The position numbers were made by a program, and so were the translations under genes. This document shows positions 1-64,000 of a stretch of 64,000 nucleotides of DNA, in pieces. The notes under the pieces are model-generated. The model saw only the letters and a list, made by a program, of their open reading frames with translations, did not search any database and was not told where the DNA came from. The DNA lies in contig CAVXTU010000001.1 in assembly GCA_963764785.1 (NCBI GenBank), forward strand, positions 478,015-542,014, given 5' to 3'. Origin of the DNA: an uncultured Chloroflexia bacterium (GTDB lineage: Bacteria > Chloroflexota > Limnocylindria > Limnocylindrales > CSP1-4). Each line of letters starts with the position of its first letter. Within the stretch, counting starts at the first letter, position 1.

Positions 1-881
1 CGGCGACTCAGCCATCGTGCATTCGCTCATCCGCGCCGCCGAGAGCGGCAAGCAGGTCGTGGTCATGGTGGAGATCAAGGCTCGCTTCGACGAACGAGCC
101 AACATCGTCTGGGCACGGGCGCTGGAGCGAGCTGGCGCCCACGTCGCCTATGGACTGCTGGGCCTGAAGACCCACTCGAAGTGCGCCCTCATCATCCGGC
201 GCGAGTCGGGTGGCCTGCGCCGCTATGCCCACATCGGCACCGGCAACTACAACAGCAAGACGGCGCGCATCTACACCGACATCGGACTGCTGACCGCAGA
301 CCACACCATCACCGGCGACGTCACCGACCTCTTCAACGTCCTTACCGGGGTCGCTCGCAAGGACAGCTACCGCGAGCTGCTGGTCGCGCCGGTCTCGATG
401 CGCTCGGGCATCGACGAGCTCATCGAGGCGGAGATCGAGCGGCACCGCGCACACGGCGACGGCCGCATCATCATCAAGTGCAATGCCTGTGTCGATCCGG
501 ACATGATCCGGGGGCTCTACCAGGCCAGCCAGGCCGGCGTGCCGATCGACCTCATCGTGCGCGGGATGTGCTCGCTTGCAGCCGGGCGTACCCGGCTTCA
601 GCGAATCCATCCAGGTACGCTCGATCGTGGGTCGATACCTGGAACATTCGCGCATCTTCTGCTTCGGCCAGGGCGAGCGGGAGCGCTACTTCATCGGTTC
701 GGCCGACCTGATGGAACGCAATCTTGACCGGCGCATCGAGGCCATGGCTCCGATCAAGGATGCGGCGCTCACGGAGCGACTCAGGGACGTGCTCGCGGTG
801 ATGCGGCGGGACGATCGCCGGGCCTGGATCCTCGGCGATGACGCGGAGTGGCGGCGGGTCGAGATCCACGATCGACGGTGA
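1..881 (+). CDS. ppk: polyphosphate kinase 1, C-terminal part (5' end outside window; apparent +1 frameshift near 570-580)
   Basis: ORF 17..727 ([23 protein letters not shown]) and ORF 576..881 ([33 protein letters not shown]) are consecutive pieces of the PPK1 C-terminal domains. The join GMCS|[10 protein letters not shown] requires removing one base. Confidence 0.85.
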
Positions 882-961
882 GTCGCACACAGACACCTTC
901 GAGACGCTGATGTCCGCCGCCTTGCGACGGACCGAAGGATGACCGAGGCATCGGGACGAAG

Positions 962-2641
962 GTGCGGCTCATCGACGGCCTGCCGCCGCTGGCTGCGATG
1001 GGCGACGATCGGTCGAACATCCCGCGCGAGGTCGAGCTCAAGTACCTCGTCCGCGATCTCGAGGCACTGCGCGCCTGGCTGGCCAGGGACTGGGGCGGGG
1101 CGCTCGATGGGGTCGAGTTCGGCAATGACGAGACGGTCGAGGTCGAGGACCGCTACATCGACACCGCCTACGGAGCGCTGGCCCAGGCTGGCTTCGGAGC
1201 GCGACTCCGGCGCGAAGGCGGTGGCCCCATCAGCATCAACGTCAAGTCCGCCTCACATGTCCGGCCCGAGAGCCGCGAGGACAAGAAGGCCTCCAGGGCG
1301 CTGTCGCAGCGCGTCGAGGTGGAGGGCCTGGCCAGCGAGCGGCTGGACCCGAACACCTGGCAGGCCAGCGCCGCCCGAGAGCTGATCAACGAGGTTCGTG
1401 ACGGTGCGCGGCTGCGGATCCTCTTCACCATCAGCCAGCGCCGCGAGCGGCGTACGTTGGCACTCGACGACGGCCCCGTCATCATCACGCTGGATCGCGT
1501 GTCGGTCTTCCGTGGTGCCCGACCCCTCGCATCATTCTCGGTGTTCGAGGTCGAGACACCCAAGGGCAGTGGCGCCGACCTGGGGCGCCTGGCCTCACTC
1601 ATCGAGGCCACCGGCTTCGTCACACCGGAACCGCGCTCCAAGGAAGAGATCGCGCGCCACTATGTCGCCAAGGCAGCGGAAGATCCGACGCATCGGCTGC
1701 CCCCGGTGCCGACGTCACCCGGGATCAAGGCCGACGATGCTCTGAGCGAGGCCGGGCGCAAGGTGCTGCGGATGCACCTCGCGCGGATGCTCCACTTCGA
1801 GGCCGGGACGCGCACCGGCGATGACCCTGAGGACCTGCACAAGATGCGCGTGGCGACCCGCCGCATGCGAGCAGCCTGGCGGGTCTTCGATGGCGCCTAT
1901 CGACCCAAGGTCCAGCGCACCTACGTCAAGGAATTGCGCGGCATCGCCAGGGTCCTCGGCGAGGTCCGCGACATCGACGTCCTGCTCGAGGATCTGGATG
2001 CCTACGTGGCGCAGCTCCCGGGCCCGGGACGCGATGCCGTGGAGCCGCTGCGGAGCGCGTGGCGTCGCCAGCGCGAGGGGGCGCGCGAGCGGATGCTGGC
2101 ACGGCTCGATTCACGGGGCTATCGACAGTTCGTCGACGACTACCTCGACTTCACCGAGTCACCCGGTGCCGCAGAGCGAAAGCCGCCGCTGGGGCAGCCG
2201 AGTCTGGTTCGGGATACGGCGGGATCGCGCATCCTCGCCGCCTACGAGCACGTACGGGCATACCAGACCATCATCGCGTGGGCAGACGTCGGCACACTGC
2301 ACGCCTTGCGCATCGAGTGCAAGCGCCTGCGCTACACCATGGAGTACTTCTCCGAGGTCCTGCCGGTCACCTCGCGCAAGCTGATCACGCAGATCACCGA
2401 GGTCCAGGATCACCTCGGCGCGATGAACGACGCCGATGTGGCGGCCACGACGACGCGAGCCTGGCTGAACCTCAATGCGCCGCAGCTTCCGGCGAACTCG
2501 CGCGAAGCCGTGGGCCTCTATCTTGACGCTCGCGAGGCGGATGCTGAACGGCTCCGCCGCAGCTTCCGGCCGCTGTGGCGTCGCATCACCGGCCCGGCCT
2601 TCCGCAAGGCCCTCGGAGTGGCCATCACGCAGATCGGCTAG
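962..2641 (+). CDS. CYTH and CHAD domain-containing protein
   Basis: N-terminal EVELKYLV...RYIDT triphosphate-tunnel pattern. C-terminal helical region has HKMRVATRRMRAAWRVF and LHALRIECKRLRYTMEYF, typical of CHAD. Start is uncertain (962 or Met codon at 998). Confidence 0.8.
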   Translation: MRLIDGLPPLAAMGDDRSNIPREVELKYLVRDLEALRAWLARDWGGALDGVEFGNDETVEVEDRYIDTAYGALAQAGFGARLRREGGGPISINVKSASHVRPESREDKKASRALSQRVEVEGLASERLDPNTWQASAARELINEVRDGARLRILFTISQRRERRTLALDDGPVIITLDRVSVFRGARPLASFSVFEVETPKGSGADLGRLASLIEATGFVTPEPRSKEEIARHYVAKAAEDPTHRLPPVPTSPGIKADDALSEAGRKVLRMHLARMLHFEAGTRTGDDPEDLHKMRVATRRMRAAWRVFDGAYRPKVQRTYVKELRGIARVLGEVRDIDVLLEDLDAYVAQLPGPGRDAVEPLRSAWRRQREGARERMLARLDSRGYRQFVDDYLDFTESPGAAERKPPLGQPSLVRDTAGSRILAAYEHVRAYQTIIAWADVGTLHALRIECKRLRYTMEYFSEVLPVTSRKLITQITEVQDHLGAMNDADVAATTTRAWLNLNAPQLPANSREAVGLYLDAREADAERLRRSFRPLWRRITGPAFRKALGVAITQIG

Positions 2642-3027
2642 TCGACCGTCGCGGAGGACTCCTGCTCTGCCGCCGGTCGCGGTGCCTTTGCAGTGCGGGT
2701 GGGCTTGCGACGCTTGGGGGCGCTGGGGGCCGGAGACTTGCGCCGGGGCGCTGCAGTGCTGGCTGGCGATGCTGATGGCGCTGAGCTCTTGGGTGACTTG
2801 GGCGTCCTGGGCTTCTTCTCATCGACGACGGCATCGGTCTTGTCGGCTTCTGCAAGCTGAGCCCGGATCTCGTCAGCGATGATGCTCAGTGCTTCGACAC
2901 GGGCCTGGGCCTTGTCACGCTTGGACTCAGCCCGCCGCAGGTCCGCCTCAGCTTCATGCAACTGTTTGCGCAGTCGCTTCGGCCTGGCGGGTGCCTTGTC
3001 CTTCTTGCCACCCTTGGTCTTGGCCAT
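2638..3027 (-). CDS. small Lys/Ala/Pro-rich basic protein with central coiled coil (histone-H1-like tails)
   Basis: 129-aa ORF: MAKTKGGKKDKAPARPKRLRKQ, then a heptad-like acidic/basic helix, then PRTPKSPKSS...KRRKPTRTAKAP. Its stop overlaps the CHAD stop (CTAG). Divergent from pstS. Confidence 0.55.
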   Translation of the reverse strand: MAKTKGGKKDKAPARPKRLRKQLHEAEADLRRAESKRDKAQARVEALSIIADEIRAQLAEADKTDAVVDEKKPRTPKSPKSSAPSASPASTAAPRRKSPAPSAPKRRKPTRTAKAPRPAAEQESSATVD

Positions 3028-3110
3028 GTTCGTCCCTTTCGTCCCACCTTTGGCGCCTTGCCGTCCCGGCGCCAGCGTGCAGGTCGCGCAATTGTACGGT
3101 CGTTGCCTTT

Positions 3111-3201
3111 GTTCACGTGAAGTTGACGGGCGCGGGATACCGACTGGAACCCACTCCGTTAACGCGACGTTAACCGACCTGCAATGCGACGTTCATCGGT
3201 G
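3111..3201 (+). promoter_or_regulatory. PHO-box-like array of 11-bp direct repeat units upstream of pstS
   Basis: gttcacgtgaa gttgacgggcg (3111-3132), and four phased units gttaacgcgac gttaaccgacc tgcaatgcgac gttcatcggtg (3158-3201). They lie 79-170 nt upstream of the pstS ATG. Confidence 0.65.
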
Positions 3202-3279
3202 CCCTCGAGAGTCGGAAACGTCCAACACAAGGCCCGGGACTGGCCAAGGCCCGGGCAAGCAGGAGGATCTGATCCCGCC

Positions 3280-4332
3280 ATGCGAAACAGGAACCGCCTC
3301 GGAGCCGCCGTGCTCGGCTCGGCCATGCTCTTGACCACCATCGCCGGAAGCGCGCTGGCCCAGGACGAGAGCGGGAGCATCCGCATCTCCGGCTCGTCGA
3401 CCGTGGAGCCCATCTCCAGCTTCGTCGCCGAGGCCTTCGCGGGCGCCAGCCCCAATGTCACCGTCTCGGTCGACGGCCCGGGTACGACGGTCGGGTTCGA
3501 ACTCTTCTGCAACGGCGACACCGACATCTCCGACGCCTCGCGCGCCATCAAGGATATCGAGGCCGAGAACTGCGACGGGGCCGACGTCAGTCCTGTCGAG
3601 CTGAAGATCGGCATCGACGGACTCGCCGTCATCGTCAGCACCCAGAACGACACCATCGAGTGCCTGAACTTCACAGATCTGTATGCCATCTTCGGCATCG
3701 AGTCCGATGACCTGCGGACCTGGGAAGATATCGCCGCGTTCGCAGCCGAGCTTGGCTCCACCACTGCATCATGGCCGAGCGGCGACATCGCCATCACTGC
3801 GCCCGGCGATGAGTCTGGCACCTGGGGATCGTTCATCGAGATCACGCTGCAGAAGATGCAGGAAGCTCGTGCTGAGGCCGGCAACGTCGATCCGGAAGCT
3901 GAGCCATATACGCGTCAGCCCGGCGACATCTATGTCGCCTCGCCCAACGACAACGTCATCATCGACGGTGTCGCCAACAATCCCAACGGGATCGGCTTCG
4001 TCGGCTACGCCTACGCCATCAACAATGCTGACCGCGTGCGCATGATCCCCATCGACGGCGGCGACGGCACCTGCATCGGACCCGACCAGGACACCGTGGC
4101 GGCGAACACGTACCCCATCTCGCGCGACCTGTACATCTACCCGGCAGTGAACCGGATCGACCCGACGTCCGACACGTACAACGCCGCGATCACTCCGTTC
4201 GTCGACTTCTATCTCAGCGACGAGGGTATCCAGAACGTCTCGGCGGCCGGCTACGTGGAGCTCGCCCCAGAGGTCCTCGATGCATCCCGTGCCGCCTGGG
4301 CAGAGGCCAAGGCTTCGGTCGGCGCCTCGTAG
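3280..4332 (+). CDS. pstS: phosphate ABC transporter substrate-binding protein PstS
   Basis: AGGAGGA at 3261-3267 then ATG 3280. Signal peptide MRNRNRLGAAVLGSAMLLTTIAGSALA. GSSTVEP...DGPGTTVGF...DISDASR PstS-family motifs. The 3184 start in the ORF track is upstream of the RBS. Confidence 0.9.
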   Translation: MRNRNRLGAAVLGSAMLLTTIAGSALAQDESGSIRISGSSTVEPISSFVAEAFAGASPNVTVSVDGPGTTVGFELFCNGDTDISDASRAIKDIEAENCDGADVSPVELKIGIDGLAVIVSTQNDTIECLNFTDLYAIFGIESDDLRTWEDIAAFAAELGSTTASWPSGDIAITAPGDESGTWGSFIEITLQKMQEARAEAGNVDPEAEPYTRQPGDIYVASPNDNVIIDGVANNPNGIGFVGYAYAINNADRVRMIPIDGGDGTCIGPDQDTVAANTYPISRDLYIYPAVNRIDPTSDTYNAAITPFVDFYLSDEGIQNVSAAGYVELAPEVLDASRAAWAEAKASVGAS

Positions 4333-4374
4333 CGGACACCGTTCCCCGACCTTCCCGACTTCCCGCGGTCGTGA

Positions 4375-4408
4375 GAGGACCGGACCCGCGTCCCAGGGTC
4401 CGGTCCTC
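4375..4408 (+). promoter_or_regulatory. intercistronic stem-loop between pstS and pstC
   Basis: Perfect 13-bp stem gaggaccggaccc / gggtccggtcctc with 8-nt loop and no T-tract. The position is typical of a partial terminator or mRNA stabiliser that raises PstS stoichiometry. Confidence 0.6.
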
Positions 4409-4442
4409 CGACCGTTCTCCAGACTCGTAGCGAGCGAACCGC

Positions 4443-5372
4443 ATGGCGGCCAACCAGCAGATCACGATCGAGGACCTGAAGGGCGACGTCTCGCGTCGCA
4501 GGCGGGAACGGATCATCCGGACCGCCTTCTTCCTCTCGGCGGCCCTCGCCATCGTCATCTCCATCGCCATCGTCCTGTCGCTGCTCGGCGATAGCATCGT
4601 CTTCATCCAGGGCATCGACCTGAGCGCCCTGTTCTCCACTGTCTGGCAGCCCCGCTCGGGGGAGTACAGCCTGGCGGCCATCATCTCCGGCACGTTCGTC
4701 ATCGCGGTGATCGCGATGATCGTGGCCACGCCGCTCGGACTTGGCGCAGCCATCTATCTCGCGGAATACGCCAGTCCCAGGATGCGCGGCACGCTCAAGC
4801 CGATCCTCGAGATCCTGGCGACGATCCCCTCGGTCGTGCTGGGCTTCTTTGCACTCACCGTCATCAGCCCCACGATCGTCCAGAACATCTGCCCCGGCAA
4901 CACGCCCATCTTCAGTCTCGCCAGTGCCGGCATCGCCGTGGGCGTCCTCATCACCCCGCTCATCGCGTCCATCTCCGAAGACGCCATGTACGCGGTCCCG
5001 CAGAACCTCCGCGAAGCGTCCTTCGGACTTGGAGCCACCAGGCGAACGACGAGCCTGCGCGTGGTGGTCCCAGCGGCGGTCTCCGGCATCGTGGCGTCGC
5101 TCATCGTGGGATTCTCCCGCGCCATCGGGGAGACGATGATCGTGGCCATCGCGGCCGGTGGCGTCGGCGGTGGCTCCTTCAACCTCAATCCCTGCCTGCC
5201 AGGCCAGACCATGACCGGGGCCATGACGGTCATCGCTATCGGTTCCGACGCGGTGGGCGGCGGTGTGGCCTTCAACAGCCTCTTCTTCGTGGGGATGCTG
5301 CTCTTCTTCATGACCCTGGCCCTGAACATCTTCAGTGAAGCCTTCGTGCGCCGAATGCGGAAGGGATACTGA
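4443..5372 (+). CDS. pstC: phosphate ABC transporter permease PstC
   Basis: 309-aa polytopic membrane ORF with an EAA-like loop (REASFGLGATRRTT), directly after pstS. Confidence 0.9.
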   Translation: MAANQQITIEDLKGDVSRRRRERIIRTAFFLSAALAIVISIAIVLSLLGDSIVFIQGIDLSALFSTVWQPRSGEYSLAAIISGTFVIAVIAMIVATPLGLGAAIYLAEYASPRMRGTLKPILEILATIPSVVLGFFALTVISPTIVQNICPGNTPIFSLASAGIAVGVLITPLIASISEDAMYAVPQNLREASFGLGATRRTTSLRVVVPAAVSGIVASLIVGFSRAIGETMIVAIAAGGVGGGSFNLNPCLPGQTMTGAMTVIAIGSDAVGGGVAFNSLFFVGMLLFFMTLALNIFSEAFVRRMRKGY

Positions 5373-5373
5373 C

Positions 5374-6324
5374 GTGGCTGCCTCATCCCGACCCATGGAA
5401 CCGCCGCAGTCGACGACCGAAGCCGTGCAGCGGGCCATCATGGGCCAGCCTCGTGACTGGCGCAGCATCGCCTTCGAGGTGGCGCTGGTGCTGTCGCTGC
5501 TCATCGCCCTTGGCGTTCTGGTGTGGCTCATCACCGACATCTTCATCCGTGCGCTCCCGGTGTTCCGGGAACGCGGGCTGATCGATTTCATGACCTCGCC
5601 GGTGTCCCAGAACCCGGCCAACGCCGGCATCGCCCAGGCGCTGCTCGGATCGGTATTGCTGATGCTCTTCGTGGCCATCCTGGCCATCCCCATCGGGATC
5701 GCATCCGCGGTCTACCTCGAGGAGTACGCGACCGACAACGCGGTCACCCAATTCATCAATACCACGGTCCGCAACCTCGCCGGCGTGCCAGCCGTCGTGT
5801 ACGGCTTGCTCGGCATCGCCGTATTCGTGGTGCTCTTCGCTGACGTCACGGGTGGACCGAGCGTCATCTCGGGTGGCTTCACACTGGCCATCGTCGTCAT
5901 GCCCATCGTCGTGATCGCCTCCGCTGAGGCCATCCGCGCGGTCCCCGACACCATCCGCGAAGCCGGCTACGGGGTCGGAGCGACCAAATGGGAAGTCATC
6001 CGCTCGCATGTCATCCCCTATGCCATGCCGGGCATCCTCACGGGGACGATCCTGACCATCGGACGGGCCTTCGGCGAGACAGCCCCTCTCCTCCTCGTCG
6101 GGGCCGTGACCGGTTTCTTCTCGGTCGCCGCGAACGCCTCAGTCGTCGATCGCCTGCAGGGACCGTATACCTCCCTGCCCACGATCATCTTCAGCTGGTC
6201 ACGCCAGCCTCGCCCCGAGTTCCGCGAGTTGACTGCGGCGGCCATCATCGTGCTGCTGGTGCTGGTGCTGATCATCAACGCCCTCGCCATCATCCTCAGG
6301 AACCGATACGCCAGGAAGTGGTAA
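5374..6324 (+). CDS. pstA: phosphate ABC transporter permease PstA
   Basis: Membrane ORF with [23 protein letters not shown] at 5374 lies just after the pstC stop (5370-5372). The 5335 start would overlap pstC. Confidence 0.88.
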
Positions 6325-6365
6325 GACATGACGACGGTGCCGTACGGCAGTGGGACGGAAAGGCG

Positions 6366-7247
6366 ATGACCATGACCAGGGAGCAGGAAGTGGCACAGGG
6401 AGTGGGGGCAGCGAGCGACGGCAGGAGGCCGGCCGTCGACGTTTCGGGCGTCCAGAACCCGGGCACCGGCACCGCGGCGGCCACGGGATACGTGTTCGAG
6501 GTCCGTGACTTCGCCTCGTACTACGGCGACTTCAGAGCTATCCGGGACATCAACCTCGACATCGCCAAGAATCGGATCACGGCTTTCATCGGGCCATCCG
6601 GATGTGGCAAGTCGACTCTGCTGCGCTGCTTCAACCGCATGAATGACCTCATTCCGAGCGCACATATCAAGGGCCGGATCAACTACCACGGTGTCGATCT
6701 ATACGACAAGCGAGTTGACCCGGTGGAGGTCCGCCGCCGCATCGGCATGGTCTTCCAGAAACCGAATCCGTTCCCCAAGTCCATCCACGACAACATCACC
6801 TTCGGACCAAAGATCGCCGGCTACAAGGGCGATATGGATGAACTCGTCGAGTCCAGCCTCAGGCGCGCCGCCCTCTGGGACGAGGTCAAGGACAAGTTGA
6901 AGCAACCGGGGACGGCACTATCCGGCGGCCAGCAGCAACGACTCTGCATCGCCCGCACCATCGCTGTTCAGCCCGACGTGATCCTCATGGATGAGCCCTG
7001 CTCGGCCCTCGACCCGGTCGCCACGCTGAAGATCGAAGAGCTCATGTTCGAGCTCCGGGACGACTACACCATCCTCATCGTCACGCACAACATGCAGCAG
7101 GCGGCGCGCGCATCTGACGAGACCGTGTTCCTGACCATGGGCGAAGATCGGGCCGGCTACATGGTGGAGAAGGGCCCGACATCGGATCTCTTCACCAACC
7201 CCAGGAACCAGCTGACCGAGGACTACGTCTCCGGTCGCTTCGGATGA
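6366..7247 (+). CDS. pstB: phosphate ABC transporter ATP-binding protein PstB
   Basis: Walker [10 protein letters not shown], signature LSGGQQQRL, Walker B ILMDEP, and a C-terminal [10 protein letters not shown] typical of PstB. ATG 6366 was chosen because the longer ORF from 5988 overlaps pstA. Confidence 0.9.
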
Positions 7248-7257
7248 GGAGCCGAAC

Positions 7258-8025
7258 ATGACCGACCCGACCGGCCGACCCATCTCCACGGAGGCAGCCC
7301 AGCCGACCGAGCACCGTGACCCGCCTCCCGGCCTCGAGGACCGCGGGGGCATCGAGGCGCCCAAGCCATTCACGCGTGCCACGTTGGAGGCCCAGGAAAG
7401 CGAGATCAAGGACGGCATCCTGCGCATGGGCAGCCTCGTAGCCGAGCGCATCATCGCCGCCATCGTGGCCCTTGAGAAGCACGATGAGGCAGGTGCGCTG
7501 GCGGTCATCACCAGCGACGACGACATCAACCGGCAACAGCGCCAGATCTCCGACCTCATCTCGCTGACCATCGCCACACAGCAGCCGGTGGCACGAGACC
7601 TGCGCTTCCTGCTCACTCTCGACCACACTGCCTACGACCTGGAACGCATGGGTGATCATGCGGCCTCCGTCGCCAAGCAGGCGCGAAAACTGGCGCCGCA
7701 CGCTCCGTTGAAGGACTTCGTGCACCTGCCGGACATGGGCCGCATGGTGGCCAACCAGGTCCGCGATGTCCTGGATGCCGTCGTGGAGATCGATGCCAAA
7801 AGGGCCCGCGAGGTCGCCGAGCGCGACGACGATGTCGATGACCTATACCACCGCATCTTCAGTGAGACCCTCGAGCTGATGCGCCGGGATCCGGAGAATG
7901 TCGATCCCGGTGCGCGCGTGCTATTCGCAGCGCACTACCTGGAGCGCGTCGGCGACCGCGTCACGAATATCGCGGAGGACATCGTCTTCCTTGCGACCGG
8001 TGAGGTCGCGGACCTCAATCCATGA
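7258..8025 (+). CDS. phoU: phosphate signalling complex protein PhoU
   Basis: Two PhoU repeats (ARDLRFLLTLDHTAYDLERMGDHA; FAAHYLERVGDRVTNIAEDI), immediately after pstB. Confidence 0.9.
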   Translation: MTDPTGRPISTEAAQPTEHRDPPPGLEDRGGIEAPKPFTRATLEAQESEIKDGILRMGSLVAERIIAAIVALEKHDEAGALAVITSDDDINRQQRQISDLISLTIATQQPVARDLRFLLTLDHTAYDLERMGDHAASVAKQARKLAPHAPLKDFVHLPDMGRMVANQVRDVLDAVVEIDAKRAREVAERDDDVDDLYHRIFSETLELMRRDPENVDPGARVLFAAHYLERVGDRVTNIAEDIVFLATGEVADLNP

Positions 8026-8477
8026 GCATGGAGCCCGTGAAGCTCCCGATCCGCGTCATCTTCGTGTGCACTCACAATTCGGCCCGCTCCATCATGTCGG
8101 AGGTGCTGCTGCGCGACCGAGGCGGAAGCCGCTACGAGGTCCACTCCGCGGGCACTGAGGCGGGGGCGGTCCATCCTCTTGCGCTCCGATGCCTCCATGA
8201 GGCCGGCTTGCCGACCGCTGGCCTGCGCTCAAAGTCCGTGAACGCATTCATGGATCAACACTTTGACTACGTGATCACGGTGTGCGATTCGGCCCGTCAG
8301 AACTGCCCCGTCTTCCCGGGCGAAGGCGAGCGTCTCCATTGGAGCTACGACGACCCCTCGGCGGTCGCCGGCTCCGAGGCAGAGCGGATGGAGGCATTCC
8401 GGCGCGTCTTCACCGCGATCAGCCAGCGCATCGACCTCTTTCTTTCGGTCGGCAGCCCGAACGAGGTCCTCGCGTAG
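8022..8477 (+). CDS. arsC: arsenate reductase, thioredoxin-coupled LMW-PTP type (ArsC)
   Basis: P-loop CTHNSARS near the N-terminus plus the downstream Cys pair in ITVCDSARQNCP. Its ATG overlaps the phoU stop (ATGA at 8022-8025). Confidence 0.8.
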   Translation: MSMEPVKLPIRVIFVCTHNSARSIMSEVLLRDRGGSRYEVHSAGTEAGAVHPLALRCLHEAGLPTAGLRSKSVNAFMDQHFDYVITVCDSARQNCPVFPGEGERLHWSYDDPSAVAGSEAERMEAFRRVFTAISQRIDLFLSVGSPNEVLA

Positions 8478-8542
8478 CCGCCGCCGCGATGTCGCGCTGA
8501 TCGGGCGCGCAGCAGGGTATGCGACGTGCCACTCTAGGCGCC

Positions 8543-9025
8543 ATGTCCGTGCGCATCCATCTGTTGCGACATGCCCACGCCGGAGATGCCTTCGACTGGG
8601 TCGGTGACGACGACTTGCGGCCGCTCACCAAGAAGGGCCGGACCCAAAGCGAACGCCTCGGCGTGTTCCTCGAGACCCACAAGGTGCGACCGGATGTCAT
8701 CATCAGCAGTCCCAAGGTCCGTGCCCAACAGACCGCTGAGATCGTGGCGACCACGTTCGGCATGACGGTGAAGACCGATCAACGCCTGGGCGCTGATTTC
8801 GGCAAGAGTGAGCTTTGGGAGCTGCTCGATGAGCTGGGGGCTCGCGAGCCCATGTTCGTCGGCCACGACCCGGACTTCTCGGACCTGCTCGCCTATCTCA
8901 TCGATGCGGCCGGTATATCGATGAAGAAGGGTGCCCTGGCCACCATCGACCTGAACACCAAGCTCAGCGACGGGGACGGCGAACTGCGCTGGCTGCTGCC
9001 ACCCGACCTCTTGGGCGGCGACTGA
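8543..9025 (+). CDS. SixA-like phosphohistidine phosphatase (histidine phosphatase superfamily)
   Basis: IHLLRHAHAG...RPLTKKGRTQ...ISSPKVRAQQTAE...VGHDPDFSDL matches the SixA pattern. ATG 8543 is preferred over 8519. Confidence 0.75.
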   Translation: MSVRIHLLRHAHAGDAFDWVGDDDLRPLTKKGRTQSERLGVFLETHKVRPDVIISSPKVRAQQTAEIVATTFGMTVKTDQRLGADFGKSELWELLDELGAREPMFVGHDPDFSDLLAYLIDAAGISMKKGALATIDLNTKLSDGDGELRWLLPPDLLGGD

Positions 9026-9050
9026 CCGATCGTCGGTAGGCCACCACCGC

Positions 9051-10085
9051 TCAGGCGAACGGCACTGAGAAGCTGAAGGTAGAACCCACGCCCTCGGTCG
9101 ACTCCAGCCAGATGCGACCACCGTGGGCCTCCGCGATGTGGCGAGCGATGGCGAGTCCGAGGCCGGTGCCGCCGAGGCCACGCTGCCGTGCTCGGTCGGC
9201 CTTGTAGAAGCGCTCGAAGACACGGTCCCGATCCATCGCCGGGATGCCGACGCCCTGGTCACGAACGGAGATGACCGCGGCGTCGGGGTGCTCATCCGCC
9301 ATGATCGTCACCTTCCCGCCCTCGGAACTGAACTTGATGGCGTTGTGGACCAGGTTCATCAGCAGCTGATCCAGTCGCTCCTCGTCGCCGCGGACCAAGG
9401 GCAGGTCAGGTGGCAGCTGGGCGATGAGGACGACGCCCTGGCGGTCCGCAAAGGTCTGGAGCCGACCGAGTGACGCGTCCACGAGTGGTGGCAATGCCAC
9501 CACGTCGTCACGGACATGGGTCGAGTACTGCTCCATGCGTGACAGGTCGAGGAGCTCGTTGACCATCTGGACCAGGTGTCCGCTTTCGATGTCGATCGTT
9601 GCGACACGCTCACGGACACGATCTGGCACCTGGGCGTCGGCGAGATCGTCCATGAGCATCTCGGTCAGCAGACGGACGCTCGCGAGCGGCGTTCGGAGCT
9701 CATGGCTGACATTGTCGATGAACTCGCTGCGGATCCGACGGAGGTGCTGTAGCTCGGTTACGTCCTGGAGCGTGACCCACACTCCCCCAGCGACAGCGGG
9801 ATGAGCGCGGACGACGATGCTGGTGCGGTCGGTCCCTTCGGAAGCGTGGACGCCGGACTGGCCAGAACCCGCCGCACGGACCATGGATTCCAGCCGATGA
9901 TCCACGAACGTTTCCATCGCGGATCGGCCGATCAGCGATCCGGGCCGGCGATCCAGGACCTCGTGGGCTGCCTCGTTGGCGCTTTGGACACGCAGATTGG
10001 CGTCGAAGCGGATCAGGCCGAGATCGGCGTCATCGGCGACTTGGGCGATCTCCCCGAAGAGGACATCGGCATGCTCATCGGACAT
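9051..10085 (-). CDS. sensor histidine kinase, soluble PAS-HisKA-HATPase (PhoR/SenX3-like)
   Basis: H-box FIDNVSHELRTPL, N-box LVHNAIKFS, G-boxes DQGVGI and GGTGLGLAI. No hydrophobic segment at the N-terminus. Confidence 0.85.
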   Translation of the reverse strand: MSDEHADVLFGEIAQVADDADLGLIRFDANLRVQSANEAAHEVLDRRPGSLIGRSAMETFVDHRLESMVRAAGSGQSGVHASEGTDRTSIVVRAHPAVAGGVWVTLQDVTELQHLRRIRSEFIDNVSHELRTPLASVRLLTEMLMDDLADAQVPDRVRERVATIDIESGHLVQMVNELLDLSRMEQYSTHVRDDVVALPPLVDASLGRLQTFADRQGVVLIAQLPPDLPLVRGDEERLDQLLMNLVHNAIKFSSEGGKVTIMADEHPDAAVISVRDQGVGIPAMDRDRVFERFYKADRARQRGLGGTGLGLAIARHIAEAHGGRIWLESTEGVGSTFSFSVPFA

Positions 10086-10448
10086 GTCCCTAGGATAGGC
10101 TGGAGCTCACTCCGTGCTCTCGGTGGCGCGTAGGCGCCATGCGATCCACCAGACAGGAGCGCCCGCCGCGGGCGGCGCACCTGGCTGGCCAGGCGACGGG
10201 TCCGACGGGCCCGCACCCGGCGCAGGCTCGATGAGCCGCGCTCGAAACGCGCTCCGGGCGCCAGCCCGCGGGGAGTTGATGCGGGCGGCGCACGGAACGC
10301 GTGGGAAGCCAGGCGCCGGTACGCAGCTGCCCGGAGGGACGGGCGATGTGCGGGACCCTGGTGGAACGGGAGTCGATCACTGCGAGGAAGATGGAGGTTC
10401 CACGTCAACGCACCATCAACGCCATATCAACGTTGTGTTACTTGGGGC

Positions 10449-11168
10449 TCACTCGGTCGGCACTCGCAGCACGTAGCCGACGCCGCGGACGGTCTGCAGG
10501 TAGCGGGGTGTGCTGGGGTCAGCCTCGATGGCCGAGCGGAGCCAATGCACATGCACATCCACCGTGCGCGTCTCGCCGGCGTAGTCGTAGCCCCAGACCT
10601 TCTGGAGCAGCTGATCGCGGCTGAAGACGTGGCCTGGATTGCGCAGCAGGAATCCCAACAGCTCGAACGCCTTGGGCTTGACCGGCAGCTCTTCACCGTC
10701 GCGCAGAAGCCGGTGTCCGGCGACATCGACCGTTACCGCCCCCAGCTGCACTGACTGGGGGTCTCTCGACCTTTCGGCCGTCGCGCCACCGGCCGCCTCC
10801 ACGCTGTCGAGGCGACGCAGCTGCGCGCGGATACGCGCCATCAGCTCCCGCAGGCTGAAGGGCTTGGTCACGTAGTCGTCAGCACCCAACTCCAGGCCCA
10901 CGACCTTGTCGATCTCGCCATCCTTGGCCGTCAGCATCACGATGGGCACGGGTGATTCGCGACGCATGATGCGACAGACCTCGATGCCCGAGATCTGCGG
11001 CAGCATCAGGTCGAGCAGGACCAGGTCGGGCGAACCAGAGCGGAATTGCTCCAGCGCCTCCTTGCCATCGGCGGCCGTGATGACTCCGAGCCCGTCCTGC
11101 CGCAGGGCCTCCGCGAGCGTTTCGCGCAGCGTGGTCTCGTCATCGACGACGAGGATCGTCCGTGCCAC
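10449..11168 (-). CDS. OmpR/PhoB-family response regulator
   Basis: ILVVDDE...DLVLLDLMLP...MLTAK receiver domain plus a winged-helix C-terminus (VWGYDYAGETRTVDVHVHWLR). GTG 11168 lies 3 nt after the upstream gene's stop, so the 11231 start would overlap it. Confidence 0.88.
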   Translation of the reverse strand: MARTILVVDDETTLRETLAEALRQDGLGVITAADGKEALEQFRSGSPDLVLLDLMLPQISGIEVCRIMRRESPVPIVMLTAKDGEIDKVVGLELGADDYVTKPFSLRELMARIRAQLRRLDSVEAAGGATAERSRDPQSVQLGAVTVDVAGHRLLRDGEELPVKPKAFELLGFLLRNPGHVFSRDQLLQKVWGYDYAGETRTVDVHVHWLRSAIEADPSTPRYLQTVRGVGYVLRVPTE

Positions 11169-11170
11169 GC

Positions 11171-11552
11171 TCAATCCAGCCGGGCGACCGGCCCGGGCGC
11201 GCGCATCCACCATTCGCTGAACTCGGAGCAAGCACCACCGTCATCGAAACGGCAGACGAAGATGTTGCTGTATTCGTCGCGCACCAGGCCCGCCTCGTCG
11301 AAGTACTTGGTCGAGCCGATCGCGACATGCACCATCTCCTCGATGGCGAGCGGCTCGTACGCAGCTTCCCACGTGCCTTCCTCCTCGGCCAGCTCCTTCA
11401 GCCAGGCCTCGACGATCGCCTCGCGCCCGACGACCGAGGTATGGCCACCCCGAAAGCTGTAGGAGGCGTCCGTGCTGAAGAGCGCGCCGATGTGCCCTGC
11501 GTCCCGGCTGCGCCAGGCTTCGACATAGCGGCTCAGCCAGGCGGCGAACTGA

Positions 11553-11569
<17 letters not shown>
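11171..11569 (-). CDS. NTF2/SnoaL-like fold protein
   Basis: 132-aa ORF (MHLTRDQFAAWLSRYVEAWRSRD...) with the pattern typical of SnoaL-like/DUF4440 proteins. Overlaps the gltX 3' end by 17 nt. Confidence 0.6.
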
Positions 11570-13760
<2,191 letters not shown>

Positions 13761-13780
13761 GTTGGTCCCCGGGCGGCGCG

Positions 13781-15073
13781 CTAGGCCTGCCCGCCGAGCC
13801 GCGCAAGCTCGAAGCGTGGCAGTGCCATAGCCGCCTCGTCGCCCTGCGGCGAGCGTACGGTCGGATGGTGGTAGCCGGCCAGGACGCGCAGGTCTCGATG
13901 GTCGAGGATGCCGACCTGGGCCAGCGCTTCGACGGTGGCCGCTTTGATGGCCCGGCGCGACATGTCGCCATCTTCGATCTTGATGGCCATGGCGGAGGCC
14001 TCTGCGCCGTCGCTTGCGACGATGCCGATGGCACGCATGCCGTCCGCCCCGGACTTGGCGACCAGGCGACCGGGACGCCGGCGCATGAGCTCGGTGTCGA
14101 GATTGTCGTACGTGCCGCCGACCATATCGGGCTCGGCCATCATGGCGTTCCGGATGCGCAGCAGCGCCGGTGCCGACTGGACTCGATCCCCGTCGACCGA
14201 GGGGCCTTCGGGGTCCGCCAGAAGCAGATAGGCACGGGCAAGCTCCAGGAGCGTGACCTGGTAGGTCAGGACGCCGCAGTTGTCGGCGCTGACCTTGAGC
14301 TCTTCGAGCTTGCGGCCGAAGAGCCGGGCTACCGTTTCGCGAACAGCGACCTGGCTGGGATGTTTGGGACTCAGGTAGTCATGGATGGACCAGCCCGCGT
14401 ACGCGCTCAGGAGGATGCTCGCGGCATGGAAGCCCGAGCAGCCATGGCGGATGGGTCCGGGTGTCTCGCCGTCCCGCGCCAGTCGCGCTGAGGTGAGGGC
14501 GTCGCTGGGAGCGCCTTCGGCACCGCACAGCAGCGACGCCTGGGTCACGTTGGCCCGTCGAAAGATGGCCTGGAGGGTGCGAACGTGCTTGTCTTCGCCA
14601 GTGTGGGAGGCGCACATGATGGCCAACTCGGCCAGCGTCAGGCCCAGGTCGTCCGCGGCCCCGGATTCGATGAGTGGCACCACGCCGAACGGTTTCGCGG
14701 TCGAACGCAGCATCACCTCGGTGGATGGCGCGCCCACCACCCGCATGACCTTGCCTGCGGCATCGACCTGGACGACGTGCCCACGGTGCCGGCTCTCCAC
14801 GGTGTCCCCGCGCTGCACCTCGACGATCACGGGCGGCGCCGAGCCCTTGCGGGTTCGCGTCGACGGTTTCCCGCGCGGCTGGGCTGCGGTCGCTGACGCC
14901 GACCTGCTCAGGACGTCGGCAGCCGCGTGTGCGTCGACCGCGGGAAAGGCGGGGATGGACTCTTGCTCCGGCACATCCCGATGGTATCGCGGGCGGGCGT
15001 GACCGGTATCACGGCTCGCCATCGATGGGGATGGCCCTTCGACGTCGGGGGTCGTAGAATCAGGACTCGCCAT
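13781..15073 (-). CDS. asparaginase II family protein (start uncertain)
   Basis: [20 protein letters not shown]...AKPFGVVPL...MCASHTGED...HGCSGFHA fits the L-asparaginase II family. An alternative GTG start at 14830 would remove an 81-aa low-complexity leader and leave a 266-bp divergent promoter region with upp. Confidence 0.7.
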
Positions 15074-15096
15074 CCCGACGTAGCCCGGAGGCGGCC

Positions 15097-15735
15097 GTGC
15101 CCGACCGACCGAACCTGTTCATCTCCAAGCACCCGGCGGTGCTTCACAAGCTGGCACTCCTGCGTGACGAGTCCACCGAACCCAAGAAGTTCAGGGAGCT
15201 GGTCCGTGAGATCAGCTGGCTGGTGGGCTACGAGGCACTCGCCGATGCCCGGCTCGATCAGATCACCGTGCGAACACCACTCGAAGAGACCACCGGGCAT
15301 GAGCTGGCCGAGCGCATCGGCCTGGTTCCCATCCTGCGAGCCGGACTGGGCATGGTGGACGCATTCCTGGAGCTCTTTCCCACCGCAGAGGTCTGGCACC
15401 TTGGCCTGTTCCGCGATGAGCGGACGCTACGGCCGGTCGAGTACTACAACAAGTTGCCCGACGAGACCACGGTCGACACCTGTCTCATCCTGGATCCCAT
15501 GCTGGCCACCGGCGGCTCCGCGACCGCAGCCATCGAGGTGCTCAAGGACTGGGGCGCCCAGCGCATCAAGATGGTCAACCTCATCGCCGCCCCAGAGGGC
15601 GTCGCCGCAGTGGCGGAGGCACATCCGGATGTGGCCATGTACTGCGCCGCGCTGGACCGGCAGCTCAACGAGAAGGGCTATATCGAGCCCGGCCTCGGTG
15701 ATGCCGGAGACCGGCAATTCGGGACCGGCCTGTAG
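15097..15735 (+). CDS. upp: uracil phosphoribosyltransferase
   Basis: [13 protein letters not shown]...[10 protein letters not shown]...[11 protein letters not shown]...[20 protein letters not shown] lies 7 nt upstream of GTG 15097. Confidence 0.92.
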
Positions 15736-15749
15736 CCGGGACGTCGGAG

Positions 15750-16700
15750 GTGGTCAGGCCCGCCGCTGGAGTGCTGCTCTGCATCACGCCGGCACCGGCC
15801 ATCGATCGCACCGCACATGTCACGGACATCCGCCACGGTGAGGTGCTGCGACCGCATCGACTGGCCGCATTGCCCGGCGGCAAGGGTGTCAATGCGGCTC
15901 GCGCGGCGGCGCGGCTGGGTGGCCGAGTCATGACGACTGGGGTCGCCGGTGGCCACGCCGGTCGATGGATCGTGGAAGCGCTGCTGGCGGAGGGACTCGA
16001 TCCCCACTGGTCGTACGCGGTAGCCGAATCGCGGACCACCTACGTCACCGTTGGCGACGATGGCGACTCGGTCATCGTCTACGAGCGCCCGGGGGTCGCG
16101 ACCGACGGTGAGTTCGATGCGTTCCTGCGGTTGCTCGAAGACGAGTTGTTGCCCCGGTGCGAACGGGCCATCGTCGCCGGCAGCGTCCCCGCTGGCATCG
16201 ATGCCCGTGGCCATGCCGAGGTCGTGGAGGTGTGCCGGCGTGCGGGGCGGCCGCTGCTGGTGGATGCGTCGGGAGCCGGGTTGCGAGCGGCGCTCCCGGC
16301 GACCCCGGACATCGTCAAGATCGGGCGCATCGAGGCCGTCGAGGCCGCCCTGGTGGAAGCTTCCGCCGATGCCATCGACGCGGCTATCGCCCTGGTGGAT
16401 GCGGGCGCCCAGCTGGCCGTGGTCACCGATGGCGCGCTGGACGTCGCGGCAGCTGACCGGCACGCCACCTGGAGCGTGACCGTGCCGGTGGTCGACGCCG
16501 TGAATGCGGTCGGTTCGGGCGACTCGTTCAACGCAGCCATGTCGCTAGCGTTGATGGCCGGGGCCGACATCACGACCGCACTGACCAGGGGCGTGGCAGC
16601 CGGCTCGGCCAACGCCTTGAGCCTCGAAGGAGCCATGCTGGACCCCGGCGTGGCGCGCGCGCTGGAGCGGGACGTGATCGCGACGATGACCGGGAGGTGA
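15750..16700 (+). CDS. PfkB-family carbohydrate kinase (1-phosphofructokinase/tagatose-6-P kinase-like)
   Basis: ITPAPAIDRT...PGGKGVNAARA...VGSGDSFNAAM. Start may be 15750 or GTG 15771. Confidence 0.75.
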   Translation: MVRPAAGVLLCITPAPAIDRTAHVTDIRHGEVLRPHRLAALPGGKGVNAARAAARLGGRVMTTGVAGGHAGRWIVEALLAEGLDPHWSYAVAESRTTYVTVGDDGDSVIVYERPGVATDGEFDAFLRLLEDELLPRCERAIVAGSVPAGIDARGHAEVVEVCRRAGRPLLVDASGAGLRAALPATPDIVKIGRIEAVEAALVEASADAIDAAIALVDAGAQLAVVTDGALDVAAADRHATWSVTVPVVDAVNAVGSGDSFNAAMSLALMAGADITTALTRGVAAGSANALSLEGAMLDPGVARALERDVIATMTGR

Positions 16701-16707
16701 AGGACCC

Positions 16708-17508
16708 ATGGATCGGCTGAAGGACAGGGGCGTCATCATCACCGGTGCCACGGGCATCGCAGGAGCATCGGCGCGCCGCTTCGCGGCCGAAGGCGCGACG
16801 GTGGTGGTCATCTCGCGGACCGCATCGAGTTGCCGCGTCCTTGCGGAGGCGATCACCGACGCGGGCGGCCGTGCCAGCTACGTCGTGGCCGACCTGATCG
16901 ACCCGGGCGTTGCCGAGGCCGCGGCCGCAGAGGCCATCAGCCGACTACCCCGAGTCGACGGGCTGTTCAACGTCGCGGGGGGTTCGGGGCGCCGGATGGG
17001 AGATGGACCGCTCCACGCGATGACCGCAGATGCCTGGGAGGCGACGATGCGACTCAACGCCACCAGCCATGTGCTGATCACATCGCCGGTGCTCCGGGCC
17101 ATGCTGGAGCAGGATCCCGATGCCGACGGCCATCGTGGCGCCATCGTCAACACGGGCAGTGTGCTGGCGTCGCGCCCGGTGCCCGGATTGTTCGCCACGC
17201 ACGCGTACGCGGCTGCCAAGGGTGCCATCGCCGCGTTGACGGTCACCCTCGCGGCCTACTACGCGGGCCATGGCATCCGCGTGAACATGGTGGCACCGGC
17301 GTTGACCACGTCGCGCATGTCGCAGCGGGCCGCCGAGGATGAGGCCACGCTAGCCTTTTCCATGCGGAAGCAGCCCCTGGCCGGCGGGTTCGTGCCGGCC
17401 GAGGACATCGCCGCCGCTGCCCTGTACCTCCTCTCCCCGGAATCTCGAGCGGTCACCGGGCAGACACTCACGGTCGACGGTGGCTGGTCCATCATCGACG
17501 CCACCTGA
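16708..17508 (+). CDS. SDR-family oxidoreductase
   Basis: ITGATGIAGASA Rossmann motif, NTGS, catalytic YAAAKGA. RBS GGAGGTGAAGG. Confidence 0.85.
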   Translation: MDRLKDRGVIITGATGIAGASARRFAAEGATVVVISRTASSCRVLAEAITDAGGRASYVVADLIDPGVAEAAAAEAISRLPRVDGLFNVAGGSGRRMGDGPLHAMTADAWEATMRLNATSHVLITSPVLRAMLEQDPDADGHRGAIVNTGSVLASRPVPGLFATHAYAAAKGAIAALTVTLAAYYAGHGIRVNMVAPALTTSRMSQRAAEDEATLAFSMRKQPLAGGFVPAEDIAAAALYLLSPESRAVTGQTLTVDGGWSIIDAT

Positions 17509-17530
17509 CTGACCCCAGAGGAGGATCTCG

Positions 17531-18595
17531 ATGCCCCAGCCGTACCGCCCCGGTCCGCTGACCACGTCCGTCGTCGGCTCGCATGCCCACCCGGGCTGGC
17601 TCGACCTCGCCGTGGCTGCCGCCGAACGCGGCGAGCTGGGACCGCGCGACATCCGCGAGGTCCAGGACGATGCGGTCGATATGGCACTTCGCGACCAGGA
17701 GGATGCCGGCGTCGACGTGGTGTCGGAGGGTGAGATGCGCCGCGTCGGTTTCTTCACTGCCGAGTTCTACCGGCATCTCACCGGCGTGGCACCGCTCGAG
17801 CCGCAACGCCGCCTGGGGCCGGCCGGCCATGACCAGCAGCACCGCTTCAGGGTCCTGGAGCCCATCGCCGCGCCCGACGGGCTGGGTGTGATCGAAGAGT
17901 TCAGGTACGCCTCCACGCGCACATCGCGGCCGATCAAGGTGACCCTGCCGGGACCGTTCACGCTCTCCGGCCGCCTCAGCTACGGCAGCGGTGAGGTGTA
18001 CGCCGACCGCATCGCTGCCGCCCGGGCCTTCGTGCCCATCCTGGCGGCTGAGTTCGCCGGGCTGGCCGATGCCGGTGCCAGCTACATCCAGATCGACGAG
18101 CCGTCCCCGGCCATCCACCCCGAGGCATCGGACGAGTTCGCCGCGCTCTTCAACGATGCCGCGGCAGGCGTGCAGGGCCGAGTGCATCTGGCTGCGCACC
18201 TGTGCTTCGGCAACTTCTTCGGTCGACCGCTCTCGAAGCGTGTCTACCGGCCGGTACTGGAACAGGCGCTGGCATTCGACGTCGCTGAACTCGTGCTCGA
18301 ATGGGCCAACCGCGAGATGGCCGAGCTTGACGTGGCTGCGGACATCACCGCCGCGGGGCGTCACCTCTCGGCCGGCGTCGTCGACGTCAAGAACTACTAC
18401 ATCGAGTCGGCCGACGATGTCGCCGAGCGTATCGAGAAGGTCCTCGCGGCTGGTGTCCCGGAAGCGCGACTCTCGATCGTGCCGGACTGCGGCTTCAGCC
18501 AGACCGCCCGTTGGGCTACCAAGCCCAAGTTGGCGGCCATGGTCGCGGGTCGCGACCTCGTTCTGGGGCGCCGCACCGCCCGGCGCGACCCATAG
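17531..18595 (+). CDS. cobalamin-independent methionine synthase II family protein (MetE C-terminal-like)
   Basis: TSVVGSHAHPGWL...SEGEMRR...IQIDEP...HLCFGN...VPDCGF pattern of the Meth_synt_2 fold. Confidence 0.7.
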   Translation: MPQPYRPGPLTTSVVGSHAHPGWLDLAVAAAERGELGPRDIREVQDDAVDMALRDQEDAGVDVVSEGEMRRVGFFTAEFYRHLTGVAPLEPQRRLGPAGHDQQHRFRVLEPIAAPDGLGVIEEFRYASTRTSRPIKVTLPGPFTLSGRLSYGSGEVYADRIAAARAFVPILAAEFAGLADAGASYIQIDEPSPAIHPEASDEFAALFNDAAAGVQGRVHLAAHLCFGNFFGRPLSKRVYRPVLEQALAFDVAELVLEWANREMAELDVAADITAAGRHLSAGVVDVKNYYIESADDVAERIEKVLAAGVPEARLSIVPDCGFSQTARWATKPKLAAMVAGRDLVLGRRTARRDP

Positions 18596-18602
18596 GCATG
18601 GT

Positions 18603-18633
18603 CAAGGGCCGGTCCTTGGTGGACCGGCCCTTG
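18603..18633. terminator. bidirectional hairpin between convergent genes
   Basis: caagggccggtcc ttggt ggaccggcccttg (13-bp stem), between the + gene ending at 18595 and the - gene ending at 18675. Confidence 0.6.
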
Positions 18634-18674
18634 GCCTCTAGCTCAGGTTGCGCCGCCATGGCGGCACGAGTCGC

Positions 18675-19812
18675 CTACTCGCCGCCGGGCAGGAGATCAA
18701 CTTGCATCTTCTGGAAGTCGGCACCGACGAGATCACCATCGACGAGCGCACGAGCCTGCTCGGACAGGTCCGATCGACGGGCGCTGTCCGAAGGCTCAGT
18801 ACTGATGATGCCCGCGTCCATAGCGATCTCGACGGTCTTGTCCCAGCTGGCCTCGGGAATGGTACCGATGCCACCCTCCGCTGGCCAGATCAGGCCGTCG
18901 ATCTCATTCATCTGCCAGAGCTGGTGGCTCTTCCCGAGGATGGGCGCGTTGGCCAACACGATGTCGGTGCAAGCTTCCACGTTGTCGCGGCAGTACTGCC
19001 AACCCTCGTAGGCTCCGGCCAGGAACTGAACGGCGATGTCCTCGTTGCCTTCCTCGGCCAGCCATGATTTCGCGCGCCCAGATGGCATCCTGGAGCATCG
19101 CGGTATCGATCGACGGGTCCTTGAAGTCGAAGATGGTGATGTCCTCAGGCTGATACAACTCGCCCGTCTCCGGGTTCGTAGCCTCCAGCACCTGGGCGTA
19201 CTCGTTGTAGATCATCGCAGCGGCGACATCCTGGTCGCGGGTCAGGAAATCGCTCATGTCGAAGAAATTGTCGACCTGGTTGAAGTCAGCGGGCCCCAGC
19301 CCCGCCTGCTTGATGGCTGCGGTCATCTCGAACTCGTTGCCAGCTGGCCAGACTCCGACGGTCTTGCCGGCCCAATCCTCGACCGTGGCGAGATCACTGT
19401 CTGCCCATGCCAGGGCCAACGTACCGGATCGGGTCAGGTGCTGGCCGATGTCAACGAGGTCCGATGGGGTGTCCTCGCTCTGTCGCAGTTGAAGGACCTT
19501 GGGCACCCAGGCGATGGTGAACTCCGGACCATTCGGCTCGGATCCGATGACCTGCGGGCCCGGCCCGGTGGTATCGAGCTCCTGCAGCGTCACGTCCAGA
19601 CCGCGCTCGGCCCAGAAGCACATGTCATGCGCCGCGAAGAAGCCGGCGAACTGTGCCTGCGTGACCCACTGGAGCTGAAGCGTGACTGGGGTCGTACCCT
19701 CAAGGTCGCATTCGCCCATCGCGCCATCGTCCTGAGCGCTGACCCCGGCCACGACCGCGAATGGCAGGCTCGCGGCAAGGGCGAGCGCCATCGATGCTCT
19801 GGCAATCCTCAT
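18675..19812 (-). CDS. NMT1/THI5-like ABC substrate-binding protein, NitT/TauT family (apparent +1 frameshift near 19066-19074)
   Basis: Signal peptide MRIARASMALALAASLPFAVVAGVSA, then LQLQWVTQAQFAGFF. The join DAIWAR|KSWLAEEGNEDIAV lies in a GCGCGCG run. RBS GAGGGA precedes ATG 19812. Confidence 0.75.
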
Positions 19813-19943
19813 GTGTCGTTCCCTCTGCTTCTCGGGCGCCGTATGGCGACCCACGCACTGTCGAGACGCTCGATGCGTCGTTCCCTACCGGGGGACGATA
19901 CAGCGTCAGGCCGCGGTGGTCACGCTCGGGCGGGCCGCGACGG

Positions 19944-20771
19944 TCAGTGCCTATCGTCCTGCAGGGTCCCGTGCCAGGGGATCACCAGTCGTTCGACGAT
20001 GCTTACGATGAGGTACGCCGTGATGGCTCCGAGCGCAGCGATGATGATGGCTCCCCAGGCAAGACCATTCCGTCCGGAATTGACCATCTCGAGGACGACC
20101 TTGCCTAGCACACCACGAGAGCCGCCGAAGTACTCGGCCACGATCGCGCCGATGAACGCGAGCGTGGAGGCGACCTTCAGCGCCGTGAACAGGAATGGAA
20201 GCATGTGCGGGACGCGAACCCGTCGCAGCACGTCGTTTTCCGAGGCTGCGTACGAGCGCATGAGCTCCAGTGACGCTGGTTCGACCTCGACGAGCCCGCG
20301 CGTCGCGTTGACCATCACCGGGAAGAAGACCAGGAGGGAGGCCATGACCATCATCGATAGCTGGCTCGTGGACCCGAACCAGTTCGTGATGATCGGCGCC
20401 GCCGCTACCAGGGGGATGGCGCTCGCTCCGATAGCGACCGGCAGCAGGACGTCCCGGAGAACGATCCAACGAGAGATGGCGAAAGCGACGCCCACACCGA
20501 GCAGACTGCCGATGATGAGACCGCCGATGGCCTCGGTGAACGTCGCGATGGCTGCATCGATGATAAGACCCTGGTCATCGATGACAGCCTCGAGCAATCG
20601 CGAGGGCGGCGGGACCGTCCGTCGACCCTCTCCCGCGGTCATGATCTCCCAGATGACCAGGATCAAGATGAACACGGTGAACGGTGGGCCGTACTCGCGG
20701 GCGAGCACGACGACCTGATCCATGAGCGACTGCCATCGGCGGGAGGCCGCCGCTTCAGTATCCGCCGACAT
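19944..20771 (-). CDS. ABC transporter permease (NitT/TauT family)
   Basis: 275-aa polytopic ORF with an EAA-like segment LELMRSYAASENDVLRRVRVPHMLPF. Confidence 0.85.
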   Translation of the reverse strand: MSADTEAAASRRWQSLMDQVVVLAREYGPPFTVFILILVIWEIMTAGEGRRTVPPPSRLLEAVIDDQGLIIDAAIATFTEAIGGLIIGSLLGVGVAFAISRWIVLRDVLLPVAIGASAIPLVAAAPIITNWFGSTSQLSMMVMASLLVFFPVMVNATRGLVEVEPASLELMRSYAASENDVLRRVRVPHMLPFLFTALKVASTLAFIGAIVAEYFGGSRGVLGKVVLEMVNSGRNGLAWGAIIIAALGAITAYLIVSIVERLVIPWHGTLQDDRH

Positions 20772-21622
20772 CAGCCGAAGGCGCCATCGGCGCGCTGTCG
20801 CTTCGAGACGTCCGTCGTCGACAGCCCGCTGGGCATGTCGCCGGTCCGGCCGCGAAGGCTCTCCCTGACGCGCGTCACGAGTTCGAAATACCGCTCACTC
20901 TCGCGTGTCTCATCGTCTCGAGGATGTGCCAGGTCGATGTCGATGACCTCGCTGATACGACCGGGCCGCTGGCTCATGACCACCACGCGAGTGGATAGGA
21001 ACACGGCCTCGGGGATCGAATGCGTCACGAACACCACCGTCGTGCCCGTCGTCGACCAGATGCGGAGCACCTCCGAGTTGAGACGCTCCCGGGTCATCTC
21101 GTCGAGCGCTCCGAAAGGTTCGTCCATGAGCAGGATGGAAGGTTCGAAGCAGAGCGCACGGGCGATGGCGACACGTTGCTGCATGCCACCCGACAGCTGG
21201 TTGGGATAGTGCTTCTTGAACCCTCCGAGTTCGACCAGATCCAGCATCTCGTCGATGCGTTGCTGGGAGTGGTCGTCCAAACGTCGCATCACCTCGAGGG
21301 GCAGGCGGACGTTGGCCTCGACGGTCCGCCACTCGAAGAGCGCCGGGGTCTGGAAGACCATCCCGTAGTCCCGATCGAGACGGGCCTGATGGGCGGGCTT
21401 GCCGTTCACCTGGGCGAACCCGGCGCTCGGCTCGATCAGATCGGCGATGATCCGGAGTAACGTCGACTTGCCACAGCCGGACGGTCCGATGAGCGAGACG
21501 AACTCGCCGGCACGGATCCGAAGATCGACACCGTCGAGCGCCACGGTCGGACCACTCCGGGACTCGAACGTTTGACCCACACTCTCCAGGACGACCGCAT
21601 GCTGAGTCGGTTGCTCGCGCAT
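20771..21622 (-). CDS. ABC transporter ATP-binding protein (NitT/TauT family)
   Basis: [40 protein letters not shown] 21622 lies just after the upstream permease stop (21625). The 554-aa track ORF is an artefactual N-terminal extension. Confidence 0.88.
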   Translation of the reverse strand: MREQPTQHAVVLESVGQTFESRSGPTVALDGVDLRIRAGEFVSLIGPSGCGKSTLLRIIADLIEPSAGFAQVNGKPAHQARLDRDYGMVFQTPALFEWRTVEANVRLPLEVMRRLDDHSQQRIDEMLDLVELGGFKKHYPNQLSGGMQQRVAIARALCFEPSILLMDEPFGALDEMTRERLNSEVLRIWSTTGTTVVFVTHSIPEAVFLSTRVVVMSQRPGRISEVIDIDLAHPRDDETRESERYFELVTRVRESLRGRTGDMPSGLSTTDVSKRQRADGAFG

Positions 21623-21624
21623 CT

Positions 21625-22734
21625 TCAGCCAGCCGACTGGTTGCGCCGGCGCAGGAAGACGACCTCGACCATGCGCACGAGCATGTAGAACACGATACCT
21701 ACGAGGGCGGCCGCCAGGATGGTCGCCCAGAGCTTCTCGGGCGCCGTGATGTACTGCTGGAAGAACACCATGATGGCTCTTCCCAAACCCTGCTTCACGC
21801 CGCCCGGACCTTCTCCGAGGATGGCTCCGATGATGCTGGCGACGGCAGCGATCTTGAGGGCCGTGAAGAGATACGGCAGCGACGCCGGGATCCGGAGCTT
21901 GCGATAGATGTCCCAGCGCGATGCCGCATACGAGTGCATGAGCTCGAGCGTTCGTTGATCCATGGCACGCAAGCCACGCATCTCCGAGATCGTTACCGGG
22001 AAGAACGTCAGATACGTCGTCACGATGATGATGGCCGCCATACCCTGTCCAAGAGCAACGACGAGGATCGGGGCGATAACGACGATCGGGATCGCTTGGC
22101 TGGCCACCACGTACGGCGTGAAAGCGCGCTCTACCGTTCGGAAATGGACGAACAGCGTCGCCAGCACGATCCCGATCACCGCCCCCAGGCCGAAACCCAT
22201 GATGGCACTGCGCCATGTCTCGAGCGAAGCACCGACGAGGTGGCCGAAGAGCGATGTCTCGGAGCCACGCTGGACGGGCGCGGCGAGTGCGGCCCAAATG
22301 TCCCAGGTGTGAGGAAGGAGCAGGTCGCTCGCCTGCTTGAGGCGGAATGGTGGGTCGTGGAAGTAGCCGATACCCGTCCCAAAGATGTTCTCCAGGCGCC
22401 ACGGGACGCCAAACAGCCACTTGAACACCTCCCACACGACCGCGACCATGAGGAGGAAGGCCGCAATGGCGAACGCGGTGCGAGCAAGACGCCCCACGGG
22501 TGTCGACCAGTGTCCGACCACGCTTGCCAGACCGCGGTCTGCCGCGCTGGCGAGCTGGTCGGCGCCACCTTCGACATCGAGCGCAGCGTCGATGGCATCG
22601 GGATCCGTGAGAGGGTCGGCGTGGCGGTCCCAGCCGGACTCACCCGGCTCCACGTGAGGTTGGGGCGCTACTGGAACGCCAGTCGGCCGTGCAGCCCCAT
22701 CGCGCGGGGAGTGGACTGGTGGATCGCTGCTCAT
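21625..22734 (-). CDS. ABC transporter permease (NitT/TauT family), second subunit
   Basis: Polytopic ORF with LELMHSYAASRWDIYRKLRIPASLPY. ATG 22734 (MSSDPPVH) was chosen because the longer start overlaps the transaminase gene. Confidence 0.82.
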   Translation of the reverse strand: MSSDPPVHSPRDGAARPTGVPVAPQPHVEPGESGWDRHADPLTDPDAIDAALDVEGGADQLASAADRGLASVVGHWSTPVGRLARTAFAIAAFLLMVAVVWEVFKWLFGVPWRLENIFGTGIGYFHDPPFRLKQASDLLLPHTWDIWAALAAPVQRGSETSLFGHLVGASLETWRSAIMGFGLGAVIGIVLATLFVHFRTVERAFTPYVVASQAIPIVVIAPILVVALGQGMAAIIIVTTYLTFFPVTISEMRGLRAMDQRTLELMHSYAASRWDIYRKLRIPASLPYLFTALKIAAVASIIGAILGEGPGGVKQGLGRAIMVFFQQYITAPEKLWATILAAALVGIVFYMLVRMVEVVFLRRRNQSAG

Positions 22735-22775
22735 GTTCTCTTGGTCGCTGTCTTGCCCCCTGCCAGCGTCAGGCG

Positions 22776-24112
22776 CTAGGCGCGGACGCCCTTGTCGGCG
22801 TGCTCCAGTGCGCCATCGAGGATCTCGAAGCCCTCGGCCATCTCCTCCTCGCTGATGGTGAGCGGCGGATTGCAATGGATGGTGTTGAAGCGGACGAAGG
22901 TGTAGAGGCCGTTGTCCTTGAGGTGCTTGGCTACCGCCTTCATCTCGTCGGTCATGCCGCCGTACGGCGCCATGGGCTCATAGGTCTCGCGGTCACGTAC
23001 CAGCTCCAGGATGCCGAAGAGGCCGATGTTGCGGTGTGCGCCCAGGCTGGGGTGCTTCTCGTAGAGGCGCTCCATGTGGGCGCGCATCACCTGGCCCATG
23101 CGCTTGGACCGCTCGATGAGACCGTCCTGCTCATAGACCTCGATGACCGCGAGCGCGGTGGCGCAGCCCATCGGATGGCTGTTGTAGGTGAGGCCACCAC
23201 CGAAGGGCACGTCGGCGAAATAGTCGGCGATCTCCTGCTTCATGGCGACCGCGCCGAGCGGCAGGTACGAGGCGGTCAGGCCCTTGGCCATGGTCAGGAT
23301 GTCGGGCACGACGCCCCAGTTGTCGATGGCGAACCACTCGCCCGTGCGCCCGAAGCCGCTCATGACCTCGTCGGCGATCATGACGATGCCGTGCTTGTCG
23401 CAGATCTCGCGCACGCCCTGGAGATAGCCGTCGGGCGGGATGAGGATGCCGTTGGTGCCGACCACTGGCTCGAGGATGAAGCCGGCGATGTTGTGACCAC
23501 CCTCGAACATGATCACTTCTTCCAGGTCGGCCAGTGCGCGGTCGACCGGCTCGGGGTCCTTGCGGCCATAGCGGTGCGGATCGGGTGCGCGATAGATGCC
23601 GGAGACGCCGGTCTCCGACGCCCAGCGGCGCGGGTCGCCGGTGGCCACCATGACCTGGCCGGTAGCTCCGTGGTACGAGCGATAGCGGGCCAGGATCTTC
23701 TGCCGGCCGGTGTACTGGCGAGCCAGCTTGATGGCGTTCTCGTTGGCCTCGGCGCCGCCGTTGGTGAAGAACATCACGTCGAGGTTGCCGGGCGTCAGCT
23801 GAGGCCAGCTTCTGCCCCAGTCGCGCACGGCCCTCATGGGCCATGAAGGGGTTGGCGTAGGCCAGCTTCTGGGCCTGGGCTGCGATGGCGTCGATGATCC
23901 GCTGGTCGCCATGGCCGATGTTGACGGACATCAGCTGGCTGTTCCAATCGAGATATCGCTTGCCGTCGGTCGAGTAGAAGTAGGAGCCTTCGGCCGTGGT
24001 CGACCGGGATAGGGTCGACCGTGTTCTGGGCCACCCACTCGAACATGGTGTGCTTCTTGGAGAGCGCCACGATCTCCTCGGCGCTCAGCGTGCCCTTGGT
24101 GTCGACTGCCAT
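22776..24112 (-). CDS. class III (omega) aminotransferase (two apparent +1 frameshifts near 23806-23810 and 23993-23999)
   Basis: Three successive frames read MAVDTKG...VDPIPVDH | [30 protein letters not shown]...RLGQKLA | [21 protein letters not shown]...[15 protein letters not shown]...TMAKGLT, a complete PLP fold-type I class III protein. Confidence 0.82.
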
Positions 24113-24226
24113 GTTGTCTCCTCGAATCGGCGGCGCGAGACTCCCGGTTTGAGATGCATCCCGGTGGAGCCGGTCAGCGCAGCACGTTGCCGGAGTGTGC
24201 CACGGATACCCACAGAGATGCGTGGG

Positions 24227-24613
24227 CTACGCGGCCATCAGGGATGTGTCATCGAAGGTGACCTCGACAAGCGGAGCCCCGTCGAGGAACGCATCCAGTT
24301 GCGGCTGTCGCTTCCAGGCGCGGACCACGTGGTCGATGATGGGCCGGCGCTCGCTCGGGTCGCTGATGATCCGAGCCCGGGCCGGCAGATCGGCATGGAC
24401 GCCCTGCTTGAGGTGAAACGTAAGCCGCGGGTCAACCTTGAGGTTGGCGATCCAATCCCTGGTCCCGGGCGAGCCACAGATGTAGATGCGACCGTTGACG
24501 TTGAAGAAGACGATCTCGATCCGGCGTGGCTCTCCCGATCTGCGGCCGATGGTGGTGATGTCGATGAGGCCGCCCTGCTGGAGGGCGGGACGGATGTCGT
24601 GCTTGTCGGTCAT
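24227..24613 (-). CDS. deazaflavin(F420)-dependent nitroreductase-family protein (DUF385-like)
   Basis: 128 aa: TTIGRRSGEPRRIEIVFFNVNGRIYICGSPG...DWIANLKVDPRLTFH fits the split-barrel DDN family pattern. Confidence 0.7.
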   Translation of the reverse strand: MTDKHDIRPALQQGGLIDITTIGRRSGEPRRIEIVFFNVNGRIYICGSPGTRDWIANLKVDPRLTFHLKQGVHADLPARARIISDPSERRPIIDHVVRAWKRQPQLDAFLDGAPLVEVTFDDTSLMAA

Positions 24614-24777
24614 GTCCTGTACCGATGGGAGTGCTTGCTCGGATACTCCACCCCAGTATCCGTGGCCACTGTGGCACAGGTGCTCGAGACACGCACAATC
24701 ACCATCGTGGCCCCGTCGCGATCTTCGGACGAGCCCGCCCGAACCGCAGCCGTAGCGTCACCTATGCTGCGTCTGCC

Positions 24778-26700
24778 ATGACGGACTGGATCCGAAGCCT
24801 GCTATCGATCGGTGCGACCGACGGAGAGGATACCGAGGAGCGGCTACGACGAGCGCTCGTGGTCGCTGCCGCGGCCCTGGTCATGCCCGCCGCCGCTCTG
24901 TGGGGCCTGATGTACCTGGCATTCGGCGAGTCACGATCTGCGCTGGTTCCCTGGTCATTCGTGCTCATCAGCTCCGTCGCCATGGTGGCACTGGCTCGGA
25001 CCAAGAACTATCCGGTCTTCGCGGGTGTCATCTTCATCACGTTCCTCATCCTGCCCTTCCTGCTGATGTGGTCCCTCGGTGGATTCGTGAGCGGCAGCGC
25101 AGTCGCGCTGTGGTCGTGGCTCTCACCGCTGGGCGCGCGCATCGTGGGCCACCGGCGGACCGCCGTCCTGCTCTTCACTGGTTTCGCGCTGGGTCTCATC
25201 ATCAGTGCGCTTGTCCAGCCGCGCCTTGATCCGGCCAACAGCTTGTCCGATGAGGTCATCGTCACACTCTTCGTCCTCAACGTCGTCGCCGTAGGCGGCA
25301 TCACGCTTGTCCTTGTCGATGCGTCGTCAGGTGGTCGCGAAGGGTCGCTGGAGTCCATGCGCGGAGTGGTCCGCCGCTACTTCTCGAGCGATGTCGCCGA
25401 TGCCATCCTGTCGGACCCCGGACGCCAGGAGCTGGGAGGTGAGGTGGCTGAGATCACGGTCCTCTTCGCCGACCTGGGTGGCTATACGACCTACGCGGGC
25501 GACCGACCGCCAGACGAGGTCGTGGAGCTCCTCAACACGATCTTCGCAGAGGCCGTGCCGGCCATCATCCGTGAGGGCGGGACGCCCATCCAAATCCCCG
25601 GTGATGCCGTCATGGCTATCTTCGGTGCGCCCCGAGCCATGCGCGATCATGCGCAGCGGGCGGCCCGAGCCGCACTCGCCATCCAGGATCGCGGTCGCGC
25701 TCTGGCCGCGGAACATCCCGGGTGGCCGCGTTTCCGGATCGGGCTCAACTCCGGACCGGCTGTCGTCGGCAATATCGGCAGCGACGAGTTTCGCAATTTC
25801 ACGGCCATCGGTGACACCGTCAACATGGCCCAACGATTCCAGACGATGGCCGAACCGGGCCAGGTGGTGACGGGACCGTCGACCGCTGAACTGCTCGACG
25901 ACGGCGCCGAACTGGAATGGCTCGACGCGCGACCCGTCAAAGGCAAGTCCGAGACAGTTCGCCCGTGCGTGATCCGGTCGGTCTCCGACGCGGCCACGAG
26001 TCTGCATCGGATGAGCCCAGAGCACCGGCACATCCCGTACCGACCGCAGCGCACCGAGCCCACCCAGATGGACGCCCGCGCGGCCGCCCTGTACCAGGAG
26101 ATGGACCGTCGTCGCTCCGTCCGCGACTTCAGCACTGATGCGGTGCCACGCCGGCTCATCGAATGGGCCATCCGAACCGCGTCGACCGCGCCGAGCGGCG
26201 CCCACCAGCAGCCCTGGACCTTCGTAGCGCTGAGCGATCCGGTCATCAAGCGGCGCATCCGGGTCGCCGCCGAAGCCGAAGAGCGCCGCTCCTATGAGGG
26301 CCGCATGTCGCAGGAGTGGCTGGAAGCCCTGGTCGAGATCGGGACCGACTGGCACAAGCCGTTCCTCGAGACCGCGCCCTGGATCGTCGTGCTGTTCGAG
26401 CAGATCCACGGTACGTTCCCCGACGGCAGCCTTCGGAAGCACTATTACGCGCGAGAATCAGCAGGCATCGCAGCGGGCCTGTTCATCGCGGCCATCCACC
26501 ACATGGGCCTGGCCACAGTGACGCACACGCCCAGCCCGATGGGCTTCCTCAGGGACATCCTGGGCCGCCCGCGACACGAGCGACCGTTCGTGCTGTTCCC
26601 GGTGGGCTATCCCGCCGATGACGCCACCGTGCCCGACCTGCGGCGGAAGTCCCTCGATGAGGTGGCCGTCTTCGACCCCACCGGTCCGGAAACCAGCTAG
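24778..26700 (+). CDS. membrane class III adenylate/guanylate cyclase reading in frame into an iodotyrosine-deiodinase-like nitroreductase module (26011..26700)
   Basis: About 6 hydrophobic helices, then the cyclase core (ITVLFADLGGYTTY...IPGDAVMAIFGAP...RIGLNSGPAVVGNIG...TAIGDTVNMAQR...VKGKSE). After 12 residues, MSPEHRHIPYRPQ...RRSVRDF...APSGAHQQPWTF...GTDWHKPFLETAPW...THTPSPMGFL follows with no stop between them. Confidence 0.75.
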   Translation: MTDWIRSLLSIGATDGEDTEERLRRALVVAAAALVMPAAALWGLMYLAFGESRSALVPWSFVLISSVAMVALARTKNYPVFAGVIFITFLILPFLLMWSLGGFVSGSAVALWSWLSPLGARIVGHRRTAVLLFTGFALGLIISALVQPRLDPANSLSDEVIVTLFVLNVVAVGGITLVLVDASSGGREGSLESMRGVVRRYFSSDVADAILSDPGRQELGGEVAEITVLFADLGGYTTYAGDRPPDEVVELLNTIFAEAVPAIIREGGTPIQIPGDAVMAIFGAPRAMRDHAQRAARAALAIQDRGRALAAEHPGWPRFRIGLNSGPAVVGNIGSDEFRNFTAIGDTVNMAQRFQTMAEPGQVVTGPSTAELLDDGAELEWLDARPVKGKSETVRPCVIRSVSDAATSLHRMSPEHRHIPYRPQRTEPTQMDARAAALYQEMDRRRSVRDFSTDAVPRRLIEWAIRTASTAPSGAHQQPWTFVALSDPVIKRRIRVAAEAEERRSYEGRMSQEWLEALVEIGTDWHKPFLETAPWIVVLFEQIHGTFPDGSLRKHYYARESAGIAAGLFIAAIHHMGLATVTHTPSPMGFLRDILGRPRHERPFVLFPVGYPADDATVPDLRRKSLDEVAVFDPTGPETS

Positions 26701-27546
26701 TCCTCCGCGGCTGTCTGCTCCTCGAGCTCGCGGCCCAGCTCCTCGGTGCGTCGATAGGCGGCGAAGACCGCATCCGAGAGTACGGTCCGCAACCGGCCCT
26801 TCTCCATCGCGGCGATGGCTGCCGCTGAGGTGCCGGCGGGAGAGGTCACCATGTTCCGCAGATAGGCTGGGTGGTCACCACTGGCCTGTGCCAGCAGCGT
26901 CCCACCGAGCAGCGTCTCGATGACCAGGTCATGGGCGATGTGGCGCGAGAACCCCAGGTGCACCGCGGCGTCGATGAGTGCTTCCATGACCATGAAGACA
27001 TAGGCCGGACCGGTCCCGCTCACCGCGGTCGACATGGACACGAACTTCTCGTCATCGACCTGCAGCTCCTTGCCCAGGCTGCTCAGCAGCGCCGCCGCCT
27101 GGTCCCGTTGCAACTCACTCACCCGGGGGGTGGCGTACCAGACCGTCATGCCCTTGCCCATCTGTGCGGGTGTGTTGGGCATGGCCCGCACGATGGCGTC
27201 GTGACGCAGGGCGTTGCTGAGCGCCTTGGTGGTGGGACCGGCCAGGATGGAGATCACCAGTTGGTCAGGACGCAAGGCGCCCGAGATATCGCGCCCGACC
27301 TTGACCAGGACCTGTGGCTTGATGGCCAGGACCACGATGTCGGCCGCCTCCACCGCCTCCGGGTTGGAGCCGGTGGTTCGGATCTTGTGCTTGGCGGCGA
27401 GCTCCTCGCGACGTTCCTCGCGTGGCTCGCTGGCGATGATCTGGGCGACCTCGAGATGACCCGCCGGCCAGCAGCCCGGTGATCATCGATTCGGCCATGA
27501 CGCCCGTGCCTACGGTGGCGACGGTCGCTCCCTTGAGTGATGACAC
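26697..27546 (-). CDS. proC: pyrroline-5-carboxylate reductase (apparent +1 frameshift near 27466-27472)
   Basis: GTG 27546: VSSLKGATVATVGTGVMAESMITGLLAG | GHLEVAQIIASEP...ADIVVLAIKPQ...VRAMPNTPAQMGKGMT...VSGTGPAYVF...VTSPAGTSAAAI. Confidence 0.85.
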
Positions 27547-27572
27547 GCTCGCGAGTATAGGTCGCGCGCGTG

Positions 27573-28498
27573 TCAGTCTCGTGGTGCCAGGGCCTCCAGG
27601 ACCTCGATGGGTCCGGCCGAGGGTGACGTCAGCGGGATGATGGCGACATGATCGGCGCCGGCCGCCTGATACTCATCGAGGCGAGCGCGAACCCGGTCAG
27701 GGTCGCCCCAGGCCACGATGTCGTCGACCAGCCGGTCTGAATATGGGGGCTCCCAGTCGGACTCGTCGAAGCCCTGCTCGCCGAGGCTGTTCTGGTAGTT
27801 GATCGACCGGCAGTAGGGGACCACGTAGTCGCGGGCGACCGCGCGGGCCCGTTCAGGATCAGGTTCCACGACGACCGCGACCGCCGGGATCATGAGCGAC
27901 CGTGGCCGCTTGGCCGGCGTGTTCGCATCCAGCACGTCTCGCATCCAGGCGACCCGAGCGGTGGACACGAGGTACGGCAGCGTGCCGTCGGTCTCCGATG
28001 CCGCCAACGCCAGCATCCTGGACCGCAACGCGGCGATCAGGACCGGTGGTTCATCAGGGTGGCAGGATCACCCAGGACCGGGCCGCGATACGGCATCTGG
28101 TCGTATGCCTCCAGATACTCCCGCATCCGGGTATACGGCTTCTCGTAGACGTGGCCGCGCATCTTCTGCACGAGGTGCACATGCGATACGCCGAGGCCCA
28201 GCGCGAACCGCCCACCGCTGAGCTCGTGCAGCGTCATCGCGCCCATCTTCGACGACATCGCATCACGCCCGAAGATATTGACGATGCTGGTGCCCAGGAC
28301 CATGTCCCCGGAGACATCCGTGATCGCCCCCAGCAAGGCGAAGGGATCCCGAGCTGACCCCTCCCCGACCCAGAGCGAGCCGTAGCCCAGTTCAGCCGCT
28401 CGTGCCACGAAGGGCCGTAGCTCAGCCGCAGGAAGTGAAGGCAGGTGTCCCCAGATGCCGATGGGCCCGAGGCGATTCGCGAAGTCGGTCATCCGCAC
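27573..28498 (-). CDS. LLM-class (luciferase-like) F420-dependent oxidoreductase (apparent -1 frame break near 28040-28066)
   Basis: ORF 28037..28498 (GIWGHLPS...LGYGSLWVGEG...RFALGLGVSH) and ORF 27573..28028 (PPVLIAALRSRMLALAASETDGTLPY...) are the two halves of one roughly 300-aa LLM protein. Confidence 0.75.
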
Positions 28499-28526
28499 AG
28501 TCTAGTTCCGGGCATCGCCCGGCCCA

Positions 28527-29340
28527 TCACGAAAGCCGGTGGGTATGCGACAGCTCCGTCGGCTGCAGTCCACCCTCGACAAGCGCCGCTCGGAGGATCT
28601 CAGGGTCACGTGGCCACATCGGGCCCGCCGGCCCGTCCACGGGATCGGCCGCCCAGGTCTGACTGTGCGTCGAGGAAGACGAACGTTCCGCCCGGCTTGA
28701 GCCAACCACGCACGATGTCGACGCGTGCGCGGAGTTCGACCGCAGTCGACGCGCCGGCCAGCAGGTACGCCGACACCACGATATCGACCTGCTTGTCGGC
28801 GGGCAACAACGGGTCCCGTTGGTGCAGATGCGCCAGGAGTCCATGGGCGACCAACCGCTGGCGCGCCGCTTCGAGCGCAGACCCCGACGCGTCGTAGGCC
28901 CAAAGCTCCCCCTTCTCGGCCAGCAGCGTCGACCACCATCCTGTGCCCGCGGCCAGCTCCACGATGGTGCCGGAGATGGGCACCCCATCCAGCCAGCGTG
29001 TTGCCTCGTCAAGCTCCATGGACCACGGTCCGTCGTGGAGCGGGCCCCGGGAGAAACGGCCCCGGCGCAGATACCAGTCGTCGTATGCCGGCTCGATGGG
29101 GTTCGGCGCTGGCACGCGGCACGATCGCCCTGGCCCTGGCGGGGCGGCAGCGTCGCCCGGCATCGCGGCGCTGGCCCGGTCGCGCAGTGCGGTCCGCAGT
29201 CGGCTGCGCAGGAATCCGTTGTCGTCGGCCTTGCCCAGGCAGTCGGGGCAGAGCGCGGCCCAGCCTTCGAGGTCATCGTCGGACCGGACCGTCCAGTCCT
29301 GGCCGCACCAGAGACAGGCGAATTCGTGGCGAAATGGCAT
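28527..29340 (-). CDS. class I SAM-dependent methyltransferase with N-terminal CxxC...CxxC zinc-ribbon (possible +1 frameshift near 28655-28680)
   Basis: FACLWCGQ...ALCPDCLG, then SAM motif I IVELAAGTGWW. The observed ORF ends at 28606, but the adjacent frame continues plausibly (SQTWAADPVDGPAGPMWPRDPEILRAALVEGGLQPTEL) to 28527. Confidence 0.6.
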
Positions 29341-29355
29341 GCGGCCGCGGACCGG

Positions 29356-30259
29356 TCAGTCGCGAGCTGCGGGCCTGATCCCGAGCGGACCAAGGGGGAT
29401 CCAGGCGTCCGACGGGCCTGAGCCGGCGAACGCCTCGGGATCGAAGAGCTCGGCCAGGAGGGAGATGCCGTCGATGACGCGAGGACTGGGTCGTGAGAAG
29501 AGGCCGCCGCCATCGACTGCGAAGAACTCGCCCGTCGCGAACGGCCTCCAGCCCATCGAACCAGTCAGGCAACGGGGCCTCCGTCAGCGATGCCGCAGCG
29601 GCGGCCGCGTCGGAGCCGCGCAAGGCCAACACCATGACCTCCGGCTCCACGTCTCGGACCCGCTCCCAGGTGGTGGCCAGAGAGAGTTCTCCTTCCCGGC
29701 CCAGAAGCTCCCAGCCCCCGGCGCGGCGGACCATCTCCGGTACCCAGCGTCCCGCGCTCATGAGCGGTTCCAGACCCTCGATGACCACCGCGCGGCGCGA
29801 GGCGATGCCCTGGAGTCGACGTTCCAGGATGCCGTTCTCCAGAACGGCCCAGGCGCTCCCGCAGGATCTCGACCAGGCCGACAGCCTCGTCTTCGGCCTC
29901 CGCGAACGCCCCCACCGTGGCGATGCTGTTGAGGATGCCCTCCACGGACTGAGGCTGCCAGCGCGACCAGCGTCACATCCGCGGCCATGGCCCCGACGGC
30001 GGCCGACGCCTCGGCGTACCCCACGACGCCATCGTCGTCATCCCCATCGGTGAGCACCAGGTCGGGCTGCAACTCGGCCAGGAGCCGGTTGTCGAGATGT
30101 CGTGCCGGTCGTTCCAGGCTCGGCGCTGATGGTGACCGCGGGGAGATCACGCACCTCGGCGGGAAAATCGCACAGATGGGTTCGTCCGACCAGCTGGTCA
30201 CCGAGCCCAAGGGCATAGACGATCTCGGTGGCGGACGGGACGAGGGAGACGATGCGCAT
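29356..30259 (-). pseudogene. BtuF/cobalamin- or siderophore-type periplasmic binding protein homologue broken by four +1 frame changes
   Basis: Five successive frames: [43 protein letters not shown] | [18 protein letters not shown]...DVTLVAL | QPQSVEGILNSIATVGAFAEAEDEAVGLVEILRERL | AVLENGILERRLQGIASRRAVVIEGLEPLMSAGRWVPEMVRRAGGWELLG | GEFFAVDGGGLFSRPSPRVIDGISLLAELF. Breaks lie near 30120, 29960, 29850 and 29535. Confidence 0.7.
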
Positions 30260-30346
30260 GGCTCCCCCATTGTCACCCGCCTCGAACGTCCTGTCCGCAA
30301 CGCGACCAGGCAGGCCAGGCCGACGCGATGCAGTAGCCTCTAGTAG

Positions 30347-31307
30347 ATGGCTTCCCGAGGACCCACAGCCGAGTACGACGCGTCTACCAAGGCCGTCGAC
30401 GTTCGCGCTGTCCGGAAGCGCTATGGCGATACCGACGTCGTCAGCGACCTGTCATTCGATGTCAGCCCCGGCGAGGTGCTCGGCTTCCTGGGGCCTAACG
30501 GCTCGGGCAAGACCACCACGATGCGCATGATCCTGGACATCGTTCGGCCCGCCGCCGGCGAGATCAGCGTGTTCGGTGGCCGCCCGGGCGTGGAGCACCA
30601 GGATCGTGTCGGATACCTGCCCGAGGACCGGGGCCTGTATCGCGACGTCAAGATCATCGACACCCTCACCTACTTCGGGTCGCTCAGGGGTATGTCCACG
30701 TCGGATGCCCGGTCCCGTGCCATGGCCCTGCTCACGGAGATGGAGCTCGCCGACGCGGCGGAGAAGAAGGCAGCCGAGTTGTCACGCGGCATGCACCAGA
30801 AGGCCCAGCTGATCGCGACCATCCTGAACGATCCAGACCTGCTCATCGTCGACGAGCCCTTCCAGGGCCTGGACCCGGTGAATGCGGACATGCTCAAAGG
30901 GGTCATGCGGGCACAGCGTGACCGTGGCGCGGCTGTGATCATGAGCACGCACGACATGGGCGATGCCCAGACGCTGTGCGACCGCATCCTGCTCATCGAC
31001 AAGGGCAAGCGGCTGCTATACGGGACCGTCGATACGATCCGAGACGCCTTCAGCGACGGAGCTGTCGAGGTCAGCGGCACGGGTTTGCCCCGGAGCGCCG
31101 ACCAGCTCGACGAGCGTGACCGATGTCCATGAGGTGGACGGTGCGGTGCGCTACCTGATCAGCGATGATGCCACGCCCCAGGACCTGTTTCGTGAGCTCG
31201 CCCAGAGCGGTGCCCAAGTAGAACGGTTCGCCGTGCAGGCGCCGAGCCTTGACGAGGTCTTCATCCGCACGGTGGCGGGCGACCCTCGCGCCGAGGCGGT
31301 TCGATGA
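30347..31307 (+). CDS. ABC-2-type exporter ATP-binding protein, NatA-like (apparent +1 frameshift at 31081-31128)
   Basis: [32 protein letters not shown]. The C-terminal domain continues in the next frame ([49 protein letters not shown]). Confidence 0.8.
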
Positions 31308-32572
31308 GCCACTCGCGGAGCCAGCATCAAGGCCGCTTTCGCCTGACCCGACTGGTAGCACGCCGCGAGTACCTGCGGACGGTGCGACGCCGTGGCTATA
31401 TCTTCGGGACGTTGCTGCTGCCGCTTGGTATCGCAGCCTTGATGGCCATCTCCACGTTCTTCTCGGTCAATGGCAAGAGCGGGACCGGGGGCCCGGTCAG
31501 TGGCACTATCGTCATCGTCAACGATTCCGACCTTCAGCTGCCTGTCCTCGACAGCGGCCCGATCCGGGTGACCGCGCTGTCCGACGCTGAGGCGACAGCG
31601 CAGTTGGAGTCCGGCGCGATCGCGGAGTACTACGTCCTGCCCGCCGACTTCCGCGCCGAGCGACAGGCCACCCGAGTCGAGCCCGATTCGGGGCTCAGCG
31701 TCTCCCGGCTGGAGAGCCAGCAGAACAAGGAGGACCTGCTCCGTTTCCTGGTTCGATCTGCTCTGCTGCAGGAAGCTGGGCTGGACCCGGAAGCGGCCAA
31801 CGCGCTGCTGGCGGGTGTCAGCATCGTGGCGGTCACCACGGACGGCAACCAGGTATCGGGCCTTGACGTCGCTGCCGGCATCGCCGTGCCGATGGTGTTC
31901 GTAGCCATCTTCATGATCAGCATCTTCATCACCAGCGGCTACCTGCTCCAGTCGGTCACCGAGGAGAAGGAGAATCGCGTCGTCGAGATCGTGCTCAGCT
32001 CGGTGCCGTCGATGCCACTGATGGCGGGCAAGATCCTGGGGCTCGGCGGTGCCGGTTTGACCCAGGTCGCCATCTGGGTCGTGACTGCCCTGGTGGCGAT
32101 ACCGCTGCTTTCGAGCCAGGTTCCGGATCTTGGGCCTATCGAGCTTGATCCCACGATCCTGGTGCTGGCACTCGTCTACTTCGTGCTGGGATACCTGGCC
32201 TACGGGGCCATCTTCGCAGCCATCGGAGCGATCTCGCCGGGGAACCGCGAGGCGCAGCAGTACTCTGGCTTCCTGGGCTTCTTCGCAGCCATCCCGTTCA
32301 TCCTCTTCTCGGCGTTCCTGACTGACCTGACCTCACCGGTGGTGCTGGCATTGACGCTGTTCCCCCTGACCACGCCTACCGCCATGCTGCTGGTGCTGGG
32401 CCTCTCGGAGTCGACGCCATGGGCCCTGGTGGGCGCGTCGCTGGTCAGCCTGTCCCTGTTCGCCATCCTCGCGACCTGGGCCTCAGCGCGCATCTTCCGA
32501 GCGACCGTGTTGCTGTACGGAGTCCGCCCCAGCCTCAGTCAGCTGGTGGCCGCCATCCGGTCACCCAGATAG
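31304..32572 (+). CDS. ABC-2-type transporter permease, NatB-like
   Basis: 422 aa: N-terminal TM helix, a large extracytoplasmic loop, then 5 TM helices with TEEKENRVVEIVLSS. Its start overlaps the natA-like stop. Confidence 0.8.
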   Translation: MSHSRSQHQGRFRLTRLVARREYLRTVRRRGYIFGTLLLPLGIAALMAISTFFSVNGKSGTGGPVSGTIVIVNDSDLQLPVLDSGPIRVTALSDAEATAQLESGAIAEYYVLPADFRAERQATRVEPDSGLSVSRLESQQNKEDLLRFLVRSALLQEAGLDPEAANALLAGVSIVAVTTDGNQVSGLDVAAGIAVPMVFVAIFMISIFITSGYLLQSVTEEKENRVVEIVLSSVPSMPLMAGKILGLGGAGLTQVAIWVVTALVAIPLLSSQVPDLGPIELDPTILVLALVYFVLGYLAYGAIFAAIGAISPGNREAQQYSGFLGFFAAIPFILFSAFLTDLTSPVVLALTLFPLTTPTAMLLVLGLSESTPWALVGASLVSLSLFAILATWASARIFRATVLLYGVRPSLSQLVAAIRSPR

Positions 32573-32668
32573 GAGCCGTAGGGGGCCCAGCCTGGACGAG
32601 AACGACCCACGCTGCCGGTGCGGGATCAGGAAATCCGATGTGCTCTGGGTGGAATGGTTGTCTCTAGC

Positions 32669-32956
32669 TCAGGCGGGCTTCCATTCGTTGATCTTGGCAC
32701 GAGCCGCTTCCTTGTCAGAGAACCACACCGCATTGACCTCGGTGTACTTGGCCTGGTCCGCAGGCACCGAGTCCTCGGGAAAGATCGCCGCGACCGGGCA
32801 TTCGGGCTCACAGGCGCCGCAATCGATGCATTCGTCGGGATCGATGAAGAGCATCCTGTCGACGCCTTCCTCGAAGTGGATGCAATCCACCGGACAGACC
32901 GATACACAGGACTGATCCAGCGTGTCAACGCACGGCTCGGCGATGACGTAAGTCAT
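32669..32956 (-). CDS. 7Fe-type ferredoxin (FdxA-like)
   Basis: MTYVIAEPCVD...CVSVCPVDCI and CIDCGACEPECP cluster motifs. AAGGAG RBS precedes ATG 32956. Confidence 0.88.
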   Translation of the reverse strand: MTYVIAEPCVDTLDQSCVSVCPVDCIHFEEGVDRMLFIDPDECIDCGACEPECPVAAIFPEDSVPADQAKYTEVNAVWFSDKEAARAKINEWKPA

Positions 32957-33095
32957 GGACGTAACTCCTTCGCTCTCTCGGTTTTGACCGAGACGCATGC
33001 CCCGGCGTGTTCGATCGCTCGTCGCTAGCGCCCATCTTACTCAGGCCCGCCGCACCATGGTGCCCCAAGTGAATGGCCGCCCGCGGCGCCCGGTA

Positions 33096-33674
33096 TCAGG
33101 AGTCGCCGACGGCATCCTGCAGCTGCACCGCTCCCACCATGCCCTTCTGGATATGGCCCGGGATATGGCACAGCAGGGCCAGCGCCTCCCCTCGTGGCAC
33201 GACATAGTCGACGACCGCAGAATCGCCCGAGCCAAGCTGGACGCGCAGCCCTCCGGTTCCCGGCGGGACGCTGGCCGGAGGTGCCGTAGCCAACAGGTTC
33301 GGAGGGGTCGCCTCAGCGTCCGCCTTGGACCAGGCACGCTGGACCGGATCATCACCAAGGACCAGATCGTGCGTGTCCAGCCCCGCATTGAAGACCCTGA
33401 TCCGAACCGTCTCACCCGGCACCAGCACGATGGGCGTGGGATCGAACCGGTAGTCGCGCATGATCACTACCAGCTCACGTGGCGCGTCCGGGGTCCCAGC
33501 GTGCGTGATGACGACATCGGGCGGTGGCTCCCCCGGACGCTGTGCGCCGATGAGCACCAGCACGGCCGCGATGATCCCGAACACGATGACGACGACCACG
33601 GGAGCGCGAGAGATCCGCTGGTTCTGCACGTGGGCAAGCGTACGTCGAACGCGCCAACCTGAACCTGGGAGCAA
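33096..33674 (-). CDS. membrane-anchored cupredoxin-domain protein (type 1 copper site)
   Basis: N-terminal TM helix (VVVVIVFGIIAAVLVLIG). Copper ligand pattern H (LDTHDLV) plus CHIPGHIQKGM near the C-terminus. Confidence 0.7.
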   Translation of the reverse strand: MLPGSGWRVRRTLAHVQNQRISRAPVVVVIVFGIIAAVLVLIGAQRPGEPPPDVVITHAGTPDAPRELVVIMRDYRFDPTPIVLVPGETVRIRVFNAGLDTHDLVLGDDPVQRAWSKADAEATPPNLLATAPPASVPPGTGGLRVQLGSGDSAVVDYVVPRGEALALLCHIPGHIQKGMVGAVQLQDAVGDS

Positions 33675-33758
33675 GCGGCGAAGGTCGCCGGCTCCCAGGC
33701 CGTCACGCCGACACGCGTCCGTGGCAGCCGAGTGGCGGCCGGTCAGTCCCGGGGTGTG

Positions 33759-33983
33759 CTACTGGAACCAGCGCAGCGGTGCCATGACGACCGGCTCAGA
33801 CGTCACGGGCAGGAGGCTGACGATGATGGCGACGCCGGTCGCCAGGATGAGTGCGAGTGCGACGGCGCTGAGCGCGAGTGCCGGCACTCCGTTCTTCAGG
33901 CGATCGATGTGGTAAGCGAGCCCCGTTGCGGTGACCATGTCGTTCCATCCCTGTGCTGCCTTGTGGGTTGATGGCAGCGACAC
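33759..33983 (-). CDS. hypothetical small membrane protein
   Basis: 74-aa ORF with one hydrophobic helix (ALALSAVALALILATGVAIIVSLL), upstream and co-directional with the cupredoxin gene. No recognisable motif. Confidence 0.3.
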   Translation of the reverse strand: MSLPSTHKAAQGWNDMVTATGLAYHIDRLKNGVPALALSAVALALILATGVAIIVSLLPVTSEPVVMAPLRWFQ

Positions 33984-34056
33984 TAGGAACGATCGCTTAT
34001 GGCGCGATCGACGCGATCTTCACGATGACTTACGCCTGTGTGGAAAACTCGCCGGG

Positions 34057-34089
34057 AATGAAGAAAGGCGCCCTCCGAAGAAGGCGCCT
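34057..34089 (-). terminator. Rho-independent-like terminator after the Zn-ribbon gene
   Basis: On the minus strand: aggcgcc-ttcttcggag-ggcgcct followed by ttcttcatt. Confidence 0.5.
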
Positions 34090-34128
34090 CACGGGTTCTT
34101 GAACGCGGCCCCAGGCCGTGTCGACGCT

Positions 34129-34494
34129 CTAGCGGCGAGCGCGGAAGCAGTCGTTGCAGTAGACGGGTCGGCTCCCGGTCGGCTGGAACGGAACCTGGGC
34201 TGTCTTGCCGCAATCAGCACAAACGGCATCATAGAGCTGGCGCGGAGGCCGGTCGTAGCTACTGCCACCACCGCCGTAGCCACCGCTGCTGTAGCCGCCG
34301 CCACCGCCGCCGCCGTAGCTGTCATCGCCATACCCGCTGCCTGTGTTCCGCTGGGCCTTGCGGGCCTGCCGGCAGGACTTGCAGCGCTTGGGCGAATCAG
34401 TGAATCCCTTCTCGGCGTAGAAGGCCTGTTCCGATGCGGTGAATGTGAATTCCTGACCGCAATCGGCACAGGTGATGGCCTTATCCTCGTACAC
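34129..34494 (-). CDS. double zinc-ribbon protein with Gly/Tyr/Ser-rich linker (CxxC-x17-CxxC type)
   Basis: ITCADCGQEFTFTASEQAFYAEKGF...PKRCKSCRQ, then GYGDDSYGGGGGGGYSSGGYGGGGSSY, then VCADCGKTAQVPFQPTGSRPVYCNDCF. GTG 34494 has GGAGG 11 nt upstream. An ATG at 34557 is also possible. Confidence 0.7.
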   Translation of the reverse strand: MYEDKAITCADCGQEFTFTASEQAFYAEKGFTDSPKRCKSCRQARKAQRNTGSGYGDDSYGGGGGGGYSSGGYGGGGSSYDRPPRQLYDAVCADCGKTAQVPFQPTGSRPVYCNDCFRARR

Positions 34495-34713
34495 GAACGA
34501 ACGAACCTCCGGGTTCCTAACTGTGACCAGGGACGTTCGAGCGGGATACGGGATCACGAGAGCGTTCCTGAGATTACCGCTACGGACTATAGCGACCGTT
34601 TCACGGGAGCGCTACCACTTTGTTGCGCTGCGGCCCCACCGGGATCAGCCTCGATCGGGACGCCTCGGAGCTGGGCTGCGCCGAAGATCAGGTGGCACGC
34701 GTATCCTCGGCAG

Positions 34714-35466
34714 GTGACTGACCGACCTATCCGTCCCCGCTCGCGATCGGAGGACGATCGCAAGCTGCTCATGCAGCGACCATTCGCTGACCCATCCTTT
34801 CTTGATTCGGACGCCTGGCGAGCGCTGCGCATCATGGGAGAGTTCATCGACGGCTTCGATGCACTGGCCAGACTGGGGCCGGCCGTGAGCATCTTCGGCA
34901 GCGCCCGGACCAAGCCCGACGATGCCGCGTATGAACAGGCACGAGCGCTGGGAAGGGGCTTGTCGGCCCAGGGTTTCACGGTCATCACCGGCGGTGGTCC
35001 AGGCATCATGGAAGCAGCCAACCGGGGTGCCAAGGAGGCCGACGGTGTGTCCGTCGGCCTGGCCATCGACCTGCCCCATGAGACGGGACTGAACCCCTAT
35101 GTGGACCTGCCGGCCTATTTTCGATACTTCTTCGTGCGCAAGACGATGTTCGTCAAGTACGCGCAGGCCTTCGTCATCTTCCCGGGCGGCTTCGGTACCT
35201 TCGACGAGCTCTTCGAGTCGCTGACGCTGGTCCAGACCGGCAAGATCGATCATTTCCCGATCATCCTGTATGGCAGCGAATACTGGTCCGGCCTGTTCGA
35301 CTGGCTGCGTTCCACCGTCGCACGGGAAGCCAACGTGTACGAGGATGATCTCGGCCTCATGCTGGTGAGCGACGACGTCGACGAGATCGTCGGCATCATC
35401 AGGGACTCCTACCGCGACCGCGACAAGGGCACGATGGCCGGCCAGCCAGATGCGGGCGTGACCTGA
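34714..35466 (+). CDS. LOG-family (TIGR00730) nucleotide-binding protein
   Basis: AVSIFGSAR...VITGGGPGIMEAANRGA...PGGFGTFDELFE motifs. GTG 34714 keeps the conserved DRKLL N-terminus. The track ORF from 33931 is an artefactual extension. Confidence 0.85.
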   Translation: MTDRPIRPRSRSEDDRKLLMQRPFADPSFLDSDAWRALRIMGEFIDGFDALARLGPAVSIFGSARTKPDDAAYEQARALGRGLSAQGFTVITGGGPGIMEAANRGAKEADGVSVGLAIDLPHETGLNPYVDLPAYFRYFFVRKTMFVKYAQAFVIFPGGFGTFDELFESLTLVQTGKIDHFPIILYGSEYWSGLFDWLRSTVAREANVYEDDLGLMLVSDDVDEIVGIIRDSYRDRDKGTMAGQPDAGVT

Positions 35467-35570
35467 TGCGCGTCGCGGTCGGTACTGACCCCGCCGGCTG
35501 GTCACGCGAGGACGTCGCCGTGGCATGGCTCGTCGGGCACGGACAAGCAGTGGCCGAGTTCGACGGCTAG
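35466..35570 (+). pseudogene. 34-codon remnant resembling the N-terminus of ribose-5-phosphate isomerase B
   Basis: MRVAVGTDPAGWSREDVAVAWLVGHGQAVAEFDG-stop parallels the RpiB/LacAB start (MR..G.DhAG......L...GH.v.d.G). Its ATG overlaps the LOG stop (TGATG). No continuation in any frame. Confidence 0.35.
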
Positions 35571-35620
35571 CGTTCGGCTCAGGTCACATGCCCGTCACTC
35601 CCAGTGGTCGAAGGTGCGCC

Positions 35621-36049
35621 CTAGCCGCGGATGAGCTTGCTCAGGGCCTTTGCAGCCAGCCAGGAGCTGAACGCGATCGCCACGATCAATCCGCCGTCGA
35701 GCCAGGGCCGTCGTAGCGGCACGAACTCAGCGCCGGCCTCGGTGATCTCGATGTAACCGATGGGTCGAGTCAGCGCGCCGCTGCCAGCGCCCGACCCGGT
35801 GCTGGTAGTGGTGTCCTCGTTGGTGCCGGAGCCGGCGCCGGCACCGATGATCATCTGCGCCACCGGCACGATGGTCCGTTCATCTCGCTCGATGGGATCA
35901 CCGAAGACCGCCCTGGCTCCCGCCTGCATGCCGACCTGGTCGGCGACCTTCTCGAGCAACCCGGCCATGCCCGAGCTGGCGGCCTTCCTGGCCGCGTCGA
36001 ATGCCTCGCCATCGAGTTCGGTGGGCGTGAGTCCTCGTGGCTCGGTCAT
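35621..36049 (-). CDS. YtfJ/GerW-family protein
   Basis: VFGDPIERDERTIVPVAQ...GAGAGSG...RPIGYIEITEAGAEFVP pattern. ATG 36049 (MTEPRGL) is preferred. Confidence 0.65.
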   Translation of the reverse strand: MTEPRGLTPTELDGEAFDAARKAASSGMAGLLEKVADQVGMQAGARAVFGDPIERDERTIVPVAQMIIGAGAGSGTNEDTTTSTGSGAGSGALTRPIGYIEITEAGAEFVPLRRPWLDGGLIVAIAFSSWLAAKALSKLIRG

Positions 36050-36111
36050 GGGTCGCTCCTCAGGTGCGATAGGCGGGCCTGCATCGTACGGCGAGCCACT
36101 ACGATGCGCAG

Positions 36112-36459
36112 GTGATCGGCCCACGGAATCGTCCGGCCCTCATCGGCTCGCTGCTCGGCGGCGTAGGTGCCTTCGTCGTGCTGTGGTGGTTGGGCCTCTC
36201 GCCCCTTCTGGCGTGGCTGGCGGGTTGGACGCTGCCGGCGTTCGCGATGTACGGCATCGACAAGCGGCAGGCCCAGACTGGAGGCTGGCGCGTCCCCGAG
36301 GTCGTGCTCCATGGCCTGGCCCTGATCGGCGGCGTCATCGGCGCATGGGCCGGACGTGGCGTGTTCCACCACAAGACGTCCAAACCGGTGTTCACCATCG
36401 TGCTTGTCGTGGCCACGGTCTTGTGGGCCGCGATCGCCGTCTGGGCAGTACTGGGCTAG
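36112..36459 (+). CDS. DUF1294 membrane protein
   Basis: AFAMYGIDKRQAQTGGWRVPEVVLHGLALIGGVIGAWAGRGVFHHKTSKPVF is the DUF1294 signature. Confidence 0.75.
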   Translation: MIGPRNRPALIGSLLGGVGAFVVLWWLGLSPLLAWLAGWTLPAFAMYGIDKRQAQTGGWRVPEVVLHGLALIGGVIGAWAGRGVFHHKTSKPVFTIVLVVATVLWAAIAVWAVLG

Positions 36460-36539
36460 GCAGATCAGCGCGACCGGCGACGCGGGCCGGCCGCGGCTCG
36501 TCGTCTGCGGGCTGTGCCGGACCGGCGCACAATCGGACC

Positions 36540-37460
36540 ATGCACATGCGATCAGCAGCCCTGGCGAGCCTTGCCCTGGCCGGGCTGTTGGCGCTCGTGG
36601 GGACCCTTCCGGTGATGGGGCAGGATCCGCTGGTCGTCACCGATGTCGACGGACAGGACATCGTCATCGAGGATGTTTCGAATGTAGCTACGCTCGGGGG
36701 CGTATTCACTGAGACTGCCTACGCCCTCGGCGCCGAGGATCAGATCGGCGCGGTCGATGCCTCGAGCTTCTATCCACCAGAGGCGCTCGCGGACAAACCC
36801 AACCTGGGCTACTACCGCTTCCTCTCGGCGGAACCGGTGCTGGCCCAGGCACCAAGCCTGATCATCGGAAACGAGGAGACCGGGCCGTCTGACGTGGTCT
36901 CACAGCTGCGAGATGCCGGTGTGCCCATCCTGCTGCTACCCGACAACAACGATGTCCAGGCCGCCCGCGACCTGATCACGACGCTGGGTACGATCTTCGA
37001 CCGCAACGATGCGGCGACCCAGCTTCTCGCCCAGCTTGACGCTGACGTCGCGGCAGCCAGGGAGCTGGTGGCGGGGGCGACCAGCAACCCCCGGGTACTG
37101 TTCGTCCTGCAACCGCCCGAGGCGCCCATGCTGGTGGCCGGCGCTGTGACCGCGGCCGGGTCGATGATCGAGCTGGCGGGCGGTCAGAACATCTATCCCG
37201 GTTTTGCCAGCTACATCCCCATGACGCCCGAGGGCATCGTCGAGACCGCACCGGATGTCATCCTGACCACGGACGACTCGGTCGAACGGCTGGGCGGCTG
37301 GGACGCCTTCCTCGAGCTCCCCGGTATCGCCCAGACCCCGGCTGCGCGGGATGGGCGCATCGTCGCCATGGATGATCTGTACCTGATGGGCTTCGGTCCA
37401 CGCACCGGACGGGCCATCGCTGATCTGGCCAGGTTACTGCACCCGGAGTTGGGGCAGTAG
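36540..37460 (+). CDS. hmuT: hemin/siderophore-type ABC substrate-binding protein
   Basis: Signal peptide MHMRSAALASLALAGLLALVGTLPVMG, then a class III (helical backbone) binding-protein pattern. The track ORF from 35760 is an extension. Confidence 0.7.
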   Translation: MHMRSAALASLALAGLLALVGTLPVMGQDPLVVTDVDGQDIVIEDVSNVATLGGVFTETAYALGAEDQIGAVDASSFYPPEALADKPNLGYYRFLSAEPVLAQAPSLIIGNEETGPSDVVSQLRDAGVPILLLPDNNDVQAARDLITTLGTIFDRNDAATQLLAQLDADVAAARELVAGATSNPRVLFVLQPPEAPMLVAGAVTAAGSMIELAGGQNIYPGFASYIPMTPEGIVETAPDVILTTDDSVERLGGWDAFLELPGIAQTPAARDGRIVAMDDLYLMGFGPRTGRAIADLARLLHPELGQ

Positions 37461-37483
37461 CCCGGCCACGTCTCTGGCTGATC

Positions 37484-38495
37484 GTGTTCTCGGTCGCCCT
37501 GGTCGCGGCCATCGTGATGGCCATGGGAATCGGAGCGGTGGCCATCTCGCCGGGGGAGGTCCTGGCCATCCTGCTCGGCACGCTGGGAGTGGATGTGGGC
37601 AGCCACAGTGAACAGCAGGAGGCCGTCCTGACCGCCATCCGCGTGCCCCGGGTCCTGGCCACTGCACTCGTCGGCGCTGCCTGGGCCTCGGCCGGCGTGG
37701 CCATGCAGGGGCTCTATCGAACGCCGCTCGCGGATCCGGCGCTGGTGGGCATCGGGGGCGGAGCGGCATTGGGCGGGGCGCTGGGCGTGGCGGCGTCGGT
37801 CTCGCTTGGGATCACGGCGGGCTACGAGGGCACCGCGGTGGTCACCGCGACGGCCTTCATCGGCGCTGCCGTTGCAGCCGTCGTCGTCTTTCGTGTGGCG
37901 TCGGCATCAGGGCGCGTGGTCGTCGCGTCGATGTTGCTGGCGGGCATCGCCCTGACCGCATTCTTCGCGGCACTCACGGCGCTCGTGGTTGCCGCCGGTC
38001 GCATGCCTGAACTCGAATTCCATCGCGTATTGGTCGCTGGGATCGTTCGCCGGCGTGGTCGGTCGGGAGGTCGTGGTCGCTGCCATCGTGATCATCCCGA
38101 CCATCGCCGTCCTGGCGCGACTGGGCCCGCGACTGGACGCACTGGCGCTGGGCGAGGCCGAAGCGCGCCACCTGGGGGTCGACGTGCGTCGCCTGACCAT
38201 CGTGGTCAGCGTCATCTTCGCGTTGCTTGCAGCGGTGGCCGTGGCCGTGGCCGGCGTCATCGCCTTCGTGGCGCTGATGGTGCCGAGCCTGGTCCGCCCG
38301 CTAGTGGGCCAGTCGCATCGAGTCGTGGCCGTCGCGTCCGGGCTCCTTGGCGCCACGCTGCTGGTCATCGCCGACGTGCTGGCACGCAGCTTGTTCTCCC
38401 CGGTCGAACTGTCGATCGGCGTGATCACCACACTGATCGGCGCACCGTTCTTCCTGTGGCTGCTACTACGTGACCGCGGGCTCCTGGCGCGATGA
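37484..38495 (+). CDS. hmuU: FecCD-family iron/heme ABC permease (apparent +1 frameshift near 38000-38025)
   Basis: ORF 37484.. (RVPRVLATALVGAAWASAGVAMQGLYRTPLADPALVG) continues in ORF 37989..38495 (SIAYWSLGSF...GEAEARHLGVDV...GVITTLIGAPFFLWLLL). Confidence 0.75.
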
Positions 38496-39316
38496 CCTAC
38501 TCAGCACAGCGCATCTCGGTTCGCATCGGCTCCGCGACGCTGCTCGAGGACGTGTCGGTCGAGGTGCGACCTGGTGAGCTCGTCGCCCTGACGGGTCCGA
38601 ACGGCGCCGGCAAGTCCACGCTGATCTCGGCACTCGCTGGCGATCGCCACGTCACAGGCGGCATGGTCAGGCTCGATGACCGACCGTTGGCCGAGCATTC
38701 CCCGGCTGAGCTGGCACTGCGCCGTGCTGTCATGAGCGCCGACGACAACGTTGCCTTCTCGTTCACCGCTGCCGAGATCGCGATGCTGGGCCGACTCCCC
38801 ATCCACGGCGGCGATCCGACCGACCTGGATGCCCGGATCATCGATGACCTGCTGGCGTCAGTCGACTGTTCGAACGTCGCGGCCCGCGTCTACTGGACCC
38901 TCTCCACCGGAGAGCGCCAGCGTGTCCGGCTGGCACGCGCCCTCGCCCAGGTCTGCTGTGTGGACGGAGTCCCCTCGGTCGACCGGTATCTCCTCCTCGA
39001 CGAGCCGACCTCCAGCCTGGACCTGGCGCACCAACACCTGGCCATGCAGCTGTTGCGCCGGCAGGCCGACGCTGGGATCGGCGTCCTCACCGTGCTGCAT
39101 GATCTCAATCTCGCCGCGGCCTATGCAGACCGCATCGTCCTGATGGCAGATGCGCATGTCGTGGCTGAGGGAGGCCCGGTCGAGGTCCTCCGCGCCGACC
39201 TGCTCGAAGCGGTCTTCGACATCCCCATGCTGGTCATCCCCGAGCCAGACTCGGCGCATCCGCTGGTCACGGCAGCTCGTCCGGTGCCCTCCCACGAAGA
39301 ATTCACGGAACAATAG
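38492..39316 (+). CDS. hmuV: heme/iron-complex ABC transporter ATP-binding protein
   Basis: GPNGAGKSTL, LSTGERQRVRLARAL, LLLDEPTSSLD, HDLNLAAAYADRIVLM. Confidence 0.8.
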   Translation: MTYSAQRISVRIGSATLLEDVSVEVRPGELVALTGPNGAGKSTLISALAGDRHVTGGMVRLDDRPLAEHSPAELALRRAVMSADDNVAFSFTAAEIAMLGRLPIHGGDPTDLDARIIDDLLASVDCSNVAARVYWTLSTGERQRVRLARALAQVCCVDGVPSVDRYLLLDEPTSSLDLAHQHLAMQLLRRQADAGIGVLTVLHDLNLAAAYADRIVLMADAHVVAEGGPVEVLRADLLEAVFDIPMLVIPEPDSAHPLVTAARPVPSHEEFTEQ

Positions 39317-39381
39317 GGCGGCCACCTGGGCCTCTTACATAGCAGAGGCGCCCAAGTGCGGCGCACGACATGTGAGGAAGC

Positions 39382-39933
39382 ATGGACCCGTCAACCGTGG
39401 CTAGGGCACAGGGCGGCGATGAGGTGGCGTTCGCGCTGATCACCCGTGAGGTGAGCGCGCGCTTCAACCAGATCGCCTTCCGGATCCTGCGCGATCGACA
39501 CTTGGCCGAGGACGCGGTGCAACAGGCACTCGTGGAGATCTGGCGCAAGCTGCCCACGCTCAGGGACCCCGAACGCTTCGATGGCTGGGGCTACCGCTTA
39601 CTCGTCCATGCCTGCTATCGCGAAAGCAAGCGCTACCGGGACGCGTTCCGGGAGCTGCCCGGCGAACAGGTCATCAACCATCCCGATGTGACGCACGAGG
39701 TAAACGACCGGGACCAGCTGGAGCGGGGGTTTCGCCGTCTCTCAGTCGATCACCGTGCCGTCGTCGTCATGCACTACTACCTCGACTTTACGATCGAGGA
39801 CACCGCGGAGGCCCTTGGCATCTCCGCCGGCACGGCCAAGTCCCGGTTGAACCGGGCCATGGCGCAGTTACGCCTGGCGCTGCACAACGATATCGAGGCG
39901 CGAGCAAAGACTCGAAAGGAACACGTGGCATGA
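39382..39933 (+). CDS. ECF-subfamily RNA polymerase sigma factor
   Basis: Region 2 (AEDAVQQALVEIWRKL...FDGWGYRLLVHAC) and region 4 (EDTAEALGISAGTAKSRLNRAMAQLR). RBS GAGGAAG. Confidence 0.88.
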   Translation: MDPSTVARAQGGDEVAFALITREVSARFNQIAFRILRDRHLAEDAVQQALVEIWRKLPTLRDPERFDGWGYRLLVHACYRESKRYRDAFRELPGEQVINHPDVTHEVNDRDQLERGFRRLSVDHRAVVVMHYYLDFTIEDTAEALGISAGTAKSRLNRAMAQLRLALHNDIEARAKTRKEHVA

Positions 39934-41336
39934 AGTCCGACAAGCTCGACCATGCCCCGCTCGTCGAGGCCTGGCTCAAGGAACCGATCTGGTTGCCCGA
40001 GGTCGACACCGCTCGGACCGCGCAGCTGGTCCATCTGACGCCGCAGCAGCACCGCTGGCGGCGACCGTTCACCACAAGGAGATCATTCACCATGTTCAAT
40101 GCCACCAAGATCCTGGGCGCTGGCATCGTCCTCGCGGCGTTCGGCGGTTTCCTGTTCTCTGCGGGCCTGCTGACACCGCAGGACAGCGACAACCCACCGG
40201 CTGCCGCGACGGCATCATCGTCACCCAGCGCCGCACCGGTCGAAGCTTCACCGGAGGCGTCGCCACAGAGCGAGACCCCACCGACTGCAGGGCCTGTGGC
40301 CGCTGACGCGCTGGTCATGTCCGCAAGCAGCCAGCAGGGCGCGGCTGGCTGGACCGAGATCGGACGGGTCAGCGCGAATCCGGCGAAGAACACGCACTAC
40401 GCCGAGATGCGCCATCTCCAAGCCATGGGAGACCGGCTGGTCGCCATCGGCGCCTACCACAGCCCGGACACGGGCAAGGGCGATCACGATGCCATCTTCA
40501 CCTCTGCCGACGGGATCACCTGGGTCCCCGCGGCTGTGCCCGGTGACGAACCGACCATCTCGGACCTGGCCACCACGAGCGACGGGCTCATCGCGGCTGG
40601 CTCCGACACGGTCGACGGTGCGCGGGTCTCCCGGATTTGGTCCTCGGCTGATGGCGTGGACTGGACCGAGGTGGACGCGCCCGCGGAACTCAAGCGCGTC
40701 GACCAGATCGTTTCCGCCGAGGCGCCGCTGGTGGTCCGCGGCGGCCAGCAGCTCTGGACCAACGGCGATGGGGCATGGACGTTCGTGACCAAGCTCGTGA
40801 ATATGTCTATCGCCAAGGGCCCGGGCGGGTACCTGGCGTGGCAGTTCGCCGACGTGGCCACGATGCTTCACTCGACCGATCTCGCCGGCTGGAACGAGGT
40901 GGGCCTCCCCCGGAAGGTAAGCAAGGGCGGCGCCAATCTCCTGGTCGACACGCAAGTCTTTGCCCTCGACGACCAGTGGATCCTGCTGCCACACGTGGTC
41001 ACCAACCCGGACGCCATGTACACCAGCGTGGACGGCATCGAGTGGACCGAGGCCCCGCGTCCGCCTGGCATCATCGCGGGCGCGGTGCAGTGGATGGCCG
41101 ACATCGATGGACAGGTCCAGGCGTTCGGCGCAGTCGATGGGGACGACACCGACGCGGCAGGGATCTGGACCTTTACCCCGGGCGAGCCCGTGGCGGATCC
41201 CGAGATCATGGGCGATGCGGCTGACCTCATCGCGCCGCCGATCGCGTTCGGTGACGGCTACGCGGCGACCGGGCTGAACATGGGGAGCGGAAGCGAACTC
41301 ACCTCGTGGGAGCGGCCATCTGACGCGACCGAATAG
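39930..41336 (+). CDS. single-pass membrane protein with extracytoplasmic BNR/Asp-box beta-propeller-like domain (putative ECF partner/anti-sigma-like)
   Basis: ATGA overlap with the sigma gene. TM helix ILGAGIVLAAFGGFLFSAGLL. Five S-x-D-x-G-x-x-W-like boxes (SADGITW, SADGVDW, NGDGAWT, STDLAGW, SVDGIEW). Confidence 0.65.
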   Translation: MKSDKLDHAPLVEAWLKEPIWLPEVDTARTAQLVHLTPQQHRWRRPFTTRRSFTMFNATKILGAGIVLAAFGGFLFSAGLLTPQDSDNPPAAATASSSPSAAPVEASPEASPQSETPPTAGPVAADALVMSASSQQGAAGWTEIGRVSANPAKNTHYAEMRHLQAMGDRLVAIGAYHSPDTGKGDHDAIFTSADGITWVPAAVPGDEPTISDLATTSDGLIAAGSDTVDGARVSRIWSSADGVDWTEVDAPAELKRVDQIVSAEAPLVVRGGQQLWTNGDGAWTFVTKLVNMSIAKGPGGYLAWQFADVATMLHSTDLAGWNEVGLPRKVSKGGANLLVDTQVFALDDQWILLPHVVTNPDAMYTSVDGIEWTEAPRPPGIIAGAVQWMADIDGQVQAFGAVDGDDTDAAGIWTFTPGEPVADPEIMGDAADLIAPPIAFGDGYAATGLNMGSGSELTSWERPSDATE

Positions 41337-41351
41337 GTCGCGTCCGCCCAA

Positions 41352-41390
41352 AGCCACCAAGGCCACCGCCGGCCTTGGTGGCTCTTTCTC
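41352..41390 (+). terminator. Rho-independent terminator
   Basis: agccaccaaggcc accgcc ggccttggtggct followed by ctttctcatt. Confidence 0.7.
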
Positions 41391-41448
41391 ATTCCTGCGG
41401 GTACGGCAGCCCAGACAACGACCTCTGGCGCGGCCGGCTCTCCTGTCG

Positions 41449-41673
41449 TTGGTTGATCGTGCGTTGGTGCCGACCATGGACTTTGACCATCGAGATCCGT
41501 CGTCCAAGAACTACACCGTCAGCAGGATGATCGGCCGAGCGGGAGACGCACGGATCATGGCGGAAGTGGCCAAGTGCGATATCGTGTGTGCGAACTGCCA
41601 TCGCGATCGAACATATCGACGTCGGGGGCTCAGGTTCCTCCGGGCGGGAGTAGCTCAGTTGGTAGAGCGCTAG
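41449..41673 (+). pseudogene. HNH-endonuclease-like fragment running into the tRNA gene
   Basis: MDFDHRDPSSKNYTVSRM...EVAKCDIVCANCHRDRT has the HNH core but no upstream CxxC half. The ORF only ends 30 nt inside tRNA-Gly. Confidence 0.4.
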
Positions 41674-41719
41674 CCTTCCAAGCTGGATGTCGCGGGTTCG
41701 AATCCCGTCTCCCGCTCCA
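41644..41719 (+). tRNA. tRNA-Gly (anticodon UCC), CCA encoded
   Basis: Acceptor GCGGGAG/CTCCCGC, D-arm GCTC-AGTTGGTA-GAGC, anticodon stem CTAGC/GCTGG with loop CTTCCAA, T-arm GCGGG-TTCGAAT-CCCGT, discriminator T plus CCA. Confidence 0.92.
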
Positions 41720-41946
41720 ATCCCTCGTGTCACGCGCGTGGCAAGACGCTGGCTGTGTCGGGGCGAGAGGGGTGGCCCCAGCTTGACCCACCTTACGGTC
41801 AGGCCCTGGAAGCAAGCTCGGGAACGTCGCCTGGTCGATGCCGGCTGCGGACGGGCTCGGTATCAGTGGGGCGAGGCCGCGTCCCGCGATGGGTCGCGGA
41901 CGGTGTTGATGGACGGCACCAAGGTCCGTGGCGCAAGATACCCGAA

Positions 41947-44900
41947 GTGAGGGCCTCCTCGGTCGACGGCAGCACGGGTGGGATCGACTCGAGGTGGCCG
42001 TCGATCCGCGTGTTCGGGGGAATCGGGCTCCAGGATGCCGATGGCCCGGTCAGTATCGGAGGGCCGCGGCAACGACGCCTCCTCGGTCTGCTGGCGCTTC
42101 GAGCGGACAAGGTCCTCGACATCGACTGGCTCGCAGAGTACCTCTGGGACGACGAGGACCGGCCTGATCTAACGGAGCCTCTGCTACGGACGTACGTGTC
42201 GCGGCTGCGCGCGGCGTTCCCATCCCGCGCGCGCGAGTGGGTCGTCACCGAGTCGGAGGGATACCGGCTGGACGCACCGCCCGACGCTATCGAGCACCTC
42301 CGGTTCGGTCGGCTTCGGGCCAGCGCGACGCAGGCGCGCGAGCGGGGCGACCCGCAGACGGCGATGCATTTGCTCGACCAAGCGCTGGATCTCTGGCGCG
42401 GCGACCCCTTCCGCGAGATCGGGGACCTGGAACTGGCCGAATCCGAGATCGAACGGCTGCAGCTCGATCGACTCGACATGATGGAAGAACGCTGGGAGGC
42501 GGCCCTGGCACTCGGTCGGCACACCCAGATCACCGGGGAGCTGGCGGCGTTCGCCTCTGAGCACGGGGAACGGGACCGAGCAGTCCGGCAGTACGCTCTC
42601 GCGCTCCACCGCAGCGGTCAGACAACGGGGGCCCTGCGCGTCGTCCGCGAGCACCGTCGCGTCATGGTCGAGGAGTTCGGCCTCGACACCTCCGCTGAGA
42701 TCACTCATCTCGAACAGGCGCTGCTCGACGACGACCCGGCACTGCTGGTCGAGAGGGATGGCCGTCCGTTGCGCGGCTACCGCCTGGTAGAGGAGATCGG
42801 TATGGGCTCCTTCGCGGTCGTCTGGCGCGGGATCCAGCCGTCCGTCGGCCGCGAGGTCGCCATCAAGCAGATCCGGGCAGAGCTCGCCACCCAGCCTGGC
42901 TTCATCCGCCGCTTCGAGGCCGAGGCGCACCTCGTGGCTCGGCTCGAGCACCCCCACATCGTGCCGCTCATCGACTACTGGCGGGATCCCGACTCGGCCT
43001 ATCTGGTCATGCGCTGGCTGGTTGGAGGCACCCTCGAACGTCGACTTGACGATGGCCCGCTGGCTGTCGACACGGCGATGGCGCTCGCTCAGCACATCGG
43101 TGGCGCGCTCTCAGCGGCCCATTCGCGCGGCGTGATCCACCGCGACGTGAAGTCGGCCAACATCCTCTTCGACGAGGACGACAACGCCTACCTGACCGAC
43201 TTCGGCATCGCGATGGAGGGCACCGACCCCGGTGGTCCGGAGGCGGCGCTGTCGCCGGGCTCACCCGCTTACGCCTCCCCGGAGCAGCTCCGCCGCGAGG
43301 CGCTCGGGCCGGCCAGCGACGTGTTCAGCCTGGGCGTCGTGCTCTTCGAGAGCCTCAGCGGATCGCTTCCCTTCCCCGCTGACACGCCGCTCGATGTGCT
43401 GGTCGACAAGCAGCTGACCGAGCCGTACCCCGCGCTTGCCGATATCCGGCCCGACATCCCTGAAGCCGTATCGGCAGCCATCGCCAAGGCCACTGCCAAG
43501 GACGTTGCCAGCCGATTCGCGAGTGTCGATGCCTTCGTCGCCGCCCTGACGTCCGGTGATGTCGCCGCGGTCGCAGTGGACACACCGGCGACCCCGCATG
43601 TGGTCGACGCCGCGCTCGAGGACCTGCCCAACCCGTACCTCGGCCTGCTCGCGTTCGACGATGCCAGCGCGGACCACTTCTACGGCAGGGATCGACTCGT
43701 GGGCGAGCTGCTGGCGAGGCTGGATGGCAACGGCACGGCCTCGCGCTGCTTGGTGATCGTCGGTCCGTCCGGTTCAGGCAAGTCGTCGGTTGCCCGTGCG
43801 GGACTCCTGCCCAAGCTCCACGAGGGAGCGGTCGCTGGCTCCGCGGACTGGTTCCCGACGACGATGACACCCGGCGACGATCCATACGAGTCGCTCGAGG
43901 CCGCGCTGCTGCGGATCGCCGTCAACCCGCCCGCCACGCTCCTGGACCAGCTCCGCGACGGTCGCCGAGGCATCCTGCGCGGCATCCGGCGCTGCCTTCC
44001 CTCCGACGAAGATCGACTGCTGCTCCTCGTCGACCAGACGGAGGAGCTGTTCCTGGGCCGCTCTGCTGGAGATGCCGACGAGTTCCTGGACGCTCTCGCG
44101 GTGGCCGTCACGGATCCGACGTCGCCCTTGCGGCTGGCGATGACGCTGCGTGCCGACTACTACCAGTACCCGTTGGAGCACCCCACGTTCGCCCCAGTCC
44201 TTGACGCAGCGACCGTCAATGTCACGCCGCTCGCGGGCGACGAGCTCGAGCAGGCCATCGTGGAGCCGGCACGCAGCCTCGGCGTGAACTTCGGGCCCGG
44301 CCTTGTGGCGCGTATCGCTGCCGAGACGATGGGCCAACCTTCGCCGCTTCCGATGCTGCAGTACGCCCTTACGGAGCTCTTCGAGCGCCGACGGGTCCGC
44401 ACGATGACGGTCGACGCCTACGATGAGATCGGTGGGCTCGCCGGTGCGCTGGCGGCGCGGGCCGAGGCCATCTACGTCGAAGCGGAAGCCGACGAGCGAG
44501 CAGCGGTACGCCGCGTCTTCGGCGCCCTCGCAGACCCGGCCGAGGCTAGCGCCGATCTGCGACGGCGTGTCCGTCTGGCCGATCTTGGCGCCGACCCCGC
44601 GACCACGTGGGTGATCGACCACTTCGGTGCCGCACGCCTGCTCGTCTTCGACCACGATGCCGCCAGCCGCGACCCCACCGTGGAGATCACGCACGAGGCC
44701 CTGTTGCGCGAGTGGCCGCGCCTTGCTGCCTGGCTGGAGGCGGATCGCGAGGTCCTCAGGGCGACCGAGGAGCTGGCCGACGGCGCCAGTCGCTGGGATG
44801 CGGACGGACAGCGGGACGAGGACCTGCTTCGCGGGCTCCGACTTGAACAGGCCATCGAGCTGGCCGGGACCGATCCTCAACGTCTGCGGGAGCTCGACAG

Positions 44901-47209
44901 CGAGTACATCGCAGCGTCGCGTGTGGCCGCGGAGGTAGCGGATGCCGCCGAGCGCTCCCATCAGCGTCGGGTGCGAGTCCTGGGTGCGAGTGTCGCATTG
45001 GCGCTCGTCACCGCCGTCGTGCTGGGCGGACTCGCGCTGCTGCAGCAGACGAGGGCAGACGATGAGATGCGCGCGGCCGGGGCGGCGCAGGACCGCGCCG
45101 ACCTGGCGCTCCTGCAGAGGCGCGCGGCCGAGAGTGAGCCACGAGTCGGACTGCTGCTTGCCCTGGAGGCCCAGCGTCGCGACCCAGGCCCGGAGTCAGA
45201 CGACGTCCTGCTCGCCGCGCTCCGGCGTGCCGGAGGAGGGCGGCTCGTCGCCGCGTACCCGGCCCTGGCCTCCGGGCGCTGCGCCGCGGTAGCCGGCAGC
45301 GTCGTGTCACGTGACGGCTTGACGGAGTCCTCCACGGTCGACGGCATGCTCTCGACCCGGGACCTGGTCACAGGTCAGACGCGCCAGCGCGGGCCGATCC
45401 CGACAGACGGTTGCGTACGCTGGTTTGGCGACGAGACCACCGGTCGGCGGTACGCGTACGACCAGAACCGCAACCCCGGTCTCGACGGCGCCAGCCTCTG
45501 GCTCGGACGACTCGACGGGCCGTGGGAGGTGATGGTCAACCGGCCCTGGTCGAGCATCGTTTCGGGACCGCATGCGTTCGGTCCGACACGGCTGCTTCTC
45601 GAGGCTCCCGGCACGGTCTCCCTCGTCGACAGCGTGGCGGGTCGGCTGGTGGCCCCGCCGATCTTCGGACTGGCCGAAGAGCCTCGCGCCCAGCTCAGCC
45701 CAGACGAGGGACGCTTCGCGGTCGTGGCCAGCGACCCCCACACGGACGGGGAGATCGTCATCGTGCACGACGCACGCGACGGGAGCGAGCAGGTGCGGAC
45801 AGCCATCCCGTCGAGTGTCACCGCGCTGGCGTTCGACGACGACAGGGCGCAGCTGCTCCTCGCCGCGAGCGACGGTCATCTGCGCACGGTCGATCTCAGC
45901 GATGGTGCCGTCATCGCCGACGTCGCCGTCGACGGGATGCAGATCGAAGGGCCGGGCAGCATCGGCATCACTGCAGATGGTCTCGTCACCCTCATCTCGA
46001 GTGGTCCGGACGGTGGCGTCCAGGTCATCGACCGCGTCAGCGGCCAACCACGGGGCCCCATCCTCGAGCTCGCGGAGTCGATCGGTGGGCGGACACGGCC
46101 CGACGGCACCATCGTCACGTGGCGCTCTGATCACGAGCTCGCTGTCATCGATCCCCGATCCGATCCGCTCGTGGAGCAAACGGTGAGCCTTGCCATCGGC
46201 GACGCTCCACTCGGCGACAACGAGCAGATCGTCACCGTCAACGGGCAGCAGGCGACGATGCTGCTCCACCGATGAGGGCGGGCGACTCGCGGTCGTCGAC
46301 CTCTCCGAGGGTCAGGGCCGGTTCGTCTCCCTGCACACACCTGATGGCCGGCACTTCCCGGAGACCCGCGCGTACGCAGCAGGAGAAGGACTCGTGGCCG
46401 TCACCGACGACCAGCGAGTGGGCCTGTGGATCGACGATGTCGAGACCGACGAAGTCGTCATCGAGAGCGACCGGCGCGGTGGCCTCGTCGGGACGCGAAG
46501 CAACGACCCGTTCCTCATCGTGACTTTGGCCGACGGGCCGATGACGATCGAGGACGAGCACCTGCTGGACCTCAGCAACGACCGCATCGAGGAGCGGTTC
46601 GCGGTCACGGGAACGCCCACGGTGTGGATCTGGCCGATGTCCGATGGCGGGCTCTGGCGGGTCGGTCGAGATGGCTTGGCCGAGCGCTGGGATGCATCCG
46701 GCGAATTGCTCAAGGAGCAATCGTTTACCGTCCCCGACGCAGAGCGGATCAGCATCTTCGCCGCCGATGAGCACGGCCGCGTGGCCTACGTGCGAGCAGA
46801 CGCCCCCGGAGGCCTCAATCGTATCGAGGTTCGCGATCTCGAGCGCGGCGAGACGATCGAGCGGACCGCTCCCGGCCTCGTCAACTGGATGGGCTTCGCT
46901 CGAGATGGGGAGCTGCTCGCGCTGCAGATGGTCGATGGCAGTGTCCGGCTCATGGACGTCGAGAGCGGGGTGACCGGTGGCGTCCTCTGGGACGGCGATG
47001 GCACGCAGCTGCGGACGCCCTGGTACGACCAGGCAACCGATTCGATCTGGGTAGCCGCGCGCGAGCAGCTCGTTCGTCTTCCCATCGACCCGTCCGCGTG
47101 GCGTGAGCACGCCTGCGCCAGCGTGACCCGGGAGCTCACCGCGAGCGAGTGGGCCGAGCTGGTGCCCGGCGCCGAGGCGCAGGTCCCGGCCTGCCCAGCA
47201 GACGCATGA
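41947..47209 (+). CDS. giant multidomain protein: SARP (wHTH+BTAD) / Ser-Thr protein kinase / STAND P-loop NTPase / TM helix / beta-propeller repeats (apparent +1 frameshift at 46262-46272)
   Basis: IRVFGG...PRQRRLLGLLAL, LDLWRGDPF (BTAD). Kinase VAIKQIR, HRDVKSANILF, DFGIA, SPAYASPEQ (about 42778-43545). Walker A GPSGSGKSS (43762-43785). LLLLVDQTEELF. Helix VLGASVALALVTAVVLGGLALL (about 44978-45046). Blade-like repeats continue in ORF 46190..47209. The GTG 41947 start is tentative. Confidence 0.8.
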
Positions 47210-47258
47210 GGGGGACGACCGTGGATGGCGGTTACTTGGAGGGGATGGAGGTCAGGAG

Positions 47259-48362
47259 ATGACTCGACGAAAGACACACGAGCCGACGCGGAGAGCAACG
47301 ATGCGCTCGTTCGCCCTGGTGATCGCGACCGTCCTGGCGCTCGCGGTGGCAGGTACCGCGCCGATGGCGGCCGCCGAGGCGACTGACCCGATCGACCTCG
47401 AGGCCGAGCTCGGTGACATGGTCGGTCTCCAGTCCGGCGGGGCCGTGGCCCTGGCCGTGCATGACGGCGAGACGCGCAGTGCCGCTGTCGGCTACGCCGA
47501 CGCTGCGGGTGACCCGATGACCGTCGAGTCCGGGTTCCGGGTCGGCTGGTTCGACATGCAGTTCGTGGCTGCCTTGGTGCTTCAGCTCGTTGATGAAGGG
47601 CGGGTGGATCTCGACACACCACTCGCGACCTATCTGCCTGACGTTCCGCTCGGAGGTGACGCGACCATCCGGCAGCTGCTGACGCAGCAGGCGCGCCTGA
47701 GCAACGTCTTGCCGGAACTCATCAGCCGCTATTCGCAGGATCCGGCCCACCTGTGGACGATCGACGAGATCGTCGAGATCGCCGCCGAGGTAGCTCGTGA
47801 GGAAGGCACGCGCGTCGATCAGCTCGGGCCTACTGAGTACTTCCTGCTGACCGAACTGGTCGACGTCGTCGATGGGGGTATGTCCGACGCGTTCGACCGC
47901 CGCATCGTCGATCAGCTCAATCTGCAAGGGACGTCGTATCCGGGCAGTCGGATGCCCGAAGGGCTGGCCGCGGGTTGGCTCCTGGGTCTCGGCCTCGAGG
48001 GGCAGCCGGACATCGGAGGGCTGGACCGCATCAGCGGCTTCCGCACCACCGCCCCGGACCTGGCGCGGTTCCTCCAGGCATTGCTGGCCGGAGAGGTCGT
48101 CTCGAATGAGCTGCTCTCGGAGGTCTTCTCCGACGAGGTCGGTCCGATCACTCTCGGCGCCTTCTTCCTCCCTGACGCCATGGGCTACCCGGGCAGGCGA
48201 GTCTTCGGCACACGGGGCGGTGACTACTCCGGCTACAGCTTCGACATCGTCGTCGACCCCGAGACGGGCGATATCGCCGTCGTGCTCGCCAACAACGCCG
48301 ATATCGATACCCACCCCGTCGCCGCCTCCATCGTGGAGTCCTGGAGCACCGAAGGCGGCTGA
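47259..48362 (+). CDS. secreted beta-lactamase/serine-hydrolase-fold protein lacking catalytic motifs
   Basis: Signal peptide, then FRVGWFDMQFVAALVLQLVDEGRVDLDTPL, where SxxK is replaced by WFDM. Y-x-N position reads LGPTEYFLL and the H/KTG position reads GTRGGDYSG. Confidence 0.75.
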   Translation: MTRRKTHEPTRRATMRSFALVIATVLALAVAGTAPMAAAEATDPIDLEAELGDMVGLQSGGAVALAVHDGETRSAAVGYADAAGDPMTVESGFRVGWFDMQFVAALVLQLVDEGRVDLDTPLATYLPDVPLGGDATIRQLLTQQARLSNVLPELISRYSQDPAHLWTIDEIVEIAAEVAREEGTRVDQLGPTEYFLLTELVDVVDGGMSDAFDRRIVDQLNLQGTSYPGSRMPEGLAAGWLLGLGLEGQPDIGGLDRISGFRTTAPDLARFLQALLAGEVVSNELLSEVFSDEVGPITLGAFFLPDAMGYPGRRVFGTRGGDYSGYSFDIVVDPETGDIAVVLANNADIDTHPVAASIVESWSTEGG

Positions 48363-48467
48363 CGCTCGCTCGGATAGGTCCCTGCAAGGCGCTGCAAGCC
48401 GTTCGATAGGGCCAAGGAGGACGCTGCGGAGCGTCCAATCCCCCAACCCGAACGGAGGCACCAAGGA

Positions 48468-49182
48468 ATGCAGCACCAGGAACGACCGGAGCACGGCAAG
48501 GCATTCGCCAGGGCCATCACGACCACCACCATCGCACTCATGAGCATCGGCCTGCTCGCAGGCTCGGCCGTAGGGGTCGCGGCGCAAGACGAGGAGACGC
48601 GGCCGCCGGAGCTCCTGCCACAGTTGCGGGAAATCTTCATGTCGACGAGCCCGGAGCTGCCGGCGAGCGCTGCCGTCGACTACTCAGGGCGGGCGTTCGA
48701 TCTCGCCCCAGAGACGCCGATCTACTACACCTGGGAGAACGGAGAGTGGCCTGAAATCGGAGATGGTGCCAGGCACGTTCGACGAGGAGACCGGCGCTCT
48801 CACCGGTATGTCCGCCGGCTCGATCCCGGTGACAGCCAGTGACCCACGATTCAACTCCACCGCCTGGGTCACGGTCAACCTCCAGCAGCAGGAGGGTAAC
48901 GATGGCGTCGCGATCGTCGAGTCACGTTCGTTCCGTCTCATCGATGAGCTCGGATGCACCTGGACCGGAGAGAGCACGGCGGTAAGGTTCGGGATCCCGC
49001 CCGAGCCACCGGTGTACGACAGCGAGGCCGCCATGCTCACCGGGGATGGACCCTGCGAGGGACTCACCATGTGGACCACCGGCGACTACCTCGAGGATCC
49101 GTATGGCGAGGCGGTCATCTTCAGCGCTCCGGTCCCACCGGTGCCTGACGCACCCGACGCTGCGCTCGCGCTCGCTGACTAG
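48468..49182 (+). CDS. hypothetical secreted protein (apparent +1 frameshift near 48740-48765)
   Basis: Signal/TM segment ITTTTIALMSIGLLAGSAVGVAA. ORF 48468..48842 is continued by ORF 48763..49182. No recognised domain. Confidence 0.5.
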
Positions 49183-49334
49183 TGCGATAGCACCACCGAC
49201 GGCGGCGGCTGCCGAAACCCCGCTGGGGTCCGGGGGTCGCCGTCGTGTCTTTGGACCCGCGCTCGAGGTCGGGAGCTCCCGCGAGCACGAGCTCGTCCTC
49301 CTCGGCGCCGCGCGCTTCTGCTTGGGAGCACGGG

Positions 49335-49486
49335 AGACGATGGCTGGACGAGGTTCGCTCACGCCTCGAGCACGCTGCCATAACGGTACGCGGCCGCGGC
49401 CTTCCAAGCTGGATGTCGCGGGTTCGAATCCCGTCTGCCGCTCCACTCCCCTCTGTCACGCTCCTGGCGACACGATCGCTGTGTCA
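49335..49486 (+). repeat. att-like repeat R2: element arm + tRNA-Gly 3' half + downstream arm
   Basis: 49399-49445 equals tRNA positions 41673-41719 with 1 mismatch. The next 41 nt match 41720-41760 gaplessly at 29/41. The 65 nt upstream match the arm upstream of R3. Confidence 0.75.
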
Positions 49487-49927
49487 GTCGGCGAGCGCGT
49501 CCCGCTCCATCAGGTCCCTGAGGTTGTCGAGGTCGTTCTGGAACTGGCGCTTGGCGGCGGAGGTGAAGAGCGGCCCGACGAGCTTGAAGAACCCGCCGGG
49601 CTCCCCGTCGACGACCTGGACGACCCGCGTGCCGCCCGCCCCAGACTCGAACGTGAAGGTCATCGTCGCCGCGAACGGCCCCGTCATATCGAACGTGAGG
49701 TTGCGGTTCGGCTCGAACTCGGTGTAGGTGATGTCCATCTCGATGCGCCGGCCGAGGAACTTGCCGACGCTGTGCCAGGTCGTGCCGACACCGATGGGCC
49801 CGTCCGAGGTCTTGGTGGTCTCGTTCACCGATGAGATCCACTTCGCATCCTGCGAGGCGTCGCTGATGACGGCGAAGACCTCCTCCACCGGCCGCTCGAT
49901 CGTGGTGCTGACCTCTGCTCGGGCCAT
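49484..49927 (-). CDS. SRPBCC-family (polyketide cyclase/START-like) protein
   Basis: 147 aa: EVSTTIERPVEEVFAVISDASQDAKW...GVGTTWHSVGKFLGRRIEMDITYTEFEPNR, the typical SRPBCC ligand-binding fold pattern. Confidence 0.75.
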   Translation of the reverse strand: MARAEVSTTIERPVEEVFAVISDASQDAKWISSVNETTKTSDGPIGVGTTWHSVGKFLGRRIEMDITYTEFEPNRNLTFDMTGPFAATMTFTFESGAGGTRVVQVVDGEPGGFFKLVGPLFTSAAKRQFQNDLDNLRDLMERDALAD

Positions 49928-50069
49928 CTGGGGACCTCCGTCTTTGGGTGAGGCTCCCCCCTTGCTTCGCGATCAGGACGCGGAGTGTGCGCCGAAAGAG
50001 AAGGCACAGGAAGCCCCATGCTCGCCCTCCGGGCCGATCGGTGGGGAGACGGTCCTCATGCCCTGTACC

Positions 50070-50190
50070 AGACGATGACTGGACGAGATACGTTCTCGCC
50101 TCGAGCACCCTGCCACAGCGCTACGCGGACGCGGCCTTCCAAGCTGATGTCGAGGGTCCGGATCCCGTCTCCCGCTCAGATCAATCCTCG
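50070..50190 (+). repeat. att-like repeat R3: element arm + decayed tRNA-Gly 3' half
   Basis: 50134-50178 gccttccaagctgatgtcgagggtccggatcccgtctcccgctca is the tRNA 3' half with two 1-nt deletions and 3 substitutions. 50070-50133 parallels 49335-49398. Confidence 0.65.
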
Positions 50191-50191
50191 A

Positions 50192-51163
50192 TCAAGGCAA
50201 GGTTTCGAGCACCCTCGCGGTGTCATCGTCGCTCATGCCGATGGCGTAGGCAGTGTCACCCTGGACATACAAGAGGCCCCGGGACTCTCCATCCGACGAC
50301 AGCCTGGTCACCTGCTTGCCCCCGAGCGTCAGGTCCTCGGTCTCGACGCCCCCGGGGCCAGTGACGTTGCGGAACCATTCGACGATACCGGATCGGAGGC
50401 TGGATCCGTCCATGCCGACCACGCGAATCGCCGAGTAGTTTCCGAGACCCTCCCCTGATCCCGCGTCGGACCCGTTGACGCTGAGGATGAAGATGGCACC
50501 AAGGTCGGCACCCAGCGCGTCGGCCAGCGGCTGCCAGGCGGCGGCTTGCCCCTCATCGGCCTCGATGAGCTCCTGGGCGCTCAGCACCTCCTGGTTGCGA
50601 CCCCACTCGATGCCGTCCACGTCCGGCGGGGGCGCCAATGCCGCCTCGGCCACAGCACCATCCCCTGTTGACGTGGCGTCGATCGCGGGAAGCACCAGCT
50701 CAGCGACACCAGTCGCGAATGCGACGGGGTCGAGCCCGGGCACGGCATCGGGGTCGTCGAGTTCCAGGATGATGGACAGGATGCCGTCGTCAAGTCCGAC
50801 GTGCAGGTATCCATCGACCATGATGGCCGGGTGGTCGCCGATGTTGAACTCGACGATGTCGGGCGCTGCCTGCCGCATCAGGTCGAACGACATCCCGCTG
50901 GTCAGGATCGCCAGCGAGTAGGAGTCCGATGGTGATGACGCCTGGAAGCTGCACCACCCAGGAGCCCCGGAGGGATCGGGCGGGTCGAAACGGAGCGGGC
51001 TTAGCTCCTGGAGCGCGTCGACCGTGATGGCGTCACAGAAGGAACCGCCAGTGGAGGCTTCCGCGCCGAAGGCCATCGAGGCCGGGAGAGCCAGGGACAG
51101 GGCGAAGCCAAGTGACACAGCCAGGCTTCTCGCGCCGGTCATGGGCAGGGTTCGGAATGGCAT
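50192..51163 (-). CDS. hypothetical secreted protein
   Basis: Signal peptide MPFRTLPMTGARSLAVSLGFALSLALPASMAFGA. Acidic 323-aa ORF, last gene of the blaI-blaR1-like operon. Confidence 0.55.
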   Translation of the reverse strand: MPFRTLPMTGARSLAVSLGFALSLALPASMAFGAEASTGGSFCDAITVDALQELSPLRFDPPDPSGAPGWCSFQASSPSDSYSLAILTSGMSFDLMRQAAPDIVEFNIGDHPAIMVDGYLHVGLDDGILSIILELDDPDAVPGLDPVAFATGVAELVLPAIDATSTGDGAVAEAALAPPPDVDGIEWGRNQEVLSAQELIEADEGQAAAWQPLADALGADLGAIFILSVNGSDAGSGEGLGNYSAIRVVGMDGSSLRSGIVEWFRNVTGPGGVETEDLTLGGKQVTRLSSDGESRGLLYVQGDTAYAIGMSDDDTARVLETLP

Positions 51164-51290
51164 CGGGCGTCACCTCCAGCTCTCGTCGGCTACACATCGG
51201 TCAGCAGGTTCAGCCCACCATACCCGCGACGGGCAAGCGTGGCGCCCTAAGGCCTGGTCGCACCGAAGGCGACCGCCGGGCGTCAGTCCG

Positions 51291-52643
51291 CTACTGACGC
51301 GCCGTTCGGTCCACCTGCTCAAAGCGGATCACGGTCGGCACCGGGTCGCCATCATCGCGCTCGGCACGGCGCCTCGCCCTGGCCTGCCTGGCGCGAACCG
51401 CCGCCTTCCTGGCCCTGGCCTCACGTGCCTGGCGGGACTGCCGAGCCTTGGCCTGGCGGGGCTGCCCGGCCTTCGCGGCATTCGTGCCAGCGATCTTGCC
51501 GGACGTGGTGCTCACCCTTGCGCTCAGCATCGCCAGATCCTCTTCAGGATCCATGGTGACCGCTCCCGTCGGCTGAACAGCGGCGCGGCCCGTTCCCGCA
51601 AGGATCGTTCGTTCACTGTCACTCATGAGACCGGATGGCTGAGCCGCGCTCCGAGGGGCAGCCTGGTCCACGTCATTCGCGTAGCCCAGACCGACGGGCA
51701 ACAGGGGGACCACAGCAGCGACCAGGCCGATGGCCATCCAGCGAGGTGCTCGCCTGGCGCCCTGGCTGGCGATGATCAGTCGAAACCGCCGCTCGAGTGA
51801 CACGCCGCCGTCGATCCCGGTGGCCACCGCGGGTGGCTGGACGGCCGGGCGCGCGAGGTGTTCGACCACGGCGAGCAAGGCTCGTGCGTAGGACCGCGGA
51901 CGGGGCCCCAGGTGCTCGATGACCAAGGCATCACAGCTGGCCTCCTCGTCCAGGCGCAGGTTCTGTCGGGCCCACCAGGCCACCGGGTTCCACCAGAACG
52001 CGACGCAGGCGAGCCACTCCAGCCAGCGGACGAGGTGATCGCGACGCTTGACATGAGCAAGCTCGTGGCCAAGGACCCAGGCCAGCTGGTCACTCTGGAT
52101 GTCCTGCGCGAGCCCGCTTGGCAGGACGACCCGGACGCGGCCGCCGGTCCACCACGTCATCGGCGATAGGCGGGCCTCGGTGATGTAGACCAAGGGCACC
52201 GACTGGATCCCGAGGCGTCCTCCTGCGTCCTGGGCCATGAACTGGATCCATCCGGGCGCCTGCCGCGTGGTCCGCCACAGCAATCGATCGAATCGGTAGA
52301 TACGCAGCACCGACACCCCCAGGACGATGCCGCTGCCGATCCCCCAGATGATGAGCAGCCCGACCAGGGCGTCGTCGATGAGCGCACCCATCCCGAACGG
52401 GGCTTCGAGCAGCGTCCCGCCGCCGGCCGCGGCCGGCCCCCCCAGCAGCGCGCTCGTGGCGGGGATATGCGCCATGGGCAGTGACAGCACCGGTGGCGTG
52501 ATCAGCTTGACCAGTACCAGCACCCACAACAGGTGGGCCAGCACCGGATACTGCCCTCGGCGATGGACCGCGTAGGCGAACCCCGCGATGACCGCAGATG
52601 CCAGCAGATTGCTGAGCGCGACCTGGACCAGGAACGCCGTCAT
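51291..52643 (-). CDS. M56-family (BlaR1/MecR1-like) membrane metalloprotease lacking a penicillin-binding sensor domain
   Basis: VLGHELAHVKRRDHLVRWLEWLACVAFWWNPVAWW (HExxH plus WxNP). The C-terminus is a low-complexity Arg/Ala/Gln-rich tail. Confidence 0.8.
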   Translation of the reverse strand: MTAFLVQVALSNLLASAVIAGFAYAVHRRGQYPVLAHLLWVLVLVKLITPPVLSLPMAHIPATSALLGGPAAAGGGTLLEAPFGMGALIDDALVGLLIIWGIGSGIVLGVSVLRIYRFDRLLWRTTRQAPGWIQFMAQDAGGRLGIQSVPLVYITEARLSPMTWWTGGRVRVVLPSGLAQDIQSDQLAWVLGHELAHVKRRDHLVRWLEWLACVAFWWNPVAWWARQNLRLDEEASCDALVIEHLGPRPRSYARALLAVVEHLARPAVQPPAVATGIDGGVSLERRFRLIIASQGARRAPRWMAIGLVAAVVPLLPVGLGYANDVDQAAPRSAAQPSGLMSDSERTILAGTGRAAVQPTGAVTMDPEEDLAMLSARVSTTSGKIAGTNAAKAGQPRQAKARQSRQAREARARKAAVRARQARARRRAERDDGDPVPTVIRFEQVDRTARQ

Positions 52644-53035
52644 GCCTCGTCCAGTGGGGGCTCCGGTTCCTCATCGAGGATCTGGCGCAGCCGCTGTAGT
52701 TCAGCAGGTGAGAGACGGTTCTGCTCGATCAGGTGCGTGACGAGCGGAGCCAGCGACCCGTGGGTCAGGCGCTCGGCGAGCGACTCGAGCTGGCTGCTGG
52801 CGTAGTCCTCACGTCCCACGGCAGCCGAGAACAGGTGCACGGCGAGCCGGGTATCGCGGCGAACGTAGCCCTTCTCCTCAAGGCGTTGCAGCAATCGCTG
52901 GACGGTGCCGTGCTGCGCCTTCGGCGACTCCGGATAGAGCCGTTCGCGGATCTCGCGCGCCGTCAGTCGCTCCTCGTCCCAGAGCAGATCCATGATCGCG
53001 AGCTCGGCGTTGGCGAGAGGCGGTCGCGTCGGCAT
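52640..53035 (-). CDS. BlaI/MecI/CopY-family transcriptional repressor
   Basis: LANAELAIMDLLWDEERLTAREIRERL...HGTVQRLLQRLEEKGYVRR winged helix. Its stop overlaps the M56 gene start. Confidence 0.85.
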   Translation of the reverse strand: MPTRPPLANAELAIMDLLWDEERLTAREIRERLYPESPKAQHGTVQRLLQRLEEKGYVRRDTRLAVHLFSAAVGREDYASSQLESLAERLTHGSLAPLVTHLIEQNRLSPAELQRLRQILDEEPEPPLDEA

Positions 53036-53054
53036 CGGTCCTCGGCGGGCTAGT

Positions 53055-53091
53055 ACGACTGAACGTCGTTATTGTACGACAACTTGTCGTA
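53055..53091. promoter_or_regulatory. palindromic operator candidates in the blaI / RTX-like divergent region
   Basis: Perfect 8-1-8 inverted repeat tacgacaa-c-ttgtcgta (53075-53091), plus acgac-tgaac-gtcgt (53055-69) sharing the TACGAC half-site. Confidence 0.55.
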
Positions 53092-53177
53092 TGGTACGGT
53101 TCCGCCGGCAACGAGGAGCGCTACGGACGTTCATGCCGTGCCCCAGACCGGCGCTCCGGAAGCAGAAGGAAGGTGAC

Positions 53178-53930
53178 ATGCCCCAGTTTCGACACCTCGG
53201 TGCAGCGGCGGCGATGGTAGCAGTCTCGATGGTGGCTTTCTCGTCGGTGGCCGCGGCACATCCCGGCCACCGGTTCGACCACGTCTACATCGGCACCACC
53301 GGGCCGGACACGTTCACGGCCGCGCCCGGCGACCGCGATCTGATCATCGGCCGGGCTGGCGATGACGAGCTCGACGCCGGCGACAGGCATGATCGTGTCT
53401 ACGGCGGTCGCGGAGACGACCTCATCTATGGCGGGGGTGGGAGCGACCTGATCCTGGCCGGACCGGGCAACGACGGGGTGCGCGCCGGAGACGGCCGGGA
53501 CCGCGTCATGGCCGGTCGCGGTGACGACAGGATCGCCGGTGGCGCGGGCCCCAACCTACTGGTCGGTGGACCTGGTGACGATGTCATCTACGGTGGCGAC
53601 GACCATGACCGAGTCCTTGGTGGGCCCGGTCACGACACCATCGATGCTGGCGACGGACGCGACCTCGTGCGCGGTGGACGCGGCGGCGACAGCATCGGCG
53701 GCGGCGACGGGAATGACAAGGTCGCGGGTGGTCCCGGCAGCGACACGATGACGGGTGGTCCCGGCCACGACCTCCTGCTCGGGGGTCCTGGCGATGACAT
53801 CATCTACGCCGCCGATGGTGAGGCCGACCGAGTCGATTGTGGTCCCGGCGATGACGACTACACAGCGGACGACATCGACAGCGTGGCCGCCAACTGCGAG
53901 AACGACATCTCCACCGACATCGCTCCGTAG
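53178..53930 (+). CDS. secreted calcium-binding beta-roll protein with RTX-like GGxGxD nonapeptide repeats
   Basis: Signal peptide MPQFRHLGAAAAMVAVSMVAFSSVAAA. At least 15 consecutive 9-residue units (GGRGDDLIY GGGGSDLIL AGPGNDGVR ... GGPGDDIIY). RBS AAGGAAGG precedes ATG 53178. Confidence 0.8.
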   Translation: MPQFRHLGAAAAMVAVSMVAFSSVAAAHPGHRFDHVYIGTTGPDTFTAAPGDRDLIIGRAGDDELDAGDRHDRVYGGRGDDLIYGGGGSDLILAGPGNDGVRAGDGRDRVMAGRGDDRIAGGAGPNLLVGGPGDDVIYGGDDHDRVLGGPGHDTIDAGDGRDLVRGGRGGDSIGGGDGNDKVAGGPGSDTMTGGPGHDLLLGGPGDDIIYAADGEADRVDCGPGDDDYTADDIDSVAANCENDISTDIAP

Positions 53931-54017
53931 TCCCTCATCGGAGCAGATGCCTGCGAGAGCGCCGGGGCTCACTACCCGGCGCTCTCGCTTCGTGGATGGC
54001 TCCAGGTGTGACGACGA

Positions 54018-54719
54018 GTGCGGTACGGGTGCCAGAATGGCTGGGTGATACGCGGTTCGGTCCACGGTGGCGACGTCTTCGCGTTCGAGCAGGTCAGCGT
54101 GACCTTCGGAACGACCGTCGTCCTCGACCGGATCGACCTCCATATCCCGAGCAGCGGGATCACCGTCGTGAGCGGCCCGTCGGGTTCAGGCAAGTCCACG
54201 CTGACACGGCTTTGCAACCGGCTGCTCGACGCAAGCCAGGGGGTCGTGCGCCACCGAGGCCAGGACGTGATGGACCTCGACGTGCTGGCACTCCGCCGCC
54301 ACGTTGGTATGGTCTTCCAGCGACCGACACTCTTCGATGGCTCGGTTCGCCACAACCTGGCCGCCACCGGCGTGCAGGACCCCGACTCGCACGCTGCGGT
54401 ACTGGAGTCGGTGGGATTGGGGCCGGTGTTCCTTGAGCGCGCCGCGAACACGTTGTCTGGCGGCGAGTCACAGCGGGTCTGCCTGGCCCGAACCCTGCTC
54501 ATGCGGCCTGAGGCGTTGGTCGCCGATGAACCCACCGCGTCGCTCGACGAAGACTCGGCCCGGACGCTCGAAGAGCTCGCGCGAGGTCTGTCGCGTGATG
54601 GCGTTCCGATCCTGTGGGTCACCCACGACCCAGCCCAGGCGGATCGGATCGCTGACCACCGGGTGACCCTCGACCAGGGTCGAGTCAGCCGGAGCCACAT
54701 GGCGAGTGGTCCGGCGTGA
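54018..54719 (+). CDS. ABC transporter ATP-binding protein (FetA/YbbL-like)
   Basis: GPSGSGKSTL, LSGGESQRVCLAR, LVADEPTASLD. Start may be GTG 54045. Confidence 0.8.
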   Translation: MRYGCQNGWVIRGSVHGGDVFAFEQVSVTFGTTVVLDRIDLHIPSSGITVVSGPSGSGKSTLTRLCNRLLDASQGVVRHRGQDVMDLDVLALRRHVGMVFQRPTLFDGSVRHNLAATGVQDPDSHAAVLESVGLGPVFLERAANTLSGGESQRVCLARTLLMRPEALVADEPTASLDEDSARTLEELARGLSRDGVPILWVTHDPAQADRIADHRVTLDQGRVSRSHMASGPA

Positions 54720-55492
54720 CGGGCGGCCCGGTCGAGATCCTTGGTGTTGCCGCCTCCGGCTTGCTCGTGCTCCTGGCCGTCGGGGTCTCGGCGTGGGCTG
54801 GTCTGGGGTTGGAGCGGTCGCTCCTGGCGGCGGCACTCCGGGCGCTCGCCCAGCTGGCGCTGCTCGGATTGGTGCTGGCGGCCATCCTGGCGCCAGGTAG
54901 CCCTGTCTTGCTCTCCTGGCTGTGGGTCCTGGTGATGATCGTGTTCGCCGGCTGGACGGTCGCGCGTCGTGTGCCCGGCGTGCCGCGACTGGGGCTGCTG
55001 TCGATGGCCGCCTTCGCGGCATCGGCCGTGATCACGCTGGGGATCCTCTTCGGTGCGGCCGTCTTTCCCGTCAGCAGCACCACCATCGTGCCGTTGGCAG
55101 GGCTGATGATCGGGAACTCCATGACCGCCGCGGTGCTGGTGACTCGCCGCGTAACCGCCGAATTCCATGACAAGCGGCTCGAGATCGAAGCAAGGCTGTC
55201 TCTCGGTCAGCCGTCCTCCCAGGCCGCGGCCCCCTATCTGCGGGAGTCGTTGCGCACCGCGCTCATCCCCCAGATCGAGTCCACCAAGGCCGTCGGCATC
55301 GTATTCCTGCCGGGCATGATGGTTGGCCTTCTCCTGGCCGGCGTGACCCCGCTGGGAGCAGTCGAGGCGCAGCTCGTCATCATGTACCTCGTCCTCGGCT
55401 CGGTGGCGGTGACCACGAGCGTCATCGCCCTGGGCCTGCGGCGGATCCTGTTCACGACGAGCCACCAGCTGCGGTTGCCGGCCCGCGACTGA
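54716..55492 (+). CDS. UPF0014/FetB-like ABC permease
   Basis: 258-aa polytopic ORF with PLAGLMIGNSM and IPQIESTKAVGIVFLPGMMVG, typical of YbbM/FetB. Confidence 0.8.
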   Translation: MTGGPVEILGVAASGLLVLLAVGVSAWAGLGLERSLLAAALRALAQLALLGLVLAAILAPGSPVLLSWLWVLVMIVFAGWTVARRVPGVPRLGLLSMAAFAASAVITLGILFGAAVFPVSSTTIVPLAGLMIGNSMTAAVLVTRRVTAEFHDKRLEIEARLSLGQPSSQAAAPYLRESLRTALIPQIESTKAVGIVFLPGMMVGLLLAGVTPLGAVEAQLVIMYLVLGSVAVTTSVIALGLRRILFTTSHQLRLPARD

Positions 55493-55510
55493 TCACCCGC
55501 GAGGGCTGAC

Positions 55511-56440
55511 TCAGCCGGTCGCTGTGCCCGTCCCCAGCGCGTCGCTGATGGAGCCGACAAGCGCTCGCATGAGGTCGGCGTAGTCGCCCCCGTCAGGCAG
55601 TTGCTCGACCCGCAGTTCGACGATCCGGGCACCTGTCTCCTCGGCGATCGCCTGAGCCACTGCTGGTGGGGTTCCGACATCGGTGAACACGACGGTCGTG
55701 CCGGTGCTGCGGATGGCCTCCACGAGCGCAGCGACCTCCCGGGCTGACGGCTCGTCGGACGAGCTCAGACCGGGGACGATCGTGCCGATGATCTGGAGCC
55801 CGTACCGGTCGGCCAGGTAGCCCAGGGCGCCGTGTCCGGACACCAGCCGGCGGTCCTCGTCCGGGATGGTGGCCAGGGAGGCCGCCAGCTCCGCATCGAG
55901 CGCCGTGAGCTCGTCCGCGAACGTCTCGGCCCGATCACCGATGTCGATGCCTTCCTGCGACAGCACCTGGCCCAGGGCCAGGACGACATCACGCATGGCC
56001 AGGGGATCCAGCCAGAAGTGCGGATCGCCCGACTCGGCCTGCTGCCCTGCTTCGCCTTCCTCGTGCTCGGCGAAGGCCGGGTCCGTGTCGCGCACGGTGA
56101 TGTGGTCGGTCGCATAGAACACGGGGACGCCGTCCGCGGCAGCCTGTTCGAGGACGCCGACCAGGCCTTCCTCGAGGTCCAGTCCATTGGCCACGATGAG
56201 GTCGGCCTCGAAGAGGGCCTGGCTATCCCGGGCCGATGGCTGCCAGCTATGCGGGTCGGCACCGCCGCTCATCAACGTGGTCACGTCGGCCGCATCACCG
56301 ACCAGGCTTGACACGACCGAGCCGAGGACTTCGGTCGTGACCACGACGACCGGTCGATCCGGTTCCTCGGCCGCGATGGGTCCTGACGCAGGGCCAGCCC
56401 ACACGACAAGCGCTAGCGCGATCGCGATCGTCTTTCTCAT
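55511..56440 (-). CDS. metal (Zn/Mn) ABC substrate-binding protein, ZnuA/TroA family
   Basis: Signal peptide; ADPHSWQPS, GDPHFWLDP, SGHGALGYL metal-ligand motifs; an acidic/His loop AEHEEGEAGQQAE. Confidence 0.82.
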   Translation of the reverse strand: MRKTIAIALALVVWAGPASGPIAAEEPDRPVVVVTTEVLGSVVSSLVGDAADVTTLMSGGADPHSWQPSARDSQALFEADLIVANGLDLEEGLVGVLEQAAADGVPVFYATDHITVRDTDPAFAEHEEGEAGQQAESGDPHFWLDPLAMRDVVLALGQVLSQEGIDIGDRAETFADELTALDAELAASLATIPDEDRRLVSGHGALGYLADRYGLQIIGTIVPGLSSSDEPSAREVAALVEAIRSTGTTVVFTDVGTPPAVAQAIAEETGARIVELRVEQLPDGGDYADLMRALVGSISDALGTGTATG

Positions 56441-56448
56441 GGGCTATA

Positions 56449-56463
56449 TGATACTCAGTATCA
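56449..56463. promoter_or_regulatory. 7-1-7 palindrome, candidate Zur/Fur-family box immediately upstream of the znuA-like start
   Basis: tgatact-c-agtatca, 9 nt upstream of ATG 56440 and overlapping the zur stop codon. Confidence 0.5.
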
Positions 56464-56916
56464 GTAGGTCGGTCCAGCCTGCGTGCGGCCCCGGCCCTGG
56501 CAGCGTGGGCAACGGCCGAACAGCTCGAGTCGATGCGAGTCGACCTGCCAGCCCGTGCGTGCCTGGATGTCGTCGATGGCCGGGCCCAGGCCCATGTCCT
56601 CCACTTCGGTCACCCGCCCGCAGACATCGCAGACCATGTGGTGATGGTGATACGTGGGGGCACAGGGCACGTAGGCATGATCGCCACTGGGCAGATCGAT
56701 GCGTTCGAGGACCTCGAGCTCGGTGAACAACTCGAGGGCGCGGAAGATCGTGGCGCGGCCGATATCCAGGTCGCGGGCGCGCGCGTCGTCCATCAGGTCA
56801 TTGGCCGTGAAGTGCCCATCGCGGGCAGCCACCAGCTCAGCCACGGCACGACGAGGCTCGGTCAGACGGTAGCCGGCGCCACCCATGGCATCGACGAGGG
56901 GTTCCGAGGAGGTCAT
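56461..56916 (-). CDS. zur: Fur-family metalloregulator (Zur-like)
   Basis: RLTEPRRAVAELVA...DIGRATIFRALELF...HHHHMVCDVCGRV...GRCPRCQ (two CxxC pairs), adjacent to the ZnuA-like gene. ATG 56916 is preferred. Confidence 0.75.
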   Translation of the reverse strand: MTSSEPLVDAMGGAGYRLTEPRRAVAELVAARDGHFTANDLMDDARARDLDIGRATIFRALELFTELEVLERIDLPSGDHAYVPCAPTYHHHHMVCDVCGRVTEVEDMGLGPAIDDIQARTGWQVDSHRLELFGRCPRCQGRGRTQAGPTY

Positions 56917-57022
56917 GTCTGGCCATCGTAACCATTGAACAGCGGTGGCGCGTTCGGGGCTCGAGGTGCGAGCGGCGGGCACGGTGGCATCTTCACGGAT
57001 CGGTCGGGTCGCCGGGCGCGGG

Positions 57023-57060
57023 CATGAAGAAGGGCCCGCTTCCCTGGGGGAGTCGGGCCC
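57023..57060 (-). terminator. possible terminator after the cold-shock gene
   Basis: On the minus strand: gggcccg...cgggccc stem followed by ttcttcat. Confidence 0.4.
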
Positions 57061-57106
57061 ATTCGCATCTGGTCGACGGCGTGAAGCCGCCGGCTGCTAG
57101 CTCGAG

Positions 57107-57310
57107 CTAGACGAGGCGAACCTTCTGGGCCTGCGGGCCCTTGGGGCTCTGGCCGACCTCGAACTCGACCTTCTCGCCACCGGCGAGGCGGTCGAAGTCC
57201 GACGAGGACTCGAGCTCGTTGCGGTGGAAGAAGTATTCCTTGCCGTCGTCAGCAGCGATGAAACCGAAGCCACGATCAGAGACGAGCTTCTTGACAGATC
57301 CGGTGGCCAT
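57107..57310 (-). CDS. cold-shock domain protein (CspA family)
   Basis: MATGSVKKLVSDRGFGFIAADDGKEYFFH (RNP1/RNP2 motifs), 67 aa. GGAGG RBS precedes ATG 57310. Confidence 0.9.
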   Translation of the reverse strand: MATGSVKKLVSDRGFGFIAADDGKEYFFHRNELESSSDFDRLAGGEKVEFEVGQSPKGPQAQKVRLV

Positions 57311-57436
57311 ATGGGCCTCCTTGAGTATCCCGAACCAGGGACGCAGTACGCACGGTCCGTTCGAGACAAGGGGCTGACCACGCGGGCGGGCTGCGACATG
57401 CAGCGAGCACAAACGTAGCACTTTCTGGCGAAGCGG

Positions 57437-59074
57437 TCATCCCCCGAAATTCACGACCCGGTCGACATGCGCTCCGATGGTCGGCCGGTGGGAGATGGCC
57501 AGCACGGTCTTACCGGTCAGCCAGGGGTCCAGGGCCGACCACAGTGCCGTCTCGGTCGTGCTGTCGAGATCGGCCGTGACCTCGTCGAGGATCACGATCG
57601 GCGCGTCTTTCAGGACGGCGCGCGCGATGGCCAGCCGACGGCGCTCGCCGCCGCTCAGCAGGAGCCCATCCTCGCCGATGACGGTGTGATAGCCCTCGGG
57701 CAGCCCGCCGATGAGGTCCGACAGCTGGGCCACCCGGCAGGCGTGCTCCATCCTGGCCCGGTCCGCATCGGCGGCCGCTACCGCCAGGTTGTCCTCGATG
57801 GTGGCATTGAAGAGATGGACGTCTTGCGGCACCACGCTGAACATGGCTCGTACTTCGTCCTGGGCAAGCTCGTGCAGCTCGTGACCGCCCACAGCGACAG
57901 ACCCCGCCTCGTAGTCCCAGAAGCGCAGCAGCAGCGACAGCAGCGTGGTCTTGCCGGAGCCGCTGGGCCCCACCAGGGCGACACGCTCACCAGCCTCGAC
58001 ATGGAGGTCGAAGTCGCGCAGCACCCACGGCTCGGATGGGACGTAGCGGAAGCCGAGGCCACGGAAGTCGAGGTCGAAGGTGCTGGGCATGGGCGACGGC
58101 ACCGGAGGGTCGACCACGGGTGGAGGCTCATCGATGAGCTCGAACAGTCGACGTGCCGATCCGCGCGTCGAGTCCAGCAGCTGAAGCGATCGCGACAACG
58201 GCTGGACCGCTTCGAAGGCGGCGATGGCCGCCAACGGCAGCACGGCGAGGAAGACGCCTTCCATCTGGCCCGATGTCACCAGGGGGATGGACAGCGCCAG
58301 GATGGTCAATCCGGCCAACGAGGCGAAGAGGCTCGACAACGTGGTGCTGACACCCTCGATGGTACCCAACCGCCGCCGGATCCGGTCGACTTCGGCGCCA
58401 CGGGCCAGCAACCGCCGTCTATGGTCTCCGGCGGCATCAAGCGCGACAAGGTCGGCGACGCCGTGGATCTCGTCCACGATCAGCGCGCCCACGTCTCCAC
58501 GGATGGGCGCCAGGGCGGCGGCCGAGCCCGTAGACAGCCATCGTGTGGCCAGCGGCAGCAGGACACCCGTGAGGAGCAGGAACAGCGCCAGGACCAACCC
58601 GAGGGAGAGATCGAAGAGCCCGTAGAGCATGGAGAGGCCGGTCACCACGACCGCCGCCACCAGCGGCGGGATGACCACCCGGATGTAGAAATCTTCCAGG
58701 GCATCCACGTCGGCCACCGCGCGCGTCAGCAGGTCCCCGCTCTGGCGGTGGACCAGGTGAGCCGGTGCCAGGGGCTCGATGGCCGCGTAGAACCAGACCC
58801 GCACCGTGGCCAGGATCCGGAACATGCCGCGGTGCGTCGCGAGCCGCTCAAGGTAGCGCAACCCGGCGCGGGAGATCGCCAGCACGCGCACACCGGTGAT
58901 GGCCAGCGCCAGGTCGGCGACGCTGGTGGCGATGGCGGCCCGCGAGATGAGATACGCCGAGAGCGCCATCAGCGCGATGTTGGCGCCGATGGCGATCACG
59001 CCGAGCAGGACACCGATGGCCAGCCACGGCCAATGCGGCGTGATCAGGACCAGCAGCCGTCGCACGTCGGTCAT
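57437..59074 (-). CDS. cydC: thiol reductant ABC exporter subunit CydC
   Basis: Fused TMD-NBD: GPSGSGKTTLL, LSGGERRRLAIAR, VILDEVTADLD. ATGA overlap with the upstream gene. Confidence 0.8.
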   Translation of the reverse strand: MTDVRRLLVLITPHWPWLAIGVLLGVIAIGANIALMALSAYLISRAAIATSVADLALAITGVRVLAISRAGLRYLERLATHRGMFRILATVRVWFYAAIEPLAPAHLVHRQSGDLLTRAVADVDALEDFYIRVVIPPLVAAVVVTGLSMLYGLFDLSLGLVLALFLLLTGVLLPLATRWLSTGSAAALAPIRGDVGALIVDEIHGVADLVALDAAGDHRRRLLARGAEVDRIRRRLGTIEGVSTTLSSLFASLAGLTILALSIPLVTSGQMEGVFLAVLPLAAIAAFEAVQPLSRSLQLLDSTRGSARRLFELIDEPPPVVDPPVPSPMPSTFDLDFRGLGFRYVPSEPWVLRDFDLHVEAGERVALVGPSGSGKTTLLSLLLRFWDYEAGSVAVGGHELHELAQDEVRAMFSVVPQDVHLFNATIEDNLAVAAADADRARMEHACRVAQLSDLIGGLPEGYHTVIGEDGLLLSGGERRRLAIARAVLKDAPIVILDEVTADLDSTTETALWSALDPWLTGKTVLAISHRPTIGAHVDRVVNFGG

Positions 59075-60834
59075 GCCGGATACGCTCGTTCACCGTGATC
59101 GCGGATGAGGCGCCCATAGGCACCCTTCCCTTCGCCGCTTAGCAACGTGACCGGGGAGCCGATCTCGACCACGCGACCGGCCTCGAGGACAGCCACACGA
59201 TCGGCGCGCTGCGCGAGCCGAAGCCGGTGGGCGATGACCAGGACCGTTCGGCCTGCGACCAGGCGGTCGAGTGCGTCGGCGATGGCGATCTCGCTGGCCT
59301 CATCCTGGTGCGAGGTCGCTTCGTCGAGCAGCAGCAACGGGGCATCACGCAGGAACGCTCGAGCGATGGCGATGCGTTGCCGCTGGCCACCTGAGAGCCG
59401 GGTACCGCCCTCCCCCAGTGGCGTGTCGTAGCCCCGGGGCAGGCTGGCGATGAAGTCGGCCGCGTTGGCAGCCCGGGCGGCGGCCTCGATCGCGACGTCG
59501 TCAGCACCGGGTCGGGCCATGCGGATGTTTTCCGCGACCGAACCGGCGAAGAGGTGCGGACGCTGCGGAACCCACGCCAGGCAGGCGCGCCAGGCAGGCG
59601 GCGAGTGATCAGCCAGCAGGTGCTCGTCGATCTCGATGGTGCCACCATCAGGCTCGATGAAGCGCAAGAGCAGGTTGGCCACGGTCGACTTGCCAGCGCC
59701 GCTGGCACCGACCAGCGCCAACGACCTGCCGGGCTCGAGTTCCAGGCTGATGCCGTCGAGGGCGGGAGCATCGCGACCGGAGTAGGTGAAGCGGACGTCG
59801 TTGAAGTGGATGCTCGGCGGAGCCTGGAGCGCCGGTCGGGCTGGACCCTCCTCCATCTCGTCGAGTGCCTCGCCCAGGGGAGCGGGTTCATCGAGGACCT
59901 CGAACATCCGGGTGGTGGCGGCCCGACCGGCCGTGCCGACGTGATACCGGATGGCCAGCTGACGGAGTGGCAGGAAGAACTCGGGCGTGACCAGAAGCAC
60001 CGCCAGGGCACGTTCGAAGGCGATGTCCCCCTGGAGGAGACGGAGCCCGATCTCCACGGCGACCAGCGCGATGGCGATGGTGGCACCCCACTCCAGGACC
60101 AGCGACGTCTGGAATGCGGTCCGCAGCAGGTCCATGGTGGTGTCGCCATAGCGCTCGCTGATGCGGCGCAGGTTCTCGACCTGCTCATGGCTTCGCCCGA
60201 ACATCTTGAGCGTCCCGATGCCACGCAGGATGTCAAGGAAGAAGGCGCTGAGCGTGCGCATCTCCACGAAGCGCTGTTGCGTGATGGCTCCGGTGCGGCC
60301 GCCGATGACCGCCAGCAACAGCACCAGCAACGGACCTGTCAGTAGCAGGACCAGGACCGATAGCGGGTCCAGGGCCAGCACCACGAGGAGCACCAACAGT
60401 GGCACCGACATGGCCAGCCATCGGGCCGGCAGGAACTGGGTCACATAGTCGTCGACGGCGTCGAGCCCGGCCATCAACACGCCAGAGATCTCGCCGCTGC
60501 GCTCGCGCTGCGTCCAGGTCGGGCCCAGCCGAAGCACCTGGCCGCTGAGGTCGGACCGAAGGCTCCCTACCAACGAATAGGCGGAGTGTCGGGCTGCGAG
60601 TTCGGCCAGGGCACCGAACCCCGCTCGCACCACGAGGAGCCCCAGACCCACCGCCAGCAACGGCATCACGTCCTCGAGAGAGCGACCCTCGAGGAAGACG
60701 CCCGCCACGGTCATGGCCACGGCGATCAGCTGCCCGATGAGCGCACCGACGGCGATCACGCCGGCCACGATGGCGGTGATGAGCCAGGCACGCGCTTGTC
60801 GGTCGTGGCCGACAAGTCGGCGATCAGTCGTCAT
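59071..60834 (-). CDS. cydD: thiol reductant ABC exporter subunit CydD
   Basis: Fused TMD-NBD: GASGAGKSTV, LSGGQRQRIAIARAF, LLLDEATSHQD. First gene of the pair. Confidence 0.8.
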   Translation of the reverse strand: MTTDRRLVGHDRQARAWLITAIVAGVIAVGALIGQLIAVAMTVAGVFLEGRSLEDVMPLLAVGLGLLVVRAGFGALAELAARHSAYSLVGSLRSDLSGQVLRLGPTWTQRERSGEISGVLMAGLDAVDDYVTQFLPARWLAMSVPLLVLLVVLALDPLSVLVLLLTGPLLVLLLAVIGGRTGAITQQRFVEMRTLSAFFLDILRGIGTLKMFGRSHEQVENLRRISERYGDTTMDLLRTAFQTSLVLEWGATIAIALVAVEIGLRLLQGDIAFERALAVLLVTPEFFLPLRQLAIRYHVGTAGRAATTRMFEVLDEPAPLGEALDEMEEGPARPALQAPPSIHFNDVRFTYSGRDAPALDGISLELEPGRSLALVGASGAGKSTVANLLLRFIEPDGGTIEIDEHLLADHSPPAWRACLAWVPQRPHLFAGSVAENIRMARPGADDVAIEAAARAANAADFIASLPRGYDTPLGEGGTRLSGGQRQRIAIARAFLRDAPLLLLDEATSHQDEASEIAIADALDRLVAGRTVLVIAHRLRLAQRADRVAVLEAGRVVEIGSPVTLLSGEGKGAYGRLIRDHGERAYPA

Positions 60835-60938
60835 CGACCCTCAGGGTCAGCCGGGGTCTCGACCTGGCATCCAGTCCAGCATCGCGCAACAGGGAGGCGG
60901 CGGTCATGCCGCGCTGATCGAGCTCGCCGCTCCAGCAC

Positions 60939-61759
60939 CTATCCCTTGCTGAAGAACAGCTGCCATTCGAGATCTCCGCTGTCCTCGACCGAGACCACGA
61001 TCGGAGCCGTGGGCATGGTGATCCCGAACGAGGTGAAGTCCAGCGGCAGCGTGCCCACGACCGCGACCACATCACCGACACGCTGACCGGTGAGCTCAAG
61101 CGAGACCTCCTGGTCCACGCCGTGGATATCGAGCACGCCCGGAACCGTCGCCATGAACGGCTCACCCTCGACGGGCACGGCCCCAAGGTCCACCGGCGCA
61201 CTCGAGGTGAACGTGGCGGTCGGGAAGTCGGACGTCTCAAGGGCGCGCTGGATGGAGGATCACGGCGAGACTGGTCACTCCGGATGCCGGTGAGATCGGC
61301 CTCGATCGAGGCAGACTCAAGGGTCGTACCGGCGACCGTGAGCTCGCCGCTCACGGCCGGCGTGCGACCGACCGCTTCAGACTCACCGATGTTGTCCAGC
61401 ACCTCTGCCACGCGGAACCCGACCCAGCTGCTCGTGAAGTCCTCGAAATCGCCGAGCTCCGTGTCGAGCGTCCACGTTCCGTCGATGCCACCAGCGCCGG
61501 TGCTATCGGTCACCGGGGACTGGACCGCTGCCGGAGACTCGGTCAGGGCCGACGCGGTCGGTTCCTGGGACTCCTGCGCATAGACGCCGCGACTGCCGAC
61601 GATGAGGGCGGCCACCATGGCCATGGCGGCGATGAGCGCAAGCACGAAGCCACGCTGCTGAAGCAAGGGACGGACTTGAGCCTGGTGCACGTCGATCTCC
61701 TGAAGCTGGGACTGGGACGGCGCAGCATATCGGCCCCTCTCGAATCCCGTGCCGGCCAC
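60939..61759 (-). CDS. YceI-family protein with N-terminal membrane anchor (apparent -1 frame break near 61250-61262)
   Basis: GTWTLDTE...SWVGFRVAEVL...GIRSDQSRRD | SIQRALETSDFPTATFTS...PGVLDIHGVDQEVSLEL...LEWQLFFSKG. Confidence 0.72.
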
Positions 61760-61839
61760 GCGTCAGGGGCCAGGTTAGGCGGGCCTGCCGAAGCACGGGC
61801 CTCATGGGACCATCGCACCTGACCACCACCCCTGTGTCG

Positions 61840-62452
61840 ATGGAGACTATCGCCATGGCTCGACTCGATCCGCTCTCGCTGGATGAGGTGGCAGGGCTCG
61901 AGGAGGTCGAACAGACCTACCAGCACACGCTCGGTTTCGTGCCCAATGGGCTGCGCATCATGGCCCGTCGCCCGGATATCGTGCGCGGCTTCATCGCGCT
62001 CCGACGAGCCGTGCTCGACCCTGCCTCGGGGACCGTGCCGGCAGAGTCTCAAGAACCTCTGCGCCCATCTCGCCAGCCGAACCCATGGTTGTCAGTACTG
62101 TCAGGCACACTCGCTGCAGGGAGCGGGACGAGCAGGAGCTGAGCAGGCACGACTCGAGGCGGTCTGGGATTTCCGGACCAGCGAGCTATTCAGCGAGGCT
62201 GAGCGCGCCGCCCTCGACTTCTCGGTCAAGGCGGCTTCGGTGCCCAACGGCGTCACCGACGACGACTTCGATCGGATGAAGAAGCACTGGGATGAAGGTC
62301 AGATCGTGGAGATCCTCGCGGCCGTATCGCTGTACGGGTTTTTGAATCGGTGGAACGACTCGCTGGCGACGCCGCTGGAGGAAACGGCGGCGTCCTTCGC
62401 CGACGCCGCCATCGGGCACAAGGGCTGGAGTCGTGGCAAGCACTCGGGATAG
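61840..62452 (+). CDS. carboxymuconolactone decarboxylase/AhpD-like family protein (apparent +1 frameshift near 62040-62050)
   Basis: MARLDPLSLDEV...NGLRIMARRPDIVRGF...GTVPAE | LKNLCAHLASRTHGCQYCQAHS (CxxC) ...IVEILAAVSLYGFLNRWNDS. Confidence 0.72.
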
Positions 62453-62464
62453 AGCGGCGCGCCC

Positions 62465-63301
62465 CTATGCCGCGGCGGTTCGTGCCACCGCCGGTCGTGC
62501 CATCTCCTCCTCGGTCATCTCGACCTGCATGGCACCGGTCATGATGGCCACGGCCTCCGACATCGAGTGGCTCTGTGGTGTCACTACCGCCACCCGCCGT
62601 CCCAGCCGCTGGATGTGGATGCGGTCGGCAACATCGAAGACGTGCGGCATGTTATGGCTGATGAGGATCACGGGGATGCCCCGGTCGCGGACGTCCCGAA
62701 CCAGCTGGAGCACCTTCTGCGACTCCTTCACGCCGAGTGCCGCGGTGGGCTCGTCCATGATGACCACGCGCTGGCCGAAGGCAGCGGCACGAGCCACGGC
62801 AACACCCTGGCGCTGTCCGCCCGAAAGGGTCTCGACCGCCTGGCTCATGTCCTGGATGGTGAGGAGCCCCAGCTCGGACATCTCCTTGCGTGCCGCTTCC
62901 CGCATGCCACTGAGGTCGAGCATGCGGAAGACCGAACCCAGGATGCCTGGCTTGCGACGCTCCCGGCCCAGGAACAGGTTGGTCCCGATATCGAGCGCCG
63001 GACAGACCGCCAGGGTCTGGTAGACCGTCTCGATGCCGGCGTCCATGGCATCGGTCGGTGAGGCCAGGTTGACCTTCTGACCGTCGATGTAGATGGCACC
63101 CTGGTCAGGGATGACCGCGCCGCTGAAGCACTTGATGAGCGTCGACTTGCCAGCCCCGTTGTCGCCGATGACGCCCAGCACCTCGCCCGGATAGAGCTCC
63201 AGGTTGGCATGGTCGATGGCCACGACGCGTCCGTAGCTCTTCACGAGATCGGCCGCCTGCAGGACCGGTCGAAGTTCGTTGGTCGTATCGGTGGCGATCA
63301 T
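62465..63301 (-). CDS. sugar ABC transporter ATP-binding protein (single NBD)
   Basis: GDNGAGKSTLIK, LSGGQRQGVAVARA, VIMDEPTAALG. ATGA overlap with the upstream permease. The track ORF to 63694 is an extension. Confidence 0.82.
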   Translation of the reverse strand: MIATDTTNELRPVLQAADLVKSYGRVVAIDHANLELYPGEVLGVIGDNGAGKSTLIKCFSGAVIPDQGAIYIDGQKVNLASPTDAMDAGIETVYQTLAVCPALDIGTNLFLGRERRKPGILGSVFRMLDLSGMREAARKEMSELGLLTIQDMSQAVETLSGGQRQGVAVARAAAFGQRVVIMDEPTAALGVKESQKVLQLVRDVRDRGIPVILISHNMPHVFDVADRIHIQRLGRRVAVVTPQSHSMSEAVAIMTGAMQVEMTEEEMARPAVARTAAA

Positions 63302-64000
63302 GCGCTCACCCTCCGGATCCACTGGTCGATGGTGACAGCCACGATGACGAGGACGCCGATGGTGAAGTCCTGCCACAGCGGATCGAACCCGGCCAGGCTC
63401 AAGCCGTTGCGAGCCATGCCCACGATGATGGCGCCGAGCAAGGTCCCGATGACCACACCACGACCACCGAACAGGCTGGTGCCACCGATGACGACAGCGG
63501 TGATGGTGTCGAGGTTGTAGCCCAGCCCTGACTGCGGGCTGGCGGCTCCGATCCGTCCCATCAGGAACCAGGCGCCGATGCCATAGATGAGGCCGGCTAC
63601 GGCGTAGACCGATACGAGCACCCGGTTCACCTTGATGCCGGTGAGGCGCGAGGCCTCGGGGTCGTCGCCGGTGGCGTAGATGTGACGCCCCCACGCCGTG
63701 TAGCGCAGGACGTAGGCCATGATCCCGTACATCGCAAGCATGCCGAGAGAGGCCAGCGGGATGGGCGTGTCGATGATGGGGACCATGATGTTGCCCTGCT
63801 TGCCGGCCGTGGTGGTCAGCAGCGAGTCCATGTCCGAGCCGCGGATGGTGGTCGAGCCCGAGACGTACAGGTTCAGGGCGAAGAAGATGCTCAGCGTGCC
63901 CAGCGTGACGATGAACGGCGGCAGCCGCAATCGGGTGATGAGCAGGCCGTTGAGGAGACCGCAGGCGGTGCCGAAGGTGAACCCGACCAGCAGGGCCGCG
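63298..64000 (-). CDS. sugar ABC transporter permease, RbsC/AraH family (5' end outside window)
   Basis: PPFIVTLGTLSIF...GRHIYATGDDPEASRLTGI...AVVIGGTSLFGGRG. The reading frame is open to the window edge. Confidence 0.82.
   Translation of the reverse strand, partial: AALLVGFTFGTACGLLNGLLITRLRLPPFIVTLGTLSIFFALNLYVSGSTTIRGSDMDSLLTTTAGKQGNIMVPIIDTPIPLASLGMLAMYGIMAYVLRYTAWGRHIYATGDDPEASRLTGIKVNRVLVSVYAVAGLIYGIGAWFLMGRIGAASPQSGLGYNLDTITAVVIGGTSLFGGRGVVIGTLLGAIIVGMARNGLSLAGFDPLWQDFTIGVLVIVAVTIDQWIRRVSA

Follow-up and report, generated by a model that had tools for sequence, protein, structure and literature searches.

The 64-kb stretch of DNA analyzed here (the window; G+C about 67%) contains a single intact tRNA-Gly(TCC) gene, called by ARAGORN and by Rfam (tRNA model, 73.9 bits). 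The truncated end of a conserved ORF adjoins it on the 5' side. Two displaced copies of the tRNA 3' half lie downstream and delimit two modules, elements A and B, each with a P' arm at its left end and a P arm at its right end (Table 1). The conserved ORF bears a ...DFDH...CANCH... motif, HNH-like by eye, and gave no match in Pfam or NCBIfam. In relatives the full-length ORF extends into the tRNA-Gly gene, and the pattern of ORF end plus tRNA start was found in eight metagenome contigs.

Table 1. Features of the tRNA-Gly(TCC) locus, in window coordinates
Feature	Position	Strand	Evidence or remark
Conserved ORF, truncated 3' end (about 56 codons)	41476..41643	+	Context marker; translation
tRNA-Gly(TCC)	41644..41719	+	Core copy R1 is its 3' 47 nt, 41673-41719
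P' arm, element A	41720..41762	+	31/45 identical to R2-downstream flank, 37/45 to L004
1506-aa ORF, element A cargo	41755..46275	+	Pfam: Trans_reg_C + BTAD + Ser/Thr kinase + nSTAND1 NTPase
339-aa ORF, element A cargo	46190..47209	+	Weak WD40/beta-propeller match, Pfam E=0.0046
Secreted beta-lactamase-family protein, element A cargo	47259..48362	+	Pfam PF00144, E=4.9e-26
Secreted protein, element A cargo	48468..49182	+	Overlapping ORFs 48468-48842 and 48763-49182
P arm, element A	49335..49398	+	z=13.8 vs R3 arm; nhmmer E=5e-31
Core copy R2	49399..49445	+	tRNA 3' 47 nt, 1 mismatch
P' arm, element B	49446..49485	+	Repeat with R1-downstream flank; shuffle z; motif offset
147-aa SRPBCC (Polyketide_cyc2) protein, only gene of element B	49484..49927	-	Pfam E=4.5e-21
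P arm, element B	50070..50133	+	Repeat with R2-upstream arm; z; motif; nhmmer
Core copy R3, decayed	50134..50178	+	1-nt deletion and about 5 substitutions
Lineage-specific DNA, no delimiting repeat	50179..54011	.	Pfam

Core R1 begins with the 5' strand of the anticodon stem and ends with CCA. The original prediction, made from the sequence alone, had named R1 as the intact gene, R2 as a near-exact repeat of its last 47 nt and R3 as a decayed copy. Re-alignment returned the same assignments, with R3 matching the tRNA at 29/34 of its last 34 nt plus the deletion. Neither R2 nor R3 was called as a tRNA in its own right by ARAGORN or Rfam, and nhmmer found no fourth core copy. Spacings from the repeat search were 7726 nt (R1 to R2) and 734–735 nt (R2 to R3), which agree with the predicted 7.7-kb element carrying a giant STAND gene and 0.73-kb element carrying one SRPBCC gene.

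The sequences flanking the cores are themselves repeated. An 87-nt repeat (87% identity) pairs R1 and the 40 nt downstream with R2 and its own 40 nt, and a 77-nt repeat (87% identity) pairs the 64 nt before R2 with the 64 nt before R3, together with the start of each core. Both similarities had been predicted, with proper alignment statistics named beforehand as the check. In global alignment against mononucleotide-shuffled controls they persisted: the P arms of R2 and R3 gave z=13.8 (score reached by 0/2000 shuffles) and the downstream flanks of R1 and R2 gave z=8.4 (0/1000). The repeats and arm similarities are far beyond chance, and the arms are homologous. The flank downstream of R3 is unlike these P' arms (z about 1 or less), as expected if the far side of R3 is chromosome. 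Against related metagenomic contigs (L-numbers), the element A P' arm scored z 4.6–4.8 with the arms of L014 and L017, and its P arm z 4.2–4.7 with those of L003 and L017. Conserved native tRNA flank may account for some of the P' similarity; the start of the R2 flank, CTCCCCTC, resembles the native tRNA flanks of L013, L009, L001 and L003.

An 11-nt motif, ACSATRRCTGG, marks the arms of the family at fixed offsets. It occurs in the window at two positions only (0.19 expected), as ACGATGGCTGG in the P arm of element A (49337–49347, −62 from the core) and as ACGATGACTGG in that of element B (50072–50082). The offset is −61 to −63 at every P-core junction. Degenerate copies with 3–4 mismatches in 11 lie in the P' arms, each at +27: ACGCTGGCTGT after R1 (41746–41756) and ACGATCGCTGT after R2 (49472–49482). 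The motif also stands at +27 after the tRNA in L019 and L020. In L023, ACGATAACTGGACGAG is found right before the integrase start; its counterpart in the window P arm is ACGATGGCTGGACGAG. We infer that the motif is a candidate protein-binding arm site.

Element A carries several genes. The real start of the 1506-aa ORF probably lies downstream of 41755; its matches in PADLOC, NCBIfam and PHROGs are at domain level only, and the gene is also found behind the tRNA in L004. The 339-aa ORF overlaps it by 86 nt in another frame and is either a frameshifted continuation of the STAND ORF or a separate gene. The beta-lactamase-family protein has W..M at the SxxK position (FRVGWFDMQF, by eye). The overlapping ORFs that follow are probably a single gene with a frameshift, and gave no Pfam or PHROGs match. 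Element B, at 735 bp, consists of one gene and its promoter region, bounded by a P' arm of 40 nt and a P arm of 64 nt; the SRPBCC protein matches an NCBIfam Rv0910-type model far under the cut-off. Codon usage, also proposed as a check, is host-like in element A, and neither it nor base composition gives A a foreign signature. The SRPBCC gene (GC3 0.95) exceeds other window genes in codon bias (z=+3.0).

Beyond R3 lie genes for a 323-aa secreted protein (−), a BlaR1-like M56 peptidase (−), a BlaI-like repressor (−) and an RTX-repeat protein (+). This 3.8 kb is absent between the tRNA or a 468-aa gene and ABC_tran/UPF0014 in L013, L001 and L003, so the variable region exceeds the two delimited elements. 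It may be an island of greater age or simply variable DNA of the ordinary kind.

A recombinase ORF was sought with Pfam in all called ORFs of the region, in pseudo-proteins joining most other called window genes and in the six-frame-translated gaps, and none was found; called genes outside these sets (e.g. pstSCA, phoU and ABC transporters) were judged by eye and synteny only. A search independent of gene calls, tblastn of the whole window with five family integrases, detected no integrase remnants (best E=0.13). The predicted lack of a recombinase in either element thus held in all of these searches.

Relatives of the locus do encode one. The family integrase is a small, Xer-like tyrosine integrase of about 305 aa with SAM-like N-terminal and Phage_integrase domains. 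Its gene starts about 100 nt downstream of the tRNA, past the P' arm, and five of the six family integrases with context examined lie directly after tRNA-Gly(TCC). A search for the shared arm beside an integrase, suggested at the outset, was positive: the P' arm precedes an integrase or its remnant in L014, L018 and L012/L017. In L018, which has the same conserved ORF and tRNA-Gly as the window, an intact 308-aa integrase comes after the arm. In L014 the gene after the arm is split (61 aa + 202 aa, PF00589), with an internal deletion and a stop. The integrase appears in graded states: it is intact in L018, L019, L020 and L023, damaged in L014, reduced to a stump of 57 aa in L012 and L017, and missing from window A, window B, L003 and L001. 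The best annotated matches of one member, P0024, are actinobacteriophage integrases (about 35% identity over 87–89% of the length), and PHROGs places this protein in phrog_1, 'integrase'. Scores against integron-integrase models were 40.6 bits (TIGR02249, cut-off 265) and 25.6 bits (NF011946, cut-off 435). Precomputed Pfam lists for the 5–11 kb 3' of the integrases in L014, L019, L020 and L023 (none for L018), which stop short of the far ends, contain no relaxase or type IV secretion genes.

Arms and insertion sites were also recovered from relatives. P-arm + core units occur in L003 (8978–9089), L001 (5153–5265) and L017 (319–431) with nhmmer E=1e-26 to 1e-33, the P arm preceding a partial tRNA-Gly copy in each of these three unrelated contigs; the L017 unit directly adjoins a P' arm and the integrase stump. 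Members of the P' arm family are window R1, window R2, L004, L010, L012, L014 and L017. No complete integrase-bearing element with its distal P-arm + core end was found in the 10-kb flanks, which are too short, so the P arm is linked to the integrase through L017 (stump only) and the shared motif. The proposed search for empty sites found a near-empty one in L013, where the tRNA lies 0.77 kb from ABC_tran/UPF0014 compared with 12.3 kb here. L009 and L012 are 98.2% identical up to the last base of the tRNA and 51% beyond it. The left junction of element A is also present in L004, with 87% nucleotide identity across the 300 nt that follow the tRNA; the flanking protein there is 93% identical. 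This closest relative has island A too, and none of the relatives recovered lacks only A or only B. Depending on the genome, the sigma/468-aa gene pair is found on one side of the tRNA or the other; the neighborhood is also rearranged in ways that integration leaves unexplained.

Very probably, the region preserves the traces of two or more site-specific integrations that entered the tRNA-Gly(TCC) 3' half in succession, the integrase having since been lost. Elements A and B would belong to one family using the roughly 305-aa tyrosine integrase, and we infer that the family integrase found next to like arms elsewhere made these insertions. Each integration would have restored the tRNA from the element's own core and displaced the earlier 3' half outward, giving the order tRNA/R1-P'(A)...P(A)-R2-P'(B)...P(B)-R3-chromosome. 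The tRNA 5' part, core R1 and P' would then form attL of element A; R2 with both arms, an attP-like P-core-P' junction between the elements; and P, core R3 and the chromosomal flank, attR of element B. The integrase gene was presumably deleted from both, so that cargo alone was kept: the SARP/kinase/nSTAND1, beta-lactamase-family and secreted proteins in A and the single SRPBCC gene in B. The remnants would now pass vertically as ordinary chromosome. This is the layout originally predicted, and its testable consequences (arms, integrase neighbors, near-empty site, L009/L012 break) were all borne out. The prediction had left a choice between immobilized remnants and elements mobilized in trans. 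For A the former is now favored, since the junction shared with L004 and the host-like codon usage indicate that A is old and vertically inherited.

Mobilization nevertheless retains a small share of the probability. A, B or A+B could still be excised and moved through CIME-type cis/trans mobilization, with a cognate integrase supplied from another locus of the genome or by an incoming element, as both modules retain both arms, the motif stands at the expected offsets and R2 has only one mismatch. L001 and L003 likewise have integrase-less modules whose arms look intact. Arms are kept in all five such modules observed (both window elements, one module in L003 and at least one in L001), which random decay does not require and which is a point against the reading as dead remnants. 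CIME-ICE accretion and co-transfer are documented elsewhere (PMC5704250). These points are opposed by the decay of R3 and of the P' motifs, by two cargo genes that look frameshifted, by the lack of an integrase within 64 kb, and by the age of A as judged from L004 and codon usage.

The same modules could be viewed through an integron-like logic, as an array whose integrase-less units, some as small as a single gene with an attP of about 150 bp, would be inserted, excised and reshuffled at tRNA-Gly by a small XerD-like integrase acting in trans. If true, the locus would be a tRNA-based functional analogue of the integron and not a graveyard of decayed islands. Element B, with exactly one gene and promoter region between arms, fits this description, as do the Xer-like character of the integrase and the tandem integrase-less modules of 0.7–7.7 kb at the same tRNA in three genomes. 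We consider it very doubtful, however: intact relatives carry the integrase inside the element beside P', as ordinary islands do, and deletion intermediates of the gene are seen directly in L014 and L012/L017. The modules vary in size and content, the integrase scores far under the integron-integrase cut-off, and the sample is very small.

No more credible is the view that the tRNA gene, or one attR, was duplicated segmentally and that there were no separate integrations. R2 and R3 do share a 5' end point and similar upstream sequence, but that sequence is not the tRNA 5' half; it is the arm that also adjoins partial tRNA-Gly copies in unrelated contigs, and a P'-type flank follows R2 and not R3. 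Nor does the divergence fit a single duplication, with the R2 core 98% identical to R1, the P arms 16% divergent and the R3 core about 13%. Chance similarity, for which only the high G+C speaks, is refuted by the shuffle controls (matches reached by 0 of 100–2000 shuffles) and has a negligible probability.

Tandem islands of this kind are an ordinary, well-known bacterial route of gene gain, and the locus does not change the understanding of tRNA-targeted integration. Its value lies in a clean, fully delimited array whose boundaries, arm motif and cognate integrase family are recoverable from metagenomic relatives. For an uncultured lineage it documents a group of ~305-aa integrases, a decay series from intact gene to stump to nothing, and an approximate attP layout (motif at about −62, 47-nt core, motif at about +27). 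These could help annotate variable regions in MAGs and provide a candidate integrase/att pair for genetic tools.

Among known systems, the nearest annotated kin of the integrase, although distant, are those of actinobacteriophages (Mycobacterium phages Eureka, Goku, Phaux and HufflyPuff; Streptomyces phage Kromp). A prophage remnant was rejected: PHROGs matches are at domain level only (kinase, STAND, beta-lactamase fold), no phage structural genes occur in the window elements or the relatives' islands examined, and IMG/VR held no matches for the arms or integrase. Integron cassette arrays, including integrase-less CALINs, are tandem modules with homologous recombination sites served by a tyrosine-type recombinase. 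The present modules resemble them in being tandem and integrase-less (one with a single gene), each ending in a recombination site by a fixed attachment point. The repeats here, however, are tRNA 3' halves with arms and not attC hairpins, the family integrase sits inside the elements and scores far below IntI cut-offs, and modules reach 7.7 kb with several genes; a cassette array was rejected on these grounds.

Islander/TIGER-type tRNA islands include a class with attP centered on the anticodon loop, and 125 tandems of two or more are recorded among 3919 islands in the Islander database (PMC4383910). As in that class, an intact tRNA (R1) is accompanied by displaced direct 3' fragments (R2, R3) starting in the anticodon stem-loop, the tyrosine integrase family has a fixed tRNA target, and tandem arrays are known. 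The islands are absent from the same site in relatives (L013; L009/L012 break), though L004 shares island A. Islander requires an integrase for each island of an array and 41720–50178 contains none, so the A/B array would go unreported by such software.

The closest parallel is with CIMEs, which accrete in tandem at att sites, as in the ICESt1/ICESt3-related elements of Streptococcus thermophilus (review, PMC5704250). There, as apparently in A and B, integration genes are lost while attL and attR are kept, and tandems form when a later element enters a resident element's att site, leaving an internal P-core-P' junction. The present case differs in its target, a tRNA-Gly gene in an uncultured lineage, and in that no conjugation or mobilization genes occur in any family member examined, so that an ICE or IME ancestor is no more than a possibility. 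Motif-bearing P'/P arms flank both modules, and integration and transfer genes are missing by Pfam, six-frame, tblastn and PHROGs searches. At the level of sequence, this supports classing the region as CIME-like remnants of tandem site-specific integration.

The window holds a single tRNA gene, tRNA-Gly(TCC), identified by ARAGORN and scored at 73.9 bits by Rfam; Rfam detected no further RNA family in 41000–54500. The original prediction described an intact tRNA at R1, a copy of its 3' half with one mismatch at R2 and a decayed copy at R3, and ARAGORN, Rfam and repeat alignments agree. Repeat spacings are 7726 nt for element A (R1 to R2) and 734–735 nt for element B (R2 to R3). The repeat search also returned exactly the predicted pattern of similarity past the core. 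R1 plus 40 nt of 3' sequence matched the equivalent R2 segment over 87 nt (87%), and the 64 nt 5' of R2 matched those 5' of R3 over 77 nt including the core start (87%). The arm similarities survived shuffled controls, with z = 13.8 for the P arms (5' of the core) of R2 and R3 and z = 8.4 for the P' arms (3' of the core) of R1 and R2; neither score was reached by any shuffle, which excludes chance similarity. The downstream flank of R3 resembled none of the other flanks in a shuffle-controlled comparison. Neither a matrix scan nor nhmmer found a fourth core copy as a boundary in the 3.8 kb after R3.

Features of the tRNA-Gly array (window coordinates)
Feature	Position	Length	Description
tRNA-Gly(TCC)	41644-41719		intact gene
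Core R1	41673-41719	47 nt	last 47 nt of the tRNA, anticodon stem (5' strand) through CCA
Core R2	49399-49445	47 nt	copy with 1 mismatch
Core R3	50134-50178		decayed copy; 1-base deletion and ~5 substitutions; 29/34 matching in the last 34 nt
Element A ORF		1506 aa	Trans_reg_C, BTAD, Ser/Thr kinase and nSTAND1 domains
Element A ORF		339 aa	weak beta-propeller match; overlaps the 1506-aa ORF in a different frame
Element A gene	47259-48362		secreted beta-lactamase-family protein
Element A gene	48468-49182		secreted protein; two overlapping ORFs (48468-48842, 48763-49182)
Element B, sole gene (minus strand)	49484-49927	147 aa	SRPBCC

Both arms recurred in related contigs. The P' arm family (45 nt after the tRNA) comprises window R1 and R2 together with L004, L010, L012, L014 and L017; its members have 21–37 of 45 positions in common, compared with 10–18 for unrelated flanks. 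With nhmmer, a profile built from the P arm and core gave full-length matches at window R2 and R3, L003 (8978–9089), L001 (5153–5265) and L017 (319–431), with E-values of 1e-26 to 1e-33, and a decayed core in L001 (9156–9219). P arm, core, P' arm and an integrase stump are contiguous in L017, an attP-like junction as at window R2. L003 carries a 1.37-kb integrase-less module in which the tRNA is accompanied by two genes for small membrane proteins, a pseudogene fragment and one P-arm-plus-core copy. In L001, two tRNA-Gly core copies enclose genes for a P-type cation ATPase and a PPK2; a full P arm precedes the first copy, and neither integrase nor tRNA was found within 10 kb. This unit is a further tandem module of the family, likewise lacking an integrase. 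The proximal P-arm-plus-core pattern matched only L003's own contig among species-representative genomes and nothing in JGI metagenomes; IMG/VR gave no match to a more degenerate arm pattern or to the integrase.

The 11-nt motif ACSATRRCTGG has just two occurrences in the whole window, at 49337 and 50072 (0.19 expected). It is located 61–63 nt 5' of the core at every P-core junction and 27 nt 3' of the tRNA in L019 and L020, and degenerate copies are present at +27 after window R1 and R2. Just 5' of the integrase start, L023 has ACGATAACTGGACGAG, compared with ACGATGGCTGGACGAG in the window P arm. We infer that these copies are putative arm-type binding sites. A separate idea was that the P arm is the remaining 3' end of an integrase gene in decay, some substitutions being synonymous-looking. 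This was rejected: substitution positions are non-periodic, and six-frame Pfam searches of 48340–49500 and 49900–50200 were empty even at E ≤ 5.

Local duplication, whether of the tRNA gene or a single attR, was rejected as the source of the repeats. The sequence 5' of R2 and R3 is not tRNA but a family arm present in other genomes, and a P' flank is found at R2 but not at R3. Divergence is also uneven, at 2% for the R2 core relative to R1, 16% for the arms and ~13% for the R3 core.

Relatives of the locus were retrieved using homologues of a 468-aa protein whose gene lies just 5' of the tRNA. In the JGI contig L004 this protein is 93% identical and is followed by the same tRNA and then the same STAND gene, with 87% nucleotide identity to the window across the 300 nt after the tRNA. 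Two ENA/NCBI MAG contigs, L001 and L003 (~65% protein identity), have the order sigma factor, 468-aa gene, PAP2, ABC_tran, UPF0014, ZnuA, FUR, CSD; PAP2 is replaced in the window by 12.7 kb that include the tRNA. A search pattern joining the end of a conserved ORF to the tRNA start yielded eight more metagenome contigs (L006–L013). The key comparator, L013 (22.6 kb), keeps the window's upstream block (DUF1294, periplasmic binding protein, permease, ABC_tran), followed by an AlkZ-like gene, the conserved ORF, tRNA-Gly, a 220-aa ORF and ABC_tran/UPF0014. Its tRNA-to-ABC_tran distance is 0.77 kb, compared with 12.3 kb in the window, and the core repeat is absent; the search for an empty tRNA-Gly site thus turned up a near-empty one. 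L009 and L012 share 98.2% identity over the 450 nt that end with the tRNA's final base, but past that point they are unrelated (51%). Taken together, the comparisons involving L004, L001/L003, L013 and L009/L012 indicate that the tRNA-Gly 3' end is a real insertion hotspot and that window 41720–54011 is inserted or variable DNA.

Several other observations were made at this locus. The interval 50179–54011 encodes a 323-aa secreted protein, a BlaR1-like M56 peptidase, a BlaI-like repressor and an RTX-repeat protein, genes absent from the matching interval in L013, L001 and L003; it could represent an older island or variable DNA of another kind. An ECF sigma factor gene and the 468-aa gene (39382–41336) precede the tRNA in the window and in L004, and follow the terminal att repeat in L001 and L003 (9453–11413); L013 lacks both. 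The orientation of this pair is the same and its order different, and therefore neither simple inversion nor integration explains its placement. The displaced pair, like the 3.8 kb after R3, shows that other rearrangements have also shaped the locus. In every metagenomic relative retrieved, the conserved ORF (…DFDHRDP…KCDIVCANCHR.RT..) lies directly 5' of tRNA-Gly(TCC) and runs into it (window 41476–41643; L013 8412–9374; L006–L012; L018). Its motif is HNH-like by eye, with no match in Pfam or NCBIfam; two copies are present in L013, and only the 3' end is left in the window, L003 and L004. R2 with the SRPBCC gene was briefly considered as the ancestral tRNA context, as suggested by a 146-aa minus-strand gene right after the tRNA in L003. 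That gene's product proved to be an unrelated membrane protein, tblastx gave no match, and the idea was dropped. Window 1–11300 is an ordinary phosphate-related cluster unconnected with the array, encoding a polyphosphate kinase C-terminus, a CYTH-CHAD protein, pstS/pstC/pstA-like, phoU-like and low-molecular-weight phosphatase-like genes, and a histidine kinase with its response regulator.

A cognate integrase family was reached through L012, where a short ORF ~95 nt after the P' arm resembles the start of a tyrosine recombinase. This ORF led to L014 and L017. In L014, two ORFs, of 61 aa and 202 aa (the latter PF00589), come after tRNA-Gly(TCC) and the P' arm and represent one integrase interrupted by an internal deletion and a stop; in L017, comparison with L014 makes the deletions visible that cut the integrase to a 57-aa stump. 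A family search with the catalytic part gave 4396 matches at E ≤ 1e-20, to ~305-aa proteins with PF13495 and PF00589. The closest intact member, P0024 (87% identity), is encoded in L018, where the conserved ORF, tRNA-Gly and a P' arm immediately precede its gene; this is the very position of the window's STAND gene. The shared arm thus adjoins an integrase in relatives (L014, L018), as had been sought. Intact integrases of L019, L020 and L023 also directly follow tRNA-Gly(TCC), and that of L022 follows tRNA-Lys(TTT). The L022 integrase (9781–10933) is 65% identical to a tRNA-Gly family member (P0051), and both direct and inverted copies of a different repeated arm motif, GACACTCTAA, are present there; integrases of this family appear to switch targets. 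P0024 scores far under the XerC/XerD and integron-integrase cut-offs, and among annotated proteins it best matches tyrosine integrases of actinophages (~35% identity). Within 10-kb flanks, none of the integrase-bearing elements was recovered complete, with its distal end or arm. A cassette-like capture system is an unlikely source of the array: intact relatives resemble ordinary islands with the integrase inside, and integrase deletion intermediates exist.

The predicted contents of both elements, a 7.7-kb element A with a STAND gene, a beta-lactamase-family protein and a secreted protein, and a 0.73-kb element B with one SRPBCC gene, were recovered by ORF calling and Pfam, and neither contains a recombinase, again as predicted. 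None was found in a Pfam scan of all ORFs of the region, in concatenates of most other called genes of the window, or by six-frame Pfam of the non-coding gaps (E ≤ 5); the remaining called genes (e.g. pstSCA, phoU and several ABC-transporter genes) were judged by eye and synteny only. Independently of gene calling, tblastn of five family integrases against the whole window gave nothing (best E = 0.13, elsewhere in the window). The beta-lactamase-family protein has FRVGWFDMQF at the expected SxxK active-site position, by eye, and may be catalytically dead. The overlap of the secreted-protein ORFs fits a frameshift near 48770–48800, and the STAND ORF and the next, beta-propeller-like ORF (41755–47209) overlap by 86 nt in different frames; these overlaps could reflect either gene decay or sequencing error. 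PHROGs and PADLOC gave domain-level matches only. PADLOC matches to the STAND protein cover only the kinase domain, and no defence-system call is therefore justified.

Base composition, GC skew and codon usage did not separate element A, or element C (presumably the DNA after R3), from the rest of the window, and element A codon usage cannot be told apart from that of other genes in the window (z from −0.9 to 0.05). The sole compositional outlier of the region is the SRPBCC gene: its GC3 is 0.95 and its synonymous-codon score exceeds that of the window's other genes by 3 SD, a bias stronger in the host-preferred direction. Comparison inside and outside the array thus gave no foreign signature for the elements, only this host-ward deviation. 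The element A junction is older than the split from the L004 organism; given this and the host-like codon usage, at least element A is an old remnant inherited vertically.

The data fit a Campbell model, with attP as P-core-P' and attB as the tRNA 3' half. Integration would yield tRNA-core-P' … P-core-B', and a second integration, of A or B, into one of the resulting cores would create the internal P-core-P' junction at R2. R3 would be the oldest, non-functional copy, an age with which its decay is consistent; R2, formed at the second event, is nearly intact. The integrase, usually encoded immediately beyond P', would have been lost from both A and B, and a series from intact to internally deleted to stump to nothing is seen directly across the contigs. 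Repeats, arms, relatives and this integrase series support the original interpretation of a real array built by successive site-specific integrations of related elements.

The arrangement belongs to a well-known kind. It matches the class of tRNA islands with attP centred on the anticodon loop (PMC4383910). That survey reported 125 tandem arrays among 3919 islands; the present array would be missed by it because an integrase is required in each island. What is added here is a cognate integrase family, an arm motif, a near-empty site and a decay series, in an uncultured lineage. Functionally and structurally, A and B are CIME-like remnants in a tandem array formed by accretion at the att site, although a CIME in the strict sense would require ICE or IME ancestry.

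Follow-up and report, generated by a model that had tools for sequence, protein, structure and literature searches.

Organisation of the locus

Within the window, the whole stretch of 64,000 nucleotides that was analysed, a genuine gene lies at 41947-47209 on the forward strand, with its frame broken once near 46265 in this assembly. Together with two further genes it forms a module within a 7.7-kb element which is bounded by att-type repeats of a tRNA-Gly and carries no integrase. The following features were located:

41644..41719 (+), intact tRNA-Gly(TCC) (ARAGORN; Rfam tRNA, 73.9 bits)
41720..41759 (+), P'-like arm of about 40 nt right after the tRNA, from alignments
41947..46266 (+), putative receptor gene, part 1, amino acids 1-1440, up to the frameshift; in-frame stop at 46273-46275
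46262..46275 (+), frameshift site and ensuing TGA stop, 2 nt fewer than at the related locus L001
46265..47209 (+), putative receptor gene, part 2, merged amino acids 1441-1754 in another frame, alignable to the C-terminal ends of homologues of full length
47259..48362 (+), secreted protein of beta-lactamase/PBP fold, catalytic residues absent (PF00144, 5e-26; signal peptide in the sequence)
48363..48467 (+), conserved intergenic element with direct repeat, GATAGG motifs and hairpin
48468..49182 (+), third gene, secreted protein, two ORFs of 124 and 139 amino acids, frameshifted near 48755-48770
49335..49485 (+), attR-type junction 1: P-like arm 49335-49398, tRNA 3' half 49399-49445, P'-like arm 49446-49485
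49484..49927 (-), SRPBCC / polyketide-cyclase-like protein of 147 amino acids (Polyketide_cyc2, 4.5e-21, Pfam)
50070..50182 (+), attR-type junction 2, degenerate: P-like arm 50070-50133, tRNA 3' half 50134-50182

The tRNA-Gly(TCC) is found 227 nt upstream of the receptor start, and its 3' 47 nt (41673-41719, repeat family D1/D3) constitute an attL-type core. The P'-like arm behind it resembles the flank after the second copy of the tRNA half and, more weakly, the flank after the third; the 87-nt repeat D1 pairs 41673-41759 with 49399-49485 at 87% identity. At junction 1 the tRNA 3' half is matched in 46 of 47 nt, with zero matches expected by chance, and at junction 2 the P-like arm is 87% identical to the first one and the tRNA 3' half 86%. 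These repeats bound two elements of 7.7 kb and 0.74 kb, the second of which holds the SRPBCC gene as its sole gene; an integrase was found in neither. A preliminary description of this DNA had placed the gene on a tRNA-Gly island, the bounds of which are now defined more sharply than had been proposed; its flanks show no synteny with those in the closest relative.

The reading frame consists of two ORFs, 41755..46275 with a likely GTG start at 41947 and, in another frame, 46190..47209, which bears out a break already flagged at 46262-46272. The protein on record (P0001) is identical to the 1,442-amino-acid first product, and the deposited annotation ends there. Compared with L001 the assembly is 2 nt short at CTG^CTCC, and a 79% identical homologue, P0002, can be followed in the first frame to 'ATML' (about 46263) and is picked up in the second at 'VVDL'. 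Repair of the frame yields a protein of 1,754 amino acids, which can be aligned from one end to the other with homologues 1,700-1,780 amino acids in length.

In the PF00144 protein directly downstream, SxxK is replaced by WFDM and YxN is missing. The loss of catalytic residues had been recognised before. The protein is not incidental island cargo: a dead, signal-peptide-bearing partner directly follows the receptor gene at five of five loci of the subclade, defined by receptors at least about 55% identical to that of the window. Orthologous and equally dead partners sit at L001, L002/L003, L031, and L032, and in three distinct loci (L002/L003, L031, and L032) the receptor stop and partner start codons overlap. 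Judged from this gene arrangement, the partner is conserved and translationally coupled within the subclade. It is absent from the more distant family members examined and can therefore not be the general ligand system of the family. The third gene encodes a signal peptide, as had been expected of the adjacent secreted protein, and is frameshifted; its orthologue at L001 is intact with 264 amino acids. Its C-terminal domain is related to the N-terminal domain of active 525-amino-acid beta-lactamase-fold proteins (36% identity, E 5e-15), which L002 and L031 encode ahead of the receptor, on its upstream side, the accessory-domain content being common to both sub-branches.

The intergenic element between these two genes is 89% identical to its counterpart at L001, compared to 77% for the coding block. 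It contains the direct repeat CTGCAAG-N3-CTGCAAG (48382-48398), flanked by GATAGG motifs, and the hairpin GGACGCT-gcgg-AGCGTCC. The repeat occurs only at the orthologous site and has a period of 10 nt, with a chance expectation in the window that is not negligible; no canonical SARP box with an 11-nt period was found, which weighs against the receptor reading set out below.

Domain architecture and family

From the N-terminus the merged protein combines an OmpR-type winged helix-turn-helix with a BTAD (SARP head), a Hanks-type Ser/Thr kinase, an nSTAND1 NTPase, a transmembrane helix, and a tandem WD40-like double beta-propeller. Profile searches, with Pfam E-values taken on the 1,442-amino-acid first part, and a structure model agree with the domain order initially read from the letters. 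All modules lie on the forward strand:

42064..42726 (+), SARP head: OmpR-type winged helix (amino acids 40-108) and BTAD (119-260), Pfam
42778..43554 (+), Hanks-type Ser/Thr protein kinase domain, amino acids 278-536, Pfam and NCBIfam
43633..44817 (+), nSTAND1 STAND NTPase, amino acids 563-957, Walker A GPSGSGKSS, Walker B LLLLVDQTEELF, Pfam
44986..45042 (+), single TM helix, amino acids 1014-1032, with RRVRV before and QQTRADDE after it
45043..47209 (+), predicted extracytoplasmic part crossing the frameshift: helical stalk, two WD40-like propellers, C-terminal helical motif with conserved cysteines

The head is matched by Trans_reg_C (amino acids 40-108, E 7e-07) and BTAD (119-260, E 3e-29) and has a conserved recognition-helix motif, RTYxSRLR. 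Among solved structures it is matched best by AfsR (8hvr, E 5e-25) and then by EmbR (2fez, E 4e-18), both of which are kinase-regulated SARPs (PMC10936776). In the kinase (Pkinase, amino acids 278-487, E 6e-45; PknB-like match in NCBIfam, 278-536) the residues K307 of VAIK, D400 of HRD, N405, and D418 of DFG are invariant among 40 homologues, as are the Walker A motif and the Walker B residue D696 with E699 and E700 in the NTPase, which matches positions 1-378 of the 379 in PF20703 (E 4e-104).

The helix has a mean Kyte-Doolittle value of 2.44 over 19 amino acids, the only such peak in the merged protein, and was modelled by AlphaFold2 as a portion of one long helix. A hydrophobic helix occupies the same position in 40 of 40 aligned homologues and in 27 of 29 ORFs of distant relatives. 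For the C-terminal part of about 650 amino acids AlphaFold2 predicted some 55 beta-strands (pLDDT 85.4, pTM 0.75), and Foldseek related it to tandem seven-bladed WD40 propellers, namely the double propellers of Pwp2, Utp21, Apaf-1, and Aip1 (E 1e-21 to 1e-17); the two propellers correspond to merged amino acids 1099-1713, approximately. C1112, C1156, C1724, and C1750 are near-invariant, and near-invariant cysteines occur only in this C-terminal part. The cytoplasmic modules have dN/dS values of 0.10-0.18 versus 0.27-0.28 in the predicted ectodomain, as would be expected of a diversifying sensor.

This architecture recurs in over 120 clusters with identities of at least 49% and in at least 568 metagenome loci, mostly from Acidimicrobiia (Ilumatobacteraceae). 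This family is large, constant in architecture, and uncharacterised to date. With hundreds of relatives in the Acidimicrobiia the five-module design is recurrent and not unique, and the singularity implied by the preliminary description had to be given up. Its view of the nSTAND1-helix-propeller core as a widespread chassis was sustained, as this core is found also with trypsin-like, HTH_31, or kinase-only N-termini. Such nSTAND1-TM-WD40 proteins are known from Actinomycetota, Chloroflexota, and cyanobacteria (Kaur, Iyer, Burroughs and Aravind 2021, PMC8195603). They share with the present protein the NTPase family (PF20703), the helix position, and the propeller-type C-terminus, but have a trypsin-like peptidase, HTH_31, or a kinase alone as output in place of SARP plus kinase.

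A candidate receptor and its alternatives

The reading which we favour with moderate confidence is that of an island-borne module centred on a single-pass transmembrane receptor, acting by the mechanism proposed below, with a frameshift that is most probably an assembly indel or else very recent. The propellers are predicted to lie outside the cell on the basis of hydropathy, domain swaps, and the conserved cysteines. In sister subfamilies the helix is followed either by a canonical WD40 propeller or by an extracellular solute-binding domain (SBP_bac_1), and for this reason the propeller is read as extracellular, which in turn favours a receptor-type "large SARP" and disfavours an Avs-like cytoplasmic phage sensor.

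A fully cytoplasmic, Apaf-1-like regulator, in which the helix would be buried or serve dimerisation and the propellers would bind an intracellular ligand, finds some backing in the Foldseek neighbourhood of Apaf-1 and other cytosolic WD40 proteins. It appears highly improbable in view of a helix segment with 19-21 uncharged residues, an Arg-rich, positive N-flank and an acidic flank on the other side, in which hydrophobicity is conserved across homologues and sequence is not. The solute-binding domains behind the same helix, the confinement of the conserved cysteines to the distal part, and the signal peptides of the genomic partners also speak against it. The preliminary description had offered an Avs-like conflict module as one possibility. 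In a fuller form this would be a conflict or immune-type STAND, Avs-like or apoptosis-like, with propellers that sense a molecule of an invader or competitor and an NTPase switch that launches defence via kinase and SARP. Avs and other bacterial NLR-like STANDs indeed have an N-terminal output, a central STAND NTPase, and a C-terminal repeat sensor; it was in work on counter-invader systems that nSTAND1 was defined (PMC8195603), the chassis carries trypsin-like protease N-termini in Streptomyces, and an ectodomain relative, P0129, bears a TIR_2 fragment. The fast-evolving sensor domain, the island-borne locus, the toxin-antitoxin genes, integrase fragments, or IS elements in the vicinity of some homologues, and a match to the PADLOC candidate model C3a189 that extends across the kinase into the beginning of the NTPase point in the same direction. 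However, the family has no toxic effector, be it a nuclease, protease, TIR, or Sir2-type domain, its outputs being a transcription-activator head and a kinase, and the sensor, predicted to be extracytoplasmic behind the conserved helix, is interchangeable with solute-binding domains, while those Avs proteins that have been characterised recognise phage proteins within the cytoplasm (PMC12803255). The remaining PADLOC matches are to the generic kinase domain, no neighbour in the window fits any defence model, which leaves no defence-island context, and no relative was found in 2.9 million viral contigs. This reading is on these grounds considered quite unlikely.

Decay on a degraded island is the other alternative, in which the shifts near 46265 and 48765 would be real, the distal propeller unmade, and the whole module non-functional, carried along by an integrative element that is itself dead. 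Frameshifts interrupt two of the three genes in the 7.7-kb element, which lacks an integrase and is followed by a tiny second remnant, the protein as deposited ends after 1,442 amino acids, and the 2-nt deficit is at odds with a classic single-base homopolymer error, which counts against an artefact. On the other hand, a housekeeping FecCD permease gene 8 kb upstream is frameshifted as well, and P0002, on the contig of the closest relative, appears frameshifted at a different place, its own C-terminus, which indicates indel-prone assemblies. No additional stop or indel occurs in the 945 nt 3' of the shift, the repaired protein is modelled confidently by AlphaFold2 across the junction, and dN/dS is 0.27 behind the shift and 0.28, taken as equal, before it; by this measure the distal part of the gene is under purifying selection. 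Given the frameshifts in two more genes within 11 kb and the apparent purifying selection on the distal part, the break probably stems from an assembly error, if not from a very recent lesion, and a decaying pseudogene is judged unlikely.

For the receptor a mechanism can be proposed from the precedents of STAND proteins, AfsR, AfsK, and ToxR. The N-terminal 1,010 or so amino acids with SARP head, kinase, and NTPase would be cytoplasmic, one helix would cross the membrane, and the C-terminal part of about 720 amino acids, stalk and two propellers, would face outward. A ligand or partner, in the subclade possibly the two co-encoded secreted proteins, the small one and the dead one with the beta-lactamase fold, would dock on the outer propellers and lift autoinhibition across the membrane, whereupon the nSTAND1 module might exchange or bind ATP and oligomerise. 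The kinase domains may then meet and trans-phosphorylate their own protein and/or other targets, and the SARP heads, lined up next to each other on direct repeats that overlap the -35 region of a promoter, would activate transcription from the membrane.

Like AfsR, a 'large SARP' of Streptomyces built from SARP, NOD/NB-ARC, and TPR, the protein has a SARP head with a STAND-type NTPase after it, but the NTPase is nSTAND1 instead of NB-ARC, the sensor a double WD40-like propeller instead of TPR, and a TM helix is inserted between the two, AfsR being soluble. AfsK is a Hanks kinase with a PQQ-type beta-propeller, the propeller belonging there to the kinase partner. The pairing of a Ser/Thr kinase acting on a SARP regulator is shared with AfsK/AfsR (PMC10936776), with the difference that kinase and regulator here form one chain, in effect AfsK (kinase with propeller) and AfsR (SARP, NOD, sensor) joined in a putative membrane-tethered protein. 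Phosphorylation of AfsR by AfsK is reported to increase oligomerisation and DNA binding but probably not to be the trigger of activation (PMC10936776), which makes the step proposed for the fused kinase a tentative one. A similar kinase-to-SARP signalling logic is seen in mycobacterial PknH/EmbR. In PknD the sensor of the kinase is an extracellular beta-propeller, and in PknK a MalT-like/STAND-like ATPase region is joined to the kinase; all these are either individual proteins or fusions of two modules, and none is known to unite all five. ToxR and CadC control transcription from the membrane with an N-terminal cytoplasmic OmpR-type winged helix, one TM helix, and an extracytoplasmic sensor. 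The same layout is predicted here, with some 900 further residues (BTAD, kinase, and STAND NTPase) on the cytoplasmic side between DNA-binding domain and membrane and with propellers to which their sensor fold is unrelated. About 1,000 cytoplasmic residues are unusual in a membrane-tethered activator, an observation that counts against the receptor reading.

The receptor gene, its reading frame and its N-terminal modules

The most fitting description of the receptor encoded at 41947-47209 is that of a kinase-fused 'large SARP' tethered to the membrane, with a predicted extracellular double propeller; its gene and those of two secreted partners lie on a tRNA-Gly element that has no integrase.

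Features of the receptor locus and its surroundings
37484-38495: FecCD-type ABC permease gene of an iron-siderophore uptake operon, with a shift near 37990-38010
41644-41719: tRNA-Gly(TCC)
41720-49445: element E1, containing exactly the three-gene module
41755 to the TGA at 46273-46275, forward strand: first part of the receptor reading frame, plausible start GTG 41947
46190-47209, forward strand: second part of the receptor reading frame, in another frame
47259-48362: gene 2, PF00144 beta-lactamase/PBP-fold protein with signal peptide (fold match 5e-26)
48363-48467 (13077-13180 in L001, the locus of the closest relative): intergenic element, the spacer of genes 2 and 3, 89% identical to L001 versus 77% for the whole block
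48468-49182: gene 3, secreted protein, frameshifted; the L001 orthologue is intact and has 264 amino acids
49446-50182: element E2, a 0.74-kb mini-element between two att-type junctions, with an SRPBCC/polyketide-cyclase-like gene only (49484-49927, reverse strand)

Of the full-length homologues P0002 is the closest (79% identity, 1,742 amino acids); it matches the first receptor frame up to '...VNG..ATML' and the second from '...VVDL...', and nucleotide comparison with L001 showed the window to be 2 nt short at CTG^CTCC. Joining the frames at 46265/46266 yielded a protein of 1,754 amino acids which aligns end to end with 39 homologues. Further stops are absent from the 945 nt past the shift, and dN/dS against L001 is 0.28 before and 0.27 after it. 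Three frameshifted genes lie within 11 kb (the FecCD permease at about 38000, the receptor at about 46265 and gene 3 at about 48765). The permease can be read well in frame +1 to about residue 172, its true C-terminal half being found in the reading frame 37989..38495, which suggests an indel-prone assembly. P0002, from a related contig, appears frameshifted at its own C-terminus. A window-wide GC3 frame plot flagged the FecCD gene, whose shift was then borne out when its frames were read, and was too noisy at 67% GC to provide a frameshift rate. For the receptor, long-standing decay appears less likely than an indel in the assembly or a lesion of very recent date, and the deposited product of 1,442 amino acids is probably a truncated call, a lesson for genome annotation. 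In the neighbouring Peripla_BP_2 protein (35760-37460, listed with 566 amino acids) the N-terminal 260 residues or so read as wrong-frame sequence, and the protein itself probably begins near residue 264, with the signal peptide MHMRSAALASLALAG....

The preliminary description had read the modules of the protein by eye and proposed profile searches; Pfam confirmed head, kinase and NTPase, and the finding is real and had been well read. Trans_reg_C was found at residues 40-108 with 29.6 bits versus a cut-off of 26.2 (Pfam, first part) and BTAD at residues 119-260 with 102.8 bits, so that both domains of a SARP are present. The top matches of the head (residues 32-266) in the PDB were AfsR (8hvr, E 5e-25) and EmbR (2fez, E 4e-18), and the recognition-helix motif RTYxSRLR is kept. 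The Pkinase domain (residues 278-487, 154 bits, E 6e-45) is a Hanks-type catalytic core with the motifs VAIKQIR, HRDVKSANILF, DFGIA and SPAYASPEQ, and its catalytic residues Lys307 (VAIK), Asp400 (HRD), Asn405 and Asp418 (DFG) are invariant in 40 aligned sequences. NCBIfam gave additional AfsR-like SARP and PknB-like kinase matches. The NTPase belongs to nSTAND1 (PF20703; residues 563-957, 349.6 bits, E 4e-104, profile positions 1-378 of 379), with Walker A GPSGSGKSS and Walker B hhhhDQxEE invariant across the same 40 sequences; among solved structures this region has no sequence homologue. STAND ATPases as a group are described as exchanging nucleotide and oligomerising once a ligand triggers them (PMC10936776), and we infer from this family precedent that the receptor would be switched in the same manner.

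Predicted membrane topology, ectodomain and relatives

The sole strong hydrophobic peak of the protein lies at residues 1014-1032 (Kyte-Doolittle mean 2.44), with RRVRV before and QQTRADDE after it. A hydrophobic helix occurs at the equivalent position in all 40 aligned members, conserved in character and not in sequence, and in 27 of 29 reading frames of distant relatives including Streptomyces nSTAND1 proteins, the other two having no peak. For residues 1001-1754 an AlphaFold2 model based on a 24-sequence alignment (pLDDT 85.4, pTM 0.75) yielded a long helix comprising the transmembrane segment and a stalk, two short helices, about 55 strands and a C-terminal helical motif, and the repaired frameshift region folds undisturbed. 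The top 50 Foldseek matches of this model in the PDB were tandem seven-bladed WD40 propellers (probability 1.0, E 1e-21 to 1e-17), among them Pwp2, Utp21, EML-type proteins, Apaf-1 and Aip1, which points to two propellers in the predicted ectodomain. The earlier propeller call, for which a structure prediction had been suggested as a check, holds with this modelling of the C-terminal part; sequence-level WD40 matches in the window's copy are marginal only.

When ten C-termini of a sister subgroup were tested, Pfam detected SBP_bac_1 after the helix in three (loci L005, L054 and L114) and canonical WD40 propellers in others. A single hydrophobic helix followed by a periplasmic-binding-protein fold is a classic hallmark of sensors on the outside of the cell. 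Since SBP_bac_1 follows the same helix in the sister subfamily, the best reading of the receptor is an N-in/C-out topology with a putatively extracytoplasmic ectodomain, in line with the positive-inside flank, the signal peptides on the co-encoded partners and four ectodomain cysteines which are invariant or nearly so (C1112, C1156, C1724 and C1750).

The five-module fusion had initially been presented as if it were unique, which it is not. A protein search recovered the window's truncated product (P0001) and over 120 clusters (identity 49-79%), the vast majority of them with 1,700-1,780 amino acids and the same Pfam content as the window's receptor. They come from Ilumatobacter, Ilumatobacteraceae, Acidimicrobiia and Actinomycetota MAGs and are called, where named, 'protein kinase', 'BTAD domain-containing' or 'nSTAND1 domain-containing NTPase'. 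With the BTAD-kinase junction specific to the family as probe, at least 568 relatives were confirmed on metagenome contigs, and 80 loci were analysed; a large subgroup of these keeps the SARP-kinase-nSTAND1-TM order and has a C-terminus unmatched by the ectodomain profile of the window's family. The ectodomain itself has a narrower distribution than the whole protein, with 452 representatives at E <= 1e-3 among 1.84 billion proteins, and all full-length matches have about 1,630-1,770 amino acids. Shorter matches of 800-1,000 amino acids were considered as a different architecture, which was rejected as most are N-truncated fragments still showing nSTAND1. In one metagenomic ectodomain relative of 1,018 amino acids (P0129) the truncated N-terminus bears a TIR_2 fragment and nSTAND1 was not detected; this protein may be a TIR-TM-propeller variant.

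Another scan, which combined full-length alignment with a generic pattern in a genome collection, gave at least 24 mostly distant loci, informative on variants of the chassis. The nSTAND1-TM-propeller chassis occurs with a trypsin-like peptidase in Streptomyces (L018, L019), with HTH_31 (L013, L023) and with a kinase alone in Chloroflexota (L006, L008, L009). As the chassis, which is already known (PMC8195603), also bears these other outputs, the window's architecture is one output variant of it. A literature search in a limited library, which is no proof of novelty, found no description of proteins combining SARP, kinase, nSTAND1, transmembrane helix and propeller. The design is uncommon, yet recurrent and assembled from known parts, and the family is large and unstudied.

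Partner genes and the tRNA-Gly element

An orthologue of gene 2 lies directly 3' of the receptor gene in L001, L002/L003, L031 and L032, overlapping the receptor stop codon in all of these except L001. The catalytic SxxK and YxN motifs are absent from all five versions (WFDM, WFGM, FFGT, NVLA and PLGV at the motif positions), which bears out the dead beta-lactamase-fold neighbour that had been proposed; nearby PF00144 paralogues retain SxSK, SxTK and YSN. The C-terminal domain of gene 3 is homologous (36% identity, E 5e-15) to the N-terminal domain of active PF00144 proteins of 525 amino acids which in L002 and L031 are encoded directly 5' of the receptor gene. As this domain recurs there, accessory modules travel with the receptor in both sub-branches. 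Distant members (50-57% identity) have varied neighbours and no immediately adjacent partner, with the exception of P0010, which has an active PF00144 paralogue two genes downstream. A family-wide beta-lactamase-fold partner was therefore rejected, the partner being confined to the window's subclade. In L029 the beta-lactamase-fold HMM matched (E 1e-19) a reading frame of 104 amino acids (13341-13703) just downstream of the homologue P0032, which may be what remains of a former partner gene.

The intergenic element contains CTGCAAG-N3-CTGCAAG (48382-48398, 10-nt period), two GATAGG motifs and the perfect hairpin GGACGCTgcggAGCGTCC. The CTGCAAG pair is the only conserved direct repeat found as a candidate SARP site, and its period is unlike the canonical SARP spacing, given in PMC10936776 as direct repeats with an 11-nt period overlapping the -35 element. 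The element could be an operator/promoter or a 5'-UTR structure; scans for sigma-70 promoters and terminators were uninformative.

The 3' 47 nt of the tRNA (41673-41719) recur at 49399-49445 (46/47 nt) and, degraded, at 50134-50182 (86%), where chance would give zero matches to the tRNA half. Both downstream copies share a 64-nt left arm (87% identical), and the 40 nt or so after each copy are similar, a layout as expected if two related elements had inserted in tandem at this tRNA. E2 resembles a cassette with one gene or the remnant of an older island. No integrase was found in E1, E2 or the reading frames scanned between 33.9 and 59 kb, and the GC content is not deviant (0.68-0.70 inside versus 0.66-0.69 outside). 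Nucleotide homology with L001 is limited to 41905-49175, a three-gene block of 7.3 kb with 77% identity; around the orthologous block neither tRNA-Gly nor att sequences nor flanking repeats were found, and its flanks differ from those of the window. Because homology stops at the block, with other flanks and no att, the module appears to be mobile or at least relocated. Metagenome and viral collections gave zero matches to the attR junction (P arm plus tRNA half), and no tRNA association was found at other family loci. With the tRNA-half repeats bounding E1 and the L001 block flanked differently, the tRNA-Gly island of the preliminary description stands: the island signature is real, and the element is non-autonomous or decayed. 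A short reading frame (41449-41673), which ends inside the tRNA-Gly region with an HNH-endonuclease-like tail (FDHRDP...CDIVCANCHRDR) and has no Pfam match, may be a truncated gene.

Regulatory receptor or conflict module

An Avs-like module had also been suggested in the preliminary description, and here the results point elsewhere. Avs and other antiviral STAND proteins have a cytoplasmic sensor of phage proteins; in the window's receptor the sensor comes after the transmembrane helix and the neighbourhood is not a defence island. Its N-terminus consists of SARP head and kinase and not of a killing effector (nuclease, protease, TIR or Sir2). PADLOC matched the receptor essentially with generic kinase models, one candidate model extending into the NTPase, and gave no defence-model match for its neighbours in the window; no relatives of the receptor were found in 2.9 million viral contigs. 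With its transcription factor head, kinase and predicted outside sensor, the protein resembles a receptor-regulator more than an abortive-infection device of the Avs type. A broader role in conflict may nevertheless apply, given that protease-bearing relatives of the chassis exist and that some homologues have toxin-antitoxin and IS genes around them.

Taking the receptor-regulator together with its partners and element, a wider reading can be put forward tentatively, and as a whole it is rather doubtful. The protein would represent an undescribed class of transmembrane STAND receptors, in which an extracellular propeller, or an SBP domain in sister clades, drives an intracellular NOD-like ATP switch controlling both outputs of the chain, a Ser/Thr kinase and a SARP activator. 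A secreted beta-lactamase-fold pseudoenzyme would serve as co-receptor in the window's subclade, for instance for cell-wall fragments or beta-lactam-like molecules, and the three-gene module would be cargo of integrase-less, tRNA-Gly-targeting cis-mobilisable elements.

To our knowledge, the STAND/NLR-type switches studied so far sense their ligands inside the cell; if the sensor does lie outside the membrane, the family would be a compact model of NOD-like ATPase signalling across a bilayer. Since the output is a kinase plus a DNA-binding activator in one chain, the receptor would be a 'Rosetta-stone' fusion, supporting a direct functional link between AfsK-type kinases and AfsR-type regulators. 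In soils and waters Acidimicrobiia are abundant, yet they are hardly tractable, so that a recurrent regulator of 1,750 amino acids, known in hundreds of variants and with an ectodomain that evolves fast, is a plausible handle on their environmental perception. The conserved secreted pseudo-beta-lactamase partner provides a concrete and testable ligand hypothesis.

Genes for ParE/antitoxin and PemK, IS110 and an integrase fragment were seen near homologues in L029 and L033. Just outside the island of the window lie a BlaR1-type M56 peptidase gene (51291-52643, reverse strand) and a gene for an RTX calcium-binding repeat protein (52992-53930, forward strand), and in L031 the receptor homologue is preceded, at a distance of about 4.8 kb, by an M56/RTX fusion; this may be coincidental or may connect with the beta-lactamase-fold partners.
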